From NCBI GenBank assembly GCA_963847855.1, contig CAWKBM010000002.1, positions 42,500 to 106,499 on the forward strand: 64,000 bases of DNA, read 5' to 3'. This document shows, one piece after another, positions 1 to 64,000 of this stretch. Numbering within the stretch: the stretch's first letter is position 1; the number at the start of each line of letters is the position of its first letter. The notes under the pieces are model-generated. The model saw nothing but the letters and a program-made list of their open reading frames with translations, did no database searches and was not told the DNA's origin. This DNA comes from an uncultured Acidimicrobiales bacterium. GTDB lineage: Bacteria > Actinomycetota > Acidimicrobiia > Acidimicrobiales > DATKAS01. A program made the translations under genes and the position numbers.

Positions 1-164
1 CGCCCGGTTCCCGCTCACGTGATGTCGACGGTACCGATGGGTCCTCAGTGGCGCTATGGGCCGTTCGGGCCAATCTCGGCGCGCATCGTGGCGTATCGTG
101 CAGTAGGTCGAACGGCCTAGGCCCCGGCAGGGCGTTCCGCGTGCGCCGGTATGCTCCCTGGACT

Positions 165-1553
165 GTGAAAGCCACTGTCGAGCCCCTCGAGGGCAACAAG
201 GTCAAGGTCTCGGTCGAGGTCGACGAGGACGAGTTCGAGAAAGCGATCGACGCCGCGTTCCGGAAGATCGCCCGCGAGGTCCGCATCCCCGGGTTCCGGC
301 CCGGGAAGGCGCCCCGGCGGATCCTCGAAGCGCGACTGGGCAAAGACGTCGCTCGCGAGGAGGCGCTGCAGGACGCCTTGCCCGAGTACTACGCCCGAGG
401 CCGTGCGCGAGAACGACGTCGACGTCATCGCCGCGCCCGAGATCGACATCACCGAGGGCCGAGGAAGAGGGCCCGTGGCGTTCGACGCCGTGGTCGAGGT
501 GCGGCCCACGGTCAGGGTGGGTGGCTACGACAGCCTGCGGGTCAGGATCCCCTCGCCGAGCCCGACCGAAGAAGAGATCGACGAGCAGATCGAGCGGTTG
601 CGCACGCAGTTCGGCGAGCTCGAGGTCGTCGAGCGGCCGGTGGCGACCGACGACTACGCCACTGTCGACATCGCCGGCTCGCAAGACGGCGAACCGCTCG
701 CCGGCCTCGACGCCGACGACTATCTCTACGAGGTCGGCAGCGGCGGCATCGTGCCGGAGCTCGACGAGCACCTCCTCGGAACGAAGCCCGGCGACATCCT
801 CGAGTTCGAGCGCCCGCACCCCGATCCCGAGGAAGAGCCGATCCACTTCCGTGTGCTCGTGAAGGAGGTGCAAGGAGCGCGAGCTTCCCGACCTCGACGA
901 TGAGTTCGCGAACGAGGCGACCGAGTTCGAGACGCTCGACGAGCTGCGAGCGACCTGGAGCAGCGCATGCGTCGTGCGAGGCGATGCAGGCGCAGATGGC
1001 GCTCCGCGAGAAGGTCGGCGACGCGCTGGCCGATCTCGTCGACGAAGAGATCCCGAAGCACTCGTCAACGGCGAGATGCAGGAGCGTCTGCAAGACCTCG
1101 CCATGCGACTGCAGGCGCAGGGCGTCGGCATCGAGCAGTACCTGGCTGCGGCCGGGCCGAGCCAAGAGGAGCTGGTCGATGAGCTGCGCGACGGCCGTCG
1201 CAGGCGGCCAAGGTCGATCTGGCACTGCGTGCCGTCGCCGAGGCCGAGTCGATCGAGGCCGACGAGGACGATCGGCCCAAGATCGAGCGCACGCGGGGCG
1301 CTCGAAGCAGAAGCCCGGCCAAGTCCAGGGCCATCGAGCGCGATGGTCAGATGCGGCGATACGCTCCGACATGCGCAAGCGCAAGGCGCTCGAGTGGTTG
1401 GTCGAGCACGTCGAGATCGTCGATCACGACGGGAAGGCCATCGACCGAGCCGACTCGTGCCCGAGCGCCGCCGAGGCCGGCATCCGCCGACGAAGCCGAG
1501 CTGACCGAGACCGGACACGACTGAAACCGACGGCGAAGGACACTGAACCGTGA
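165..1553 (+). CDS. tig: trigger factor; reading frame broken many times in this assembly
   Basis: GTG at 165 opens VKATVEPLEGNKVKVSVEV...IPGFRPGKAPRRILE, which carries the trigger-factor GFRxGxxP signature. The continuation ENDVDVIAAPEIDITEG...HFRVLVKEV lies in another frame (ORF 403..903). C-terminal pieces AMQAQMALREKVGDALADLVDEEIP, EALVNGEMQERLQDLAMRLQAQG and RKRKALEWLVEHVEIVDHDGK alternate between frames, so there are at least 5 frame changes. The true stop may be near 1523. Confidence 0.85.
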   Translation: MKATVEPLEGNKVKVSVEVDEDEFEKAIDAAFRKIAREVRIPGFRPGKAPRRILEARLGKDVAREEALQDALPEYYARGRARERRRRHRRARDRHHRGPRKRARGVRRRGRGAAHGQGGWLRQPAGQDPLAEPDRRRDRRADRAVAHAVRRARGRRAAGGDRRLRHCRHRRLARRRTARRPRRRRLSLRGRQRRHRAGARRAPPRNEARRHPRVRAPAPRSRGRADPLPCAREGGARSASFPTSTMSSRTRRPSSRRSTSCERPGAAHASCEAMQAQMALREKVGDALADLVDEEIPKHSSTARCRSVCKTSPCDCRRRASASSSTWLRPGRAKRSWSMSCATAVAGGQGRSGTACRRRGRVDRGRRGRSAQDRAHAGRSKQKPGQVQGHRARWSDAAIRSDMRKRKALEWLVEHVEIVDHDGKAIDRADSCPSAAEAGIRRRSRADRDRTRLKPTAKDTEP

Positions 1554-1562
1554 AGGACGCAG

Positions 1563-2205
1563 GTGAACGAACCCATCCGCAACTATCTCGTGCCCACCGT
1601 CATCGAGCAGACGAACCAGGGCGAGCGGGCCTACGACCTCTACTCCCGGCTCCTCAAGGAGAACATCATCTTCCTGGGCACGCCGATCGACGACACGATC
1701 GCGAACCTCGATCTGTGCGCAGCTGCTGCACCTCGAGTCGGAGAACCCCGACAAGGACATCAACCTCTACATCAACTCGCCCGGCGGCGACATCACGGCG
1801 CTCTTCGCGATCTACGACACGATGCAGTTCGTCAAGCCCGACATCTCCACGATCTGCTTCGGGCAGGCGGCCTCGGCCGCCGCGGTGCTGCTCGCCGCCG
1901 GCACGAAGGGCAAGCGCCTGGCCCTGCCGCACGCCCGCATCCTGCTGCACCAGCCCTACTCGCGGGCCGACGGCCAGGCCACCGACATCGAGCTCGCGGC
2001 CAAGGAGATCATGCGGCTCCGGGACCTCCTCGAGGAGATCCTGTCCCGCCACACGGGCCAGGAAGAGTCGAGGATCCACAACGACACCGACCGAGATTTC
2101 GTGATGTCCGCGGAGGAGGCCCGCGAATACGGCATCATCGACGAGGTCATCAGCGCCCGTGAGCTGGCCGACAACGCCGGCCCCATCGCGGCCGTCAAGG
2201 GCTAG
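1563..2205 (+). CDS. clpP: ATP-dependent Clp protease proteolytic subunit; one frameshift near 1712
   Basis: The N-terminus is [42 protein letters not shown] (ORF 1563..). After one extra base it continues as [30 protein letters not shown]...[27 protein letters not shown]...ILLHQP (ORF 1822..2205). Confidence 0.9.
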
Positions 2206-2237
2206 ACGAGTCCGAGCCGACGAGGGGAAGGGCGACG

Positions 2238-3514
2238 GTGGCGAAGTTCGGAGACGGGGGCGAGCTCCTCAAGTGCTCGTTCTGCGGCAAGTCGCAGAAG
2301 CAGGTCAAGAAGCTCATCGCGGGCCCCGGCGTCTACATCTGCGACGAGTGCATCGACCTCTGCAACGAGATCATCGAGGAGGAGCTCGCCGAGACCTCAG
2401 AGCTGCGGTTCGACGAGCTTCCCAAGCCCCGCGAGATCTACGAGTTCCTGAACGACTACATCATCGGCCAGGACCACGCCAAGAAGATCCTGTCGGTCGC
2501 CGTCTACAACCACTACAAGCGCGTGCAGTTCGGCGCCACCCACGACCGACGACGTCGAGCTGGCCAAGTCGAACATCCTGCTGATCGGCCCCACCGGCTG
2601 CGGCAAGACGTTGCTTGGCGCAGACGCTCGCCCGCATGCTGAACGTTCCGTTCGCCATCGCCGACGCCACCGCGCTCACCGAGGCGGGCTATGTCGGCGA
2701 AGACGTCGAGAACATCCTCCTCAAGCTGATCCAGGCCGCCGACTACGACGTCAAGAAGGCCGAGACCGGCATCATCTACATCGACGAGATCGACAAGATC
2801 GCCCGCAAGAGCGAGAACCCGTCGATCACGCGTGACGTCTCGGGTGAGGGTGTGCAACAGGCCCTGCTGAAGATCCTCGAGGGCACGACGGCCTCGGTGC
2901 CGCCCCAGGGCGGGCGCAAGCACCCGCACCAAGAGTTCATCCAGATCGACACCACGAACATCCTGTTCATCTGCGGCGGTGCGTTCGCCGGCATCGAGAA
3001 GATCATCGAGAGCCGCATCGGCAAGAAGGGCGTCGGCTTCGGCGCCGACATCCGCCTGGCGAGCGACCGTGACTCGCTCACGGTGCTCAACGAGGTGCTG
3101 CCCGAGGATCTCCTGAAGTTCGGCCTGATTCCCGAGTTCATCGGTCGGCTGCCGGTGATCGGCGCGGTCGCCAACCTCGACCAAGAAGCGCTCATCCGCA
3201 TCCTCATCGAGCCCAAGAACGCACTCGTCAAGCAGTACCGCAAGTTCTTCGAGTTCGAAGACGTCGAGCTCGAGTTCACCGACGACGCACTCGTCGCCGT
3301 CGCCGAGCAGGCGACTGCTGCGCGGCACGGGAGCCCGTGGGCTCCGCGCCATCCTCGAAGAGGTGCTGCTCAAGGTCATGTACGACCTGCCGAGTCGCAC
3401 CGACATCGGGAAGGTCGTGATCGACGGTCGACGGTGCTCGAGAAGGTCAACCCCACGCTCGTCCCGCGCTCCGAGACCCCCCGCCAGCAGCGCCCCCGTC
3501 GCGCCGCGTCCTAA
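2238..3514 (+). CDS. clpX: ATP-dependent Clp protease ATP-binding subunit ClpX; about 4 frameshifts
   Basis: Zinc finger [30 protein letters not shown], Walker A GPTGCGKT and Walker [11 protein letters not shown] are all present. The frame changes near 2547, 2612, 3312 and 3428. The segment [21 protein letters not shown] is in a third frame (ORF 3363..). Confidence 0.92.
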
Positions 3515-3534
3515 GGCCCGGCCCGGCCGACGGG

Positions 3535-4911
3535 ATGGATCTCCCTGCCGCGCTGCGGTATCTGGACGAGCACGTCAATCTCGAGACGGTCGTCGCTGAC
3601 CGACACTCACACCCCACCCTCGACCGGATGCAGCGTCTCATGCACGTGCTCGGCGACCCGCAGCACGCCGCTCCCGTCGTCCACATCACGGGCACGAACG
3701 GCAAGGGGTCGACCGCGCAGATCTCGACCCGACTGCTGGAAGCCCACGGCCTGACCGTCGGCACCTACACGAGCCCGCACCTGCAGAAGATCAACGAACG
3801 CATCGCGGTGAACGGCGAGCCGATCGCGGACGATGCCCTCGCCGATGCCATCGCCGGCGTGGCCGATGCCGAGGCACTGGCCGGAGTCGAGCCGTCGTAC
3901 TTCGAGATCCTCACTGCCGCTGCCTACCGATGGTTCGCCGACATCGCGGTCGACGTCGTCGTCGTCGAGGTGGGGCTGCTCGGTCGCTGGGATGCCACGA
4001 ACATCGCCGACGGACAGGTCGCTGTCGTCACGAACGTCGCGCTCGATCACACCGAGTACGCGGGGCCGACGCGCCTCGACATCGCTCGCGAGAAGGCGGG
4101 CATCGTGAAGCCGGGCGCGTCCCTCGTGCTCGGTGAGACCGACCCCGAGCTCACGCCCGTGTTCTTCGCGGAGCAGCCCGCCGAAGTGTTCCTGCGTGAT
4201 GTCGACTTCGCGTGCAACGACAACATCCTCGCGGTGGGTGGTCGCCTGCTCGAGCTGCGCACACCAGGAGCGTCGTATCCCGAGCTCTTCCTGCCGCTGC
4301 ACGGCGCGCACCAAGGCGACAACGCGGCGGCCGCTCTCACCGCGGTCGAGGCGTTCTTCGGCGGACCACTGTCACCTGAGCTCATCACGATCGGCTTCGA
4401 CAAGGTCGTCATGCCCGGCCGCTTCGAGATCGTCGGCCGGCATCCACTCGTGGTGCTCGACGGCGCGCACAACGCTGCGGGCGCGGACGTGGCCGCCTCC
4501 GTGGTCGACGAGGAATTCTCCGAAGTCTCCGAGCGCATCTACGTCATCGGACTGCTGCGCGGACGTGACCCGGTCGCGATGCTCGAAGCGCTCGACGCGG
4601 CGTCGGCGCGCCTCGTGATCGCGACGGCACCGGCGACGTCCCGCGCGATCCCCGCCGCCGAGATCGCTCGCGCCGCTGTGTCGCTCGACATCGATTGCAT
4701 CGTGGTTGACGGCGTCGCCGCCGCAGTGCAGCGGGCCATGGACGAAGCGCTGGTCGACGACCTCGTGCTCATCACCGGCTCGCTGTACGTCGTCGGCGAA
4801 GCGAGGGGCGCGCCTCGTCTGGTGAGGGGTCGCACCTGTACCCTCGCCCGCCATGGATCGCACACTGGTCATCGCGAAGCCCGACGCCGTCGAGCGTGGG
4901 CTCGTCGGTGA
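3535..4911 (+). CDS. folC: folylpolyglutamate synthase / dihydrofolate synthase
   Basis: Carries the Mur-ligase P-loop [11 protein letters not shown] and the tail [13 protein letters not shown]. The ORF reads 59 nt into ndk with an Arg-rich tail, so the real stop is probably near 4825 (for example ...RGARLVW-stop in the adjacent frame). Confidence 0.85.
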
Positions 4912-5260
4912 GATCGTGGGCCGGTTCGAACGCCGAGGCTTGAAGCTCGTGGCGCTCGACCTTCGCATGGTCGACCCCGAAATCGCCGCCCGGCACTACG
5001 CGGAGCACGAGGGCAAGCCCTTCTACCCGGACCTGATCTCGTTCATCACCCGGGGTCCGGTGGTCGCGATGGTGGTCGAGGGGCCGGAGGACACGTGGAA
5101 GGTCGTGCGCACCATGATGGGCGCGACGAATCCCCGCGAAGCGGCGCCAGGCACCATCCGGGGCGATCTCGGCATCCTGTTCACCGAGAACCTCATCCAC
5201 GGCAGCGACGGTCCGGAATCCGCCCAGCGCGAGATCGGCATCTTCTTCCCGAGCTCGTGA
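4853..5260 (+). CDS. ndk: nucleoside-diphosphate kinase
   Basis: The 135-aa product reads [35 protein letters not shown]...NLIHGSDG. Confidence 0.95.
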
Positions 5261-5280
5261 ACGGTAGGCTCGCCTCAGTC

Positions 5281-6321
<1,041 letters not shown>

Positions 6322-6331
6322 GGCGTCGGAG

Positions 6332-7165
6332 ATGGTGGCCAACTCACGACGCACCGGACGCAACCGGTACACGCTGCCAATCCTCATCCTGATCGCGATC
6401 ACGATCATCACCCTCGACTACCGCGGCGTCGGCTTCATCGACTCCGCCCGCAACACCTCCATTGACGCGGTTGCCCCGGTGACGAACGCCCTGAAGCGGG
6501 TGTTCCACCCCGCCACGAACGTCTGGAACGGCATCTTCCGCTACGACCAGGTCACGAAGGAGAACGAGCGGCTGAGGACCGAGCTCGACGATGCCCGGGG
6601 CTCGACCCTTGCGGCCGTTGACGCCGAGCGCCAGCGCCAGGAGCTGCTGTCGCTGCTCAACCTCGACTACCTGGGCAACGTCCCCACTGTCGCGGCGAGG
6701 GTGGTCTCGGGCGCGCCGTCGAACTTCGATGCGACGATCGAGATCGACCGCGGATCACGCGCGGGCATCAAGGTCGGCATGCCGGTCGTGACCGGCGCCG
6801 GCCTCGTCGGCAACGTCGTGCGAGTCACCGGGCAACGCTCGGTCGTGCGACTCGTCACCGACCCGACGTTCGCGGTGGGGGTCTCGGTGCCGACGGCTGA
6901 GGACGACGGCATCGCGAAGGGAAAGGGCCCGGACCGGCCGATGGGACTCGACCTCATCGACGCGGGAAGCAAGGTCGCGGTCGGCAGTGTGGTGATCACG
7001 AGCGGGCTCGAGGGAAGCCTCTATCCGGCGGGCATCCCGGTTGGTGTCGTGCGCAGCGTGCGGCACCCCGCGGGCGCGTTGCAGCTCGACATCACTGTCG
7101 ATCCCGCCGCGGACCTCGACCACATGAGCTTCGTGAAGGTCGTGCAGTGGGAGCCGACCCCGTGA
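6332..7165 (+). CDS. mreC: rod shape-determining protein MreC
   Basis: Has an N-terminal TM segment, the coiled coil QVTKENERLRTELDDA, then GMPVVTGAGLVGNVVRVTGQRSVVRLVTDP. It sits directly after mreB. Confidence 0.88.
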   Translation: MVANSRRTGRNRYTLPILILIAITIITLDYRGVGFIDSARNTSIDAVAPVTNALKRVFHPATNVWNGIFRYDQVTKENERLRTELDDARGSTLAAVDAERQRQELLSLLNLDYLGNVPTVAARVVSGAPSNFDATIEIDRGSRAGIKVGMPVVTGAGLVGNVVRVTGQRSVVRLVTDPTFAVGVSVPTAEDDGIAKGKGPDRPMGLDLIDAGSKVAVGSVVITSGLEGSLYPAGIPVGVVRSVRHPAGALQLDITVDPAADLDHMSFVKVVQWEPTP

Positions 7166-7187
7166 GCTCCGCGAGGAACACGAGCTG

Positions 7188-7700
7188 ATGGCCCGTCCGC
7201 TGGTGCGGCTCATGGCCGTGATCGTCGTGGCGTTGCTCTTGCAGCTCGCGCTCATCTCGGAGATGCACGTGTTCACCGCGACCGGTGACATCCTGCTTCT
7301 GCTCACCATCTGTGCCGGCATCGCGGCGGGACCCGAGCGGGGCGCACTGACCGGGTTCATGGCTGGCCTCGCGTTCGATCTCGTGCTGCAGACCCCTTTC
7401 GGGTTGTCGGCGCTCGCCTACTGCATCGTCGGCTACGTCGTTGGGCGCGCGCAGACGGGCATCTTGCGGACTGTGTGGTGGGTGCCAATGGCGACAGCTG
7501 CGATCGCGAGTGCCGCGGGCGTGGTGCTGTTCGTAGTGCTCGAGGCGATCCTCGGCGACACGCACGTCTTCGATCGCCGGCTGCTCGCTGTCGTGGCGGT
7601 GGTCTCGGTCCTGAACGCGCTGTTGGCACCACCGGTGATCAGGGTGCTGCGCTGGGTGTTCGCTGAGGATGCGCTGCACCAGACCCGTGCGTGGCGTTGA
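7188..7700 (+). CDS. mreD: rod shape-determining protein MreD (polytopic membrane protein)
   Basis: A 170-aa hydrophobic protein in the canonical position after mreC. Confidence 0.75.
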   Translation: MARPLVRLMAVIVVALLLQLALISEMHVFTATGDILLLLTICAGIAAGPERGALTGFMAGLAFDLVLQTPFGLSALAYCIVGYVVGRAQTGILRTVWWVPMATAAIASAAGVVLFVVLEAILGDTHVFDRRLLAVVAVVSVLNALLAPPVIRVLRWVFAEDALHQTRAWR

Positions 7701-7806
7701 CCGCGGTGCAGTGACTATCCCGTAGCGATCCCACAAGGCAGAATCTAAGGATGCTGTTGGGCGGAGGAACCCAGCCGCGCGCAAGCGCGGCCTGGGCGGG
7801 AACCGC

Positions 7807-9824
7807 ATGACGAGCGATTCACCCCATCTTCGGATGGGGGTGCTGGGCGTCGTCGCCATCAGCCTCTTCGCTGCGCTGTTCTCACGGCTGTGGTTCTTGC
7901 AGGTGATGTCCGCGCCGACCTTCGCCGTCGCGGCGCAGACGAATCGCGAGCGAGTCGTCGCGATCCCGCCCGTGCGGGGTCGCATCCTCGACAGCCAAGG
8001 TCGGGTGCTCGCCGACAACCGACTGTCGGATGTGGTGACGGTCGACCGCAAAGAAGTCGCGAACGAGCACCGAGCGCGACATCTTGCTCGCGAAGCTCGC
8101 GACGGTGCTCAGCGTCCCTGTCGACTCGTTGCACGCTCGAGTCGACGACAAGAGGTACTCGCCCCTACTGCCCATCCCGTTGGCCGAAGACGTGCCCGAG
8201 GCCACCGTGATGCGCATCGCAGAGCAGCAGGACGACTTCCCCGGCGTCGAGGCGAAGGAGGTCGCGCTGCGCGTGTACCCGTTCGGCTCTCGCGCCGCGC
8301 ACGTGCTGGGTTACGTCGGCGCGATCAACGACACCGAGTACGCGTCTCTGAAGGGCGACGGCTACACGCTCGAGGACCAAGTGGGGAAGGACGGCGTCGA
8401 GAAGATCTTCGAGAAGGACCTCCGCGGCACGCCCGGCTCCATCACCCTCGAGGTCGACTCGGCCGGGCGCGTGCTGCGTGAGCTCTCCCGTACCGATGCG
8501 ATCCCCGGTCGCGACGTGCAGCTGACGATCGACCTGAGCCTGCAGGCACTCGCGGAAGACGCGCTTGCGAAGGAATTGCTCAACGCTCGGACGCACACAC
8601 CCAAGGACAACCCCAATCACTTCGCAGCGCCGGCCGGATCGGTCGTCGTGCTCGATCCGACCAACGGCTCGGTCGTCGCGATGGCCTCCTATCCGACTTT
8701 CGACCCACGCCGAGTTCGTCGGAGGCATCGATCCCGATCGCTACAAGTCCCTGCTCGACCCCGCCAACAACTACCCGCTCACCAACCGCGCGATCGCCGG
8801 CCAGTACGCGCCGGGCTCGACGTTCAAGATGATCACCGCTACGGCGGGTCTTGCGGCAGGCATCATCTCGTCCGGGACGAGGTTCCTCGACGTCGGGCGC
8901 TACACCGTGCCTGACTGCAAGGGCGAGAAGTGCACCTTCAGCAACGCCGGAGGAGAGCAAAACGGGTGGGTCACGATGCCCACAGCTCTCGCGGCCTCGA
9001 GTGACGTCTACTTCTATTCGATTGGCGCCGACCTCTGGCGCTTCCGCGATCAGCACAACCTGGCCATTCAGGGGGCTGCGACATCGTACGGCTTCGGTGC
9101 CGAGACGGGCGTGCCGCTGCCAGGCGAGCAGGAGGGGCGAGTGCCCACCCCCGACCAGAAGCAGGCTGCGCACGACGAGAACCCGACCGCGTTCCCGTTC
9201 GGCCAGTGGTTCACCGGCGACAACGTGAACCTCGCCGTGGGCCAGGGGGAGATGCTCTCGACTCCGCTGCAGCTCGCGAACGCCTACGCCGCGTTCGCGA
9301 ACGGAGGAACGGTGTTCTCGCCGAACATCGCGAGCCGCATCCTCGACCCCACGACCGGGGACGACACCGACCCTCGCATCGACAGGGAGATAGGCCCACG
9401 GGTGCTTCGTACCATCCCGCTCACGAGCGCCATCCGCGATCCGATCTTGGCCGGACTCATCGGCGCCGTGAGCTCACCCCGCGGAACGGCCGCGCCGGCG
9501 TTCTCCGGCTTCCCGCTCAGCCAATATCCGCTCGCCGGGAAGACCGGCACCGCGCAGACCGCAGGCAAGCAAGCGCAGTTCGACACGTCGCTCTTCGTCG
9601 GGTTCGGACCAGTCGGGTCGCCGAAGTACGTCGTCGCGGCCGTGCTCGAGCAATCCGGCTTCGGCGCACAGGCTGCCGCGCCGGTGGTGCGGCGGATGTT
9701 CGAGAGCCTTGCAGGGTTCACCCCGCTGCCCGAGGTGCAGCCGGCACCACCGATCGGCGTCGTCGCACCGCTCGTCGTCACCGGTCTCGTCGACAATCCC
9801 ACCGCAGGATCGGCGATCGACTGA
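7807..9824 (+). CDS. mrdA: penicillin-binding protein 2 (elongasome transpeptidase); 2 frameshifts
   Basis: Three ORF pieces (7807.., 8084.., 8565..9824) join into one PBP2: FSRLWFLQVM...RGRILDSQGRVLADN, VYPFGSRAAHVLGYVG, SVVVLDPTNGSVVAMASYPTFDP, and the active-site SxxK in APGSTFKM. Frame breaks lie near 8068 and 8708. Confidence 0.9.
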
Positions 9825-10973
9825 TGGCCCTCTCCGACACCCTCAACCGCCGCACGCTCGGGTCTCTTCACGAAGACCCCGCGTCGCCGCGCAAGCACAT
9901 CGACGTCGGCCTGCTCGTCGTCACCGGGCTGCTCAGCCTCCTCGGGTTGGCGCTCATCTACAGCGCACGACATCGAAGGCTCACCGATGAAGGGCTCGAT
10001 CCCTTCTACTACGTGAAGCGCCAGAGCTTCGCCTTGTTCTTCGGCGGCATCGCGCTGGTCGTGGTGGCCTCGATCGACTACCGCAAGCTGCGGGAGTGGG
10101 CGGGTTACTTGTTCCTCGCGAGCAGCGCCGTGCTGCTGCTGGTCGTGTCGCCCGTCGGCTCGCGATCGAACGGAAGCCAAGCCTGGTTCCAGGTCGGGTC
10201 GTTCCAGCTGCAACCGTCCGAGTTCGCGAAGATCACCTTGATCGTCGCGCTCGCTGCATTCGCGGCGTCGGCGAACGGTCACCTCGATCGCCGTCGGCTC
10301 GGCGTCGCACTGGGTCTCGCGTTGATCCCCGCAGGACTCATCATGTTGCAGCCTGACCTCGGAAGCGCGCTCGTCATCGCGGCGATCACGATGGGCACCC
10401 TCCTCGTCGCGGGCGCCAAACCGCGACACATCGTGATCCTGACGCTGCTGGGGTTGGTGAGCGTCGCCGCGATCCTCCAGACCGACACCTTGAAGCAGTA
10501 CCAGCGCGACCGCCTCACCGCGTTCGTCAACCAGGACGGTGCGCCGGCGTACCAGCAGACGCAGTCGAAGATCGCCTTCGGGGCCGGTGGGATCACCGGT
10601 CAGGGGTACCTCAAGGGCACCCAGACCAACCTCTCCTACGTGCCCGAGCAGCACACCGACTTCATCTTCACGGTCGCGGGGGAGGAGCTCGGCTTCATCG
10701 GCACTGGCCTCATCCTCTTCCTGTACGCCGTGCTCGCGTGGCGGATCTGGAGGATTGGCACCCTGTCGCGCGACCTCTTCGGCATGTTGGTCTGCGCGGG
10801 GGCGCTGTCGATGCTTGTCTTCCAGGTGTTCGAGAACATCGGGATGACGACGGGGATCATGCCCATCACGGGCATCCCGCTGCCCCTTGCTCTCGTACGG
10901 CGGATCCTCGACGTTGGCGTTCCTGGTGCTCGTCGGCCTCGTCGAGAGCGTGCACATGCACCGTTTTGTCTAA
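9824..10973 (+). CDS. rodA: SEDS-family peptidoglycan polymerase RodA; one frameshift near 10889
   Basis: ATG 9824 overlaps the pbp2 stop (TGATG). The product reads MALSDTLNRRTL...FQLQPSEFAKITLIVALAAF...FIFTVAGEELGFIG...GIPLPL. The expected tail SYGGSSTLAFLVLVGLVESVHMHRFV-stop (TAA at 10971) is in the next frame. Confidence 0.9.
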
Positions 10974-11102
10974 GCCGCCGCGCGGCTCGGCCTCGCTTGT
11001 GCTCGACGATCGGTGCTAGAGCGCAACCGGGCGGAGCATGGCGCCACCGTCGTGGACGGCTCCTGCTCCTGACGGGCACGCCCCGGTAGGCTGGTTGTCC
11101 AC

Positions 11103-13053
11103 ATGAGCTCACTCTGGCCACGGCTCGAGCCTCTCCTGGCCAAGGTGCAGAAACCGGCTCGCTACATCGGAGGCGAAGACGGCGCCCTGACCCCCGACCA
11201 CGACGCGGGCAAGGTGGGGTGGCTTCTCGTCTATCCCGATGCCTACGAGATCGGGCTGCCCAACCAGGGGCTCCAGATCCTGTACGAGATCCTCAACGAG
11301 CGCGGCGACGCGGTGGCCGAACGCGCGTACGCACCGTGGCTCGATCTCGAGGCTCTCATGCGCAGCCACCGGTTGCCGCTGTTCTCCGTCGACACCCACC
11401 GGCCCGCCGCGGAGTTCGACCTGATCGCGTTCAACCTGTCGGCCGAGCTCGTCTACACGAACGTCCTCAACTGCATCGACCTCGCCGGTGTGCCGGTGCG
11501 TGCCGATCAGCGCGGTCCCGATGACCCCTTGATCGGCGCGGGTGGGCATTGCACCTACAACCCGGAGCCCCTGGCTGACTTCGTCGACTTCTTCGCGATC
11601 GGCGACGGCGAGGAAGTGGTGTCCGAGATCACCGAGGTCGTGCGGGCATGGAAGGCGAGCGGGCGCACAACCGGGTCGCGCGAACGGGTGCTCCACGAGC
11701 TCGCGCACGATCCCAGGCGTGTACGTGCCTTCGATGTACGACGTCGAGTACGACGGTGAGCGGCTCGCGTCCGTCACGCCGCGCTATGCCGACGTGCCCG
11801 AGGCCGTCGTCAAGCGCACCATCGCCGACCTCGCGGACTGGCCGTACCCGCGCAACCAGCTCGTGCCGCTCACCGAGGTCGTGCATGATCGGCTGAACGT
11901 CGAAGTGTTCCGCGGCTGCACCCGCGGGTGCCGTTTCTGCCAAGCGGGGATGATCACTCGGCCCGTGCGCGAACGGCCCGAGGCGCAGGTGCGCACGATG
12001 GTCTCGGAAGGTCTGCGGCGCACGGGTTACGACGAGGTGAGCCTCACCTCGCTCTCGACCGCGGACTTCAGTGGCGTCGAAGGCGTCGTTGCTGACGTCG
12101 TGCGCGACCCAGTGAACCGCGGCCAGGTCTCGGTGTCGTTGCCCAGCTTGCGGGTCGATGCGTTCACTGTGGGCATCGCGGCGACGGTCGGATCGGCGCG
12201 GCGCACCGGCCTCACGTTCGCGCCCGAGGCGGGATCGTGGCGGCTGCGCACCGTCATCAACAAGCTCATCACCGAGGACGATCTGTACGGCGCAGTCGAG
12301 TCGGCGTACTCGCAGGGCTGGACGCGGATGAAGCTCTACTTCCTCACTGGTCTCCCGACCGAGCAGGACAGCGACACGCTCGGCATCGGCGAGCTGGCGA
12401 AGGAGTGCGTCGCCATCGGCAAGCGCTACACGCAGCGTGCGTCGGTGACGGTGTCGCTGGGCGGTTTCGTGCCCAAGCCGCACACGCCCTTCCAGTGGTT
12501 CGGGCAGAACACGACCGAGGAGCTGACCCGCAAGGTCCACATGCTGCGCGACGCCACACGGTCGGTGCGCGGCGTGCAGCTGAAGTGGCACGACCCGCGT
12601 GCAGCGCTCGCGGAGGGCATCGCGAGCCGTGGCGACCGGCGCATCGGTGCGGTGATCGAGCACGTGTGGCGCGCCGGGGGCACGTTCCAGGAGTGGTCCG
12701 AGTGCTTCGACGTGCGTCGATGGCACGAAGCGATGGCGGCATGCGGACTCTCGATCGACTGGTACGTCCACCGGCACCGCACGGAAGACGAGCTGTTGCC
12801 GTGGGCTCACGTGACCGCGGGCCTGCACTCCGACTTCCTCTGGCACGACTGGCAAGCGGCGCTCGCGGAGTCCGGAGTCGAGGATTGCCGCTGGACGCCG
12901 TGTTACGACTGTGGGGTGTGCACGGGTTACGGCATCGAGCATGTCGTGGCGTCACCGACCCCGCCGGCCGGTGGAAGTCAGGGCACTGGCCAGGATCGAT
13001 CGGTCGGTGGTCACCGCCATGCACCGCTGATCCCCGTGCGGGCGGCATCATGA
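11103..13053 (+). CDS. B12-binding-domain radical SAM protein (TIGR03960-like); one frameshift near 11710
   Basis: Contains KPARYIGGE, LVYPDAYEIGLPNQGLQILY and the CxxxCxxC cluster motif in FRGCTRGCRFCQAGMITRPVRER. The pieces are ORFs 11103..11759 and 11542..13053. Confidence 0.85.
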
Positions 13054-13793
13054 GCCGTCTGCGCATCCGGTTCACCAAGCTGGGCAAAGTCCGATTCACG
13101 AGTCACCGCGACGTGGCTCGCATGTTCGAGCGCGCCTTCCGGCGCGCTGAGGTCCCCCTCGCCTACACCGAGGGGTTTTCGCCCCGGCCCCGCATCAGCT
13201 TCGGCCTCGCGCTTTCGACGGGATACGAATCCCTCGCCGAGTACCTCGACGCCGACTTGTTGGACGCCGATCTCGAGGCCGGGACGTCTGTCGACGAGCT
13301 CACGCTGCCGCAGCGGCTGAGCTCGGCGCTCCCGACCGGCATCGACATCGTGGCGATGGCGCCGGTCGATGGCCACGCGCCGTCATTGCAGCAAGACGTC
13401 ACCTCCACCACGTGGCGGCTCACGATGCCCGGCGCTGACCGCGATGCGGTTGCTGGCGCTGCCGAGCAAGCGGTTGCGGCCGCCACGATCATGGCGACCC
13501 GCACCCGCAAGGGTCAGGAGTCGATCGACGATCTGCGGCCGTCGCTCCTCGCCCTCAACCTCGCCGATGCCGCCGACGGTGCGGATGACGATGCAGGTGT
13601 CGTCTTCGTCGCCGAGCTCGCAACGCAACCTCGGGCCCTGCGCCCCGCCGAGCTCGTCGGCGCGGTGTGGCCCGCTCTCGAAGACGTGCGCGCCCTGCGC
13701 ACGCATCAGTGGATCGAGCACGACGGCGCGCGATGGGAGCCGCTCCCATCCAGCGCGACGGACGCGCTGCACGCGATGGAGCGTGCCTCATGA
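13050..13793 (+). CDS. radical-SAM-associated protein (DUF2344/TIGR03936-like)
   Basis: ATG 13050 overlaps the upstream stop (ATGA). The product starts MSRLRIRFTKLGKVRFTSHRDVARMFERAFRRAEVPLAYTEGFSPRPRISFG. This is the usual partner downstream of the TIGR03960-type gene. Confidence 0.8.
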   Translation: MSRLRIRFTKLGKVRFTSHRDVARMFERAFRRAEVPLAYTEGFSPRPRISFGLALSTGYESLAEYLDADLLDADLEAGTSVDELTLPQRLSSALPTGIDIVAMAPVDGHAPSLQQDVTSTTWRLTMPGADRDAVAGAAEQAVAAATIMATRTRKGQESIDDLRPSLLALNLADAADGADDDAGVVFVAELATQPRALRPAELVGAVWPALEDVRALRTHQWIEHDGARWEPLPSSATDALHAMERAS

Positions 13794-13808
13794 GAAGGGA
13801 ACTCCCCG

Positions 13809-15653
13809 ATGTCCGAACCGATGCCGAGCGACGCCGTCGTGCCGCCTCCGCCGGAGGCCGCCGGCACTGACGCGGCCGCGTCTGTGGACGGCGCCCCCTC
13901 TCCCGCAGTCCGCAAGAAGCGTCGGCGCGGCAGTCGCGGTGGACGAAACCGGCCGCGCCCGACCGGTGAACCGAGCGGTCGGCTCGATCCCGACGTCGAC
14001 GACGCAGAGCCTGAGCTTCCTGACCGTCCGTTCGAGGGGCAGATCCACGATCCGGCGGTCGCGGAGCGGGTGCTGGTGCCCCGCAAGCCCCAGATCGGCG
14101 ACACGATGCCCGCGCCCACCCGCCGCGGAGGCCACCACGCCCGAGGCGCCGGCGCGCCGGCGACGGCGGCGCGGCGGTCGCGGTCGCGGCACGGGAGCGG
14201 GCTCATCCGGCTCGAAGGCGGCGCCGCCCGTCACGGCCGACCTCGGCGGCCCCTCCTTCGAGGTCGACGAGGACACCTTGGCCCGCCAGCGCGGCCGGGA
14301 GCGCAAGGGCCGTCCGATCGGCCGGTACCTCATGTGCGTGCACGTGCGCCCCGGAGCGACGCAGATCGCGGTGCTCGAGGGTCGCTCGCTCATCGAGCAC
14401 TACGTGTCGAAGCCGGCGGACGATCCCACGCAGATCCACGGCAACATCTACCTCGGCCGGGTGCAGAACGTGCTGCCGGGCATGGAGGCGGCCTTCGTCG
14501 ACATCGGTACGCCGAAGAACGCGGTCCTCTACCGCGGTGACCTCCAGTACGACCAGGAGGACATCGTCGAGAAGGGCGCCAACGCGCGCATCGAGCAGAT
14601 CCTGAAGGCCAGGCAGACGATCGTCTGTCAGGTCACGAAGAACCCGATCGGCGCCAAAGGGGCGAGGCTCACGCAGGAGGTCTCGCTGCCGGGCCGGTCG
14701 GTCGTGCTGATTCCGAACTCGAGCACCTATGGCATCTCGAAGCGCCTGAACGACGACGAGCGCAAGCGGCTGCGCGGCATCCTCGACGCGTCAAGCCCGC
14801 ACAGCACGGGGTGATCGTCCGCACCGCGGCCGAAGGGATCAGCACCGACGAGATCGAGCGGGACGTCGCCCGGCTCGTCACCCAGTGGGAGCAGATCGAC
14901 GCGTTGGCGAAGCGCTCACCGGCTCCCGCGCTCCTCTACACCGAGCCGAGCATGGCGGTGCGGGTGATCCGTGAGGAGTTCAACCGCGAGTACCGCGGCG
15001 TGGTCATCGACGATCCCGTGCTCTTCGAGGAGGTCCGCGACTACGTCTCGAGCATCAGCCCCGCCCTCGCCGATCGCGTCGAGTACTACGACCCCGAACT
15101 CGAGGGCCTCCCGCTGTTCGAGCGCCACCACGTCCACGAGCAGCTGCACAAGGCGCTCGACCGCAAGGTGTGGCTGCCCTCGGGCGGCTCACTGATCATC
15201 GAGCACACCGAGGCGTTGACGGTCATCGACGTGAACACCGGCAAGAACGTGGGCACGTCGAGCCTCGAGGAGACGGTGTTTCGCAACAACCTCGAAGCGG
15301 CCGACGAGATCGCCCGCCAGCTCCGGCTTCGGGACATCGGCGGCATCATCGTCATCGACTTCATCGACATGGAGATCAGAGAGAACCGCGACGCGGTGAT
15401 CGCCGAGTTCCGGGATGCGCTCGCCCGGGACAAGACCCGCACCCAGGTGTTCGACATCTCCGACCTCGGTCTCGTCGAGATGACTCGCAAGCGCATCGGC
15501 GAGGGCCTCCTCGAGTCCTTCGCCGACACCTGCCCCTACTGCGAGGGCCGCGGCGTCCTCGTCGACCACGGCCTCATGGATTGGCCGCTGACGTCGCTGA
15601 CCGTCGGTCGCGGCCGTCGATCCGGTAGCCTCGAACCCCTATGTATGCAGTGA
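13809..15653 (+). CDS. rne: ribonuclease E/G family; 2 frameshifts
   Basis: Has an Arg/Pro-rich N-terminus, then the S1 region GRYLMCVHVRPGATQIAVLEGRSLIEHYVS...GNIYLGRVQNVLPGMEAAFVDIG and the catalytic core SLIIEHTEALTVIDVNTGK...GGIIVIDFIDM. The frame changes near 14120 and 14790. Confidence 0.9.
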
Positions 15654-15959
15654 TCGCCACAGGCGGAAAGCAAGAGAAGGTCGCCGAGGGCCAGCGGCTC
15701 GACGTCGAGCTGCTCGACCTCGAAGAGGGCGAATCGAGTCTCGTTCACCCCGGTGCTCCTCGTCGACGGCGACACCGTGCTCGCCTCTTCGGACGAGCTG
15801 TCGGGTGCCAAGGTCGAGGCTCGGGTCGTCGGGTTCGCCAAGGGCCCGAAGATCATCGGCTTCAAGTACAAGAACAAGTCCCGCAGCCGCAAGCGCTGGG
15901 GCCACCGGCAGCACTACTCCACCATCGAGATCGTCTCGATCACGTCGGCGAAGGCATAA
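15641..15959 (+). CDS. rplU: 50S ribosomal protein L21; one frameshift near 15738
   Basis: The N-terminus is MYAVIATGGKQEKVAEGQRLDVELL. One extra base follows, then VSFTPVLLVDGDTVLASSDELSGAKVEARVVGFAKGPKIIGFKYKNKSRSRKRWGHRQHYSTIEI. Confidence 0.92.
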
Positions 15960-15971
15960 GGGGAGCGAGCC

Positions 15972-16223
15972 ATGTCAAAGACCAAGGGTGGCGGTTCCAC
16001 TCGCAACGGGCGTGACTCCAATGCCCAGCGCCTCGGAGTGAAGCGGTTCGACGGCACCGCGGTGACCGCGGGCACGATCCTCGTGCGCCAGCGCGGCACC
16101 AAGTTCCATCCCGGCGTCAACGTCGGCATCGGCGGCGACGACACGCTCTTCGCTCTCATCGACGGCACGGTGAAGTTCGGCCAGCGCAAGGGCCGCAAGC
16201 TCGTCGACATCAACCCTGTCTGA
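15972..16223 (+). CDS. rpmA: 50S ribosomal protein L27
   Basis: The product reads [48 protein letters not shown]. Confidence 0.97.
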
Positions 16224-16232
16224 GGGCGTCGG

Positions 16233-17234
16233 TCACGCCCCTCGGGGCAGCGCAGCGGGCTCCCAACCGAGCCGCTCGACCGCGAGCCGGAACGCGAACC
16301 GGTCGGTCATGCCGCTGACGTAGCGGACTGCTGCAGCGACCGCCTCGTCGGAACCCGGCTGCAACGGCCCGTCGCCGGTCTCGTCGGGATGCTCGACGAA
16401 CCACGAGGTGAGCGAGCGCAACAGCCCGATCACCCGCTCGGCTTGCTCTCGCGCCTCGGGTCTGAGGTAGATGCGCTCATAGTTGAAGGCCCGGAACGCG
16501 TCGAGTGCGTCGGCCTCGGCCTTGCGGAGCCCGACGCATCCGCTCTCGGCGATCGTGTCGACCATCGTGGTGATGAACCGGTGCAGCTGCGTGCGTCGAT
16601 CAGCCCCGACGACGTCGCGCACCTCGTTCGGAAGGTCGCTCGTCCGCACGATGCCGGCGGCAACGGCGTCTTCGAAGTCGTGGCAGCAGTAGGCGATGCG
16701 GTCGGCCCACGCGACGACCTCACCCTCGGGAGTCGCCGGCGCCGGCCGATTCCACGAGTGGTTGCGCATCGCATCGAGCGTCTCCGCGCAGAGGTTGAGG
16801 GGGGCGAGCACGACATCGGCGCCGTAGACCGCGTGGTGATATCCCCCCTCGAGAAAGGGCGAGAGCGCCTCTTCAGAGGCATGGCCGGCGGGGCCATGGC
16901 CGCAGTCGTGGCCGGTTGCGCCCGCTGCGGTGAGCGCGACGTTGAGCCCGACCGGTCGGGCGATGCTCACCGCAACCTGGGCGACCTCGATCGCGTGGGT
17001 CAGCCGGGTGCGGAGGTGGTCGTCGTCGGGGGCGATGAACACCTGGCACTTCCCGGCGAGGCGCCGGAACGGCTTGGAGTGGTGGATGCGGTCGAGGTCG
17101 CGTTCGAAACAGGTGCGATGCAGATCGGGCTCCTCCGGAGTGGCGCGGTTACCCCCGCCGCGGGCGCGGGTGGCTCCCGGCGCCAGGACCGCCTCTTCGT
17201 CGGCTTCGCCGCGCTTCCCGCGAGCGGATGACAT
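16233..17234 (-). CDS. HD-domain deoxyguanosinetriphosphate triphosphohydrolase-like protein
   Basis: Only the last 333 aa of the 706-aa ORF look real. They start at MSSARGKRGE (ATG at 17234) and include FERDLDRIHHSKPFRRLAGKCQVF, RLTHAIEVAQVA and GHDCGHGPAGH. Confidence 0.85.
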   Translation of the reverse strand: MSSARGKRGEADEEAVLAPGATRARGGGNRATPEEPDLHRTCFERDLDRIHHSKPFRRLAGKCQVFIAPDDDHLRTRLTHAIEVAQVAVSIARPVGLNVALTAAGATGHDCGHGPAGHASEEALSPFLEGGYHHAVYGADVVLAPLNLCAETLDAMRNHSWNRPAPATPEGEVVAWADRIAYCCHDFEDAVAAGIVRTSDLPNEVRDVVGADRRTQLHRFITTMVDTIAESGCVGLRKAEADALDAFRAFNYERIYLRPEAREQAERVIGLLRSLTSWFVEHPDETGDGPLQPGSDEAVAAAVRYVSGMTDRFAFRLAVERLGWEPAALPRGA

Positions 17235-17392
17235 GACCGGGCTCGCCGACCCACGACGGTGCATGCGCGATGCCGAGTGCCACCGATTGGGTCGTGCGCG
17301 CTGCCAAGATGTCCTCCTGCCTCGGTGCCAAGGGTACAGAGGGGGTGTGACATACATCGGTGATCGACGATCCGCGCGAATTTTTCCGACGT

Positions 17393-17460
17393 TGAGTGAT
17401 CTTTGACGCTGAGTGGGTCGTATGACCCATTGCAACCGCGGTGAGTGAAATCCACACTCA
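17393..17460. promoter_or_regulatory. clustered TGAGTG motifs in the divergent dGTPase / tadE-like intergenic region
   Basis: TGAGTG occurs at 17393, 17410 and 17442, with the inverted CACTCA at 17455. Together these form TGAGTG-N7-CACTCA. A GGGTC-N4-GACCC palindrome lies at 17415..17428. The whole cluster sits in a locally AT-richer patch of a 336-bp spacer. Confidence 0.2.
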
Positions 17461-17570
17461 GGGCGGAGTAATTTTCTCGTTGGACGGCGGGCGTCTCGGT
17501 TCGAGCGTCTACGTGCACGCAGCAACGCACCAGTCACCTCATCAGCGAGGGGGTTGGCGCCGATACCTAG

Positions 17571-18203
17571 GTGGTGCAGATGTTCGGTTCGCTGACTCCG
17601 AGGGCGGAACGGGGAGCGACTCCTCGTCGCGCTCGCGGCGACGACGGCGCGGCCATGGTCGAGGCAGCCATCGTCATGCCCCTCCTCATGTTGCTCGTGT
17701 TCGGCATCATCGAGTGGGGCCTCGCCTTCCTGACCGCGACCTCCACCAACTCCGCCGCCCGTTCCGGCGCCCGTACCGCTTCGGCGCTGACGCTCAACAC
17801 CACCTATGCGGATCAGGCGCGCCTCGCTGTCGAGTCGAACCTTTCGGGCGCCATCCCGTTCGCGACTCCGCTCGAGATGTGGGTCTACGAGGTGCCCTAC
17901 ACGAATCCCGCTGGCTCTCCTTACCCCTCCGGGCAGACGAGCTGGACGTGCGGCACGAACTGCATCAAGTACACGTGGAATTCCGCGACCTCGCACTTCG
18001 AGAACCCCCAGGGCACCTGGCCCGCGGCGTCCATGGTCGTGTGCGGCGTCCCGCCGGACCACTTCGACTCGGTGGGCGTCTACCTCAAGGTGCGCCACAA
18101 CTTCGTCACGAACTTCTTCGGTTCGAGCAAGGTCATCGCCGAGCACACGATCATGCGGCTCGAGCCCCAGCCGACCGCTTCCTGCTCCGTCGTGGGGTCT
18201 TAG
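17571..18203 (+). CDS. TadE-like pseudopilin / pilus assembly protein
   Basis: The N-terminus ...RGDDGAAMVEAAIVMPLLMLLVFGIIEWGLAF is the TadE-type hydrophobic segment. The rest is a 210-aa Cys-containing extracellular domain. Confidence 0.75.
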   Translation: MVQMFGSLTPRAERGATPRRARGDDGAAMVEAAIVMPLLMLLVFGIIEWGLAFLTATSTNSAARSGARTASALTLNTTYADQARLAVESNLSGAIPFATPLEMWVYEVPYTNPAGSPYPSGQTSWTCGTNCIKYTWNSATSHFENPQGTWPAASMVVCGVPPDHFDSVGVYLKVRHNFVTNFFGSSKVIAEHTIMRLEPQPTASCSVVGS

Positions 18204-18204
18204 C

Positions 18205-20022
18205 GTGCGGACCGCTGCGCGAACCGAAGCGAACGTCGCCGAGTCGATGAGTGGCGACGAGGGTGGGTTCGTCATGGTCTGGATGGCCTTGATGTTGCTC
18301 GTGCTCCTCGCGTTCTGCGGGTTCGGCATCGACGTCTCGAACTGGTGGTACATCGGTCAGAAGGAGCAGCGCGCCGCCGATGCGGGCGCCCTTGCTGGCT
18401 CGATCTACATGCCCAACGACCTGGTCAGTGCCCGGGCTGTGGCGCTCAAGGTCGCCTCGCAAAACGGCTACACGAACGGCGTGAACGCGACGGTCACGGC
18501 GACCCAGGAGCCGCAGCCGAGCCGCATCCGCGTCACGATCACGTCGACGACGACGAATTTCTTCGCGGGTCTCGTCGGCTTCAACAACGAGACGATCTCA
18601 CGAGACGCTGTTGCCGACTTCCAGGGGCCGGTGCCGATGGGCAGTCCGACGGCCACGCTCGGGCAGGACCCTGACGAGGGAGACATCCAGCAGCTCTGGC
18701 TGAACACCAGCGCCCCCTCGAGCAACAAGAGCGAGGGTGATCGCTTCGCCACCAACAAGTGCTCAGGTGGCGAATACGCGTGCCCGGGTCCGAACACCGA
18801 GTACTCGGCTGACGGGTACACATACCGCGTGCGAGTCACGTCGATCCAGGGCGGCCAGCCGCTGGTGTTCCAGGTGTTCGACCCCGCGTGGATCAACACC
18901 GACAACTTCTGCAACAACGGGAACATGCCGAACGTGCAGCAGAACGGCATCCCGGGCCTCACCGGGGCCCCGTGGAACATCACCGACGTGCTGAATCGGT
19001 ATGGCACCAGCGCCGACACGCTCTCCACCGGCCCGGCGCTGTACTGCACCGGCGACCAGAGCTCGAGCGGTTCGGGGAACAACACCACGTACATCGTGCG
19101 CGCCCCGGACTTGACTCCCTGGACCGACCTCGACAATCCCGTGATCGACATCGCGACCTGTCGGCCGGCCAGCTTCTACCCGATCAACACGCCCCTTGGG
19201 GCGTTGCTCGATCCGACGAATGGCAACGCCAATGGGGTCTACGTCAAGAACTACTTCCATCGCTGGGCCACGATCTGCTCGATCCCGTCGGCTTCCCTTG
19301 CCTCGTACGGCACGAATGGGCTCGGCGACTACGTCATCCAAGTGAAGACGAACTCGACCCGCTCGAGCCTGCCCGCCGGGGACACCGCGACGTTCAAGAC
19401 GTGGCCGCTCGGAGCGTGCAACGGGATCACGGCTTGTGAAGCGACCGGCACCGGTGGCCCGACGACCGAAGGTGGGTTCAACCGCTACTCGATCCGCGCC
19501 GGCTACGGCACCAGCTCCGGAGTGAGCGGGAAGGCCCCGAATGGCGCTGGTGTGTCGGTGTTCGCAACCGAGAACCTGCCGATCTTCGCGAACTCTGGTT
19601 CGGTGTCGAGCCCGACCTTCTACCTCGCTCGAGTGACGCCCACCGCGGGCTCGGGCCGCACGCTCACCTTGAACTTCTACGACATCGGCGATGTCGGCGG
19701 TGGTGGATCGGTGACGCTCTCGATCCTGGCTCCGGGCGACTCGAACTACTCGGGCGGCTTCCCCGTCTGCACCTACCACCGTGACAACGCGACCACTGAC
19801 GTCACCGCGACGGGGTGCTCGATCCCGGGCATGACGAACTCTGTCTACAACGGTCGGCTCGTGACGATGACGATCCCGATCCCTGCGGACTACAACTGTG
19901 CGTTCAACAGCGGCACGGGTTGTTGGCTGAAGGTGCGGATGACCTACGTCAGCGCCCAGCCGAACGACACCACGACGTGGACGGCGTCGCTGAACGGCGA
20001 CCCCGTTCGCCTGGTCGAGTGA
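18205..20022 (+). CDS. TadG-like (Tad N-terminal domain) large secreted/anchored protein
   Basis: GGFVMVWMALMLLVLLAFCGFGIDVSNWWYIGQKEQRAADAGALAGS matches the TadG-type N-terminal domain. About 530 aa follow, Thr/Gly/Asn-rich with 12 Cys, and I see no DxSxS vWA MIDAS motif. The start is GTG 18205 (2 nt after the tadE-like stop) or ATG 18247. Confidence 0.7.
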   Translation: MRTAARTEANVAESMSGDEGGFVMVWMALMLLVLLAFCGFGIDVSNWWYIGQKEQRAADAGALAGSIYMPNDLVSARAVALKVASQNGYTNGVNATVTATQEPQPSRIRVTITSTTTNFFAGLVGFNNETISRDAVADFQGPVPMGSPTATLGQDPDEGDIQQLWLNTSAPSSNKSEGDRFATNKCSGGEYACPGPNTEYSADGYTYRVRVTSIQGGQPLVFQVFDPAWINTDNFCNNGNMPNVQQNGIPGLTGAPWNITDVLNRYGTSADTLSTGPALYCTGDQSSSGSGNNTTYIVRAPDLTPWTDLDNPVIDIATCRPASFYPINTPLGALLDPTNGNANGVYVKNYFHRWATICSIPSASLASYGTNGLGDYVIQVKTNSTRSSLPAGDTATFKTWPLGACNGITACEATGTGGPTTEGGFNRYSIRAGYGTSSGVSGKAPNGAGVSVFATENLPIFANSGSVSSPTFYLARVTPTAGSGRTLTLNFYDIGDVGGGGSVTLSILAPGDSNYSGGFPVCTYHRDNATTDVTATGCSIPGMTNSVYNGRLVTMTIPIPADYNCAFNSGTGCWLKVRMTYVSAQPNDTTTWTASLNGDPVRLVE

Positions 20023-20077
20023 CGACGGTCGACTAACACCCTCGCGCCTTCTCCGCGCACCAATAGGCTGGCTCGTC

Positions 20078-21322
20078 GTGGCTGGCTTCGTCGACGAGTG
20101 CGCGCTGAACGTGCGCGGTGGTGATGGCGGTGCCGGCAGCGTGTCGTTCCGCCGTGAGTCCCACGTCCCCCGCGGCGGCCCTGACGGCGGCGACGGAGGA
20201 TCGGGCGGCGACGTGTGGCTCGTCGCCGACCACAACGTGGCGTCGCTGCTCGCGTTCCGGGACCATCCGCATCGTCGAGGGACGGACGGCACGCACGGCA
20301 TGGGCAAGGGCCGTCACGGCACCTCTGGCAAGGACATGGTCGTCTCCGTGCCTCAGGGCACGACCGTGCGCGCGATGGACACCGGCACGCTGCTCGCAGA
20401 CCTCGTGAACCATGGCGACCGGTGGCGCGCCGCGGCAGGCGGACGCGGAGGGCGCGGCAATGCTCGCTTCCTCTCGAACACCCGCCGAGCGCCCTCGTTC
20501 GCCGAGCAGGGGGAGCACGGCGAGGAGCAGTGGCTGCTCCTCGAGCTGCGGCTCATGGCCGACGTCGCGTTGGTCGGCTTCCCCAACTCGGGCAAGAGCA
20601 CCCTGATCAGTCGCATCTCGGCGGCGAAGCCGAAGATCGCCGACTACCCGTTCACGACGCTCGAGCCGAACCTCGGCGTCGTGCGCATGGACGATGACTT
20701 CGAGATGGTCGTCGCCGACATCCCCGGTCTCATCGAAGGCGCGAGCGAGGGGAAGGGCCTCGGCCACCGGTTCCTCCGTCATGTGGAGCGGGCGCGTGTG
20801 CTCGTCGTCCTGATCGACCTCGCGGCGTCCGAGGGTCGGCCGCCGGCCGAGCAGGAGCGGGTGCTGCTCGACGAGCTCGGTCGCTATCAGCCAGACCTTC
20901 TCGACCGGCCACGCGTCGTCGTCGGCTCACGCGCCGACGTCGAGGATGCGGGTGTCGAGTGGGACGGCCGTCGGATGAGTGCGATCACCGGCTCGGGTCT
21001 GCGCGAGCTCGTCGGCGACATGGCGAAACTCGTGCGCGAAGCGCGCGACGCCGAACCCGTGACCGAAGGGCTCGTCATCCACCGTCCACTCCTCGAAGGT
21101 GTACGGGTCGAGCAAGAAGGCGACGGTGTGTACCGCGTCCTCGGCCGTGCCGCCGAGCGCGCCGTCGCCCTCTCCGACCTCACGAACGCCGAGGCCCTCA
21201 GGTACGTCGACGATCGACTGAAGCGACTCGGCGTCGGCAGGGCACTGGCGCGCGCGGGTGCGCGTCCAGGCGACACCGTGCTCGTTGGCAAGTTCAGCTT
21301 CGACTACGAGCCCGACCAATGA
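20078..21322 (+). CDS. obg: GTPase Obg
   Basis: Contains MAGFVDECALNVRGGDGGAGSVSFRRE, the G1 motif GFPNSGKS, and DIPGLIEGASEGKGLG. Confidence 0.95.
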   Translation: MAGFVDECALNVRGGDGGAGSVSFRRESHVPRGGPDGGDGGSGGDVWLVADHNVASLLAFRDHPHRRGTDGTHGMGKGRHGTSGKDMVVSVPQGTTVRAMDTGTLLADLVNHGDRWRAAAGGRGGRGNARFLSNTRRAPSFAEQGEHGEEQWLLLELRLMADVALVGFPNSGKSTLISRISAAKPKIADYPFTTLEPNLGVVRMDDDFEMVVADIPGLIEGASEGKGLGHRFLRHVERARVLVVLIDLAASEGRPPAEQERVLLDELGRYQPDLLDRPRVVVGSRADVEDAGVEWDGRRMSAITGSGLRELVGDMAKLVREARDAEPVTEGLVIHRPLLEGVRVEQEGDGVYRVLGRAAERAVALSDLTNAEALRYVDDRLKRLGVGRALARAGARPGDTVLVGKFSFDYEPDQ

Positions 21323-22413
21323 GCACCGTCGTCGCGAAGATCGGCACGTCGTCGCTGACCGACCGCATGGGCGTGATCGACACCGGAGCGATCGCGAAGC
21401 TCTGCGGCGAGGTGGCGCAGCTGCGCGTCGACGGTCATGCCGTCGTCGTGGTCAGCTCCGGCGCGGTGTCGGCGGGAGTCGCGGCCCTCGGGCTCGCGGA
21501 GCGTCCCACCGATCTGCCCACACTGCAGGCGCTCGCCGCCGCGGGGCAGAGCCGGTTGATGCGCGCCTACGACGACATCCTCGCGACGCACGGGCTCGTG
21601 CCGGCGCAGGTGCTGCTCGTGCCGCACGACTTCGTCGAGCGCCGCCAGTACCTCCACGCCCGCCAGACCCTCGTGCGGTTGCTCGAGCTCGGCGCCGTGC
21701 CGATCGTGAACGAGAACGATGCCATCGCCGACGACGAGATCCGGTTCGGCGACAACGACCGCCTCGCCGCCCTCGTCGCTCACCTCGTCCACGCAGATCT
21801 GCTCGTGATGTTGACCGACACCCCGGGCGTGCTCACCGCGGATCCCCGTCTCGACGCCGACGCGTCGCTCATCGAGGAGGTCGTCGGCATCGACCGGGCC
21901 TTCGAGGAGCAGATGGGCGGCGCAGGCTCGTCGCGGGGGAGTGGCGGCATGGCCTCGAAGGTCGCTGCGGCTCGCATCGCGTCGTGGTCGGGAGTGCGCG
22001 CGGTGATCGCCGCCGCAGATCGTCCGGATGTGCTGCTCGACGCGGTCAACGGCGTCGGCGGCGTCGGTACCGTCGTCCATCCCCATGAGAGGCGGCTCCC
22101 CGCTCGCAAGCTGTGGATCGCGTTCGCTGTCGCCGCCGCGGGCGTCATCGAGGTCGACGATGGAGCACGGCGCGCCCTCGTCGACGGCAATCGTTCGCTG
22201 CTACCGGCCGGCGTGACCGGGGTGAAGGGCGACTTCCTCGCCGATGACGCGATCGAGGTCGTCGGTCCCGACGGAATCGTGTTCGCGAAGGGTCTGACCC
22301 GCATCGACGCGCATCAGCTCGCCCAGGTGACCGGCAGGCGAACCTCAGACCTTCCCGAGGGCTGGCCCCACGAGGTCGTGCACCGAGACGACCTCGTCGT
22401 GCTGCCGGGCTGA
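21319..22413 (+). CDS. proB: glutamate 5-kinase
   Basis: ATG 21319 overlaps the obg stop (ATGA). The product includes MSTVVAKIGTSSLTD, VVVSSGAV, NENDAIADDEIRFGDNDRLAA and a C-terminal PUA-like part. Confidence 0.93.
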   Translation: MSTVVAKIGTSSLTDRMGVIDTGAIAKLCGEVAQLRVDGHAVVVVSSGAVSAGVAALGLAERPTDLPTLQALAAAGQSRLMRAYDDILATHGLVPAQVLLVPHDFVERRQYLHARQTLVRLLELGAVPIVNENDAIADDEIRFGDNDRLAALVAHLVHADLLVMLTDTPGVLTADPRLDADASLIEEVVGIDRAFEEQMGGAGSSRGSGGMASKVAAARIASWSGVRAVIAAADRPDVLLDAVNGVGGVGTVVHPHERRLPARKLWIAFAVAAAGVIEVDDGARRALVDGNRSLLPAGVTGVKGDFLADDAIEVVGPDGIVFAKGLTRIDAHQLAQVTGRRTSDLPEGWPHEVVHRDDLVVLPG

Positions 22414-22431
22414 CCTGACCCCCGACCGAGT

Positions 22432-22466
22432 GCGCGCCAGAGCGACGATGCGTCGGGCTGGCGCGC
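22432..22466. terminator. hairpin between convergent proB and pspA
   Basis: The sequence is GCGCGCCAG-AG-CGACG-ATG-CGTCG-GG-CTGGCGCGC, with 9+5 bp of pairing. There is no U-tract. Confidence 0.35.
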
Positions 22467-22471
22467 AAACG

Positions 22472-23278
22472 CTAGGAGGCGGGAGCGTCGGCGCCGGTGG
22501 CGGGAGCGGGAGCGGGGTCGGCAGTCGGGGCTTCGACGGCGGCGGGCTCGGTGGCCGCGGCAAGGCCGAGCTGGACGCGCATCTCGTCGAGGCGGGTCTG
22601 CGCCTCTGAGTTCGCGGCGGCCTGCTCGATCTCGAGCATGCGGCTCTCGACTGATGTCTCGGTGAGCTCGCTCATCCCCTTGGCCTTGGCGTAGCGCGCC
22701 TCGATCTTGTCGCGCACCTCGTCGAACGTCGGGACGTCCTCGCCGACCGTCGTGGACAGCGAGGCCATCGCCTTGTTCATCTGCTCCTGCATCTTCGCCT
22801 GGTCGAGCTGCGACAGGAGCTTCTGGCGCTCGCTCAGCTTGCGCTGCAGCGCCGTCGCGTTCTGCTGCACCGCCGCCTTCGCCTGATCGGCGGCCTGCGC
22901 GGACTGCAGGCTCAGCGCCTTCAGGTCGTCGACGTCGCGCTCGAGCGCGATCAAACGGTTCGCGAACGCCTCGGCCGCAGCGTTGTACTCGCTGGCCTTT
23001 GCGGCGTCGCCCTTCTTCTGCGCGTCGGACGCCATGACCAGCGCCTGTCGAGCGTTGCCGTTGACGCGGCTCAGCTCCTCGAGGGAACGGTTCAGCCGCA
23101 TCTCGGTCTGCTTCTGGTTGGCGATCACGTTGGCTGCCTGCTCGCGGAGGCGGCGATGCTGCTCCTGGGCCTCGATCATCGCCTGCTCGAGCTGCACCTT
23201 CGGATCGGCCTTCTCGTTGAAGCTGCCGGTCAACTTGGCCGTGAGGTAGGCCCACCACCGCTTCGCGAGCTTGATCAT
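22472..23278 (-). CDS. pspA: PspA/IM30 family membrane-stress protein
   Basis: The 268-aa product starts MIKLAKRWWAYLTAKLTGSFNEKADPKVQLEQAMIEAQEQHRRLREQAANV. It is all coiled coil with an Ala/Pro-rich tail. Confidence 0.88.
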   Translation of the reverse strand: MIKLAKRWWAYLTAKLTGSFNEKADPKVQLEQAMIEAQEQHRRLREQAANVIANQKQTEMRLNRSLEELSRVNGNARQALVMASDAQKKGDAAKASEYNAAAEAFANRLIALERDVDDLKALSLQSAQAADQAKAAVQQNATALQRKLSERQKLLSQLDQAKMQEQMNKAMASLSTTVGEDVPTFDEVRDKIEARYAKAKGMSELTETSVESRMLEIEQAAANSEAQTRLDEMRVQLGLAAATEPAAVEAPTADPAPAPATGADAPAS

Positions 23279-23287
23279 CCGGCGAGC

Positions 23288-24871
23288 CTATCGGTCCCGG
23301 AAACGGGTGCGGAGGGCGACGACCTCGGGCACGCGCAGCACCAGGAGTCCCCCGATGTACGCGACGACACCGATCGCGACACCGACGAGCGAGCGCGTGA
23401 AGGCCCCCGTGCCGTGCTGTCCGCCGACGAGCGACGCCAGCCCCCAGACGAGCGCGCCCATGACCAGCGCGACGGCGACGGGACGCGCGACCCCCACCGC
23501 GAGCTGGCGCAAACCCAGCCCTCCCGTGACACGCGACAGCACGATCGTGGCGAGCACCGCAGAGACGCTGTACGCGATCGCGTACGAGGCGGCGAGACCG
23601 GGCGCTCCCCAACGGCCCACGAACGCGATGGCGAGCACGATGTTGAGCGTGTTCTCCCCCACGTTGAGCCAGAACGGGCGTCGCGTGTCCTTGCGCGCGT
23701 AGAAGCCGCTCAGCACGAACAGGTAGATGCTGAAGCCGAGCAGACCCGCGGCGAACCACGCCAGCGTGTTGCCCGTGAGGGTCGCCTGGCTGCTCGAGAG
23801 CGCGCCGCGCTCGATCAACGCCGACACGAGGGGTCGAGCGAGCACCGCGTAGCCGATCGCGGCCGGCGCCATCACGAGCGCGATCAGGCGGATGCCGAGC
23901 GAGAGCCGATCGCGATAGCCGCCCTGGTCCCCTCGTGTCGCCGCTTCGGCGAGCTCCGGGGCGAAGGTCGTGATGAGCGTGACCGCGAGCAGCCCGTGGG
24001 GAAGCTGGAAGAAGATGAAGGCGGCCTGGTACGCGGACAGCTGTCCCTCGCCGCGCAGTGCCAGGATCGACACGATGAGCAGGGCGATCTGGTTGGCGAT
24101 GACGTAGCCGACGGTCCACCCCGAGAGTCGAGCGACCTCGCTCACGGCGGGGTGGCGCCACAGCAGCCGCGGGCGGAGGTGGATGCCGGCGCGGGCGACC
24201 GCGATCCAGATGACCGCGGTCATCGCGAGGATGCCGGCCGTCGTGCCCAGGCCGAGCAGCAAGGTGATCGTGCGGTTTCCGAGAGCAGTGTCGAGCGTGA
24301 TGTCGCCGTTCACGACATGGGGGAGGGCGACGAGGGCGCCGATGACGATGACGTTGTTCAACACGGGAGCGAAGGCGGCCGCCGCGAAGCGACGACGTGA
24401 GTTCAGCAGCGCAATGCCGAGAGAGGTGATGCCATAGAACGTGATCTGGGGGAGGAGGAAGCGAGCGAGGGTCGTGGCTTCGCTGCGGATCGCAGCGGCG
24501 TCGCTCGCGGGTGCCCGCACGGTGTACAGGTGCACGATGAGCGGCGCCGCCAGCACGGCGACGACGGTGAGCGCGAGCAGCACGACGACGACGACGCTCA
24601 CGACGGCGTCGGTCGCCTCCTCGTCGTTCCTGTCGAGGTGGCTGACGAACACGGGCACGAGCGTCGTCGTGAGGATGCCGCCGAGGATCAGCTCGTACAC
24701 GACGTTCGGCATCGTGTTGGCGAGGTTGTAGGTGTCGGTGAGCGAGGTCTGCCCGATCGCGTACGCGAGAGCAGCGACGCGCCCGAAGCCGGTGAGGCGC
24801 GAGAGCCCGGTGCCTGCCGCGACGACGAAGTTCGCCCGCACGAAGCGGCGGTTGTCAGTGGCGGCGCTCAT
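23288..24871 (-). CDS. murJ: lipid II flippase MurJ (MviN family)
   Basis: The 527-aa polytopic product contains GTGLSRLTGFGRVAALAYAIGQTSLTDTYNLANTMPNVVYELILGGIL. Confidence 0.9.
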   Translation of the reverse strand: MSAATDNRRFVRANFVVAAGTGLSRLTGFGRVAALAYAIGQTSLTDTYNLANTMPNVVYELILGGILTTTLVPVFVSHLDRNDEEATDAVVSVVVVVLLALTVVAVLAAPLIVHLYTVRAPASDAAAIRSEATTLARFLLPQITFYGITSLGIALLNSRRRFAAAAFAPVLNNVIVIGALVALPHVVNGDITLDTALGNRTITLLLGLGTTAGILAMTAVIWIAVARAGIHLRPRLLWRHPAVSEVARLSGWTVGYVIANQIALLIVSILALRGEGQLSAYQAAFIFFQLPHGLLAVTLITTFAPELAEAATRGDQGGYRDRLSLGIRLIALVMAPAAIGYAVLARPLVSALIERGALSSSQATLTGNTLAWFAAGLLGFSIYLFVLSGFYARKDTRRPFWLNVGENTLNIVLAIAFVGRWGAPGLAASYAIAYSVSAVLATIVLSRVTGGLGLRQLAVGVARPVAVALVMGALVWGLASLVGGQHGTGAFTRSLVGVAIGVVAYIGGLLVLRVPEVVALRTRFRDR

Positions 24872-25612
24872 CCTCCCGACGGCGCCGTGCCCGTCTCCTC
24901 GAGCGCCTGGCGCAGCGCCTCCATGTCGCTGACGACGTTGTCGACGTCGGACGACAGGCCGAGCATCCCTTCATCGTTCGCGTCCACGGACAGCTCGACG
25001 GCCCTCGCCGCCGCTTCGTCGAGGCGGGCGTCGAGCAGCCGGAGACGGTCGCGGGCGTCGCGGACGATCGCGTCCATGCGCTCAGCCGACGCGATCTGCG
25101 CCCGAAGCGACTCCTCGGTGCGGGCGCGGCTCTCGGACGAAGTCGTCGTGTCTTGTGCGAGCGCAACGAGCTGTGCCTTCGCCTCTCTCGTGTCGAGCTG
25201 CTCGATCGCAGTCGAGATCTCCTGCGCCGCGATTGGCGACGTGCCAGCTCTCGTTCACCCCGGTCTCCACGCGCTCGCCGATCTCCGCGAGTCGATCACG
25301 CAGGGGCCCCGCTTTGGCGGATTGCACGGTGCGATCGAATCGTGTCTGCGCCTGCAGTGCGGCTCGCACGAAGCCTCGCCACGGGTCAGCGAGGGCGAAG
25401 GGGTCGATGTGCTCGCGCCGCGGTGCCCGGGGGATGGCGAACGCCACTCGTCCCGCCCACGCCAGGGCGCCTACGCCCGCCGCGGCGAGGAGCGGCAACC
25501 CCGCGACGATGGTGAGGGCCGCTACGCCCCCGGCCAGGAGGATGGCGCTCGGCGACGTCATGGCCCGCGCGACCGGGGGAGTGAAGAACCGATCCCGAAA
25601 GCGCAGAGCCAC
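24868..25612 (-). CDS. membrane protein with 2 TM segments and a C-terminal coiled coil, function unknown; one frameshift near 25228
   Basis: The N-terminus is MALRFRDRFFTPPVARAMTSPSAILLAGGVAALTIVAGLPLLAAAGVGALAWAG...ESWHVANRGA. After a 1-nt shift it continues EISTAIEQLDTREAKAQLVALAQDTTTSSESRARTEESLRAQIASAER and joins ORF 24868..25077. Its stop overlaps the murJ start (ATGA). Confidence 0.6.
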
Positions 25613-25614
25613 GA

Positions 25615-27439
25615 TCAGAAATTGGACACCACGGCGGCGAACACGTCGTTGATGGCCGTCGGGTTGCTCGAGTCGTAGGCGGCGCCTGTGGTCGCATCCG
25701 CCACGCGGCGCAGGGTCGAGAGGTCGGCGTCGGCGCCGTAGGCGATGGGGAACACTCGCACCGGCCGAGTCGCTTGGCCTTCGCTGCCGTTCCGGAGCTC
25801 GGCCAGCAGGCCGTCGAGCTGGTCCGCGTCATCGTCAGGGTTCTCGTCTTCGTTGCGGCCGTCGGTGAGCAGCACGACCGCGTTGATGCGAGAGGGGTCG
25901 AAGCCGTCGAGCATCGTCGTGTACGCATCGGCAGTGACGTCATAGAGAGGCGTGCCGTTGGTGGGGACGAGGTTGTCGATCGTGCTCGACATCTCCGCTC
26001 GTTGCTGGCCGATCGGTCCGATCGGCACCAGGTCGAGGAAGGTCGCACCGTCGTTGGTCAGGTCGGTCGAGAACACCCTCAGGCCGACTTCGTCCTCGTC
26101 CTTGAACTCGCCCAAGGCGCTGATCGCGGCCTGCTTCGCGAGATCGAGCTTCGTCTGGAAGCCGTCTTGGGTCGCGGGGTCGCCCATCGAGCCCGAGATG
26201 TCGATCACGAGCAGCACGCGTGCGGGCTTCCGCTGCTGATCCCACTGGTCGAGGATGCCGATCGCGACCTTCGGGTCGGGCACCTCGAGCAGCGCTTGCG
26301 GCTCGTTCGGGTCCGCGCCGTTGGCGGGCGCGATCGGATCGCCGATTGCCACCGCGGGGTTACCCGGTCGAAAGCCGAACTCGAGGACCTTGGCCTGGTT
26401 CTCTGGCGTGGTCACGAAGTCGCGGAACAGTGCGGCTCCCTGCTTCTGCTCGTCGGTGACCCACGGCGCGTTCAAGATGAAGAGCGGGCTGTCCGAGAAC
26501 AGCGTGCCTTCCTTCGGATAGATCGACACGAGCGGGATGCGCGGAGGCTTCGGCACCTCACCCGGGTCGAGGATGCCATCGGGGTTGCCGGTGTTGTAGT
26601 CGATCACCGACTTCTCCTCGACCGCCACAGCCGAGGCGTAGGTCAACGCGGTGCCGCGCGCATCCGCCTTGTACATGTTGTTGAGGAACGTCAGCGTGGT
26701 GTCGCCGTAGTGCACGACTGCGGACTCGACGGACTGGGTGAAGTCCTTCACGTCGGGCCGGGCAAGGTCTTCGAGCGTGAGGTCGCGCGACTTGCCGGTG
26801 GCCGCGTAGTACTGAGCGATCGTGAAGTTGAGCCCACTCGTCGAGAAGTTCGGGTTCGTCTTGCCGAGGCGGAACGGTCCCCATTCGGGGTGACCGAACG
26901 CCGCCCACCCCCTCGGATCGTTTGCCAGGGCGATGATGTCGGAGAAGCCGAGCGCTTTGTCCGGATACCCGAGCGCCTCGGCCATCGGCTTCGGCATCGC
27001 GATCACGAGCGGCGTAAGCATGAACGGCTTGGAGGGCTGTGTGATCGGCGCCTCGCCTGCGTCGATCAGCCTTTGGTTGACGACCGCCCCCCACGCGCTC
27101 GCTGCCGGTGACCAGATCACGGGCTGCGGGCCGTTTGCCTCGGGATCCGGCCACCCGGCCGAGAGCAGCGCGGCCCCCGCCCCCGACGCCTTGCTTTTCG
27201 GCCGCACGAAGACGCACTTGTCGCCGACCTTGGCCCGATCCGAGCTGTTGAACTCCTTCGCGAGTTCGGTCATCAGCGTGATCTTCTCGGGTGACGAGGC
27301 CATGTCGACGACGATGCAGTCGCCCGGATCGGCGCTCGACAGGTCTCCGTTGTCCCCTGATCCCGAGGAGGACGACGAGCACGCGGTGAGCGTGACCGCG
27401 AACAGCGATCGACAGGGCACACGCGATCACCCGCTTCAC
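25615..27439 (-). CDS. lipoprotein with a solute-binding-like domain plus a C-terminal von Willebrand A domain
   Basis: The vWA MIDAS is visible in VLLVIDISGSMGD, with VVLLTDGRNED downstream. ORF 25615..27420 begins inside a signal peptide. GTG 27439 (a GTGA overlap with the upstream stop) gives VKRVIACALSIA. A 1-nt frame break near 27404 then joins it to LFAVTLTAC-SSSS, which is a lipobox. Confidence 0.8.
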
Positions 27440-28482
27440 TGCACGCCCTTCCACACCTGCCGTAGTGCGTCGATCGCTCCGGGGGACGGAAGCCCTGAGT
27501 CGGCTGGAAGCTCCACGTCGGGGCTCACCCCTGCGGGTGTCGGGTGGTTCGGCACCCGCCAAGCCGCAGCCGCGAGCGCGTCGAGACCGGCGTTGCCGCC
27601 GATGATGCGAGCGAGCCGCTCCCCACCCGAAGCGCCTGCGACCTGCGCCAATACGACGTCAGCGGTCGCCACGGGAGCAGGGTAGGTGATCGTGATGTTG
27701 CGCTTGTCGCGCGAGCCTTCGAGCCCTGGTCCGGCTTCGGCTTCCGTCGTGCCGACGACGTCGACAGCGGCGGGGCCAAACGTGAGCATGTCGGCGAAGG
27801 TCGGATTCTGAGGCACGGCGGTCGCCATCTGGCGAATCCAGCGTTGGAAGGCGTCGTCGCTGAACTGATCGGACGACAGCGCGGTCGTGCCGAAGAAGGA
27901 GACCGCGGCCTGACCGAGCACGAGGGCGCCGACGCCGTCGGTGAGCGGGTCGGCGAACCCCGGCTTCACGATGCCCCAGCTGGTTTCGCCGCCGATTGTG
28001 GACCACTGCTTGCCGGCGACGTCTCCGACGCACTTCCACGTGAGCGCTCCGTCCGCGCACGAGCCCACGATCGCGTCGAGCCGGTCGTTCCACATCGCCA
28101 TCACGAGCGGCGATCGAGCGAGCACCGGCGGAGCCGGCTCGAACAGGTTCGAGAGCCCGTTCCGGCCCCGGGTGTCGTCCACGATCTGGGGCCACGGCGC
28201 CTCGACGAGCCATCCGTCGATGCCCGTCACCGCGTCGGCTCCCTCGAGCCGAGAGGCAGTCACGCCGGCGGGCTCGATGGTCACGCGCACGTCGCCGTTG
28301 GCGTGGAGGATCTCGGTGCAGGCAGGCTCGAGCTCGCTCGCGCACACGAGCGAGACCGGTCCCGCGCCACTGCCGGACGCGCCGCTGGCGGGGTCGGAGC
28401 TGTCGTCGATGCGGGCGCGGATGACAACTGCGGCAACGACCATCAGCACCGCGACGGCCAGTGCCACCAGTCGCCGCGCCAT
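27436..28482 (-). CDS. membrane-anchored extracellular solute-binding-like protein, function unknown
   Basis: The 348-aa product has the N-terminal anchor MARRLVALAVAVLMVVAAVVI. Its body resembles the N-terminal domain of the downstream vWA protein in composition and length. Confidence 0.55.
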   Translation of the reverse strand: MARRLVALAVAVLMVVAAVVIRARIDDSSDPASGASGSGAGPVSLVCASELEPACTEILHANGDVRVTIEPAGVTASRLEGADAVTGIDGWLVEAPWPQIVDDTRGRNGLSNLFEPAPPVLARSPLVMAMWNDRLDAIVGSCADGALTWKCVGDVAGKQWSTIGGETSWGIVKPGFADPLTDGVGALVLGQAAVSFFGTTALSSDQFSDDAFQRWIRQMATAVPQNPTFADMLTFGPAAVDVVGTTEAEAGPGLEGSRDKRNITITYPAPVATADVVLAQVAGASGGERLARIIGGNAGLDALAAAAWRVPNHPTPAGVSPDVELPADSGLPSPGAIDALRQVWKGVQ

Positions 28483-28576
28483 CGTCGGAAGGGTATGCGC
28501 TGGCTGTGACGACTCCGCGGCAGATCGGTTGTGGCTTCGGGACGGCGAGGGCCCGCTGGTAGGGTCTGCCGTTCCT

Positions 28577-28649
28577 TCCGGGGTAGCTCAACCGGCAGAG
28601 CAGCGGACTGTTAATCCGCGTGTTGAGAGTTCGAGTCTCTCCCCCGGAG
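28577..28649 (+). tRNA. tRNA-Asn (GTT)
   Basis: A cloverleaf was drawn by hand: acceptor TCCGGGG/CCCCGGA, D-stem GCTC/GAGC, anticodon stem GCGGA/TCCGC with loop CTGTTAA, and T-arm GAGAG-TTCGAGT-CTCTC. Confidence 0.9.
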
Positions 28650-28655
28650 CTCGTC

Positions 28656-28728
28656 GGGCCTGTAGCTCAGTGGTCAGAGCGGGCGACTCATAATCGCTTG
28701 GTCGCTGGTTCGATCCCAGCCGGGCCCA
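28656..28728 (+). tRNA. tRNA with CAT anticodon (Met; the lysidine-modified Ile2 type cannot be excluded)
   Basis: The sequence is GGGCCTGTAGCTCAGTGGTCAGAGCGGGCGACTCATAATCGCTTGGTCGCTGGTTCGATCCCAGCCGGGCCCA. The 1:72 pair is G-C, so it is not an initiator. Confidence 0.85.
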
Positions 28729-28955
28729 CCGCGTGTGAAGCCCGTTGATTCGGTGAGCGCTCCCTCGCAACAGGCCGATCGACCTATCTCCTCGCAGCGC
28801 CACCTTCCGATCAGGAAGCCACAGAGTGGCGAGCCCATCAACTCGCTGAACTGGGGAGGTGTTGATCCGCCCGGCTGAACTGGTCGCTGCGCCGGCGGGG
28901 AGCCACAGCGAACCCGCCCCCAGGCTCACCAACAACGAGCCACGGGAGCAGTGGG

Positions 28956-30380
28956 ATGTTCGCCAGGAGCGGTAGCAGCACGAAGCGCCTCATCGTCGGG
29001 TATCTCGGCGTGGTGATAGGCGCGACTCTGGTGTTGCTGTCGGCCAACGCGGAACTCGCCACCGCAGCGCCGAAGCTCGACAAGCTCGCGGTCGACGGGC
29101 TGTGCACCCTGCCCAAGGGCGACGCAGTCCTGCGCGTCGGCAACTCGAACAACGTCGAGGTCGACTACACGTGGGACATAGACAAGACCTCGTTCTCCGG
29201 ATCGGGCACGGCGCCGCCCGGGGACAGCTATCTGCTTGTGCCGCCTTCCCACAACAACGTCCGGGTGTACGTCGACGGCAAACAGATACTCGCGCCGAAG
29301 CAGGACGAGGACCCGTGCGCATTCCATGTGCAGCCAGTGAAGCGATGGGTCGACGCTGACGGTCACGAGCTCGAGTCGCCTGACGTGCCCAAGTCTTGGA
29401 AGCTCACGCTCGAGAGCGACGTCGAGACCTTGACCTGCAACTGGAAGAAGGGCGACATGTCGTGTAACAACGATTCGCTCGACGTGCCCTTCGGCTCGAG
29501 CTACACGATCACGGAGTCCGCGACCCCCGACTTTGAGCAGAAGGGCATCGGCACGTTCGGTCCGGTTGGCACGCCAGAGAACCTCACCGCGTTCTTCAAC
29601 AGCGACGAAGACATCGTGGTGATCGTGATCAACCAGCTCGGCAAGGATGACGTCGAGACTGCGGCGACGACGACTGCGGCGACGACGACTGCGGCGACGA
29701 CGACTGCCGCGACGACGACTGCGGCGACGACGACTGCGGCGACGACGACTGCCGCGACGACGACTGCCGCGACGACGACTGCCGCGACGACGACTGCCGC
29801 GACGACGACTGCCGCGACGACGACTGCGGCGACGACGACTGCCGCGACGACGACTGCGGCGACGACGACTGCGGCGACGACGACTGCGGCGACGACGACT
29901 GCCGCGACGACGACTGCCGCGACGACGACGACCACCGCCGAGGACCAGGAGTCGACGACGACCACGTCGACGACCATCGAGGCACTGATCACGGGGGAGA
30001 GCGCGACGACTGCGGCGACCACGACGGAGGCGCCGACGACCACGCTCGCGCCGACGACCACGCTCGCGCCGACGACCACGCTCGCCGCCGGCAGCACGGC
30101 ACCACCCGACGAGACCATCTCGACCTCGAGCCGAAGCTCGCTCGTTCCCCAGTCGTCGGAGGTGTTGCCGTCCAATGGTCGTGCGGAGCTCACCGGCGAC
30201 GAGGCCGACCCGGCTTCAGTCGAACCGTCCCGCGACACCCTGCCGTTGACCGGCGGGGAAGCGGGCCTCGTCGCTGGCCTCGGCTTCGCCCTCGTCGTCG
30301 CCGGTCTCGGAGTGCTCGGGTTCGCGTGGGTTTCTGCCACGCCGGGCCGTCATGCGAGGCGTCGCGGCGCGACGCTCTAG
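28956..30380 (+). CDS. LPxTG-anchored cell-surface protein with an AATTT repeat stalk
   Basis: Reading from the N-terminus: a signal peptide (...VLLSANAELATAAP), a 220-aa Cys-containing domain, 18 x AATTT, 3 x APTTTL, then the sorting signal LPLTGGEAGLVAGLGFALVVAGLGVLGFAWV followed by RHARRR. Confidence 0.85.
   Translation: MFARSGSSTKRLIVGYLGVVIGATLVLLSANAELATAAPKLDKLAVDGLCTLPKGDAVLRVGNSNNVEVDYTWDIDKTSFSGSGTAPPGDSYLLVPPSHNNVRVYVDGKQILAPKQDEDPCAFHVQPVKRWVDADGHELESPDVPKSWKLTLESDVETLTCNWKKGDMSCNNDSLDVPFGSSYTITESATPDFEQKGIGTFGPVGTPENLTAFFNSDEDIVVIVINQLGKDDVETAATTTAATTTAATTTAATTTAATTTAATTTAATTTAATTTAATTTAATTTAATTTAATTTAATTTAATTTAATTTAATTTAATTTAATTTTTAEDQESTTTTSTTIEALITGESATTAATTTEAPTTTLAPTTTLAPTTTLAAGSTAPPDETISTSSRSSLVPQSSEVLPSNGRAELTGDEADPASVEPSRDTLPLTGGEAGLVAGLGFALVVAGLGVLGFAWVSATPGRHARRRGATL
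29658..29927 (+). repeat. 18 tandem copies of a 15-bp unit ACTGC(G/C)GCGACGACG (in-frame, encodes TAATT)
   Basis: The units are identical except for one synonymous GCG/GCC position. The order across units is GGGCGGCCCCCGCGGGCC. Confidence 0.95.
30030..30083 (+). repeat. 3 tandem copies of the 18-bp unit GCGCCGACGACCACGCTC (encodes APTTTL)
   Basis: Three exact copies were counted in the sequence. They lie in frame within the LPxTG gene. Confidence 0.9.
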
Positions 30381-30390
30381 CCGTCCTGTA

Positions 30391-30760
30391 TCAGACGATG
30401 TCGAGCACGGCCCGCGCCGATTTGGCCTCGCCGTGGCGACGGAGAGACATCAACACGGCGGCCCGCAGGCCGTCGACGGTCGAGAGGACGAACTCGCGGC
30501 CAGCAACTGTCGCCATTGAGACAGGGTCGTTGGTTGCCTCGCTGCCTGCGGTTCGAGCCGGACGACCACCCGCTGGATTCGGCGGTCGCGGGGAAGTCGG
30601 GAAGGCGCCTCGCTCAGAACGCGCACGACGTCCGAGATCAGGATCTGTCCGGCGGCCGCGGCCGCGCACAGGCGGGCGGCCTCGACCACAGCCGTTCCGT
30701 GGGGGCGCACCCACGCCCCAAGCATCCCCACGGACTGACTGCAGGCTGCGGTCCGACGAC
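30391..30760 (-). pseudogene. remnant of a class III nucleotidyl-cyclase-like domain (C-terminal part only, frame-broken)
   Basis: The minus-strand fragment GAWVRPHGTAVVEAARLCAAAAAGQILISDVVRVL resembles the G..V..AAR....A..G.ILVS block of class III cyclases. It also resembles GGMAVEIAQRVCALAGAAELLVSQTV in the 37436..39535 protein. There is no N-terminal half and the frame switches before the stop at 30391. Confidence 0.35.
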
Positions 30761-30775
30761 CGGCGCCGGGTACAG

Positions 30776-31345
30776 CTAGGTCTCGCCGATCCAGGTCGGT
30801 GCACGCTCCAAGAGGTATTGGCTCACGGCGAGGCAGCGATCGAGTGTGTCGCAGAGCTGCTCCTCGCCGAGGTACACGCGATCGAGGCCGACCTCGAGCC
30901 GAGCGACCACGTTGATGCTCCGCTCGGGCGCGTCGGTGGCGGACGGGAACGAGTCGATAGCCGAGACCTCGAGCGGCAGCTGTGTGCCGCCGACTCCGGC
31001 CAGCTCGGTCGCGAGCACAAGGAGATCTGGTGGCGACGGCAGCGGCGGGAGCGACCACGTGAACATCAGCGGGAACGCGAAGTCGTCCGGGGGCTTGTCG
31101 TCGTCGCCCTGGGCGAGCACCGCGTCTTCGAAGGCCAGTAGTGCTCGGGGGTCGACCTCGAGCGAGAGGTGCAGGTCGAGCGGACCGCCGCACGCTTCCT
31201 CGGGGTGGAGGTCGACCTCCCACGCCTGACGCAACGAGTAGGTCTCCACGAAGTGACGCTCGTCGTGGACGTGAAACCCGTGGTCGACGGCGTGATCCTT
31301 GAGGTCGGCGACGAAGCCGGCCACGTCGATGACGGCCACATGCAC
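30776..31345 (-). CDS. hypothetical acidic protein (~190 aa)
   Basis: Only the C-terminal third of ORF 30776..32182 has coding-like composition: VHVAVIDVAGFVADLKDHAVDHGFHVHDERHFVETYSLRQAWEVDLHPEE.... The start is GTG at 31345 or 31339. I recognise no family. Confidence 0.45.
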   Translation of the reverse strand: MHVAVIDVAGFVADLKDHAVDHGFHVHDERHFVETYSLRQAWEVDLHPEEACGGPLDLHLSLEVDPRALLAFEDAVLAQGDDDKPPDDFAFPLMFTWSLPPLPSPPDLLVLATELAGVGGTQLPLEVSAIDSFPSATDAPERSINVVARLEVGLDRVYLGEEQLCDTLDRCLAVSQYLLERAPTWIGET

Positions 31346-31402
31346 AGCCTGCCACGTCGCACCGCTACCGTGGCCCGACCGTGGACGACACCGAGCTGAC
31401 CG

Positions 31403-32149
31403 ATGCGCAGCTCGAGCGCGCTGCTCGCTGCGACTGCGTCGGCCGTGATCGACGCGCTGGGCGGAGTGACCGACTGGGGGCTCGCACGAGCGGGCGCCCA
31501 CGGTGGTCAGCACAACAGCGACATCGTCGCGGACGACGCCGCGCTCGCCGTCCTGCTTCCCGCCGGAGTGGGAGTGCTTTCTGAGGAGAGCGGCCTGCAC
31601 GAGGCCGACCGCGACATCGTCGTGGTCGTCGACCCACTCGACGGATCGACGAACGCGCTGCACGGCATCCCTTGGTATGCGGTGAGCCTGTGCGCGGTCG
31701 ACGCCAACGGGGCGCGCGCTGCGCTCGTGATCAACATCGCGACGGGCGAGCGCTTCGAAGCGGTGCGAGGCGGGGGAGCGACCCGCAACGGCGAGCCGAT
31801 CGCACCTTCGGGGGCCACCAGGCTCGGTTCGTCTCTCGTCGGGCTCTCGGGATATCCGCCCCGTCGCTTCGGGTGGAAGCAGTACCGCGCGCTCGGTGCA
31901 TCGGCGCTCGACCTCTGCGCGGTCGCATGCGGCCGGCTCGACGCCTTCGTTGACTGCAGTCGCAACGCTCACGGCTCGTGGGACTACCTCGGGGGCATGC
32001 TCGTCTGCCTCGAGGCGGGTGCGGTCGTCCTCGACGCGTTCGATCGTTCGTTGGTCGTCCTCGAGCACGACGGTCGCCGCACGCCCGTCGCGGCTGCCAC
32101 CCAGGTGTTGCTCGGGGAGATCATCGCCGCGCGGCGTTCGTTCGAGTGA
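31403..32149 (+). CDS. inositol monophosphatase family protein
   Basis: Carries the VVVVDPLDGSTNALHGIPWYAVSL and GSWDYLGG motifs. Confidence 0.8.
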   Translation: MRSSSALLAATASAVIDALGGVTDWGLARAGAHGGQHNSDIVADDAALAVLLPAGVGVLSEESGLHEADRDIVVVVDPLDGSTNALHGIPWYAVSLCAVDANGARAALVINIATGERFEAVRGGGATRNGEPIAPSGATRLGSSLVGLSGYPPRRFGWKQYRALGASALDLCAVACGRLDAFVDCSRNAHGSWDYLGGMLVCLEAGAVVLDAFDRSLVVLEHDGRRTPVAAATQVLLGEIIAARRSFE

Positions 32150-32171
32150 CCCCGCTTCTAGGCTCCCACTC

Positions 32172-32678
32172 TTGATCGACAACCTGCACGCGCTCCTCTT
32201 GCGGGTCTACCGGCGGCTTCCTCGTCGAGCCCGAGTCGCGATCGTGCACACGTTGGCGCCCACGTTCACGGTCGGAGCAGTGTGCGTGATCGAGCGGCCC
32301 GACGGCGCGGTGCTGCTGGTTCGGCACGCGTACAGGCGACGGTGGGGTCTGCCCGGAGGGCTGTTGAATCGCGGAGAGGACGCTCGTGTCGCGGCACAGC
32401 GTGAGGCCTTCGAAGAGGTCGGCGTGGACGTCGAGACGATCGGCGAGCCCGCTGTCGTAGTCGATCCCCGTCCCCGTCGAGTCGACATCATCTACCGCGC
32501 CCGGTTGGCCAACGGCACCGCGCCCGACGCGGTCCGTCCCACGTCGGTCGAGATCGTGGAAGCGCGATGGTTTCCCAGCGACGAGCTGCCCGAGCTGCAA
32601 CACGAGACCGCCGGCGCGCTGGTGGCGCTGGCGCGAGCCCGCCGGCCGATCAGCCCAGGCGACGAGCAGGAACGCTGA
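32172..32678 (+). CDS. NUDIX hydrolase
   Basis: The Nudix box is GLPGGLLNRGEDARVAAQREAFEEVG. The start is uncertain (TTG 32172 or a later TTG/GTG). Confidence 0.8.
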   Translation: MIDNLHALLLRVYRRLPRRARVAIVHTLAPTFTVGAVCVIERPDGAVLLVRHAYRRRWGLPGGLLNRGEDARVAAQREAFEEVGVDVETIGEPAVVVDPRPRRVDIIYRARLANGTAPDAVRPTSVEIVEARWFPSDELPELQHETAGALVALARARRPISPGDEQER

Positions 32679-33637
32679 CCGGCTCTGCCCACCCGATCGT
32701 CGACTCGGTGATGCGAGCCGTGCACGGATGGCGCAGCTTTGTGAGGGCCTTCGCCTCGATCTGACGGATGCGCTCACGGGTGAGCTTGTAGCCGTCGCCG
32801 ATGTCGGCGAGAGTGCGGGGCTCGTCGCTGCGGTCGAGTCCGAATCGCATCGACAGCACGTGACGCTCTCGCGGCGTGAGCCTCGACAGGACGGCTCGCA
32901 GCGCGTGCTCGTCGAGTCCGGCGGCGGCACGATCGAACGAGGCCTCGGCCTCGGGGTCGGCCAACAGGTCACCGAGCTCGCCGTCCCCGTCCTCACCGGT
33001 CGGTGCGGACAACGACAGGAGGTCGGCCGCGTGGATCTGCGTTGCCTCGACTCGATGCGGATCGAGGCCGGTGTCTTCCGCGAGCTCCTCGACGGTCGGC
33101 TCGCGGTCGAGGTCGGCGCGCAGCCGCTGCGCGCTCGCGCGAGACCGCCACGATCTGGTCGCGGACGTGGGCGGGCACCCTGATCGTCCGCGAGGTGTCG
33201 GCGATCGCCCTTCCGATCGCCTGGCGGATCCACCAGGTGGCGTACGTCGAGAACTTGAAGCCGCGGCGATGGTCGAACTTCTCGACGGCGCGCATCAAGC
33301 CGATGTTGCCCTCTTGGATGAGGTCGAGGATGCCGACTCCACTCGACTGGTACCGGCGAGCCACCGACACCACGAGGCGTAGGTTCGACTGGATGAAACG
33401 CCGTCGGGCCGCGTCTCCCTCGGTCACCGCCTTGTGCAGCTCGCGGCGACGCGCGACGGGGATGCGCGCCGTCGCGGCGTCCATCTCCTCTTGCGCGACG
33501 CGTGCGGCGACGATGGCGATCGCGAGCGAGACCTCGTCCGCTGCGGACAGCAACGGGTGCGCACCGATCTCGTCGAGGTAGCGCCGCAGCAGATCGCTCT
33601 CGTCACCACGCGTCGCAGTGGTGCGTGTCCCTGCCAT
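32650..33637 (-). CDS. RNA polymerase sigma-70 family factor (group 1/2-like); one frameshift near 33131
   Basis: Contains [24 protein letters not shown], region 2 [57 protein letters not shown], and region 4 [44 protein letters not shown]. The two halves are ORFs 32993..33796 and 32650..33012. Confidence 0.88.
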
Positions 33638-33661
33638 CGAGGGCGAGGGTAGTTCTCCCGG

Positions 33662-35218
33662 GTGCGCGAACATCGGATGATGCCGGCTCCCGAGAACGCA
33701 GTCATCGTCTTGCTCGACAGCTTGAATCGCCACCTTCTCGGTGCGTACGGCGGGGACGAGTTCGCGACGCCGAACCTCGACCGGTTCGCGGCGCAATCAG
33801 TGCGGTTCACGAACCACTTCACCGGGTCACTGCCGTGCATGCCGGCGCGTCACGACATCTTGTGCGGGCAGCTCGACTTCCTCTGGAAGCCGTGGGGCTC
33901 GGTCGAGCTGTGGGAGGACACCGTCGTGTACGAGCTGCACCGCTCGGGCGTGGTCACGATGCTCGTCAGCGACCACCCTCACCTCTTCGAGACGGGCGGC
34001 GAGAACTATCACGTCGACTTCACGGGGTGGGAGTACGAGCGTGGGCAAGGCGGTGACCCGTGGAAGACGCGCGCCGATCCGTCCTACGTCGGCGCGCCAG
34101 TGTTCGGCTTCTTCCCCGTCGAGGACTACCACCGCTCGCGCGGATGGTTCGGTGGCGAGGATGGCTTTCCGGGGCCGCGCACGATGGCGCGCGCCGCTGA
34201 CTGGATCGACGAGAACGCCGGCTGGCACGACCGATTCCTGCTCTTCGTCGACGAGTTCGATCCGCACGAGCCGTTCGACACGCCCGAGGCGTACGCCTCG
34301 CTCTACGACCCGACATGGGAGGGACCGCACCTCGTGCACCCCCCGTACATGGTCGGCGCGATCGACCACGGAGAGATGACCGAGCGTCAGGGCCAGCAGG
34401 TGCGGGCGTGCTACGGAGCGAAGCTCACCATGATCGACCACTGGTTGGGCCGGGTGCTCGCCGCGATCGATCGCAACGGCTTGGCCGACTCGACTGCGGT
34501 GATCGTGTGCACCGACCACGGTCACTACCTCGGCGATCGCAGAGTGCTCGACGCCGACCGAGGGCGCACCGACATCTGGGGGAAGCCGGGGGTCCCGATC
34601 TTCGAGCCGATGGGCCACATCCCGCTGATGGTGCGCATGCCCGGCGTCCCGGGGCGTGAGTGTGATGCTCTCACGACCAGCGTGGACCTGTGCGCCACGA
34701 TCGCCGACCTCTTCGGTGTCGTGATGCGCCAGCGCACAAGCGGTCAGTCGCTGCTGCCACTCGTTCGAAGTGAGACCGCATCGGTGCGCGATTGGGCGCT
34801 GACGGGAGTTTGGGGTCGCGAGGTGCACGTGGTGGATCGGCGCGCCACCTACGCGCGCGGGCCGGCCGGCGACAACGCGCCGCTGTCGATGTGGTCGAAC
34901 CGGTGGTCGACGATGCCGACCCGCGCGCTGTCCCGTCGCGACGAGCTGCCTCTGCCGGATGGGCGCGCGCAGCTCGCTCGCATGCCTGGCTCGGACATCC
35001 CTGTGATCCGTCAGCCCTTCACCGTCGGCGATCGGCTTCCGTATTGGGCGTTGACGCGGTTCACCGGCAACCACTTGCACGATCGTGTCGAGGATCCGGA
35101 GGAGGAGCGCAACCTTGCGGGCACCAGACGCGAGGCTGAGATGGCCGAGCTGCTGCGTGTCGCGCTGCTCGAGATGGAAGCACCCGCCGATCAGCTCGTG
35201 CGCCTCGGCCTCGCTTAG
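33662..35218 (+). CDS. sulfatase family protein (formylglycine-type)
   Basis: Contains [17 protein letters not shown] and the CxPxR motif in [10 protein letters not shown]. The product is 518 aa. Confidence 0.85.
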
Positions 35219-35251
35219 GTCGGAGAGGGGACCGGTAGCCTCGACCCCTCA

Positions 35252-35324
35252 GGGCGCTTGGCGCAGTTGGTAGCGCACCTCCCTTACAAGGAGGGGGTCG
35301 GGGGTTCGAGTCCCTCAGCGCCCA
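35252..35324 (+). tRNA. tRNA-Val (TAC)
   Basis: Acceptor GGGCGCT/AGCGCCC, D-arm GCGC-AGTTGGTA-GCGC, anticodon stem CCTCC/GGAGG with loop CTTACAA, and T-arm GGGGG-TTCGAGT-CCCTC. Confidence 0.92.
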
Positions 35325-35383
35325 CTGTCGCAGGTCAGACGCCGGGGCATCTCAACCGAGCCTCGAGGGTGCGCGAGGTCAAC

Positions 35384-35495
35384 CGCTGCCGAACGTGGCG
35401 GCCAGTCGGCGCGGGCTCATCGCGACTATCCCGTCGATGAATTGCTGGCTGGTCGGCGCGGTTGGGGCGCTGCCGAACGTGGCGGCCAGTTGGCG
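35384..35495. repeat. two 28-bp direct repeats CGCTGCCGAACGTGGCGGCCAGTYGGCG spaced 84 bp apart
   Basis: The copies are at 35384..35411 and 35468..35495, with 1 mismatch. They lie 60 nt downstream of tRNA-Val. On the minus strand they fall inside a 42-codon ORF (35379..35507): MGQARQLAATFGSAPTAPTSQQFIDGIVAMSPRRLAATFGSG. Confidence 0.8.
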
Positions 35496-35558
35496 GGCCT
35501 GGCCCATTGTCGACGACTGAGGCGTCGTGATCGGGGTCAGTCCTCTGGCTCGCGACCC

Positions 35559-36446
35559 TCACATCCCTCCGGCAGCTGAAAGACCGATGAGAAAGTCCTG
35601 CTCGGCTTCATCGAAGTCGTCGAGGTTGACGTCGAGCTTGGCTTCAGTGTCGAGGCGGCTCTGACCCTGGGCTTCGATCTGTCCGGTGAGCACGCGCCGA
35701 CCTAGCGAGTCCTTCTGAGCATTGAGCTCGGCGGATCGAGCATTGGCAGTGTCCACCAAGTTCTCAAACTGCAGCACACCATCAGGGCCCTGCTTCAGCA
35801 GCTCGTCGAGTGCGACGGCACCCTTCGCTGGCCCAGCGGTCGAGAAGAAAACCAAGGCATCAGACGCGCCGCGCGCTGCGAGGACGGCAAGATTGGCTTG
35901 GAACCTCTCAGCTGCGTCGATCTGCTCATCGAACTCCCTGGTGATGGAATCGAGGGTCGCGTTTGTTCTCGGGTCGAGCCCGTCGAGCACGGAGTTCAGC
36001 GTGGGTACGCCGGTGATGAATGCGCTCAAGAACTCTTGCGTGGCATTCGTCACCTCATCGAGCTGCGCCTGCAGCGCGTCAGACTCGAGACCCGTCTCGT
36101 CCAATGCCTCCTCAAAGAGAACCTGATCCTGCCGACCGAACCGCGTCGCACGAGTGAGATCGGCCATTGCGGTAGCTGCAATCGTCGTCTCAGGCATGCG
36201 TGTGGACGACCCCGAAGCGCTGCGCATCGCAGGCGTCCCGCGCGTCGAGTCGACCAACGGCACCGCCGGATGGGATCTCGTCGGTGTCGGCGCGCTCCTC
36301 CCGGTTCCGCCTCCCGGGTAAGCAACGACCGCCCCGACCGCCAACGCGACGACGACGGCGGCGACGCCAGGGCGGCGCGAGGGCCGCCGGGGCGGCGCAT
36401 CTGTAGTGGTGGTTGGTGGATAGATCTCGTCGCGTGTTGCTTCCAT
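35559..36446 (-). CDS. hypothetical membrane-anchored protein (~295 aa)
   Basis: ATG 36446 is preceded by GGAGG-N5. The product has a Pro/Thr-rich N-terminus, one TM segment (GVAAVVVALAVGAVVAY) and an acidic helical C-terminal domain. I recognise no family. Confidence 0.55.
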   Translation of the reverse strand: MEATRDEIYPPTTTTDAPPRRPSRRPGVAAVVVALAVGAVVAYPGGGTGRSAPTPTRSHPAVPLVDSTRGTPAMRSASGSSTRMPETTIAATAMADLTRATRFGRQDQVLFEEALDETGLESDALQAQLDEVTNATQEFLSAFITGVPTLNSVLDGLDPRTNATLDSITREFDEQIDAAERFQANLAVLAARGASDALVFFSTAGPAKGAVALDELLKQGPDGVLQFENLVDTANARSAELNAQKDSLGRRVLTGQIEAQGQSRLDTEAKLDVNLDDFDEAEQDFLIGLSAAGGM

Positions 36447-36710
36447 CGAAACCTCCGCAGGGTCAGCGTGAGGATGTGCTCGAACGAGGCGCTCTACGTC
36501 ACCAAGACGGGTGAGAACCACCGCTGACCCTGACCAGCCTCAGGGTCAGCGCTCCCACCATCAGTGCCCCGATGAGCCCGGCCGCGGCAAGCCCGAGGAG
36601 CCAGATGCGCCTCGCCGCTTCTCGGACACTGGCTCAGCGCTGGACAAGTTGGTCTCCCTTCGAATACAGCGCGGTGTCGAGCGGGATCCCTGGGGTGCGC
36701 CGTCAACGGC

Positions 36711-37295
36711 TCAGGGACAGAGCACGTTCGGGTTCCACATCGCGAACGTGCCGCTCGGGTTGAACTTCCAAATCCACGCGTGCAGTGAGTAGTAAGCCGG
36801 CAGTCCGAACCGGTTCCCCGCGGGCGTGAACATGAACTCCTGCCCGAACAGCTTCGGGGGGCCGGAGTGGGTCTGGAGCCATGTCGCCTCGTCCACGATG
36901 TACTCGAGCGCGACGAGCCGGTTGTGGCCCGCGCCGTCGGGCTCGTAGACGAGCACCTGGGGTTTGCTCGCCTCGACCATGTTGTCGAGTGCGGAGAGGT
37001 AGTGGACGCCCATCGCACCAGCGCTCGGGACGGTCGGGTCAGCGATGCAGGTGATGCCGTTGATGTCGGCGACCTGGATCGAGTAGCCCCCGCGGGCCGC
37101 GTTCTCGAAGCGCAGGAACGGAGCGGTGGCGACAGCGGCGCGGATCAGCTCCACGACCGGTCCCGGACCGCCCCGGGTGTCGTTCATCGTGCTCCCGTTG
37201 CCCATCGTGTGTGCGCTGGCCGAGGTCACCAGGCTGAGCGGCCCGGCCAAGACGGCGATGGCCGCCGCGAGCACCATGCGGTGTCGTTTCATCAT
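36711..37295 (-). CDS. hypothetical secreted protein (~194 aa)
   Basis: GAAGGAAG-N6-ATGATG leads into the signal peptide MMKRHRMVLAAAIAVLAGPLSLVTSASA. The mature part (...AGAMGVHYLSALDNMVE...YYSLHAWIWKFNPSGTFAMWNPNVLCP) matches no family I recognise. Confidence 0.6.
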   Translation of the reverse strand: MMKRHRMVLAAAIAVLAGPLSLVTSASAHTMGNGSTMNDTRGGPGPVVELIRAAVATAPFLRFENAARGGYSIQVADINGITCIADPTVPSAGAMGVHYLSALDNMVEASKPQVLVYEPDGAGHNRLVALEYIVDEATWLQTHSGPPKLFGQEFMFTPAGNRFGLPAYYSLHAWIWKFNPSGTFAMWNPNVLCP

Positions 37296-37435
37296 GTCTG
37301 TCTTCCTTCGGGTGAGGAGGTGTCGGGGGCGATCCCGGCATCCAAGGTGCGCCGCTCGCCTCACGCGCCGCTCACCCGCGCTCACGAAACGCTCACGGGA
37401 GCCGCGGAGCGCCGTCGTCAGTAGATTGGGGGGTA

Positions 37436-39535
37436 GTGGGGTGCTCCTTCGGGATCCTCGGGCCGCTCCAGGTAGTGGTCGACGGCGTTGACATCACGCC
37501 TTCTGCGCCGAAGGAACGTGCACTCCTGGCGATGCTCCTCATCAACCACGGCCAAGCCGTCAGCGTCGACCAGCTCGTGGAGGAGCTCTGGCCCAAGCTG
37601 GATGGGGACCGGGCACGCCGAGTGGTCCAGGTTCGGGCGGCCGCGCTTCGCAAGTCGCTCAGAGACGTTCAGGCGCCGGCCGCCATCGAGTTCGTCAATG
37701 CCGCGTACCGCCTGTCTGTGGCGCCGGGCGACGTCGACGCCGACCGCTTCTTGACGCTCACCGAGCGCGCTCTGGGTCAATCGCGCGGCGGGGACCCCGC
37801 CGCCGCTGCTCTCTCGCTGGCCCAGGCGCTCGGACTTTGGCGCGGCCAGCCGCTCTCCGATGTGCGAGGCGGTGTGAGCCTGGATGCCGAGGCCGCGCGC
37901 CTCGACGAGGCCCATCTGGAGGCGATCGAGGACCGGATCGATGCCGACTTGGCGTGTGGTCGGCACCGTGACTTGCTTCCGGAGCTAGACGGGCTCGTCG
38001 CCCTGTACCCCCTCCGGGAGCGGCTGTGGGGTCAACACGTCTTGGCTCTGTACCGCGACGGGAGGCAGACCGAAGCGCTACAGGCATGCGCGTCGATTCG
38101 ACGGCGGCTCGCTGACGACTGGGGCGTGGACCCTGGACCGGCGCTTCGAGCGCTCGAGACCGCCGTGCTCGAGCAGCACTGCAGTCTCGACTGGGTCGCG
38201 GTTTCCGAGGCTGGGCCACCGGGGACCCACGGCGAGTCGTCGGCGGGCGAGATCCCGGAGATTCGTTACGCCAAGGCAAAGGACGGCGTCAGCATCGCCT
38301 TTCAGGTCACGGGCGACGCGCCCACCGATCTGATCATCGTCCCGGGATACACCTCGCATCTCGAGACATGGTGGGAGGCGTGGTCCGGACGGCTCGTCCG
38401 TCGGCTCGCGTCGTTCTCCCGGCTCATCCTCTTCGACAAGCGCGGGACAGGCCTGTCCGATCGGCCGACTCGAGTCGAGCTCGATGAGTGGGTCGAGGAC
38501 GTGGGCGTCGTACTTGACGCGGTTGGGTCGGAGCGCGCAACGATCCTCGGCGTATCGGCTGGCTCACCGATCGCGATCCTCTTCGCGGCCACCTACCCCG
38601 AACGCACCCGAGCGCTCATGATCTACGGCGGATATGCCCGAGTTCTCCGGGACGACGACTACGAGTTCGGCATTCCGCCTGCGGAGTTGAACGAGGGCAT
38701 CGAGTCTCTCGAGGCTGGGTGGGGGACAGGCTCAGCGCTCAAACGGTGGTGTCCGAGCGCTCGTGACGACCCTGTCGCTCGGGAGCAGTTCGGCCGGTAT
38801 GAGCGGATCTCTGCGAGCCCGGGTGCGGCTACTGCCTACCTCAGAGTCGTGTGCGCGATCGACGTGCGTCACGCGCTCCCGATGGTGAGTGCCCCGACGC
38901 TCGTGCTGCACGCTGCTCGTGACGTCGCTACACCGATCGAGTGCGCTCGGTATGTCGCGGAGCACATACCCGATGCAACCCTCTGCGAGCTCGACAGCGC
39001 CGATCACCTGATCTGGTTCTCCGACGCGCTCGATGAGATGACGAGCCGCATGCAGGATTTCGTGACGGGATCGCCGCCTGCGTACGACGTGAACCGTGCC
39101 CTTTCGACCGTCCTCGTCGTCGAGCTGCTCGACGCGCCTCCTCGACCCGCGTCGTGCATCGATTGTGAGCTCATCGAGCGCTTCCGAGGGAGGGCAGTAC
39201 GCCGCGGACCGAAGGAAGTGGTGGCCACGTTCGACGGCCCCGGTCGGGCGATCCGCTGCGCGTTGGCGATCATCCACGACCTGCGGTCGAGAGGACTCGA
39301 TGCTCGCGCTGGTGTGCACAGCGGCGAGTGCGACGTTACGAACGGCGAGACTGGAGGTATGGCCGTTGAAATCGCCCAGCGAGTCTGCGCGCTCGCTGGG
39401 GCGGCGGAGCTGCTCGTGTCCCAGACCGTTCGCGATCTGGTTTACGGGAGCACGATCAGCTTCGGCGACCCTCGCGATGATCATCTCGACGGACTACCGC
39501 GCGACTGGCGTGTCTTTGCCGTGACCGGCGTGTGA
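37436..39535 (+). CDS. three-domain regulator: SARP/AfsR-type winged helix + BTAD, alpha/beta-hydrolase fold, degenerate class III cyclase-like domain
   Basis: The N-terminus FGILGPLQVVVDGVDITPSAPKERALLAMLL...LWRGQPLSD...LRERLWGQHVLALYRDGRQTEAL is SARP plus BTAD. The middle IRYAKAKDGVSIAFQVTGDAPTDLIIVPGY...LFDKRGTGLSD...ILGVSAGSPIA is an alpha/beta hydrolase with a GxSxG motif. The C-terminus ATFDGPGRAIRCALAIIHDLRSRGLDARAGVHSGECDV...LVSQTVRDLV...WRVFAV is cyclase-like. Confidence 0.8.
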   Translation: MGCSFGILGPLQVVVDGVDITPSAPKERALLAMLLINHGQAVSVDQLVEELWPKLDGDRARRVVQVRAAALRKSLRDVQAPAAIEFVNAAYRLSVAPGDVDADRFLTLTERALGQSRGGDPAAAALSLAQALGLWRGQPLSDVRGGVSLDAEAARLDEAHLEAIEDRIDADLACGRHRDLLPELDGLVALYPLRERLWGQHVLALYRDGRQTEALQACASIRRRLADDWGVDPGPALRALETAVLEQHCSLDWVAVSEAGPPGTHGESSAGEIPEIRYAKAKDGVSIAFQVTGDAPTDLIIVPGYTSHLETWWEAWSGRLVRRLASFSRLILFDKRGTGLSDRPTRVELDEWVEDVGVVLDAVGSERATILGVSAGSPIAILFAATYPERTRALMIYGGYARVLRDDDYEFGIPPAELNEGIESLEAGWGTGSALKRWCPSARDDPVAREQFGRYERISASPGAATAYLRVVCAIDVRHALPMVSAPTLVLHAARDVATPIECARYVAEHIPDATLCELDSADHLIWFSDALDEMTSRMQDFVTGSPPAYDVNRALSTVLVVELLDAPPRPASCIDCELIERFRGRAVRRGPKEVVATFDGPGRAIRCALAIIHDLRSRGLDARAGVHSGECDVTNGETGGMAVEIAQRVCALAGAAELLVSQTVRDLVYGSTISFGDPRDDHLDGLPRDWRVFAVTGV

Positions 39536-39774
39536 CTCCACCTTGGCACGGGCGCGGGACGGGCCGGTCTACCTCGACGAGGTGATGGCGGTCACCGCGT
39601 TGATGTAACTCGTCGACCAGCAACGACCCGTCACGGGGAGCGAACCAACGGATCCCTTCGGAGCGGACCGGGCCGGGGGTCGCGAGAAGCAGACGGCGAC
39701 ATCCAGGTGTGCATCTGACGGCGAACCAGCCGGTCCCGGCCACCGCCAGGAGCGCCGCACAACGAATCGTTCAC

Positions 39775-39890
39775 CCCCTAACTGTGCGCGTTTCGCTCAG
39801 CGCCGACCTGCGGAAACGAGGTTGAGCACAGCGCTCAGCCTCCGATGCCTTCCAAGGAGGGGGTCGGGGGTTCGAGTCCCTCAGCGCCCA
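39775..39890 (+). repeat. att-like repeat A: conserved 73-nt arm plus the tRNA-Val 3' half
   Basis: 39848..39890 equals the last 43 nt of tRNA-Val (35282..35324) with 1 mismatch. There is no matching 5' acceptor strand, so this is not a tRNA gene. Confidence 0.85.
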
Positions 39891-40075
39891 CTGATCGCAC
39901 GTCACACCTCTCGTGCGCGAGTGTCACCTCCCTTCCTTCGGGCGCACAGCGTGACTTCAACCTCGGATAGTGGTCTGCGGGCAGATCTGGCCGTGGACGC
40001 TTGCTGGGGCGCACGCGCGGTCTGCTCACTGCGTTGCATAGCTGCCTGCCTCGACACCAGCTTCGAGGTTTGGGT

Positions 40076-41782
40076 CTAGTTCGCCCGAAAGGCGGCGATC
40101 GCGTCGTCGAGCGCGGCATACACGTGGTTGCGCCCAATCAATGCGGTGAGTCCGAACTCGTCGAGTTCGGCAACCACTGGGTCGCGAGCCTCGGCAACGG
40201 CGAACACGACCCCGCGCTCGGAGAGTTGCTCCGCGAGCTCGACGAGTGTCTTTCCGCCGGTGAAGTCGACATCGTCGATTGCGTCGGCGAGGAGGACGAG
40301 CCAGCGTGGCTTGTCGGGCACGTCGACGAGTTTGAGCACCTCATCGACGAAGCGCGCCGCGTTTGCATAGAACAGTCCCACTCCGAAGCGATAGACCACC
40401 AAACCGGGCTCGGTGCTCGCACCGGGGACAGCGGGAACGCTGACGGAGCGCCCTCGCTCGTCCCGAGTGATCACCGAGTCGTGGGGGTCGTAGTGGCGCT
40501 TCACGTGGTCGAGAAGCGACATCACGATCGCGAGCAGGATCCCCTGCTCCACGCCGACGCAGACGACCACTATCGCTGTCGCTGCGGCGATCGCGAACTC
40601 GTCCCGACGCAGCCGCAGGATCTCCCGCATGTGCTTGACGTCGACGAGCTTTATTCCGATCACGAACACAACGGCGGACAGCACGGCGTTCGGCATGTAC
40701 TGGAGCGGCTTCGTCAGGAACAGGAGCACAACTGCCACGGTCGCGGCCATGGCCAGCATGGCGACCTGGGTATTGCTCTTGGCCTCGTCAGCCATCTCGG
40801 TCTTCGTGGGGCTCCCGTTGACGGGGAATGCGCTGCTGAGTCCGGCGGCGAGGTTCGCGAGGCTGAGACCGACGAGGTCGTTGTTCTCGACAAAGCGGTC
40901 CTTGTACTTGACGGCGTAGGCGCGCGAGGTCGCCGCGCTCTGAGCCAGGATGACAAGGAACATCGATACGGCGGTCGCTAGTAGGGGAACGACATCGTTC
41001 CACCCGACGCCGCTCGGCAGCCCGAGCGACGGTAGCCCGCTCGGCACCGGTCCGAGCACCGAGACGCCGTGCGACGACAGGTCGAAACCCCAGCTGACAA
41101 GAAGCGCTCCGACCACCGCGACGAGACCGCCGGGGATGGCTTTGATCCATCGCCCGAACACCAGGAGCGTGACGATCACGGACACCGACACCGCCAGGGT
41201 CGTGATCGACGTGTCGGGAATCTCCTTCAGGGTGTCCCAGAACTTGACGAGATTGCCGCCCACCCGATTCAGGTCGACAGTCGGAGAGGCGACTCCGAGC
41301 ATGCCTGCGAACTGGCCCAGCGCGACCTGGATTCCGACGCCCGTGAGGAAGCCAACCAGCACAGTCCGCGAGATGAAGTCGGCCAGGAAGCCCAGTCGGG
41401 CGACGCGGGCAACGAGCAGGAGCACGCCGGTGATCAGGGCGGCCAGACTCGCGTAGGCGAGCCACTCATTCGTTCCCGGCTGCAGTCCCGCGACACCGAG
41501 CCCCGCGATGCCGGCGTAGAGGATCGCCGCCGTTGCCGAGTCGCCGCCGACGACGAGATGGCGCGAGGAGCCGAGTACGGCGAACACGACTGCCGGGAGC
41601 AGGATCGTGTATAGCCCGGTGATGACAGGGGTGCCCGCGATCTTGGTGTAGCCCATGACCTCGGGAATCGCGAGCGCCGCAAGCGTGACGCCGGCGACGA
41701 TGTCTCGGGACAAGAGGGAGTGGTCGTATGGCCGGATTCCTTGGAGCACGGTGACGTACCTCCCGACCCCGGTTCTCGACAT
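40076..41782 (-). CDS. SulP family anion transporter with C-terminal STAS domain
   Basis: The real start is M68 of the listed ORF: MSRTGVGRYVTVLQGIRPYDHSLLSRDIVAGVTLAALAIPEVMGYTKIAGTPVITGLYT.... The C-terminal part PGLVVYRFGVGLFYANAARF...VVFAVAEARDPV is STAS-like. Confidence 0.88.
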   Translation of the reverse strand: MSRTGVGRYVTVLQGIRPYDHSLLSRDIVAGVTLAALAIPEVMGYTKIAGTPVITGLYTILLPAVVFAVLGSSRHLVVGGDSATAAILYAGIAGLGVAGLQPGTNEWLAYASLAALITGVLLLVARVARLGFLADFISRTVLVGFLTGVGIQVALGQFAGMLGVASPTVDLNRVGGNLVKFWDTLKEIPDTSITTLAVSVSVIVTLLVFGRWIKAIPGGLVAVVGALLVSWGFDLSSHGVSVLGPVPSGLPSLGLPSGVGWNDVVPLLATAVSMFLVILAQSAATSRAYAVKYKDRFVENNDLVGLSLANLAAGLSSAFPVNGSPTKTEMADEAKSNTQVAMLAMAATVAVVLLFLTKPLQYMPNAVLSAVVFVIGIKLVDVKHMREILRLRRDEFAIAAATAIVVVCVGVEQGILLAIVMSLLDHVKRHYDPHDSVITRDERGRSVSVPAVPGASTEPGLVVYRFGVGLFYANAARFVDEVLKLVDVPDKPRWLVLLADAIDDVDFTGGKTLVELAEQLSERGVVFAVAEARDPVVAELDEFGLTALIGRNHVYAALDDAIAAFRAN

Positions 41783-41787
41783 ACCGT

Positions 41788-44307
41788 TTATCCCGACAGT
41801 CCCTGGCCGTGGCGGCGCTCTGGCCGGTCGAGCCGGCGCGGTCGCGAGGCGGACCGCGGCGTCGGATCTGGCGGGGAGGGTGTCCGCGCGGTGACGGGAT
41901 CGAGGAACCGATAGGCAAGCAGCTTCAGCCGGTCGTTCAGCAGGAACCAGGCCAGGGCGTAGCCCCAGACGAACAGCGCCCAACCCCAGCCGAGTGGGGT
42001 CATGAACACGCCGTACACGGCGATGAGCGTCGCCAGCGTCTGGGTGCCGAACACCGCGATCAGCACGACCCGAGCTGGGCGTGGTGTCGACCAGAACGGG
42101 CCGCGGGTGCGGGTCAGGAAGATCGTCAGGTGTCCTGCAACAGACAGCTTGAGGTACATCAGGGTCTGGATGTGGTCACGATCGAGATCGAAGACACGCT
42201 CACCGAGGTAGAAGAGACCGAAGGCGGAGACGACCCCGATGAGGCCGAGCACCGTGGCAATGCCGAGGACCACGCGCATGTTCCACGCCTCGGGTTGTTG
42301 CTTGTAGTGCACGTTGTCGTAGGCGATGGACAAGATGGCGCCATCGTTCAGCAATGCCAAGATCACGATCATCACGGGGGTCAGCGGATAGAAGTCGAAG
42401 ATCAGGATCGCCAAGGTGATGAACAACAGCACGCGCAGCGTCTCGGCGATGCGGTAGATCGCGTAGCTGTTCATCCGCTGGAAGATCTTCCGGCTCTCCT
42501 TGATCGCGTCGACGATCACCGACAGGCCGGGTGTGGTGAGCACGATGTCGGCGGCGGCGCGCGCCGCGTCGGTCGCGCTCGACACGGCGATGCCGCAGTC
42601 GGCCTTCTTCAATGCCGGGGCGTCGTTCACCCCATCGCCGGTCATGCCGACGATGTGGCCACGCTGTTGGAGGACATCGACGATGTGAAACTTGTGTTCC
42701 GGGAATACCTGGGCGAACCCGTCGGCCTCGTCGATGGCCTCTGCCGCCGACGCGGTCTCATCGTGTTTCACGTCGCCGAGGGTGGTGGCGTCGAGGATGT
42801 CGGAACCCATCCCGAGCTTCTTGGCGGTCTCCTGGGCGATCGCCAACGCGTCGCCTGTCACCATCTTGATCGTGACGCCCATCTGTTGGGCGGTGGCGAT
42901 GGTCGCTGCGGCGTCGTCGCGTGGGGGGTCGAACAGAGGCAGCACGCCGAGGAACTGCCAGTCGCCGTCGCCGTCGGATCGGGCCACACCGAGCGAACGA
43001 AAGCCGCGGGCCGCGAAGTCGTTGACCGCTGCGTCGACGCTCGGTTGCACCTGGGCCGCGTTGGCGGCCAAAGCCAAGATGACTTGCGGCGCGCCCTTCG
43101 TCACCTTGAACGCAACGCCGTCGGCCTCGTCGACGGCGGCCTCGGTGCGCTTGCGCACCGCGTCGAACGGGTCGAAGTGGCTGACCTGGTAGGAGCGCAG
43201 GGCGTGGTCGTCGGGCAGGGCTGCGAGAACGGCCCGGTCGATCGGGTCGTCGTTGTCGGCCCGCGAGGCCAGCGCACCGCACAGGATGACCTGCTCGACG
43301 GTCACGCCGTTCACCGGAAACGGGTCCCCGAGCGTCAAGGAGTTCTGGGTCAAGGTGCCCGTCTTGTCGGTGCACAAAACGTCCGCGCCGGCCAGCTCCT
43401 CGATGGCCGCCAGCCGGCTGACGATCGCCTGCTTCCTGGCCAGCTGGCGGGCGCCGACGGCCATCGTGACCGACAGCACCGTGGGCATCGCCACCGGGAT
43501 CGCGGCGACGGTGAGCACCAGCGCGAACTGCACCGTCGTGAGGATCGGGTCGCCGCGCACGAGCGCAACGGTGATGATCACCGCCACGAGCGCGGCCGCG
43601 AGGACGATGAGGTAGTTGCCGATCTTGAGGACGGCCCGCTGAAAGTGGCTGACGGTGCGCGCCTGTTGCACCAGCTCTGTCGTCTTGCCGAAGTAGGTGG
43701 AGGCGCCAGTGGCATAGACCAGGGCGTTGATCTCGCCCTGGCGGATGATCGACCCGGAGAACACCGCCTCGCCAGGTTGGCGGGTGGCCGGCAACGATTC
43801 GCCCGTCAGCGCGGACTGGTCCACCTCGAGGGGGTCGCCCTCGAGCAGGCGGGCATCGGCCGGGACGATGTCGCCCAGTCGCACGCGGATGACGTCACCG
43901 GGTACGAGTTCGCGTGCCGCGGGGGTGATCCAGTTCCCGTCGCGCTTCACCCGGGCCTTGATCGCCAGGTTGGCCTTCAGGGCGTCGATGGCGTTGCCCG
44001 CCTGGCGCTCCTCCCAGAACCCGACGACTGCGTTCGCGACGAGCAGCACCAGGATGATGAAGAGGTCCGCCCAGTGCCCTGCGACGCCCGACAGGATCAC
44101 CGCAATCTCGATCATCCATGGGATCGGCCCCCACAGGTAGGTGAGGAACTTCAGGAACGGGTTGGCCTTCGTCTCGGCGATCTCGTTGGGCCCGTAGCGG
44201 TCCAGTCGCTTTTCGGCCTCCGATTGGCTGAGCCCGTCCGCCGAACACTCCAGACGCTGTTTGACCTCTTCTAGAGGAAGCGATTGCAGGTCGGCGTCGG
44301 CGCTCAC
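41788..44307 (-). CDS. P-type cation-transporting ATPase (plasma-membrane H+-ATPase-like, type III)
   Basis: Carries the motifs ALTGESLP, CTDKTGTLTQN, MVTGD and GDGVNDAPALKKAD. The N-terminus is LEEVKQRLECSADGLSQSEAEKRLDRYGPNEI. The start is GTG 44307, or alternatively ATG 44421. The stop lies 5 nt before the SulP start. Confidence 0.9.
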   Translation of the reverse strand: MSADADLQSLPLEEVKQRLECSADGLSQSEAEKRLDRYGPNEIAETKANPFLKFLTYLWGPIPWMIEIAVILSGVAGHWADLFIILVLLVANAVVGFWEERQAGNAIDALKANLAIKARVKRDGNWITPAARELVPGDVIRVRLGDIVPADARLLEGDPLEVDQSALTGESLPATRQPGEAVFSGSIIRQGEINALVYATGASTYFGKTTELVQQARTVSHFQRAVLKIGNYLIVLAAALVAVIITVALVRGDPILTTVQFALVLTVAAIPVAMPTVLSVTMAVGARQLARKQAIVSRLAAIEELAGADVLCTDKTGTLTQNSLTLGDPFPVNGVTVEQVILCGALASRADNDDPIDRAVLAALPDDHALRSYQVSHFDPFDAVRKRTEAAVDEADGVAFKVTKGAPQVILALAANAAQVQPSVDAAVNDFAARGFRSLGVARSDGDGDWQFLGVLPLFDPPRDDAAATIATAQQMGVTIKMVTGDALAIAQETAKKLGMGSDILDATTLGDVKHDETASAAEAIDEADGFAQVFPEHKFHIVDVLQQRGHIVGMTGDGVNDAPALKKADCGIAVSSATDAARAAADIVLTTPGLSVIVDAIKESRKIFQRMNSYAIYRIAETLRVLLFITLAILIFDFYPLTPVMIVILALLNDGAILSIAYDNVHYKQQPEAWNMRVVLGIATVLGLIGVVSAFGLFYLGERVFDLDRDHIQTLMYLKLSVAGHLTIFLTRTRGPFWSTPRPARVVLIAVFGTQTLATLIAVYGVFMTPLGWGWALFVWGYALAWFLLNDRLKLLAYRFLDPVTARTPSPPDPTPRSASRPRRLDRPERRHGQGLSG

Positions 44308-44521
44308 GCGGGACCGTGCCGAGCTGGAGCGGCGGCGGCCACGGGCCGGCGCCCCACGATGGCTGACAGGGTGCGGGCCACACTCACCACCTCGTTCGGT
44401 CCGCGGACCGAGATTCAGCATCGCAGTCTCGCCCCGCGACGGGGAAGGGACCTTGGGCACTTCCCTCGACACTTCCGACGCGACACGCTGGATGAACGAA
44501 CACTCGGTGTGAGGGAGGCCG

Positions 44522-45363
44522 ATGCTGGAGCGCATCCTGGTCGGGGTTGACGGCTCGACCCAAGCAGCTGGCGCCGAGACGTGGGCGGCGCGCCTCGCGC
44601 GGGATCTCGGCGCGCGGCTCGTGGTCGCCAGCGTGTGGGGACCGAGTCGCGCGGAGCTGCCTCAAGCCGAGAAGCGCGTGGAACGAGACCACGCGCTTCG
44701 CCTCCTGCAGGAATCGTGGACCCAGCCGGCGCACCTGAGCACTGACCCGGTCGAGTCAGTACTCCTCGACGGTTACAGCCCTTACGCGCTGCTCGAGGCA
44801 GCCGATCGCATCGAGGCCGACCTGGTCGTGGTGGGCACCCGGGGACGCGGCGGGTTCGCCGGGCTGCGGGTCGGCAGCTTCTCGGACTATGTCACCCACC
44901 GGACTACGCGCCCCTCGCGGTCATCCCGGCGGAGGCCAAGCCGGGCGTGGACAGAGTTGTGGTCGGACTCGATGGCTCCGACGGCGATCCGTGGGTCGTG
45001 GGCATGTGCATTGCGCTGGCGGAGCCGCTCGGTGCGGACGTGGTCGCCGTGTATGCACATCGCCCGCACCGCGACTGGCTGGGATCACTACCCGAAGACT
45101 GGGAGATACGGGGGCGCGCGGCGCTGGACGATTGGACCTCGCCGTTGCGCGATGCCGGCGTCACCGTCGATACGCGTCTCGTCGAGACCGACCACGCCGC
45201 TGATGCCCTGCTCGAGGTCGCGGCCGAGGTGAACGTCGACGCGATCGTCATCGGCACCCGCGAGTTCAGCGGTTACCGGCCCCTGCGCCTCGGCGGGGTC
45301 ACGATGGCGCTCGTGCACCACAGCGACCGGCCGGTGATCATCGTCCCTCCCCCCGAGCGATGA
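44522..45363 (+). CDS. tandem universal stress protein domains; one frameshift near 44912
   Basis: The first domain reads MLERILVGVDGSTQAAGA...VVVGTRGRGGFAGLRVGSFSDYVTHRTTRP. A 1-nt deletion follows. The second domain reads LAVIPAEAKPGVDRVVVGLDGSDGD...IVIGTREFSGYRPLRLGGVTMALVHHSDRPVIIVP. Confidence 0.85.
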
Positions 45364-45513
45364 CGGACGGATTTCGCCGGCAGCGACGGGACGGCCCGGT
45401 CGTCGCCGCTCGCCCATCCCGTTCGACGTCGCTCGTGACCTCCGACCCTTCCGCTTTCCGTCCCCGACGGCGCACCCTGTGAGGAAGTCGCCCACCACGA
45501 AAGGAGCCAGACC

Positions 45514-46356
45514 GTGAGACGTGTCCTGGTCGGTTTCGACGGTTCGTCAGCCGCCGGCGACGCCCTCGCTTGGACGGCCGATCTGGCCTGGCGCGCCCGG
45601 CTCGAGCTGGTCGTCGCCCGCGTGTTCGTCCCCACCCAGGCCGAGATCTCCCCCGACTTCAACGTCGAGCTTCACGACGCGCAGCGCCGCGAGCTCGATG
45701 AGTGGTCCGCGCGTCCCCCCGGACAGGCGGTTCCGACCGCCACCGTCCTGCTCGATGGCGACCCCCCAGACGCGCTGCTGGCCGTCGCTCGCGACCGGCA
45801 CGCCGACCTCCTCGTCGTCGGAGGCCGCGGCGCCGGGGGCTTCTCGCACCTGCACCTAGGCAGCGTCGCCCACCACCTCGCGCACCACACCACGATCCCC
45901 CTGGCCATCGTGCCCCGCAGCGGCGCCGCACCTGTGAGCCATCTTGTCGTCGGTGTCGACGGGTCACCCAGGAGCCTGGCGGCCATCGACGTGTCCGCCG
46001 AGCTCGCTGTCCGCCTCGAGGTCGGGGTCACCGCCGTGTACGCCTTCGAGCCGCTTGCCGAGTGGGTGCCCGAAACCGACCCCCGCAGCTGGCATCACCA
46101 AGCAGAAGCCTACGTTCGCCAGTGGGCAGCGCCGATCGAGAAGGCCGGCGTGACCGTCGACATCGACGTCGACCGCGACATCCACCCGGTCGCCGCGATC
46201 GCCCGCGCCCTCGACGCCCACCCTGGGTCGGCGGCGTGTGTCGGTACCCGCGGCCTGGGCGGATTCACAGATCTCCGACTTGGCCGTGTCCCCCTCCAGC
46301 TCGTCCACCACACCGGCGCGGCCGTGATCCTGGTGCCACCTGCATCGAACCCATGA
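45514..46356 (+). CDS. tandem universal stress protein domains
   Basis: AAAGGAG-N7-GTG leads into MRRVLVGFDGSSAAGDA...VVGGRGAGGFSHLHLGSVAHHLAHHTTIPLAIVP, then a second domain VVGVDGSPRS...GTRGLGGFTDLRLGRVPLQLVHHTGAAVILVP. Confidence 0.88.
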   Translation: MRRVLVGFDGSSAAGDALAWTADLAWRARLELVVARVFVPTQAEISPDFNVELHDAQRRELDEWSARPPGQAVPTATVLLDGDPPDALLAVARDRHADLLVVGGRGAGGFSHLHLGSVAHHLAHHTTIPLAIVPRSGAAPVSHLVVGVDGSPRSLAAIDVSAELAVRLEVGVTAVYAFEPLAEWVPETDPRSWHHQAEAYVRQWAAPIEKAGVTVDIDVDRDIHPVAAIARALDAHPGSAACVGTRGLGGFTDLRLGRVPLQLVHHTGAAVILVPPASNP

Positions 46357-46438
46357 CGACACCGGCGTGGTTTCTCGTGGCCCATGGGTTCCGCCGTACG
46401 TCGGCGTCACGCCACGCGCGGGTGGGCACTGAACTCAA

Positions 46439-46551
46439 CCCCTAACTGTGCGCGTTTCGCTCAGCGCCACCTGCGGAAAGGAGTTGAGCACAGCGCTCAG
46501 CCTCCGACGCCTTACAAGGAGGGAGTCGGGGTTCGAGTCCCTCAGCGCCCA
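46439..46551 (+). repeat. att-like repeat B: the same arm plus the tRNA-Val 3' half
   Basis: By eye there are about 7 differences from repeat A over ~116 nt. The tRNA-homologous part 46510..46551 has 1 substitution and a 1-nt deletion relative to tRNA-Val. Confidence 0.85.
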
Positions 46552-46622
46552 CCGGTCGTGCTCATTTGTTGCCGCTGCAGAAACGGGGCGTCATCGAACA
46601 TCATCTACTCGACCAATGCGAT

Positions 46623-46692
46623 CCGCGGCGTCGGATCCGGCGGGGAGGGTGTCTGCGCGGTGACGGGGTCGAGGAACCGATAGAGCAGCGGA
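46623..46692 (-). pseudogene. 3'-terminal remnant of a second P-type ATPase gene
   Basis: 61 nt (46623..46683) match 41854..41914 with 3 mismatches. They encode LLYRFLDPVTAQTPSPPDPTPR, against LLAYRFLDPVTARTPSPPDPTPR at the end of the intact ATPase. Homology stops within a few codons on either side. Confidence 0.7.
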
Positions 46693-46873
46693 CTGCACGC
46701 GTTTGACCGTCCGGCGCCCTCGCTGCGAGTGCGCCGACCGAGCTCGAGGTCGTGCGAGGGGCCGCCCCGTCGGGCGGAGTTGAGGAAGGGCTCAGCCCGG
46801 TCGCTCCAGTTCACCTCTCATTTGGTTTCACTCGGACCGCCCCGGGTAACAGCCTGCCGACCGGGAGGCAACC

Positions 46874-47317
46874 GTGACTGATGTGATCTCGATGCTTCAA
46901 CAGGACCATCGCGAAGTCGAAGGTCTGTTCGCGCAGATCAAAGTGACCGACGGCGACGCGCGAGGTCAGCTGGTCTCGAAGTTGGCCGCCAAGGTCCGGT
47001 TGCACATGCAGGTCGAGGAAGCAATCGTCTACCCGGCCGTCGCGCGTCAGGTCGATGACGGCGACGACATGGTGCACGACGCGAGGGCCGACCATGACGA
47101 CGCCCGCAGGGTGCTCGCAGACGTCGAGCGGCTACCGCCCGACGACCCCCGCTTCGACGGAGCGCTCGCGCTGCTCGAAACGGGCATCGCCTACCACGTC
47201 GAGGAGGAGGAGGACGAGATCTTTCCCTCCCTCCGTGAAGCGGCGACCGCCGAGGAGCTCGACGCTCTCGGCGAGACAGTCGCCGCAGCGAAAGGAAGCG
47301 CCCGCGCCTCAGCCTGA
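46874..47317 (+). CDS. hemerythrin-domain protein
   Basis: Contains MTDVISMLQQDHREVEGLFAQI...HMQVEEAIVYPA...HVEEEEDEIFP, a pattern of His/Glu metal ligands. Confidence 0.8.
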   Translation: MTDVISMLQQDHREVEGLFAQIKVTDGDARGQLVSKLAAKVRLHMQVEEAIVYPAVARQVDDGDDMVHDARADHDDARRVLADVERLPPDDPRFDGALALLETGIAYHVEEEEDEIFPSLREAATAEELDALGETVAAAKGSARASA

Positions 47318-47708
47318 CCACCATCGCTTTGAAGCGAAGGAGTCGACCTGGGCGGCGGGGCGAAGCAGGGCGGCACCAACGGCTCCAGGCGAGGCGGCGA
47401 GGGGCAGGGCGACCGCGAAGAAGAGCTGACGAATGCCTGGACGTTCGGCGGCTCCACGAGATCGGACCAACAATGGATTCGTCGCCGCCGTCTGGCCGAT
47501 GGCGTGCAGAGGTCCCCACCGCTCCTGGGGGGCGACAGGCGGACTCGCTGATCGAAGAGTGGGCGCCCAGACGCGGAGTGGCGAAGCAAACTCGCTGACT
47601 GTTCGGGAGCAAAGAGGACGACGGGCTCATGGGCTGATGGGAGCGCGCTGCGATCGCGCGCGCGATGGATCGACGATCGGAAGAGCATCCATCCCGCAGA
47701 TCAGCGGC

Positions 47709-48506
47709 CTATCGGTCGTGGCCTTCACCCTCACCCTGTGCCGCGTTCTGCTCTTGGGCTCTCGGGTGGCCATGGATGACGGTGACCAGCAGGGCGGCGC
47801 AGAGAGCGCCGACGATCGGCGCTGTCACATAGATCCATTGATCTTGGCCGATGCCCGCGACGATGGCGGGCCCGAGCGAACGAGCTGGGTTCATCGAGGC
47901 GCCGGAGACGGCGATCCCGATCAGGCCTGCGGCAGCGATCGTGGCGCCGACCGCGAGGGCTGCGTCTGGCCCGACGAGCTGATGTTGGGTCGCGGTGCTG
48001 AGGATCACCATGACAAGCAGCAGAGTGAGGAGGACTTCGAACCCGAAGCTTTGCCACTGCCCGCCTGTGGGGTGGGTGGTTCCTTGATCGCCGACCGGGT
48101 CGAACAAGGCGTGAAGCGTGGCGGCGGCGGCCAGGGCGCCGCCGAGTTCGGCGCCGATGTACGCCGGGACCCATCGCCACGGGAACACGGTGCGAGCCGC
48201 GAACGCGATCGTTACGGCAGGGTTGAGGTGAGCGCCCGAGATCGAGCCGAACGAGTAGATCATCGCTGCGACGATGAGGGCGGGTGCGATCGCCCGGGCC
48301 GCCACCGGGACTTGGCCGGGGTGGAGCTCGGCGAGGATGTCGGCGCCTGCGGCGGCGAGCACGAGAAAGAAGGTGCCCGCGGCCTCAGCGGTCAGCCGGC
48401 GAAGCGCACTGAGATCAGCGTCGAGCTCGGCGGATCTGAACCTCGCCTCGGTCGGGCGATCGTTCGCCGACCGGATGCCGCTTCTCCCGCGGGTACCCAC
48501 GACCAC
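47709..48506 (-). CDS. MIP/aquaporin family channel
   Basis: Two NPA boxes are present (GAHLNPAVT and GASMNPARS). The start is GTG 48506 or 48500, preceded by AGGAGG. Confidence 0.88.
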   Translation of the reverse strand: MVVGTRGRSGIRSANDRPTEARFRSAELDADLSALRRLTAEAAGTFFLVLAAAGADILAELHPGQVPVAARAIAPALIVAAMIYSFGSISGAHLNPAVTIAFAARTVFPWRWVPAYIGAELGGALAAAATLHALFDPVGDQGTTHPTGGQWQSFGFEVLLTLLLVMVILSTATQHQLVGPDAALAVGATIAAAGLIGIAVSGASMNPARSLGPAIVAGIGQDQWIYVTAPIVGALCAALLVTVIHGHPRAQEQNAAQGEGEGHDR

Positions 48507-48577
48507 AGCCGGATCCTCCTGGCGTTGCCATACCCTGCAACCGGCGGCGGAGACGTGGGAACTTCCGCGAGCGAGGG

Positions 48578-49212
48578 TCAGGGGCTGAGGCGTAGGTCGA
48601 CGACGGCTTGTGCGATCTCGCGGAGGGGAAGGTGGTTGTTGCGGGCGTGACGGCGGAGGATGGCGAACTCTTCGTCGAGGGTGATGCTGCGTTGTCCGGC
48701 GAGGATGCCTTTGGCTTGCTCGATGACGATGCGAGTTTCGAGCGCCTCCGCGAGCTGTTCGTTCACCCTGCGGGCTTGGTCGAGGTCCGTAGGCGTGGGC
48801 GACGTAGCCGGTAGCGATGTCGGCGAGCACTCGCCGCGACAGTGAGCTCGTCGGGCAGCCATTGCCTGGGCGTCGAGTCGTAAACGTTCAGCGCACCGAA
48901 CGGGCGGTTGTTCAACACCATCGGGATCCCGACGACGGAGACCATTCCGGCCTGGCGAGCGGCGGTCCCGTAGTCCGGCCATTCGTCGCGGCCAGTGAGG
49001 TCGGTGACGGCGACAATCTCGCCGGTCGTGTAGGCCTCGTGGCATGGGCCTTGCTGGCTTTCCGCCTGGACTTGCTCGAGACCGCCGATGGCTTCGTTGG
49101 TCGCGGTCACGAAGCGCAGAAGGCCCTCGCTGTCGCCGACGCTCACCCCGGCTCTCGCGGCGCCGAGCAGCTCGGCTGTGCCGTCGCTGAGCTCGAACAG
49201 GACCGCGGACAC
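48578..49212 (-). CDS. GAF-ANTAR RNA-binding regulator; at least 2 frameshifts, N-terminus unresolved
   Basis: The GAF part is in ORF 48763..49212 (...LRFVTATNEAIGGLEQVQAESQQGPCHEAY...GALNVYDSTPRQW). The linker LADIATGYVAHAYG is in a second frame. The ANTAR part LDQARRVNEQLAEALETRIVIEQAKGILAGQRSITLDEEFAILRRHARNNHLPLREIAQAVV is in a third. LLDVLTQFARTLAGRYD upstream of 49212 has no in-frame start codon. Confidence 0.75.
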
Positions 49213-49456
49213 GTCGTAGCGGCCAGCGAGAGTGCGCGCGAACTGCGTGAGGACGTCGAGCAGTCGCGCCGAGCGCGCAGGTGGTCAGGGTCCTGGCGCT
49301 CACCGGATGCGACGTGCCGTTCACGATCGTCGCAAGCGACGTTGCGCCCAGCAACGGGACTCCGACACCCGGTTAGCACGACGGACCAACCTGGCGGTAT
49401 CGGACGATTCGCGTCCGGGGTACCAGTGGGCCATCGCACGACGAAAGGAGCCCGCT

Positions 49457-49708
49457 GTGCCCGGCGAGTCTGCGCACGTGAAGAACGAGAAGCAGTATGA
49501 AGCCCTCAAGGACAAGGGGATGTCGAAGGACCGCGCCGCGAAGATCGCGAACTCGCCCGATGCGTCCAAGCACGGCGGCGAGCGGTCACACAAGGGCGGC
49601 GGAAGCTCCAAGCAAGGCGGCACGACCGCGCAACACAAGGCGGCGGGACGCAAGGGAGGTAAGGCGACCGCGAAGAAGAATTTGAAGGGACGGCCCCACC
49701 ACCCGTGA
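49457..49708 (+). CDS. small basic protein (83 aa) with an N-terminal KxYEALxDKGMSKxRAAKIAN motif and a KGG-rich tail
   Basis: GAAAGGAG-N6-GTG leads into VPGESAHVKNEKQYEALKDKGMSKDRAAKIANSPDASKHGGERSHKGGGSSKQGG.... Homologues of this kind are usually annotated only as conserved hypothetical or plasmid-stabilisation-like proteins. Confidence 0.6.
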   Translation: MPGESAHVKNEKQYEALKDKGMSKDRAAKIANSPDASKHGGERSHKGGGSSKQGGTTAQHKAAGRKGGKATAKKNLKGRPHHP

Positions 49709-49804
49709 CCGTGCGATTTTCGCTCAGAGATGATCTAGGGAAATGCCGGTGAGCCCGAGGGCTCAGTTTCTGATGCCCTACAAGGACGTGGTCGGGGGTT
49801 CGAG
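49707..49804 (+). repeat. att-like repeat C: strongly diverged copy of the arm plus the tRNA-Val anticodon-to-T-loop segment
   Basis: The blocks GTGCG-TTTCGCTCAG, GGAAA, TGAGC, GCTCAG, GATGCC, CAAGGA and GGTCGGGGGTTCGAG are shared with A and B in the same order. Homology ends inside the T-arm. Confidence 0.65.
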
Positions 49805-49837
49805 CACGCCGGGCCGGCGTCGACTCGTCGATTCGCG

Positions 49838-50236
49838 TCAGTCGACTGGCCAGAGGAGCCCGGCGTTGGCGGCCGCAACTTCGATTGCATCGACGAGGCG
49901 CTCGGGAGAGCCGCCGCACATCTCGAGCTCATCGGGACCCAGCAGCACGTACACGGCTCCGTCGGCAGTCTCGGCCACCACGACCGGAGCGGTCCCGGCC
50001 GCGAGTCGTACGGGCTCGGGCTGATCGTCGCGGTGATAGGTGGCGAGGCGCACCGGCAGCCGCTCGCGACATTCCCGCCATTCCGCACGTTCCCGTACGC
50101 GTCCGTGGGTGATGTCGCAGAGTGCGCAGTGAGCTCGGCCGATCGTCGCCCGCAACAGGTACGAGAGCTCGCCGAGAGCGGACCCGTCTGCGTTGTACAC
50201 GCCCACCAAGCGCTCCACGGTGGCGGACGTGTTCAC
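49838..50236 (-). CDS. hypothetical protein (~132 aa)
   Basis: GTG 50236 opens VNTSATVERLVGVYNADGSALGELSYLLRATIGRAHCALCDITHGRVRERAEW.... The composition is coding-like but I recognise no family. Confidence 0.5.
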   Translation of the reverse strand: MNTSATVERLVGVYNADGSALGELSYLLRATIGRAHCALCDITHGRVRERAEWRECRERLPVRLATYHRDDQPEPVRLAAGTAPVVVAETADGAVYVLLGPDELEMCGGSPERLVDAIEVAAANAGLLWPVD

Positions 50237-50449
50237 GGCGCGAGCATCGTACGCCACGAGGCAAGCTGGCGAACGCGGCCGTGATGGCGGCGATCCCTCC
50301 GAGCATCGGAACGAAGAACAGGCTGGCACTGCCCTGTTCTGTCAACCCTCCTCAGCCTGATTCGCACGACGTCATCTTCCTGTCAACACCGGCTGAATCT
50401 TGACCCCTTTCCACCGGCTGAAAGTTGACCCCTTCGGCCGGGTCGGTGG

Positions 50450-51225
50450 TCACGCTGGGTCGTCGTTGGGCACCCTCCCGAGGTCGCGGTCTTTGAGTCG
50501 GTAGCTGTCGCCTTTGAGTGAGACGACTTCGGCGTGGTGCACGAGCCGGTCGATCATGGCGGCGGCGACGGTGGCGTCGCCGAAGACTTCGCCCCAGCGG
50601 CCGAACGGCTTGTTGCTGGTGACGATCACCGAGCGCGTTCGTAGCGGCTGGAGACGAGTTGGAAGAACAGGTTCGCGGCTTCGGCTTCGAAGGGGATGTA
50701 GCCGACTTCGTCGATGACGAGCAGCGGGATGCGGCCGAGGCGGCGGAGCTCGTCGTGGAGTCGGCCTTGGGTGTGCGCGTCGCCGAGGCGCGCGACCCAT
50801 TCCGCGGCGGTCGCGAACGCGACGCGGTGGCCGGCTTGGCAGGCGCGGATGGAGATCCCGATCGCGAGGTGGGTCTTGCCGGTGCCGGGCGGGCCGAGGA
50901 ACACGATGTTGGCGCGTTCGCGATGAAGTCGAGCGTGCCGAGATGCGCGATCGACGTCGCGCTTCAGGGAGCGTTGGAAGCTGAAGTCGAAGTCCTCGAG
51001 CGTCTTGCGGGCCGGGAACCGCGCGGCGCGGATGCGGCCCTCGCCGCCGTGGTCTTGGCGGGCCGCGACTTCACGTTCGAGGCACGCGGCGAGGAACTCT
51101 TCGTGCGTCCAGCTCTCGGCTCGTGCCCGTTCGGCGAGCCGTTCGACCGACCGGGCGAGCGACGGTGCCTTCAGCGCGCGGCACAGATAGGCGATGTCGG
51201 TCGCGGGCTTCGTCGTGGTGGCCAT
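50450..51225 (-). pseudogene. istB: IS21 helper ATPase IstB, frameshifted
   Basis: Contains MATTTKPATDIAYLCRALKAPSLARS, Walker A GPPGTGKTH and Walker B LLVIDEVGYIPF. The tail SVIVTSNKPFGRWGEVFGDATVAAAMIDRLVHHAEVV lies in another frame (ORF 50450..50800). Confidence 0.85.
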
Positions 51226-52482
51226 CACGCGACTCCGAGTGCCCGGTCGTAGATCGGCGAGGTCGCGTTCTTCGACCGCGTCGGCGAACGTCGGCCGCGA
51301 CTTGCTGCTTCGGCGCGCATCGCCCGCAACACCCGGGCGTGATCGGGATGCAGCAACGTCTGATGCTTCGCGAGGCAACGTCGATGCCGGGCGACTTCGG
51401 TGCCGTCACAGGTCGCGATGACCTCGTCGAGCGTGACGCGCACGTCGACGCGGCGGCCGACGAACCGAGGGTTGACCGAGTAGTCGTTGGTGTCGACCCG
51501 CACGTAGTGATCGCGCGGCAGCCGCGTCGTGAACCGCCACGACGGGTCGGGCAGCACCGGCGGGAAGGCCATCATCGACGCCGCGGTCCTCGAAGATCGC
51601 CTCCGCCGGCCGCCGGCGGGTGGTGCCGTGGATGCGGTTGTTCGCCCGGCGGAGCCAGCCGGTGAACTGCCGGTTGAAGTCGTCGACGTCGTCGAAACGC
51701 CGGCCCGGCAAGAAGCTCGTCTCGTAGTAGTCGTGCGTCCGTTCGACCATCCCTTTGGCTTCGGGGTCGGCCGGGCGCGCACAGCCGCACGCGCATGCCG
51801 AGCGTCCCGCGGAACGCCTGGAACTCGCGCGTGAGGACCTGGCGGCCTGGCGCCATTGGCCGATGCAGCCCTCCTGGTCCCACACCGCGGTGCGCGGCAC
51901 CGCACCGAACTGGTCGAGCACATGCAGCATCCCGCCGAGCACGTCATGCGCCGGCGCGCGACGGCACCATCCAGCCGCCGTGAAAGCGCGAGAAGCCGGT
52001 CGCGCCCGACACGACCCAGAGCTTGTCGTGCTGGCCGAACCCGAGCGGGATCTCCACGTCGGGCTGCCACAGATCCCACTGGGCGAGCTCGCCCGGCGCA
52101 TACGTCGTGCGCTGGCACGGATCGGGCGGCACGAACAACGGCCGCAGCTCGCCGACCGGTCGCGCAGGATCGTGATCCCGCGCTCCCAGCCGATCCGCTC
52201 CGCGATCACCGTCGCCGGCATCGTCGGGAACTCGGCCAACAACTCGCGGATCTGCGGCTCGACCGCGTCGACCGCCGAACCCGCGGTGCTGCGTTCGTAA
52301 CGCGGTGGCTCATCGCAGCGCAGCGCGTCGCGCACCGTGTTCCGCGCCAGCTTCAATCGCCGGGCGATCGCCTTGATGCTCAACCCCTCCGCCCGATGCA
52401 GCCGACGGATCTCGGCCCAGTCCTCCACGTCGATCACGCCCTTCCTCCCCGGCTCGGGATCGAGCCAGGGTTCGAGTTCCAT
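51225..52482 (-). pseudogene. istA: IS21 transposase IstA, multiply frameshifted
   Basis: The HTH N-terminus IDVEDWAEIRRLHRAEGLSIKAIARRLKLARNTVRDAL is intact. The catalytic region is scattered over at least 3 frames (ORFs 51406..52665, 51944..52138, 51572..51883, 51225..52118). Confidence 0.8.
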
Positions 52483-52783
52483 CACTCCAAGTGGTGGACC
52501 CGACCAGAAGGGGGTCAGTTTTCGACCGGTGATGCATCCTCCTGTTCGCTTGCGGAGACGTGACGTGTCCGAGCCGCGCGGGCTCGTGCCGATGGTGGGC
52601 TGCGTGAGTCTGAAGATCGCGCTCGTCGGGTAGGCAACTGAAGATGAAGCGATTCGATACGACATCCGAGCGCGACATCACGGTCGCTCGTCGACCAGCA
52701 GACACTCGGCCTCGTCACGGGACCGTTTCGATCGTGAACATCGTCGCTCATCATCTAGAACACCCGCCCGAACGGAAAGAGCC

Positions 52784-54547
52784 GTGAGCAAGATCGCGGC
52801 GGAACTGTTGATTGAGCGGTTGGCCGACTGGGGGGTCGACACCGTGTTCGGGCTTCCCGGAGATGGCATCAACGGGATCACCGAGGCGTTGCGCCGCCAT
52901 CAAGATCGGATCCGTTTCGTGTTGGTGCACCACGAGGAGGCCGCCGCCTTCATGGCCTGTGGCTATGCGAAGGTCACGGGACGGTTGGGCGTGTGTTTGG
53001 CGACCTCGGGGCCAGGCGGCGTGCATCTGCTGAATGGGCTGTATGACGCGAAGCTCGACCACCAACCGGTGCTCGCGATCACGGGGATGCAGGAGACCCA
53101 GCTGCTGGGCACGGGGTATCAGCAGGAGGTCCACCTCGAAAAGCTCTTCGAAGATGTCGCGGCGTACGACGTGATGGTCCATGTACCGGTGCAGATCCCC
53201 ACCCTGGTCGATCTCGCCGTGCGGCATGCGCTGGCGGACCGCACGGTGTCCCACATCACGTTTCCCAACGATCTTCAGGTGGCCGATGCCGACGCCAATC
53301 CCTGGGCCTCGATCGCTCCGGCGCATGCGCCCGCGACCGCGCCGATCTACATCGCGTCGCCAGGACAGCCTCGAACCGAAGACCTACAACGCGCTGCGGA
53401 GATCCTCGATGCCGGCGAAAGAGTGGTGATCCTTGCCGGCGCGGGCGCGCTCGGAGCGCGGGCGGAGCTTCTGGCGGTCGCCGAGCTCCTGGGGAGCCCC
53501 ATTGTCAAGACGTTGCCAGGGAAGGCGTGCGTGCCTGACAACCATCCCCTCACGATTGGCGGGATCGGACTGCTGGGCACACGCCCGTCCGAGGACGCGA
53601 TGGACGATGCCGACACGCTGTTCATGGTTGGCACGAACTTCCCGTACACCAAGCATCTGCCGTCACCGGGCAAGGTGCGAGTTGTTCAAATCGACATCGA
53701 TCCGACGACCGTCGGCAGTCGCATTCCCACTGAGATGCCCCTCGTCGGTGATGCGGCGTCGACGCTGCGGGCGCTTTTGCCGCTGCTGCACCACAAATCC
53801 GCTCGCGTGTTCCTCGAGCGGGCTCAGGCTGGCATGGCGGACTGGCGCGAGAAGATGACCGCGCTGGAGGACCCGGATCGCGACCCCATCCAGCCGCAAT
53901 ATCTGATGCGGCTGATCGATCGCCACGCAGCCGACGACGCCATCCTCGCGTCGGACTCGGGGACGATCGCCACATGGTCGGCGAGGCACTTCGACATCCG
54001 AGGCGACCGGCAGTACTACCTATCCGGGAACCTCGCCACCATGGCCCCTGGGTTGCCGTACACGATCGCCGCGCAGTGGGCTCACCCTGGCCGGCAGTGC
54101 ATCGCTTTCGTCGGCGACGGCGGATTCGCGATGCTCATGGCCGAGACGCTCACAGCGATCCGGCATGAGCTGCCCGTCAAGGTGTTCATCAACAACAACG
54201 CGGAATACGGCCAGATCCTTTGGGAGCAGATGGTGCTGGGCTTCCCCGAGTTCGGCGTTCGTCATACCGGGGTCGCGGACTTCGCCGCGTTCGCGCAGGC
54301 CAACGGCGCCCTCGGCTTGCGGGTGGAGAAGGCTGCCGATCTGGAGGGCGCGGTCGTGCAAGCGCTCGCGCACCCAGGCCCGGCGGTCGTCGACGTCTTG
54401 ACCAATCCCGATGAGCCGCCCATGCCTCCGAAGGTCTCCTACGACCAAGCCAAGGGGTTCGCGAAAGCGTTCCTCAAAGGACAGCCGCACAAGGCGACGA
54501 TCGCCTCGACGCTGTTCCGGGACAAGATCGCCGAACTGAGGACTTGA
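52784..54547 (+). CDS. thiamine-pyrophosphate enzyme, pyruvate oxidase/dehydrogenase (quinone)-like
   Basis: Contains LIERLADWGVDTVFGLPGDGINGI and the TPP motif FVGDGGFAMLMAETLTAIRHELPVKVFINNN. Confidence 0.85.
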   Translation: MSKIAAELLIERLADWGVDTVFGLPGDGINGITEALRRHQDRIRFVLVHHEEAAAFMACGYAKVTGRLGVCLATSGPGGVHLLNGLYDAKLDHQPVLAITGMQETQLLGTGYQQEVHLEKLFEDVAAYDVMVHVPVQIPTLVDLAVRHALADRTVSHITFPNDLQVADADANPWASIAPAHAPATAPIYIASPGQPRTEDLQRAAEILDAGERVVILAGAGALGARAELLAVAELLGSPIVKTLPGKACVPDNHPLTIGGIGLLGTRPSEDAMDDADTLFMVGTNFPYTKHLPSPGKVRVVQIDIDPTTVGSRIPTEMPLVGDAASTLRALLPLLHHKSARVFLERAQAGMADWREKMTALEDPDRDPIQPQYLMRLIDRHAADDAILASDSGTIATWSARHFDIRGDRQYYLSGNLATMAPGLPYTIAAQWAHPGRQCIAFVGDGGFAMLMAETLTAIRHELPVKVFINNNAEYGQILWEQMVLGFPEFGVRHTGVADFAAFAQANGALGLRVEKAADLEGAVVQALAHPGPAVVDVLTNPDEPPMPPKVSYDQAKGFAKAFLKGQPHKATIASTLFRDKIAELRT

Positions 54548-55023
54548 TGTTTGCGCTCACGCCCGGCGGACGCGGCAACCGCAGCGCGGAGGTCGGGATC
54601 GACCGGTTCGTCGCAAACATCGAACATGGCCGGTTCGAACGCTCCCTGTCTGCGCTCACCGCCGGTGCCGCGTTGGTGGCGGGTGCAGAGATCTTCCTCG
54701 AACACGACCGGGCCAGCTTTGGCAACAAGATGATGTGGGTGCCCGTGGCGTTGACGCCAGTGGTGGCCGCCGCAGGGCTCGGCGGAGTGTTCAGCCGGCG
54801 GATCGCGAAGACGGTGCTGCCGCTCGCGTCGGCGGCAGCGGTGGCGAACGGCCTGCAGGGTACCTACCTCCACCTCCGCGGAATCGCCCAGCGGCCGGGT
54901 GGGTGGCGTTTTGCTCGCTACAACATCGAGATGGGTCCGCCGCTTTTCGCTCCGATGCTGTTTGCGATGGTCGGCGGCATGGGCCTTCTTGCCGCGGTGT
55001 TGCGCCGCGAGATGCGTTCATGA
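54544..55023 (+). CDS. small integral membrane protein (159 aa)
   Basis: Has hydrophobic segments and 4-nt overlaps with both neighbours. Confidence 0.55.
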   Translation: MMFALTPGGRGNRSAEVGIDRFVANIEHGRFERSLSALTAGAALVAGAEIFLEHDRASFGNKMMWVPVALTPVVAAAGLGGVFSRRIAKTVLPLASAAAVANGLQGTYLHLRGIAQRPGGWRFARYNIEMGPPLFAPMLFAMVGGMGLLAAVLRREMRS

Positions 55024-55694
55024 CCACTGGGACGACGTCAGGCGGGTCCAGCCGCTTCCCCGGTAACGACGTCCTCGGGAGGGCCGAGTCTTGGGACCCC
55101 GTGACGACCGAAGTTGTGTTGCGCAGGCTCGGCGTTCCGACGCCGCTTCGGTTCTTTCTGCCCTCCCGCGAGCCGACTGTCAGAGCCCTCCTCGACCGGC
55201 TGTTGGCTCAGGACGCCGACCCCAAGATCCCGCTCGTCGAGCTGGTCGACGCTCGGCTCGCCGACGGCGAGACGGATGGGTGGCGATACGACGACATGCC
55301 CGAGGACAGACAGGCGTGGAACCGGTCGGTCGAGGCCCTCGACGCCGACGCTGCGACCAGGACGCCCGGGGCAAGGTTCGCCGACCTCGGACGCCGCGAC
55401 CAGCTGGCACTTCTCGAATCGGTTCGAACGAGCGACGAATGGCACGGCCTGCCCGCCAGGCGGGTGTGGAGTCTGTGGATGCGATACGCGTGCGCCGCGT
55501 TCTACTCGCACCCTTGGGCATGGAATGAGATCGGGTTTGGCGGACCCGCGTATCCGGTGGGCTACAAGAACCTCGGTGTCGACGGACGTGAGGCTTGGGA
55601 GGTCCGAGAGCACGATGCTCGAGACCCCGAGCCGTGGGCTGAGCGCGTGGCAAAGGCGCATGCGCGCCATGGCGACACGTGGGATCACGCGTGA
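55020..55694 (+). CDS. gluconate 2-dehydrogenase subunit 3-like protein
   Basis: ATG 55020 overlaps the upstream stop (ATGA). The motif FYSHPWAWNEIGFGGPAYPVGY is typical of this small-subunit family. Confidence 0.7.
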   Translation: MTTGTTSGGSSRFPGNDVLGRAESWDPVTTEVVLRRLGVPTPLRFFLPSREPTVRALLDRLLAQDADPKIPLVELVDARLADGETDGWRYDDMPEDRQAWNRSVEALDADAATRTPGARFADLGRRDQLALLESVRTSDEWHGLPARRVWSLWMRYACAAFYSHPWAWNEIGFGGPAYPVGYKNLGVDGREAWEVREHDARDPEPWAERVAKAHARHGDTWDHA

Positions 55695-57328
55695 CCGCGG
55701 CCGTGCGCCGGCGCAACGAGTCAGCATGGCTCCTCCCGAACGATGGCAGCCGCACCAACCACAGATTGCGGCAGGACATGTGCCGCTATGCCGACGAAGA
55801 TGACGTCGACATCGCCATCGTCGGCTGCGGCGCCGGCGGCGCGGTCCTCGCCCAGCGGCTCGCCCGCGCCGGGTGGAGTGTTGTCGCCTTCGATGCCGGG
55901 CCACATTGGGATCCCGACCGCGACTGGGTGAGCGACGAGCGCGGGTCTCACCATCTGTATTGGACCGAGCCGCGTGTCATCTCCGGCCAAGACCCGGTTC
56001 CTCTCGGCTCCAACAACTCTGGTCGGGGTGTCGGCGGTGGCACGGTGCACTTCGCTGGCTACACCCCTCGGCTGCACCCGTCCGACTTTCACACGAAGAG
56101 CTCCGACGGGGTCGGCGCGGACTGGCCGATCAGCTACTCCGACCTGAGGCCGTATTACGCAGATCTGGAGGCGGAGCTCCCGGTCGCCGGGCAACACTGG
56201 CCCTGGGGTGATCCCCACAAGTATCCCCATTCGCCGCATCCTGTGAGCGGTCTCGGCGAGATCTTCATCCGCGGCTGCCAACGAGCCGGCGTCGAGGTGC
56301 GTGTCGGCCCTGTCGCCATTGCCAACGGGCGTTTCGGCAACCGACCTCACTGCATCTACCGGGGGTTCTGTCTCCAAGGCTGCAAGGTCAATGCGAAGGG
56401 ATCCACCCTCATCACCCACATCCCCGACGCACTCGCCCGGGGAGCGGAGATCCGCGCGGACTCGATGGTCGCTCGCGTGGAGATCGATAGCGACGGCCGC
56501 GCAGCCGGCGTTGTCTACTTTCAAAATGGTCTGGAGCGACGGCAACGGGCGCGCGTCGTTGCCGTCGCGGGATACGCGATCGAAACCCCGCGACTGCTCT
56601 TCAACTCGACGAGCAGACGCTTCCCCGCCGGACTCTGCAACGATCACGATCTCGTTGGCCGGTACGTGATGGTTCAAGGCGCTGCCCAGACTGCGGGGCG
56701 GTTCGCCGAAGAAGTCCGGATGTACAAGGCGCCACCGCCGGAAGTGTCGACGGAAGCGTTCTATGAGACCGAACCGGGCAAGCCGTACAAGCGCGGCTTC
56801 TCGGTGCAGTGCGTCGGACCTCTGCCGATCACGTGGGCCGAACACGTCGTGGCCGAAGGCCACTGGGGTGACGTCCTCCGCGAATACTTGCGCGACTACA
56901 TCCATTGGGCCTGCATCGGAGTGCTCTGCGAGTTCCTGCCGCTCGCCGACAACCGCGTCACCCTCGCCGACGAGCATGATCGCCATGGTCTGCCGGTCGC
57001 GATGTTCTCATACACCCAATGTGAAAACGACAAAGCGTTGCTGAAGGCGGGCCGAGACAAGATGCAAGAGATCCTCGAAGCGGCCGGTGCCGAAGACGTT
57101 GTCACCATCGAGCGGTACGCGCATCTGGTCGGCGGCGCGAGGATGGGGCAGGGCGCGACGACCGGGGTGGTCGACCGCGATTTGCGCAGCTTCGCGGTTC
57201 CCAACCTCTACATCACCGACGGGTCTGTGCTGCCCACCCAGGGCAGCGCCAATCCTGCCCTCACGATCATGGCGCTGGCGGCCCGCTGTGCGGATCATCT
57301 GACCTCCGCCAACCGGGGTTACTCATGA
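55691..57328 (+). CDS. GMC family FAD oxidoreductase
   Basis: GTG 55691 overlaps the upstream stop (GTGA). Contains the FAD fold DVDIAIVGCGAGGAVLAQRLA and the C-terminal segment YITDGSVLPTQGSANPALTIMALA. Confidence 0.85.
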   Translation: MTAAVRRRNESAWLLPNDGSRTNHRLRQDMCRYADEDDVDIAIVGCGAGGAVLAQRLARAGWSVVAFDAGPHWDPDRDWVSDERGSHHLYWTEPRVISGQDPVPLGSNNSGRGVGGGTVHFAGYTPRLHPSDFHTKSSDGVGADWPISYSDLRPYYADLEAELPVAGQHWPWGDPHKYPHSPHPVSGLGEIFIRGCQRAGVEVRVGPVAIANGRFGNRPHCIYRGFCLQGCKVNAKGSTLITHIPDALARGAEIRADSMVARVEIDSDGRAAGVVYFQNGLERRQRARVVAVAGYAIETPRLLFNSTSRRFPAGLCNDHDLVGRYVMVQGAAQTAGRFAEEVRMYKAPPPEVSTEAFYETEPGKPYKRGFSVQCVGPLPITWAEHVVAEGHWGDVLREYLRDYIHWACIGVLCEFLPLADNRVTLADEHDRHGLPVAMFSYTQCENDKALLKAGRDKMQEILEAAGAEDVVTIERYAHLVGGARMGQGATTGVVDRDLRSFAVPNLYITDGSVLPTQGSANPALTIMALAARCADHLTSANRGYS

Positions 57329-58453
57329 GCGCCACCTCCGCCGCGAAGCGCGACGCGCTCTCCGTTGACGATCTCACCGCGTCGGTGTTCACCGTCCCGA
57401 CAGAGGAGCCGGAGTCCGATGGCACCTTCACCTGGGAAGCGACCACCGTCGTGGTCGTCGAGGTCAGCGCCGGTGATGAACGAGGCATCGGCTTCACCTA
57501 TGCCAGCGCGGGCGTGCTTGAGCGTCATTGACCACGTTCTCCGCCGCGTCGTCATCGGTGCAGACCCGTTCGATGTCCCGGGCGTCTGGCGGAAGATGAT
57601 CGACGCCGTCCGCAACATCGGCCGGCCCGGAATCGCGTCTGCTGCGATCGCCGCCACCGACATCGCACTGTGGGACGTCAAGGCGAAGCTGCTCGACGTC
57701 GCCCTCGTCGATCTGCTCGGTCGCTGCCGCGACGCGGCCCCGGTCTATGGGAGCGGCGGTTTCACCAGCTACAGCGACGACGAGCTCGTCTGTCAGCTCG
57801 GCGGCTGGGTCCACGGCGACGGCATCGGGCGCGTCAAGATGAAAGTCGGAACCGCCTGGGGGACCGAGCCGATCCGCGACGTCGAGCGTGTCGCGAAAGT
57901 CCGCGCCGCCATCGGTGCCGACGCCGAGCTGTTCGTCGACGCGAACGGGGGCTACAGCCGCAAACAAGCCGTCCGGCTTGCGAATTCTTTCGCTGACTCC
58001 GGCGCGACCTGGTTCGAAGAGCCGGTCTCCTCCGACGACCTCACTGGCCTGCACGAGATTCGTGGTCTCACGACGATGGATGTGGCCGCGGGCGAGTATG
58101 GCTATGACCTCGCCTACTTCCAACGCATGTGCGCCGCTGGCGCGGTCGACGTCCTACAAGCCGACGTTTCCCGTTGCGGCGGCATCAGCGAATGGCTGCG
58201 GGCCGCCGCGCTCGCCGGAGCGCACGGCCTGGACATCTCCGGGCACTGCGCCCAATCACTGCACGCGCACCCCGCTTGCGCCGTACCCAACCTCCGACAC
58301 CTCGAGTACTTCCACGACCATGCCCGCGTCGATCGCATCTTGTTCGACGGCGTGCTCACCCCCCATTCAGGCGGGCTGCACCCCGATCCGTCACGGCCAG
58401 GGTTGGGACTCGAGCTCAAACGCGCCGACGCCGGCAGGTACCGAGTCGCATGA
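57325..58453 (+). CDS. enolase-superfamily (mandelate racemase/muconate lactonizing enzyme-like) protein; one frameshift near 57510
   Basis: Contains VVVEVSAGDERGIGFTYASAG, a frame break, then LSVIDHVLRRVVIGADPFDV. The metal ligand contexts FVDANGGY, WFEEP and VLQADVSRCGG are present. Confidence 0.82.
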
Positions 58454-58510
58454 TCGGCTTGCTCGCGGCGAGACGCCGAATCGCTGACCGGAGTCAAACG
58501 AGGAGCTGAG

Positions 58511-59509
58511 ATGGCAGGTCGAATCGTGGTTGTCACCGGCGCGTCGGGCGGCGTGGGGCGAGCCGTCGCTCGCGCCTTCGGCGAAACCGGCGACACCGTC
58601 GCGTTGCTCGCACGAGGCGAAGGGGGGCTCGAGGCGGCAGCGAAAGAGGTGGAAGCCTCGGGGGGCCGCGCCCTCACGATCCCCACTGATTCAGCCGATC
58701 CTGACCAGGTCGACGCTGCCGCCGCCCGGGTCGAGGCCGAGTTGGGACCCGTCGACGTCTGGGTGAACGACGCATTCACGTCGGTGTTCGCGTCGTTCAC
58801 CGAGATCACGGCAGCCGAGTATCGACGAGTGACCGAGGTGAGCTATCTCGGCTATGTGTACGGCACGCAAGCCGCATTGCGCTCCATGCTTCCGCGCAAC
58901 CGTGGTTCGATCGTGCAGGTCGGTTCGGCGCTCGCGTACCGGGGGATCCCGCTGCAGTCCGCGTATTGCGGTGCCAAGCACGCGATTCAAGGGTTCACCG
59001 AGTCGGTGCGGTGCGAGCTGCTTCATGAGAAGAGCCGCGTGCGCATCACGATGGTCCAGATGCCGGCTTTGAACACGCCGCAGTTCTCTTGGGTGTTGTC
59101 TCGCCTGCCGCGCCACCCGCAACCCGTTCCGCCGATCTACCAGCCCGAGGTCGCGGCAAGGGCGGTGCTGTGGGCGGCGGAGCACGATCGTCGCGAGTGG
59201 TGGGTGGGGACGAGCACCGCGGCCACGTTGATCGCCAACGCCGTCGCTCCGGGAGTGCTCGACTGGTACCTGGGTCGCACCGGGTTCGACAGCCAGCAGA
59301 CGAACGAGAGCGTCAGTGCCAATCGGCCCGCGAACCTGTGGCAGCCGGTTGATGACCGCGACGACTATGGAGCGCACGGAGTGTTCGACGATCGAGCCCA
59401 CAGGAACAGTCCGCAGTGGTGGGCGACGGCGCATCGACGGTCGGTGTTCGGAGCGGCTGCCGCGGGACTGGCCTCGCTTTTGGCGTGGGGTTCGAGTCGC
59501 CGCCCATGA
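58511..59509 (+). CDS. short-chain dehydrogenase/reductase
   Basis: Contains [12 protein letters not shown] (TGxxxGxG) and YCGAKHA (YxxxK). Confidence 0.85.
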
Positions 59510-59838
59510 CGCTGTCCGCGGTCACGCGGCTCACCTACGGGACGGTGCTGATGCTCGCTCCCGGCGTCCTCGGTCATGGCGGCGGCGACAGCCGGGATCG
59601 GCGGTTCCGGGTCGTGGTGCGCATCCTGGGCCTGCGTCACCTCCTCCAGGCGTGCATAGAAGTCCGATGGCCCACACGAAGCGTGCGGCGCGCGGGCACC
59701 GCCGCGGATGCATTGCACGCGGCCACCGACATCGGATGCGCAGTGATTGATGGCCCTCGCCGTCGCGCGGCGATGTGCGACGCGGGCGTCGCGCTCACGT
59801 TCGCGGCCGTAGGGTCGTGGGCGAGCCGAGAACCATGA
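59506..59838 (+). CDS. small hypothetical protein (110 aa)
   Basis: ATG 59506 overlaps the SDR stop, and its own stop overlaps the GH15 start. It has weakly hydrophobic ends. Confidence 0.4.
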
Positions 59839-61668
59839 ACGCTGAGGGCCGGCCGGCGGAAGGCCGGTACCCGTCCATCGACGACTACGCGTTCATCGGG
59901 GACTGCCATTCGGCCGCTCTCGTATCCAGGCGAGGGTCGATCGACTGGTGCTGCATGCCCCGCATCGACAGCGCCAGCATGTTCGGCCGCATCCTCGACT
60001 GGGACCGAGCCGGCTACTGCTCGATCACCCCGGTGGACCCCGACGCCGAGTGCACCAGGTCGTATCTCGAGGGGACGATGGTTCTCGAGACCGTCTACCG
60101 CACAACCACCGGCGAGGTCCGCGTACTCGATTGCTTCGCGGCTCACGCCGGGGGGGCAGCAGCGCCCTATCGGCAGCTACTGCGGCTGATCGAAGGCGTG
60201 CGCGGTCGCGTCGACATGCGCCTCGTTGTCGCCGCGCGTTTCGACTACGGCGAGGCCCGGCCCTGGATCCGCAAGCACGGAGCGCGGGTGTGGAGCGCGG
60301 TCGCGGGCGACGATGGCATCCTGATCGCCGCCGGAATCGATCTCGAGATCCGCGACCTCCACGACCTGTGCGGTGACGCGACGATCGCGGCCGGCGCACG
60401 CGCGGATCGCCATCACGTCCTACCCACCCGAAGAATTCGACCCGGATCCTCCGGACCAGCCCGATGATGCCGAGCTCGACCGTCGGCTCGAGGAGACCGT
60501 CGAGTGGTGGCGCGCCTGGGTGGACGACATCGTGTTCGACGGACCCGACGCGGTGGGGGTCCGTCGTTCGGCGATGGTGCTGAAGGCACTCACCAACGCG
60601 CCCACCGGCGCGATCGCTGCAGCCCCCACGACGTCGTTACCGGAAGCCATCGGCGCCGATCGCAATTGGGACTACCGCTACAGCTGGATCCGCGACTCGC
60701 AGTTCACCGTGCGTTCGCTCACCGAGCTCGGCTTCGATGCCGAAGCCGACGGCTTCCGGCGCTTCCTCGAACGAACAGCAGCGGGTAGTCCCGACGACCT
60801 GCAGACGATGTATGGCCTCGGCGGGCAGCGACGCCTCACCGAGGTGATCGTGTCGCTCGAGGGCTACCGGGAGTCGGCGCCCGTTCGCGTCGGCAATGCC
60901 GCCGCTGACCAGCTGCAGCTCGATGTCTACGGCGAACTTCTCGAGCTCGCCTGGCGGTGGCATCAACGCGGCCGCTCCCCGGACGACGACTACTGGCGGT
61001 TCCTTCTCGGGCTCGTCGAGATCGCCGCCACCCGATGGGACGAGCCCGACCAAGGCCTGTGGGAGATTCGCGGCGAACCTCGCCACTTCGTCCATTCCAA
61101 GGTCATGTGCTGGGTCGCGGTCGACCGCGGCATCCGGCTCGCCGGTGAATGCCTTCGTCAAGCGCCGACCGCCCGTTGGCGGAAGATCCGCGACACGATC
61201 CGCGACTCGGTCGACGCGAACGGTGTCGACGCGGATCGCAACTGCTTCGTGCAGGCCTATGACACCACCGATCTCGACGCTGCGCTCCTGCTGCTCCCCA
61301 CGGTCGACTACATCGCCTACGACGATCCGCGCATGATGGCCACCACCGACGCCATCAGAGTCGGACTCGACGACAGTGGCCTGCTCCGCCGCTACCACTC
61401 CGACGACGGTCTGGACGGCGACGAGGGCGTCTTCGTCGCCTGCACGTTCTGGCTGGCCGAGTGCCTCGCCAACCAAGGCCGCCTCGTCCTCGCCCGCGAG
61501 GCCTTCGAGCGCGCCGTCGCGACCGCGAACGACCTCGGGCTGTACGCCGAGGAGTACGACCCGCAGGGCAACGAGGCGCTCGGCAACTATCCGCAAGGAC
61601 TCAGCCACCTCTCCCACATCGCGGCTGCGGTCGCGCTGGCGCGGATCGAGATCCCGGAGACCCGGTGA
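59835..61668 (+). CDS. glycoside hydrolase family 15 (glucoamylase/trehalase-like); one frameshift near 60405
   Basis: Contains IDDYAFIGDCHSAALVSRRGSIDWCCMPRIDS, NWDYRYSWIRDS, LWEIRGEPRHFVHSKVMCW and EEYDPQGNEALGNYPQGLSH. Confidence 0.88.
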
Positions 61669-61796
61669 GCGGGGACCGTCGCGGTGTACGGTCCGTCAGC
61701 AACAACTCCACGATGTACGACCGCCCACCGGCTGTCTCCGCATCGATGTTCGGAACCCTGGCATCGCAGTCGTGCGGTTGTTCGCAGGAGACTGCC

Positions 61797-62630
61797 ATGG
61801 TGTCGGCGATGGGTCCGCTCCGCGAGCGCCGGAGTCCCTTTGGTTGGGCCACTGCCGGCCTCGCGTTGTCGCTGATCGTGCTCAGCGTCGGCTTCGGCTT
61901 CTCCGCTGCACCATCGGCCGCGGCCGTGTCCGCCAGCGGGGGCCCAGACGCACACGCGGTGTACTTGTCGGACTGCGCGGTCTGTCACGGGAGCGACGGC
62001 CGCGGCTCAGACCGCGGGCCGACGCTCGTGAACGTCGGCCGCGCCGCCACTGACTACGAGCTGACCACGGGCCGGATGCCGCTCGCCGCCGCCGGCCACG
62101 CCGACGAGCCCGGCACGCCGGTCCGGCCGTTGCCCAACAAGACGCTCGCCGACTCCAACGCGACTGTGGCGCGCCACGACCCCGCGTACCCGTCCGAGAC
62201 GATCGCGGCGCTCGTGGATTACGTCGCGCAGCTCACCGGCGGAGGCGGGCCCGACATACCGTCACCGGCTCCCGGCGACGTTGCGCGGGGCGGCGAGTCG
62301 TTCCGCCTTCAGTGCGCAGCGTGCCACGAGTGGGCCGGCACGGGCGGTGCGCTGTTGCAGCGGGAAGCGCCGTCGTTGCATGCCTCGACTCCGGTGCAGA
62401 TCGCGGAGGCGATCAGAGTCGGACCCGGGCAGATGCCTGCCTTTGGGCAGGCCGCGCTGACGGACGCGGAGGTGAACGACGTGGTCGCCTACGTCCGCTA
62501 TCTCAATGCGCCTCGCGACCGCGGCGGTGCCAATTTGGGCCACGTCGGTCCCGTGGCTGAGGGCGCAGTCGCGCTCGTTGCCATGTTCGGGGTCGCGTTG
62601 CTTCTGCGCTGGGTCGGTGAACGAGGGTGA
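61797..62630 (+). CDS. qcrC: dihaem cytochrome c subunit of menaquinol-cytochrome c reductase
   Basis: GCAGGAG-N6-ATG precedes the start. The product has a TM/signal segment, two CxxCH motifs (CAVCH and CAACH) and a C-terminal TM anchor. Confidence 0.85.
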   Translation: MVSAMGPLRERRSPFGWATAGLALSLIVLSVGFGFSAAPSAAAVSASGGPDAHAVYLSDCAVCHGSDGRGSDRGPTLVNVGRAATDYELTTGRMPLAAAGHADEPGTPVRPLPNKTLADSNATVARHDPAYPSETIAALVDYVAQLTGGGGPDIPSPAPGDVARGGESFRLQCAACHEWAGTGGALLQREAPSLHASTPVQIAEAIRVGPGQMPAFGQAALTDAEVNDVVAYVRYLNAPRDRGGANLGHVGPVAEGAVALVAMFGVALLLRWVGERG

Positions 62631-63478
62631 CGCGATCACCGGCAACCAGGGCCCGTCGAGCGGAGGGTCGTGCGGCCACGGCGTTCGTCGTGTCGACCCT
62701 GGCCGCACTCGGTCTCGCTGTCGTGTATTGGCGAGGCGGGCAACCTCAGCTCGAAGGCAGCTTGCTCGCCGTGGCGCTCGGGGGGATCGCCTTCGGTCTG
62801 GTCACGTGGGCGAATCATCTGCTCCCGAACGAGCCGGTGACCGGGGACCGACCTCCTTTGCCGAGTAGGGAAGAGCAGCGCGAAGGGCTCGAGGATGACC
62901 TGGAGCGCGGTGGCACGCTGTCGCGGCGCCGCCTCCTGGTGCGGACGTTGGGCGCCGCGGGTGCGGCACTTGGCGCGGCGTTGCTGTTTCCGATTCGCTC
63001 GTTGGGACCCGCGCCGGGACGGTCGCTGCTGGTGACACCCTGGCGGGACGGTTTGCGGCTGGTGACCGAGGATGGGACGCCGGTACGCACGAGTGACGTA
63101 CCCCTCGACGGGCTCGTCACGGTCTTTCCGGAGGGCAGCCCGGGCTCCGCCGACGGGCAGGCCGTGCTCATCCGCGTCGCCGGAGACGCGTTGCGGCCGC
63201 GGCCCGGCCGGGAGTCCTGGTCGCCGGACGGATTCGTGGCCTACTCGAAGATCTGCACGCACGCGGGCTGCCCGGTAGGGCTCTACGAGGCGCAGAGCCA
63301 TCAGCTGCTGTGCCCGTGTCACCAGTCGACCTTCGACGTGCTCGACGGGGCCCGGCCAGTGTTCGGGCCGGCCGCGGTGTCGCTGCCCCAGCTGCCGCTG
63401 AGGATCGAGGGTGACGAGCTGGTGGCCACGGGCGACTTCTCTGAACCCGTCGGCCCCGCGTTCTGGAGGCGCGCGTGA
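62627..63478 (+). CDS. qcrA: Rieske iron-sulfur subunit
   Basis: GTG 62627 overlaps the qcrC stop. Contains CTHAGCPVG...CPCHQSTFD and N-terminal TM helices. Confidence 0.9.
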   Translation: MTRSPATRARRAEGRAATAFVVSTLAALGLAVVYWRGGQPQLEGSLLAVALGGIAFGLVTWANHLLPNEPVTGDRPPLPSREEQREGLEDDLERGGTLSRRRLLVRTLGAAGAALGAALLFPIRSLGPAPGRSLLVTPWRDGLRLVTEDGTPVRTSDVPLDGLVTVFPEGSPGSADGQAVLIRVAGDALRPRPGRESWSPDGFVAYSKICTHAGCPVGLYEAQSHQLLCPCHQSTFDVLDGARPVFGPAAVSLPQLPLRIEGDELVATGDFSEPVGPAFWRRA

Positions 63479-64000
63479 CCCGCGCATTCCGTGCGACCGC
63501 GGTCGTCGTGGCGGTCACCACCCTCGCGGGGTGCGGCAACGGCAGCTCACCGTCGATCTTGGATCGCGCCGGCAACGAATCCGACCACGTCGCCAGCTTG
63601 TGGTGGCTGATGTTCGGGCTGGCCGCAGCGGTGTACGTCCTGGTTGCGGGGCTGGTGTTGTGGGCGATCGCTCGGGGGCGGCGCCGCGAACGGGGCCAGG
63701 CGCCGAAGCGCGGGCCGAGCGATGGACTGTTCATCTGGGGCGGGGGCCTGTTGATGCCCGTCGCGGTGCTCGCGGTTCTGGCCGTCGTCACGGTGACGAC
63801 CACCAAGGACGTCCGTCAACCGTCGAGCGACGAGCTGCGCATCCATGTTGCCGGGGAGCAGTGGTGGTGGGACATCACCTATCCCGACGGCGGCGTCCGC
63901 ACCGCGAACGAGATCCATGTACCGGTCGGTCGTCCGGTCGACATCGCCCTCAGCTCCGACAATGTCGTGCACAGCTTCTGGGTGCCTCAGCTCGCCGGGA
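63475..64000 (+). CDS. ctaC: cytochrome c oxidase subunit II, 5' part (runs off the window)
   Basis: This gene is not in the ORF track because it is open-ended. GTG 63475 overlaps the qcrA stop. My translation is VTRAFRATAVVVAVTTLAGCGNGS...LWWLMFGLAAAVYVLVAGLVLW...IHVAGEQWWWDITYPDGG...SSDNVVHSFWVPQLAG. Confidence 0.8.
   Translation, partial: MTRAFRATAVVVAVTTLAGCGNGSSPSILDRAGNESDHVASLWWLMFGLAAAVYVLVAGLVLWAIARGRRRERGQAPKRGPSDGLFIWGGGLLMPVAVLAVLAVVTVTTTKDVRQPSSDELRIHVAGEQWWWDITYPDGGVRTANEIHVPVGRPVDIALSSDNVVHSFWVPQLAG

Follow-up and report, generated by a model that had tools for sequence, protein, structure and literature searches.

Stacking modules behind a tRNA gene is a known way to build genomic islands. 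In Islander-type and tycheposon-shaped islands the tRNA stands at one end, displaced 3' fragments follow it, and newcomers push older material outward (PMC4383910; 10.1101/2020.12.28.424599). There is also precedent for tandem elements separated by partial tRNAs, in islands made up mostly of non-element DNA (10.1101/2020.12.28.424599). Accretion is documented for cis-mobilizable elements (CIMEs; PMC5704250), which are att-flanked modules without integration or transfer genes that site-specific accretion stacks where a target gene ends (PMC5704250, PMC4057263). Hotspots of horizontal gene transfer (HGT) without recognisable mobile elements have been attributed to homologous recombination within the core genes that flank them (Oliveira et al. 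2017, PMC5635113). How integrase-free islands are assembled is still an open question for many such hotspots. What sets the array described here apart is that none of the related arrays yielded a recombinase.

The window is the whole stretch of DNA that was analysed, 64,000 nucleotides of contig CAWKBM010000002.1 (GCA_963847855.1) from an uncultured soil Acidimicrobiales bacterium; coordinates are positions within it. It holds an intact tRNA-Val followed downstream by three co-oriented units, A, B and C, with cargo modules between them (genes assigned by Pfam):

33662-35218, + strand: sulfatase gene (Pfam Sulfatase, E=1e-28), the conserved chromosomal flank upstream of tRNA-Val
35252-35325, + strand: intact tRNA-Val(TAC), which anchors the array (ARAGORN; Rfam tRNA, 71.5 bits)
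35326-39774, mixed strands: module 1, with the next three genes
35559-36521 and 36711-37385, both - strand: two ORFs without a Pfam match
37436-39535, + strand: BTAD/alpha-beta-hydrolase regulator
39775-39905, + strand: unit A (arm 39775-39847, tRNA-Val 3' half 39848-39890, conserved tail 39891-39905)
39906-46438, mixed strands: module 2, with the next four genes
40076-41983, - strand: SulP/STAS transporter
41788-44535, - strand: P-type ATPase
44522-45232 and 45514-46356, both + strand: two universal stress proteins
46439-46566, + strand: unit B (arm 46439-46509, tRNA-Val 3' half 46510-46551, then the tail)
46567-49701, mixed strands: module 3, with the next four genes
46874-47317, + strand: hemerythrin, downstream of unit B
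47709-48830, - strand: MIP aquaporin
48578-49354, - strand: ANTAR regulator
49232-49708, + strand: DUF7218 protein
49702-49804, + strand: unit C (diverged arm 49702-49775, tRNA-Val half 49776-49804)
49805-52700: putative distal edge, with an ORF without a Pfam match (49838-50329, - strand) and an IS21 remnant
50626-51378, - strand: IstB of the IS21 remnant
51406-52665, - strand: IstA-like protein of the remnant, helix-turn-helix (HTH) only

Each unit has the same layout: an arm of about 73 nt, a 43-nt tRNA half beginning in the anticodon loop and a tail of 15-20 nt, about 135 nt in total. An initial annotation, made from the sequence of the window, had reported three same-orientation copies of the tRNA-Val 3' part (35282-35324), each with an arm, and our alignments returned the same mismatch counts. 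The tRNA half of unit A carries one mismatch (A35>C, in the anticodon), that of unit B one substitution and one deletion, and that of unit C three mismatches, with homology stopping in the T-loop. Arms A and B align with 69 matches, 2 mismatches and 2 gaps. Arm C is 27% diverged and, as had been noted, keeps only ordered blocks (53/74 positions identical to arm A); unit C was recovered by nhmmer at E=2e-27. The arm pattern has exactly three matches in the window, units A, B and C, where 100 shuffles gave an expectation of 0. The unit had been put at 116 nt. Because units A and B share about 15 nt with the tRNA locus beyond the tRNA 3' end, its length is corrected to about 130-135 nt. The block of identity runs from the anticodon loop, through the tRNA 3' end, to about 15 nt beyond it, as is classic for the sites of tRNA-targeting integrases (PMC4383910).

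All three units lie 3' of a + strand gene and in the same orientation. Their placement between convergent gene ends, claimed for every repeat, holds for units A and C and fails for unit B, since the hemerythrin gene that follows it is on the + strand. The stop codon of the DUF7218 gene falls in the arm of unit C. A truncated gene fragment adjoins unit B. The cargo has a native-like GC content. The broken IS21 noted past unit C was recovered as an IstB and an IstA-like HTH protein, and after this distal edge comes a TPP-enzyme operon (52784-) whose orthologues are not adjacent to tRNA-Val in relatives.

Related units were found in other Acidimicrobiales metagenome-assembled genomes (MAGs), with arms 90-99% identical, and were seen only as clustered, co-oriented arrays. 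We scanned an arm-only exact pattern over one genome per species, covering 185,579 bacterial and archaeal species, and the exact-pattern matches were confined to two Acidimicrobiales MAGs. In each of these the copies form a single co-oriented tract, and every copy is followed by a tRNA-Val half; a dispersed REP or MITE, which would have many copies of both orientations at unrelated loci and terminal inverted repeats, was rejected on this distribution of exact-pattern matches, though diverged copies may lie elsewhere in these genomes. In one lineage the array has at least nine units over at least 64 kb, starting from the orthologous sulfatase-tRNA-Val locus, and the tract of the CAVTEI MAG starts at this orthologous locus. 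Sulfatase orthologues with 85-89% amino acid identity lie directly 5' of tRNA-Val in CAVTEI and in a JGI contig, L128. The window and CAVTEI are syntenic over 13 kb at 79-81% nucleotide identity, and the alignment ends at 35338, just beyond tRNA-Val; L128, a third relative, likewise diverges right after the tRNA. Past this point the cargo is unrelated between genomes. Turnover among relatives is complete, and the unit is kept in every array.

The units themselves are far less variable. The arms of two CAVTEI units (U1 and U4) are identical to that of unit A at 72/73 positions, whereas in the syntenic core the two genomes share only about 80% identity. A T-loop variant (GAGT vs GAAT) in the units matches each genome's own tRNA, genome by genome. 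CAVTEI has five units over at least 55 kb, each showing 0-1 mismatch against the tRNA half of that genome. Thus the gradient of decay from A through B to C that the initial annotation described is real in the window and does not hold in general.

Comparison of individual junctions places differences at the units. The 3' end of the window's BTAD gene together with unit A is 88% identical in nucleotides to positions 14988-15279 of L138, from another MAG, and the DNA after the unit differs between the two. The contigs L027, L009/L030 and L037 have one unit and its downstream DNA in common and differ upstream from a sharp boundary. These alignments show modules reshuffled between genomes, with breakpoints at units. 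In L050/L069 some modules are about 1.1 kb long, contain a single gene and are paralogous to one another. A diverged form of the arm is fused to tRNA-Arg(TCT) 3' halves in L140 and L136/L005, and one such unit sits inside the tRNA-Val array of L136. The T stems of these halves differ by compensatory changes (GGAGG/CCTCC vs GCAGG/CCTGC), so real tRNAs were the source from which they were copied. A diversifying family of att sites and recombinases would couple the arm to different tRNA halves in this way.

A Pfam search of all plausible ORFs between 33.6 and 54.5 kb brought up no tyrosine or serine recombinase in the window, nor any relaxase in its modules, each of which is flanked by tRNA-derived repeats. 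In the unannotated stretches, most alternative-frame segments of 60 aa or longer were covered too, and these matched no Pfam family at E<=0.5. The statement that 35.3-50.4 kb holds no recombinase is thus upheld and extends to every related array seen, about 130 kb of array DNA from eight genomes or contigs. Neither an integrase nor a replication module (primase, helicase or polymerase) is present in any module examined. No helper element came to light in the DNA examined. Among phage, plasmid and viral contigs none was found that bears attP with the arm, and neither an empty site nor a circular junction turned up. The initial annotation had named three observations that would contradict it, a dispersed arm, repeat-free cargo in relatives and an overlooked recombinase; none of them was made.

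We consider it somewhat probable that this locus is a tRNA-anchored flexible island that arose as integrase-less, CIME-like modules were added serially by site-specific accretion, the unit serving as a composite att site for a recombinase encoded elsewhere. On this reading, site-specific recombination would have inserted modules, from about 1 kb to over 10 kb in length, successively into the tRNA-Val 3' half, crossing over within the anticodon loop or close to it. Each incoming DNA would restore the tRNA from the copy that it carries, and the previous 3' half would be pushed downstream, fused to the right-end arm of the incoming module. The unit would then connect the attR of one module with the left end of its successor; it is from its three parts, arm, tRNA half and tail, that we read it as a composite attachment site. 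We propose that tRNA-Val at 35252-35325 is itself an attL-like junction, with a chromosomal 5' half and a 3' half renewed by the last insertion. Modules of this kind would behave like CIMEs and would move only if a recombinase encoded elsewhere, by a helper element or the chromosome, acted on the units. Some of the reshuffling is probably due to homologous exchange between units.

The earlier reading of the repeats as a footprint of serial insertion at one tRNA gene fits the comparative data, and is supported by the orthologous tRNA-Val start, the synteny break at the tRNA 3' end, the differing cargo and the clustered, co-oriented units. The anatomy, the anchoring at tRNA-Val, the turnover of cargo, the breakpoints at units, the coupling of the arm family to different tRNA halves and the lack of a local recombinase are observed. 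We infer the recombination reaction, its crossover position and a recombinase acting in trans, and likewise the integration step, for which neither a cognate recombinase nor an attP-bearing element nor an empty site came to light. The same lack of a recombinase in the window and related arrays, and of any free or empty form, counts against accretion, as does a CAVTEI array that shows no gradient of decay across at least 55 kb. The Arg-type unit within the L136 array is not predicted by simple serial insertion into tRNA-Val, and the paralogous single-gene modules of L050/L069 look more like local duplication or cassettes than like inserted ICEs or phages that have decayed. It is decidedly unlikely that the unit is the site of a dedicated chromosomal cassette system, a tRNA-anchored analogue of the integron. 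A host recombinase encoded elsewhere would in that case recognise the 73-nt arm plus tRNA half, and tRNA-Val would be the place where integrase-less modules holding one gene or several are captured, stacked and reshuffled, with tRNA-Arg playing this part for a sister arm.

An unlikely but substantial alternative dispenses with a site-specific recombinase. An integrase may once have seeded the array, the units now acting only as portable homology while modules are gained, lost and shuffled by RecA-dependent recombination after transformation or other DNA uptake, together with unequal crossing-over. The missing recombinase favours this account, as does the 90-99% identity of units over about 130 nt, which suffices for homologous exchange. 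The L050/L069 modules resemble products of unequal crossing-over, the native-like GC content would make close relatives the donors, and many HGT hotspots combine a lack of integrases with raised homologous recombination (PMC5635113). Portable homology does not explain why a non-coding arm is 72/73 identical between genomes about 80% identical elsewhere, why arm blocks persist in unit C and in the Arg-type and L027-type units, or why the arm is coupled to different tRNA 3' halves, each starting from the anticodon loop. The same arm identity bears on the view that the array is an inert fossil of old integrative elements that lost their integrases by deletion, leaving repeats as decaying scars without present activity. 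The truncation and divergence of unit C, the decay from A to C, and signs of erosion in the IS21 remnant and in the gene fragment beside unit B are what such a fossil would show. However, neutral DNA should be far less conserved than the arm is, the five CAVTEI units show no gradient, and the unit survives in every array in which cargo has been wholly replaced. We therefore disfavour this option of the initial annotation and hold it to be very improbable.

That annotation had also allowed that the arm plus tRNA-like 3' end is a functional RNA. It could be a transcript-level signal, such as a 3'-UTR stabiliser, a processing site or a tRNA-like regulatory RNA, that spread with the genes it serves and whose link to tRNA-Val is historical. 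Very high conservation of the arm sequence and the position of all window units 3' of + strand genes agree with this, and a small hairpin (TGAGC/GCTCA) occurs in nearly all copies, with some wobble-compatible changes; the L050 lineage has a further stem-loop, ACCTGC-N6-GCAGGT. Structure searches lent no support. Rfam returned no match to the units, either by gathering score or with the cutoff relaxed to E<=5, ARAGORN did not call them as tRNA, the RNAalifold consensus reached only -8 kcal/mol, and single-sequence folding gave z-scores from -2.5 to +0.7. Pairing holds in 71% of cells for the anticodon-like stem and in 44-73% for the acceptor-like stem, and the best helices never vary. The conserved features of the unit are sequence blocks, not structure, and a tRNA-like cloverleaf is not kept; a known RNA family or tRNA-like RNA was rejected on these grounds. 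In L050/L069, moreover, the genes neighbouring the units are on the opposite strand, and units are confined to arrays that follow a tRNA gene. We judge a functional RNA quite improbable.

If, as serial accretion would have it, the units are active sites served in trans, this lineage would show how large flexible islands are put together and reshuffled with no integrase of their own. If they are only scars, the locus would be an ordinary, if unusually tidy, tRNA-associated island. The sharply defined, conserved unit offers a handle for finding its cognate recombinase and for cataloguing the accessory gene pool of poorly known soil Acidimicrobiales, which so far includes ion transport, universal stress proteins, hemerythrins, an aquaporin, STAND NTPases and P450s.

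An attC site is an imperfect inverted repeat with RYYYAAC and GTTRRRY ends that folds as a hairpin. Read directly, the unit ends, CYCTAAC... and ...GCGCCCAC, do not fit this consensus, and with no end-to-end inverted repeat and a weak consensus fold an attC identity was rejected. An integron was likewise rejected: no IntI with attI and Pc adjoins the array, the upstream neighbours of tRNA-Val being housekeeping or sulfatase genes. The arrays do resemble those of integrons in their heterogeneous, mostly adaptive modules, some of a single gene (about 1.1 kb), in a recurring recombination-site-like element of about 60-140 nt between modules, and in a cargo order that differs between genomes. Unlike integrons, they have no IntI gene or attI beside them, the unit lacks an attC-like imperfect palindrome (R''/L''-L'/R') and derives from a tRNA gene, and modules are often multi-gene, in mixed orientation and presumably with their own promoters. 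Xer-dependent IMEX and pdif modules have a 28-bp dif-like XerC/XerD site at their borders; nothing of this kind was noticed on reading the unit sequence.

Like ICESt1/CIME of Streptococcus thermophilus and the Streptomyces PAISt modules, the modules of the window are stacked between att-like, tRNA-derived repeats and lack recombinase, relaxase and other integration or transfer genes. Known CIMEs have an identifiable ICE or IME as neighbour or relative, and its integrase mobilises them, whereas no helper was found here; the present arrays are also much longer (at least nine units) and conserved as a feature across several genomes. As in the hotspots of Oliveira et al. (2017), a highly variable interval appears to lie between conserved genes, beside a tRNA and without an integrase, but here internal conserved junction units partition the hotspot. 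A tycheposon was rejected, since no examined module holds either an integrase or replication genes; Islander-type and tycheposon-shaped islands are defined via their integrases (tyrosine, more rarely serine), tycheposons carry replication modules as well, and neither was seen in these arrays. The locus nevertheless shares with Islander-type islands and the tycheposon-shaped islands of Prochlorococcus an intact tRNA at one end, direct-orientation 3' fragments downstream and mostly non-element DNA. Of its flanks, the proximal one is conserved, with homology ending at the tRNA in CAVTEI and L128. In contrast to both kinds of island, every tRNA fragment in the present array carries the same strongly conserved 73-nt arm.

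The last 43 nt of the intact tRNA-Val gene, which was called by both ARAGORN and Rfam, occur in three further copies in the window, all in the same orientation and each directly preceded by a homologous arm of ~73 nt:

35252-35325, tRNA-Val(TAC), intact
39848-39890, tRNA-Val 3′ half of unit A, one mismatch, in the anticodon
46510-46551, tRNA-Val 3′ half of unit B, one substitution and one deletion
49776-49804, tRNA-Val 3′ half of unit C, three mismatches, similarity stopping in the T-loop

Arms A and B align with 69 matches, 2 mismatches and 2 gaps, and arm C matches arm A at 53 of 74 positions, as ordered blocks. The sequence blocks of the unit are TAAC, GTGCG, TTTCGCTCAG, GGAAA and GAGCNCAGCGCTCAG. 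An arm-only pattern matched the window exactly three times, at units A, B and C, and matched 0 of 100 shuffles; the co-oriented halves and arms described in the initial annotation are real and exceed chance. The unit is longer than the 116 nt proposed there: because the similarity of A and B to the tRNA locus extends ~15 nt past the tRNA end, its length is ~130–135 nt. The accompanying claim that all repeats lie between convergent gene ends holds for A and C; downstream of B is a plus-strand hemerythrin gene. A separate 28-nt direct repeat (35384-35411 and 35468-35495; 96% identical, spacing 84 nt) lies in the 234-bp gap after tRNA-Val, the position expected for the left end (P′ side) of the newest module. 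At 28577-28730, 6.5 kb upstream of tRNA-Val, a tRNA-Asn and tRNA-Met pair is syntenic with the related CAVTEI genome (6341-6495 of its locus L127), and no repeats or variable DNA are associated with it.

The units separate modules with the following contents by Pfam:

Module 1 (tRNA-Val to A), two proteins without Pfam hits and a BTAD/alpha-beta-hydrolase regulator
Module 2 (A to B), a SulP/STAS transporter, a P-type ATPase and two universal stress proteins
Module 3 (B to C), a hemerythrin, a MIP channel, an ANTAR regulator and a DUF7218 protein
Past copy C, an ORF of no assigned family and an IS21 remnant (IstB and an HTH-only IstA-like ORF)

The GC content of the array is 65–69% and that of its flanks is similar; housekeeping genes (MreB/MreC/PBP2/RodA, RNase E/G, Obg) fill the window up to 22 kb. 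Within the IS21 remnant (50626-52665), Pfam finds an intact IstB-like ATPase; in the adjacent 419-aa IstA-like ORF it finds HTH domains only and no rve/DDE domain. Near this remnant the window lacks the MarR/TetR gene that precedes a TPP-enzyme operon in relatives. The minus-strand SulP (40076-41983) and P-type ATPase (41788-44535) ORFs overlap by ~195 nt as listed, and SulP probably begins past the first TTG. One copy of a 66–70-nt direct repeat (91–92% identical) lies in the interval from the ATPase stop codon to the start region of SulP (41854-41923), and the other ~70 nt past unit B and ahead of the hemerythrin gene (46623-46689). Since the reading frames differ between the copies, this repeat probably does not encode protein; it could be regulatory, or could remain from the duplication of a module edge.

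Scanning one genome per species across 185,579 species, the arm pattern matched only two MAGs, CAVTEI010000003.1 and CAVXAI010000016.1, both from uncultured Acidimicrobiales. Each match is an arm followed by a tRNA-Val 3′ half and is 92–98% identical to unit A, in surroundings unrelated to the window. Within each genome the copies are co-oriented and confined to one tract, and the CAVTEI tract begins at the orthologue of the window's sulfatase–tRNA-Val locus:

L127 10001-11554, sulfatase
L127 11619-11694, tRNA-Val
L127 19362-19496, first unit

Window and L127 align at 79–81% nucleotide identity from 22.1 kb to 35.34 kb, and the alignment ends just beyond the tRNA; a closer relative (JGI contig L128, sulfatase 89% identical in amino acids) also diverges directly after it. 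The contig L136, from a near-identical CAVTEI strain (98.6% over 8 kb), carries additional units missed by the exact pattern, which brings the CAVTEI lineage to at least nine units over at least 64 kb. In one L136 unit (~19000-19040, minus strand) the last ~13–14 nt of the tRNA end are tandemly duplicated, TCAGCGCCCACAAT then TCAGCGCCCACAAG, which may reflect slippage or a recombination event at the 3′ end of the tRNA. Contig L138 has three units. A metagenome scan with the first pattern returned no matches; a looser pattern gave six real ones among the 120 matches listed, in the contigs L050/L069 and L027/L009/L037/L030. At least three units in L050/L069 (SXGS01030542.1, SXGU01224412.1) are only 1.0–1.2 kb apart, and each interval holds one secreted fn3/RCC1-repeat gene, paralogous to the others and on the opposite strand, an arrangement that resembles the local duplication of segments made of a gene and its unit. 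We rejected a generic dispersed repeat (REP/MITE) because the copies are clustered, co-oriented and anchored at tRNA-Val. We sought an empty site and the distal boundary through the TPP-enzyme operon past IS21 and located neither, since in relatives this operon is not beside tRNA-Val.

The arm also occurs joined to other cores. A diverged form that retains the blocks TAAC, TCGCTC and TTGAGCNCAGCGCTC is followed by a tRNA-Arg(TCT) 3′ half beginning in the anticodon loop, and a third variant, 83% identical over 61 nt, defines the L027 group:

L136 5145-5241 (= L005 111-208), Arg-type unit
L140 6627-6687 and 13504-13597, two Arg-type units, 6.9 kb apart
L027 1310-1387, L037 2052-2129, L030 5275-5353 and L009 18-95, L027-group units

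The T stems of the tRNA-Arg halves differ in a compensatory manner (GGAGG/CCTCC versus GCAGG/CCTGC), indicating that the halves were copied from functional tRNAs, and the Val array of L136 contains one Arg-type unit. The core behind the L027-group arm is not recognisable as a tRNA half, having an anticodon-loop-like CTCGTAA and no clean T arm. The coupling of one conserved arm to 3′ halves from different tRNAs is the pattern that a diversifying attachment-site family would give. A reading of the arm itself as a diverged tRNA-Val 5′ half with insertions was set aside, as its similarity to that half is only marginal (shuffle p 0.005–0.09 across pairs; C, L050 and the Arg type do not reach significance).

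The cargo of one genome is essentially unrelated to that of another, and rearrangement breakpoints coincide with units. The end of the BTAD gene and its unit (window 39438-39904) are 88% identical to L138 14988-15279, and downstream of them the window has the SulP/ATPase genes and L138 has methyltransferase, glyoxalase and TetR genes. Conversely, L027, L009/L030 and L037 have one unit and its downstream DNA in common and three different upstream sequences, diverging sharply at the left edge of the arm. Between the BTAD stop and unit A (39536-39775), ~170 nt of the window are absent from L138, an indel within this 88%-identical module end.

In the ORFs of the window Pfam detected no recombinase, excisionase or relaxase family, and it detected none at E≤0.5 in most alternative-frame segments of at least 60 aa from the unannotated stretches. 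On these searches we rejected a missed recombinase in the window, in agreement with its reported absence from the array. Over 22–35 kb of the window, a syntenic relative has no recombinase either, and PDB sequence searches with two tRNA-proximal proteins of no assigned family gave no match. Eight related genomes or contigs, contributing ~130 kb of array sequence, likewise showed no recombinase in Pfam scans or precomputed annotations. None of the viral contigs or of the phage and plasmid records searched carried the arm, and no attP donor was found among them.

The anatomy matches repeated site-specific insertion into one tRNA gene, and we lean towards reading the window as a CIME-like accretion array, in which modules would have been inserted serially and site-specifically at the tRNA gene and the junction unit would be a composite att site served by a recombinase supplied in trans. 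The initial annotation, which had proposed serial insertion at tRNA-Val, was largely right; its other options, an inert fossil and a functional RNA, fare less well. Neutral scars, as expected of a fossil, are argued against by the following observations. The arm of unit A is identical at 72 of 73 positions to two CAVTEI units, in genomes whose syntenic core is only ~80% identical; arms inside one genome differ at up to 7 of 73. The decay with distance seen by the initial annotation in the window is absent from CAVTEI, where 0–1 mismatch to the genome's own tRNA half is found in each of five units spanning 55 kb or more. Units also carry the T-loop variant of their own genome (GAGT in the window, GAAT in CAVTEI and CAVXAI). 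A recombination site under constraint would account for these facts, as would rapid turnover of modules drawn from a common pool, and we consider a fossil the least probable reading.

A functional RNA is scarcely more credible. The units gave no Rfam match at gathering score or E≤5 and were not called by ARAGORN, and the RNAalifold consensus was −8 kcal/mol, with single-sequence z-scores from −2.5 to +0.7. Counting pairs for a tRNA-like cloverleaf whose D arm is extended, over a small sample of 17 distinct but closely related units, gave pairing in 71% of cells for the anticodon-like stem and in 44–73% for the acceptor-like stem; the sole well-kept helices, GCTCA/TGAGC or TGAGC/GCTCA, never varied on both sides. 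We therefore rejected a tRNA pseudogene or tRNA-like RNA. What is conserved in the units is sequence blocks and no fold, which suggests DNA recognised by a protein. Reshuffling through homologous recombination only, to which integrase-free hotspots, themselves common, are often ascribed (PMC5635113), is an unlikely but serious alternative. Somewhat more doubtful is a dedicated integron-like cassette system using a host-encoded recombinase, for which the absent recombinases, arm conservation, single-gene modules and Arg-type unit leave room; an integron attC-like site is ruled out on anatomy.

Serial site-specific insertion at tRNA genes is well documented for genomic islands (PMC4383910). CIMEs keep their att sites, lack integration genes and are moved by the integrase of a related element after accretion (PMC5704250). 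In Prochlorococcus islands, tandem elements are separated by partial tRNAs and most of the DNA belongs to no recognisable element (10.1101/2020.12.28.424599), and in this last respect the array in the window is alike. Unlike textbook tRNA islands, several long arrays here yielded no recombinase at all, one lineage has single-gene modules, a Val array has an Arg-type unit embedded in it, and the arm is very strongly conserved.
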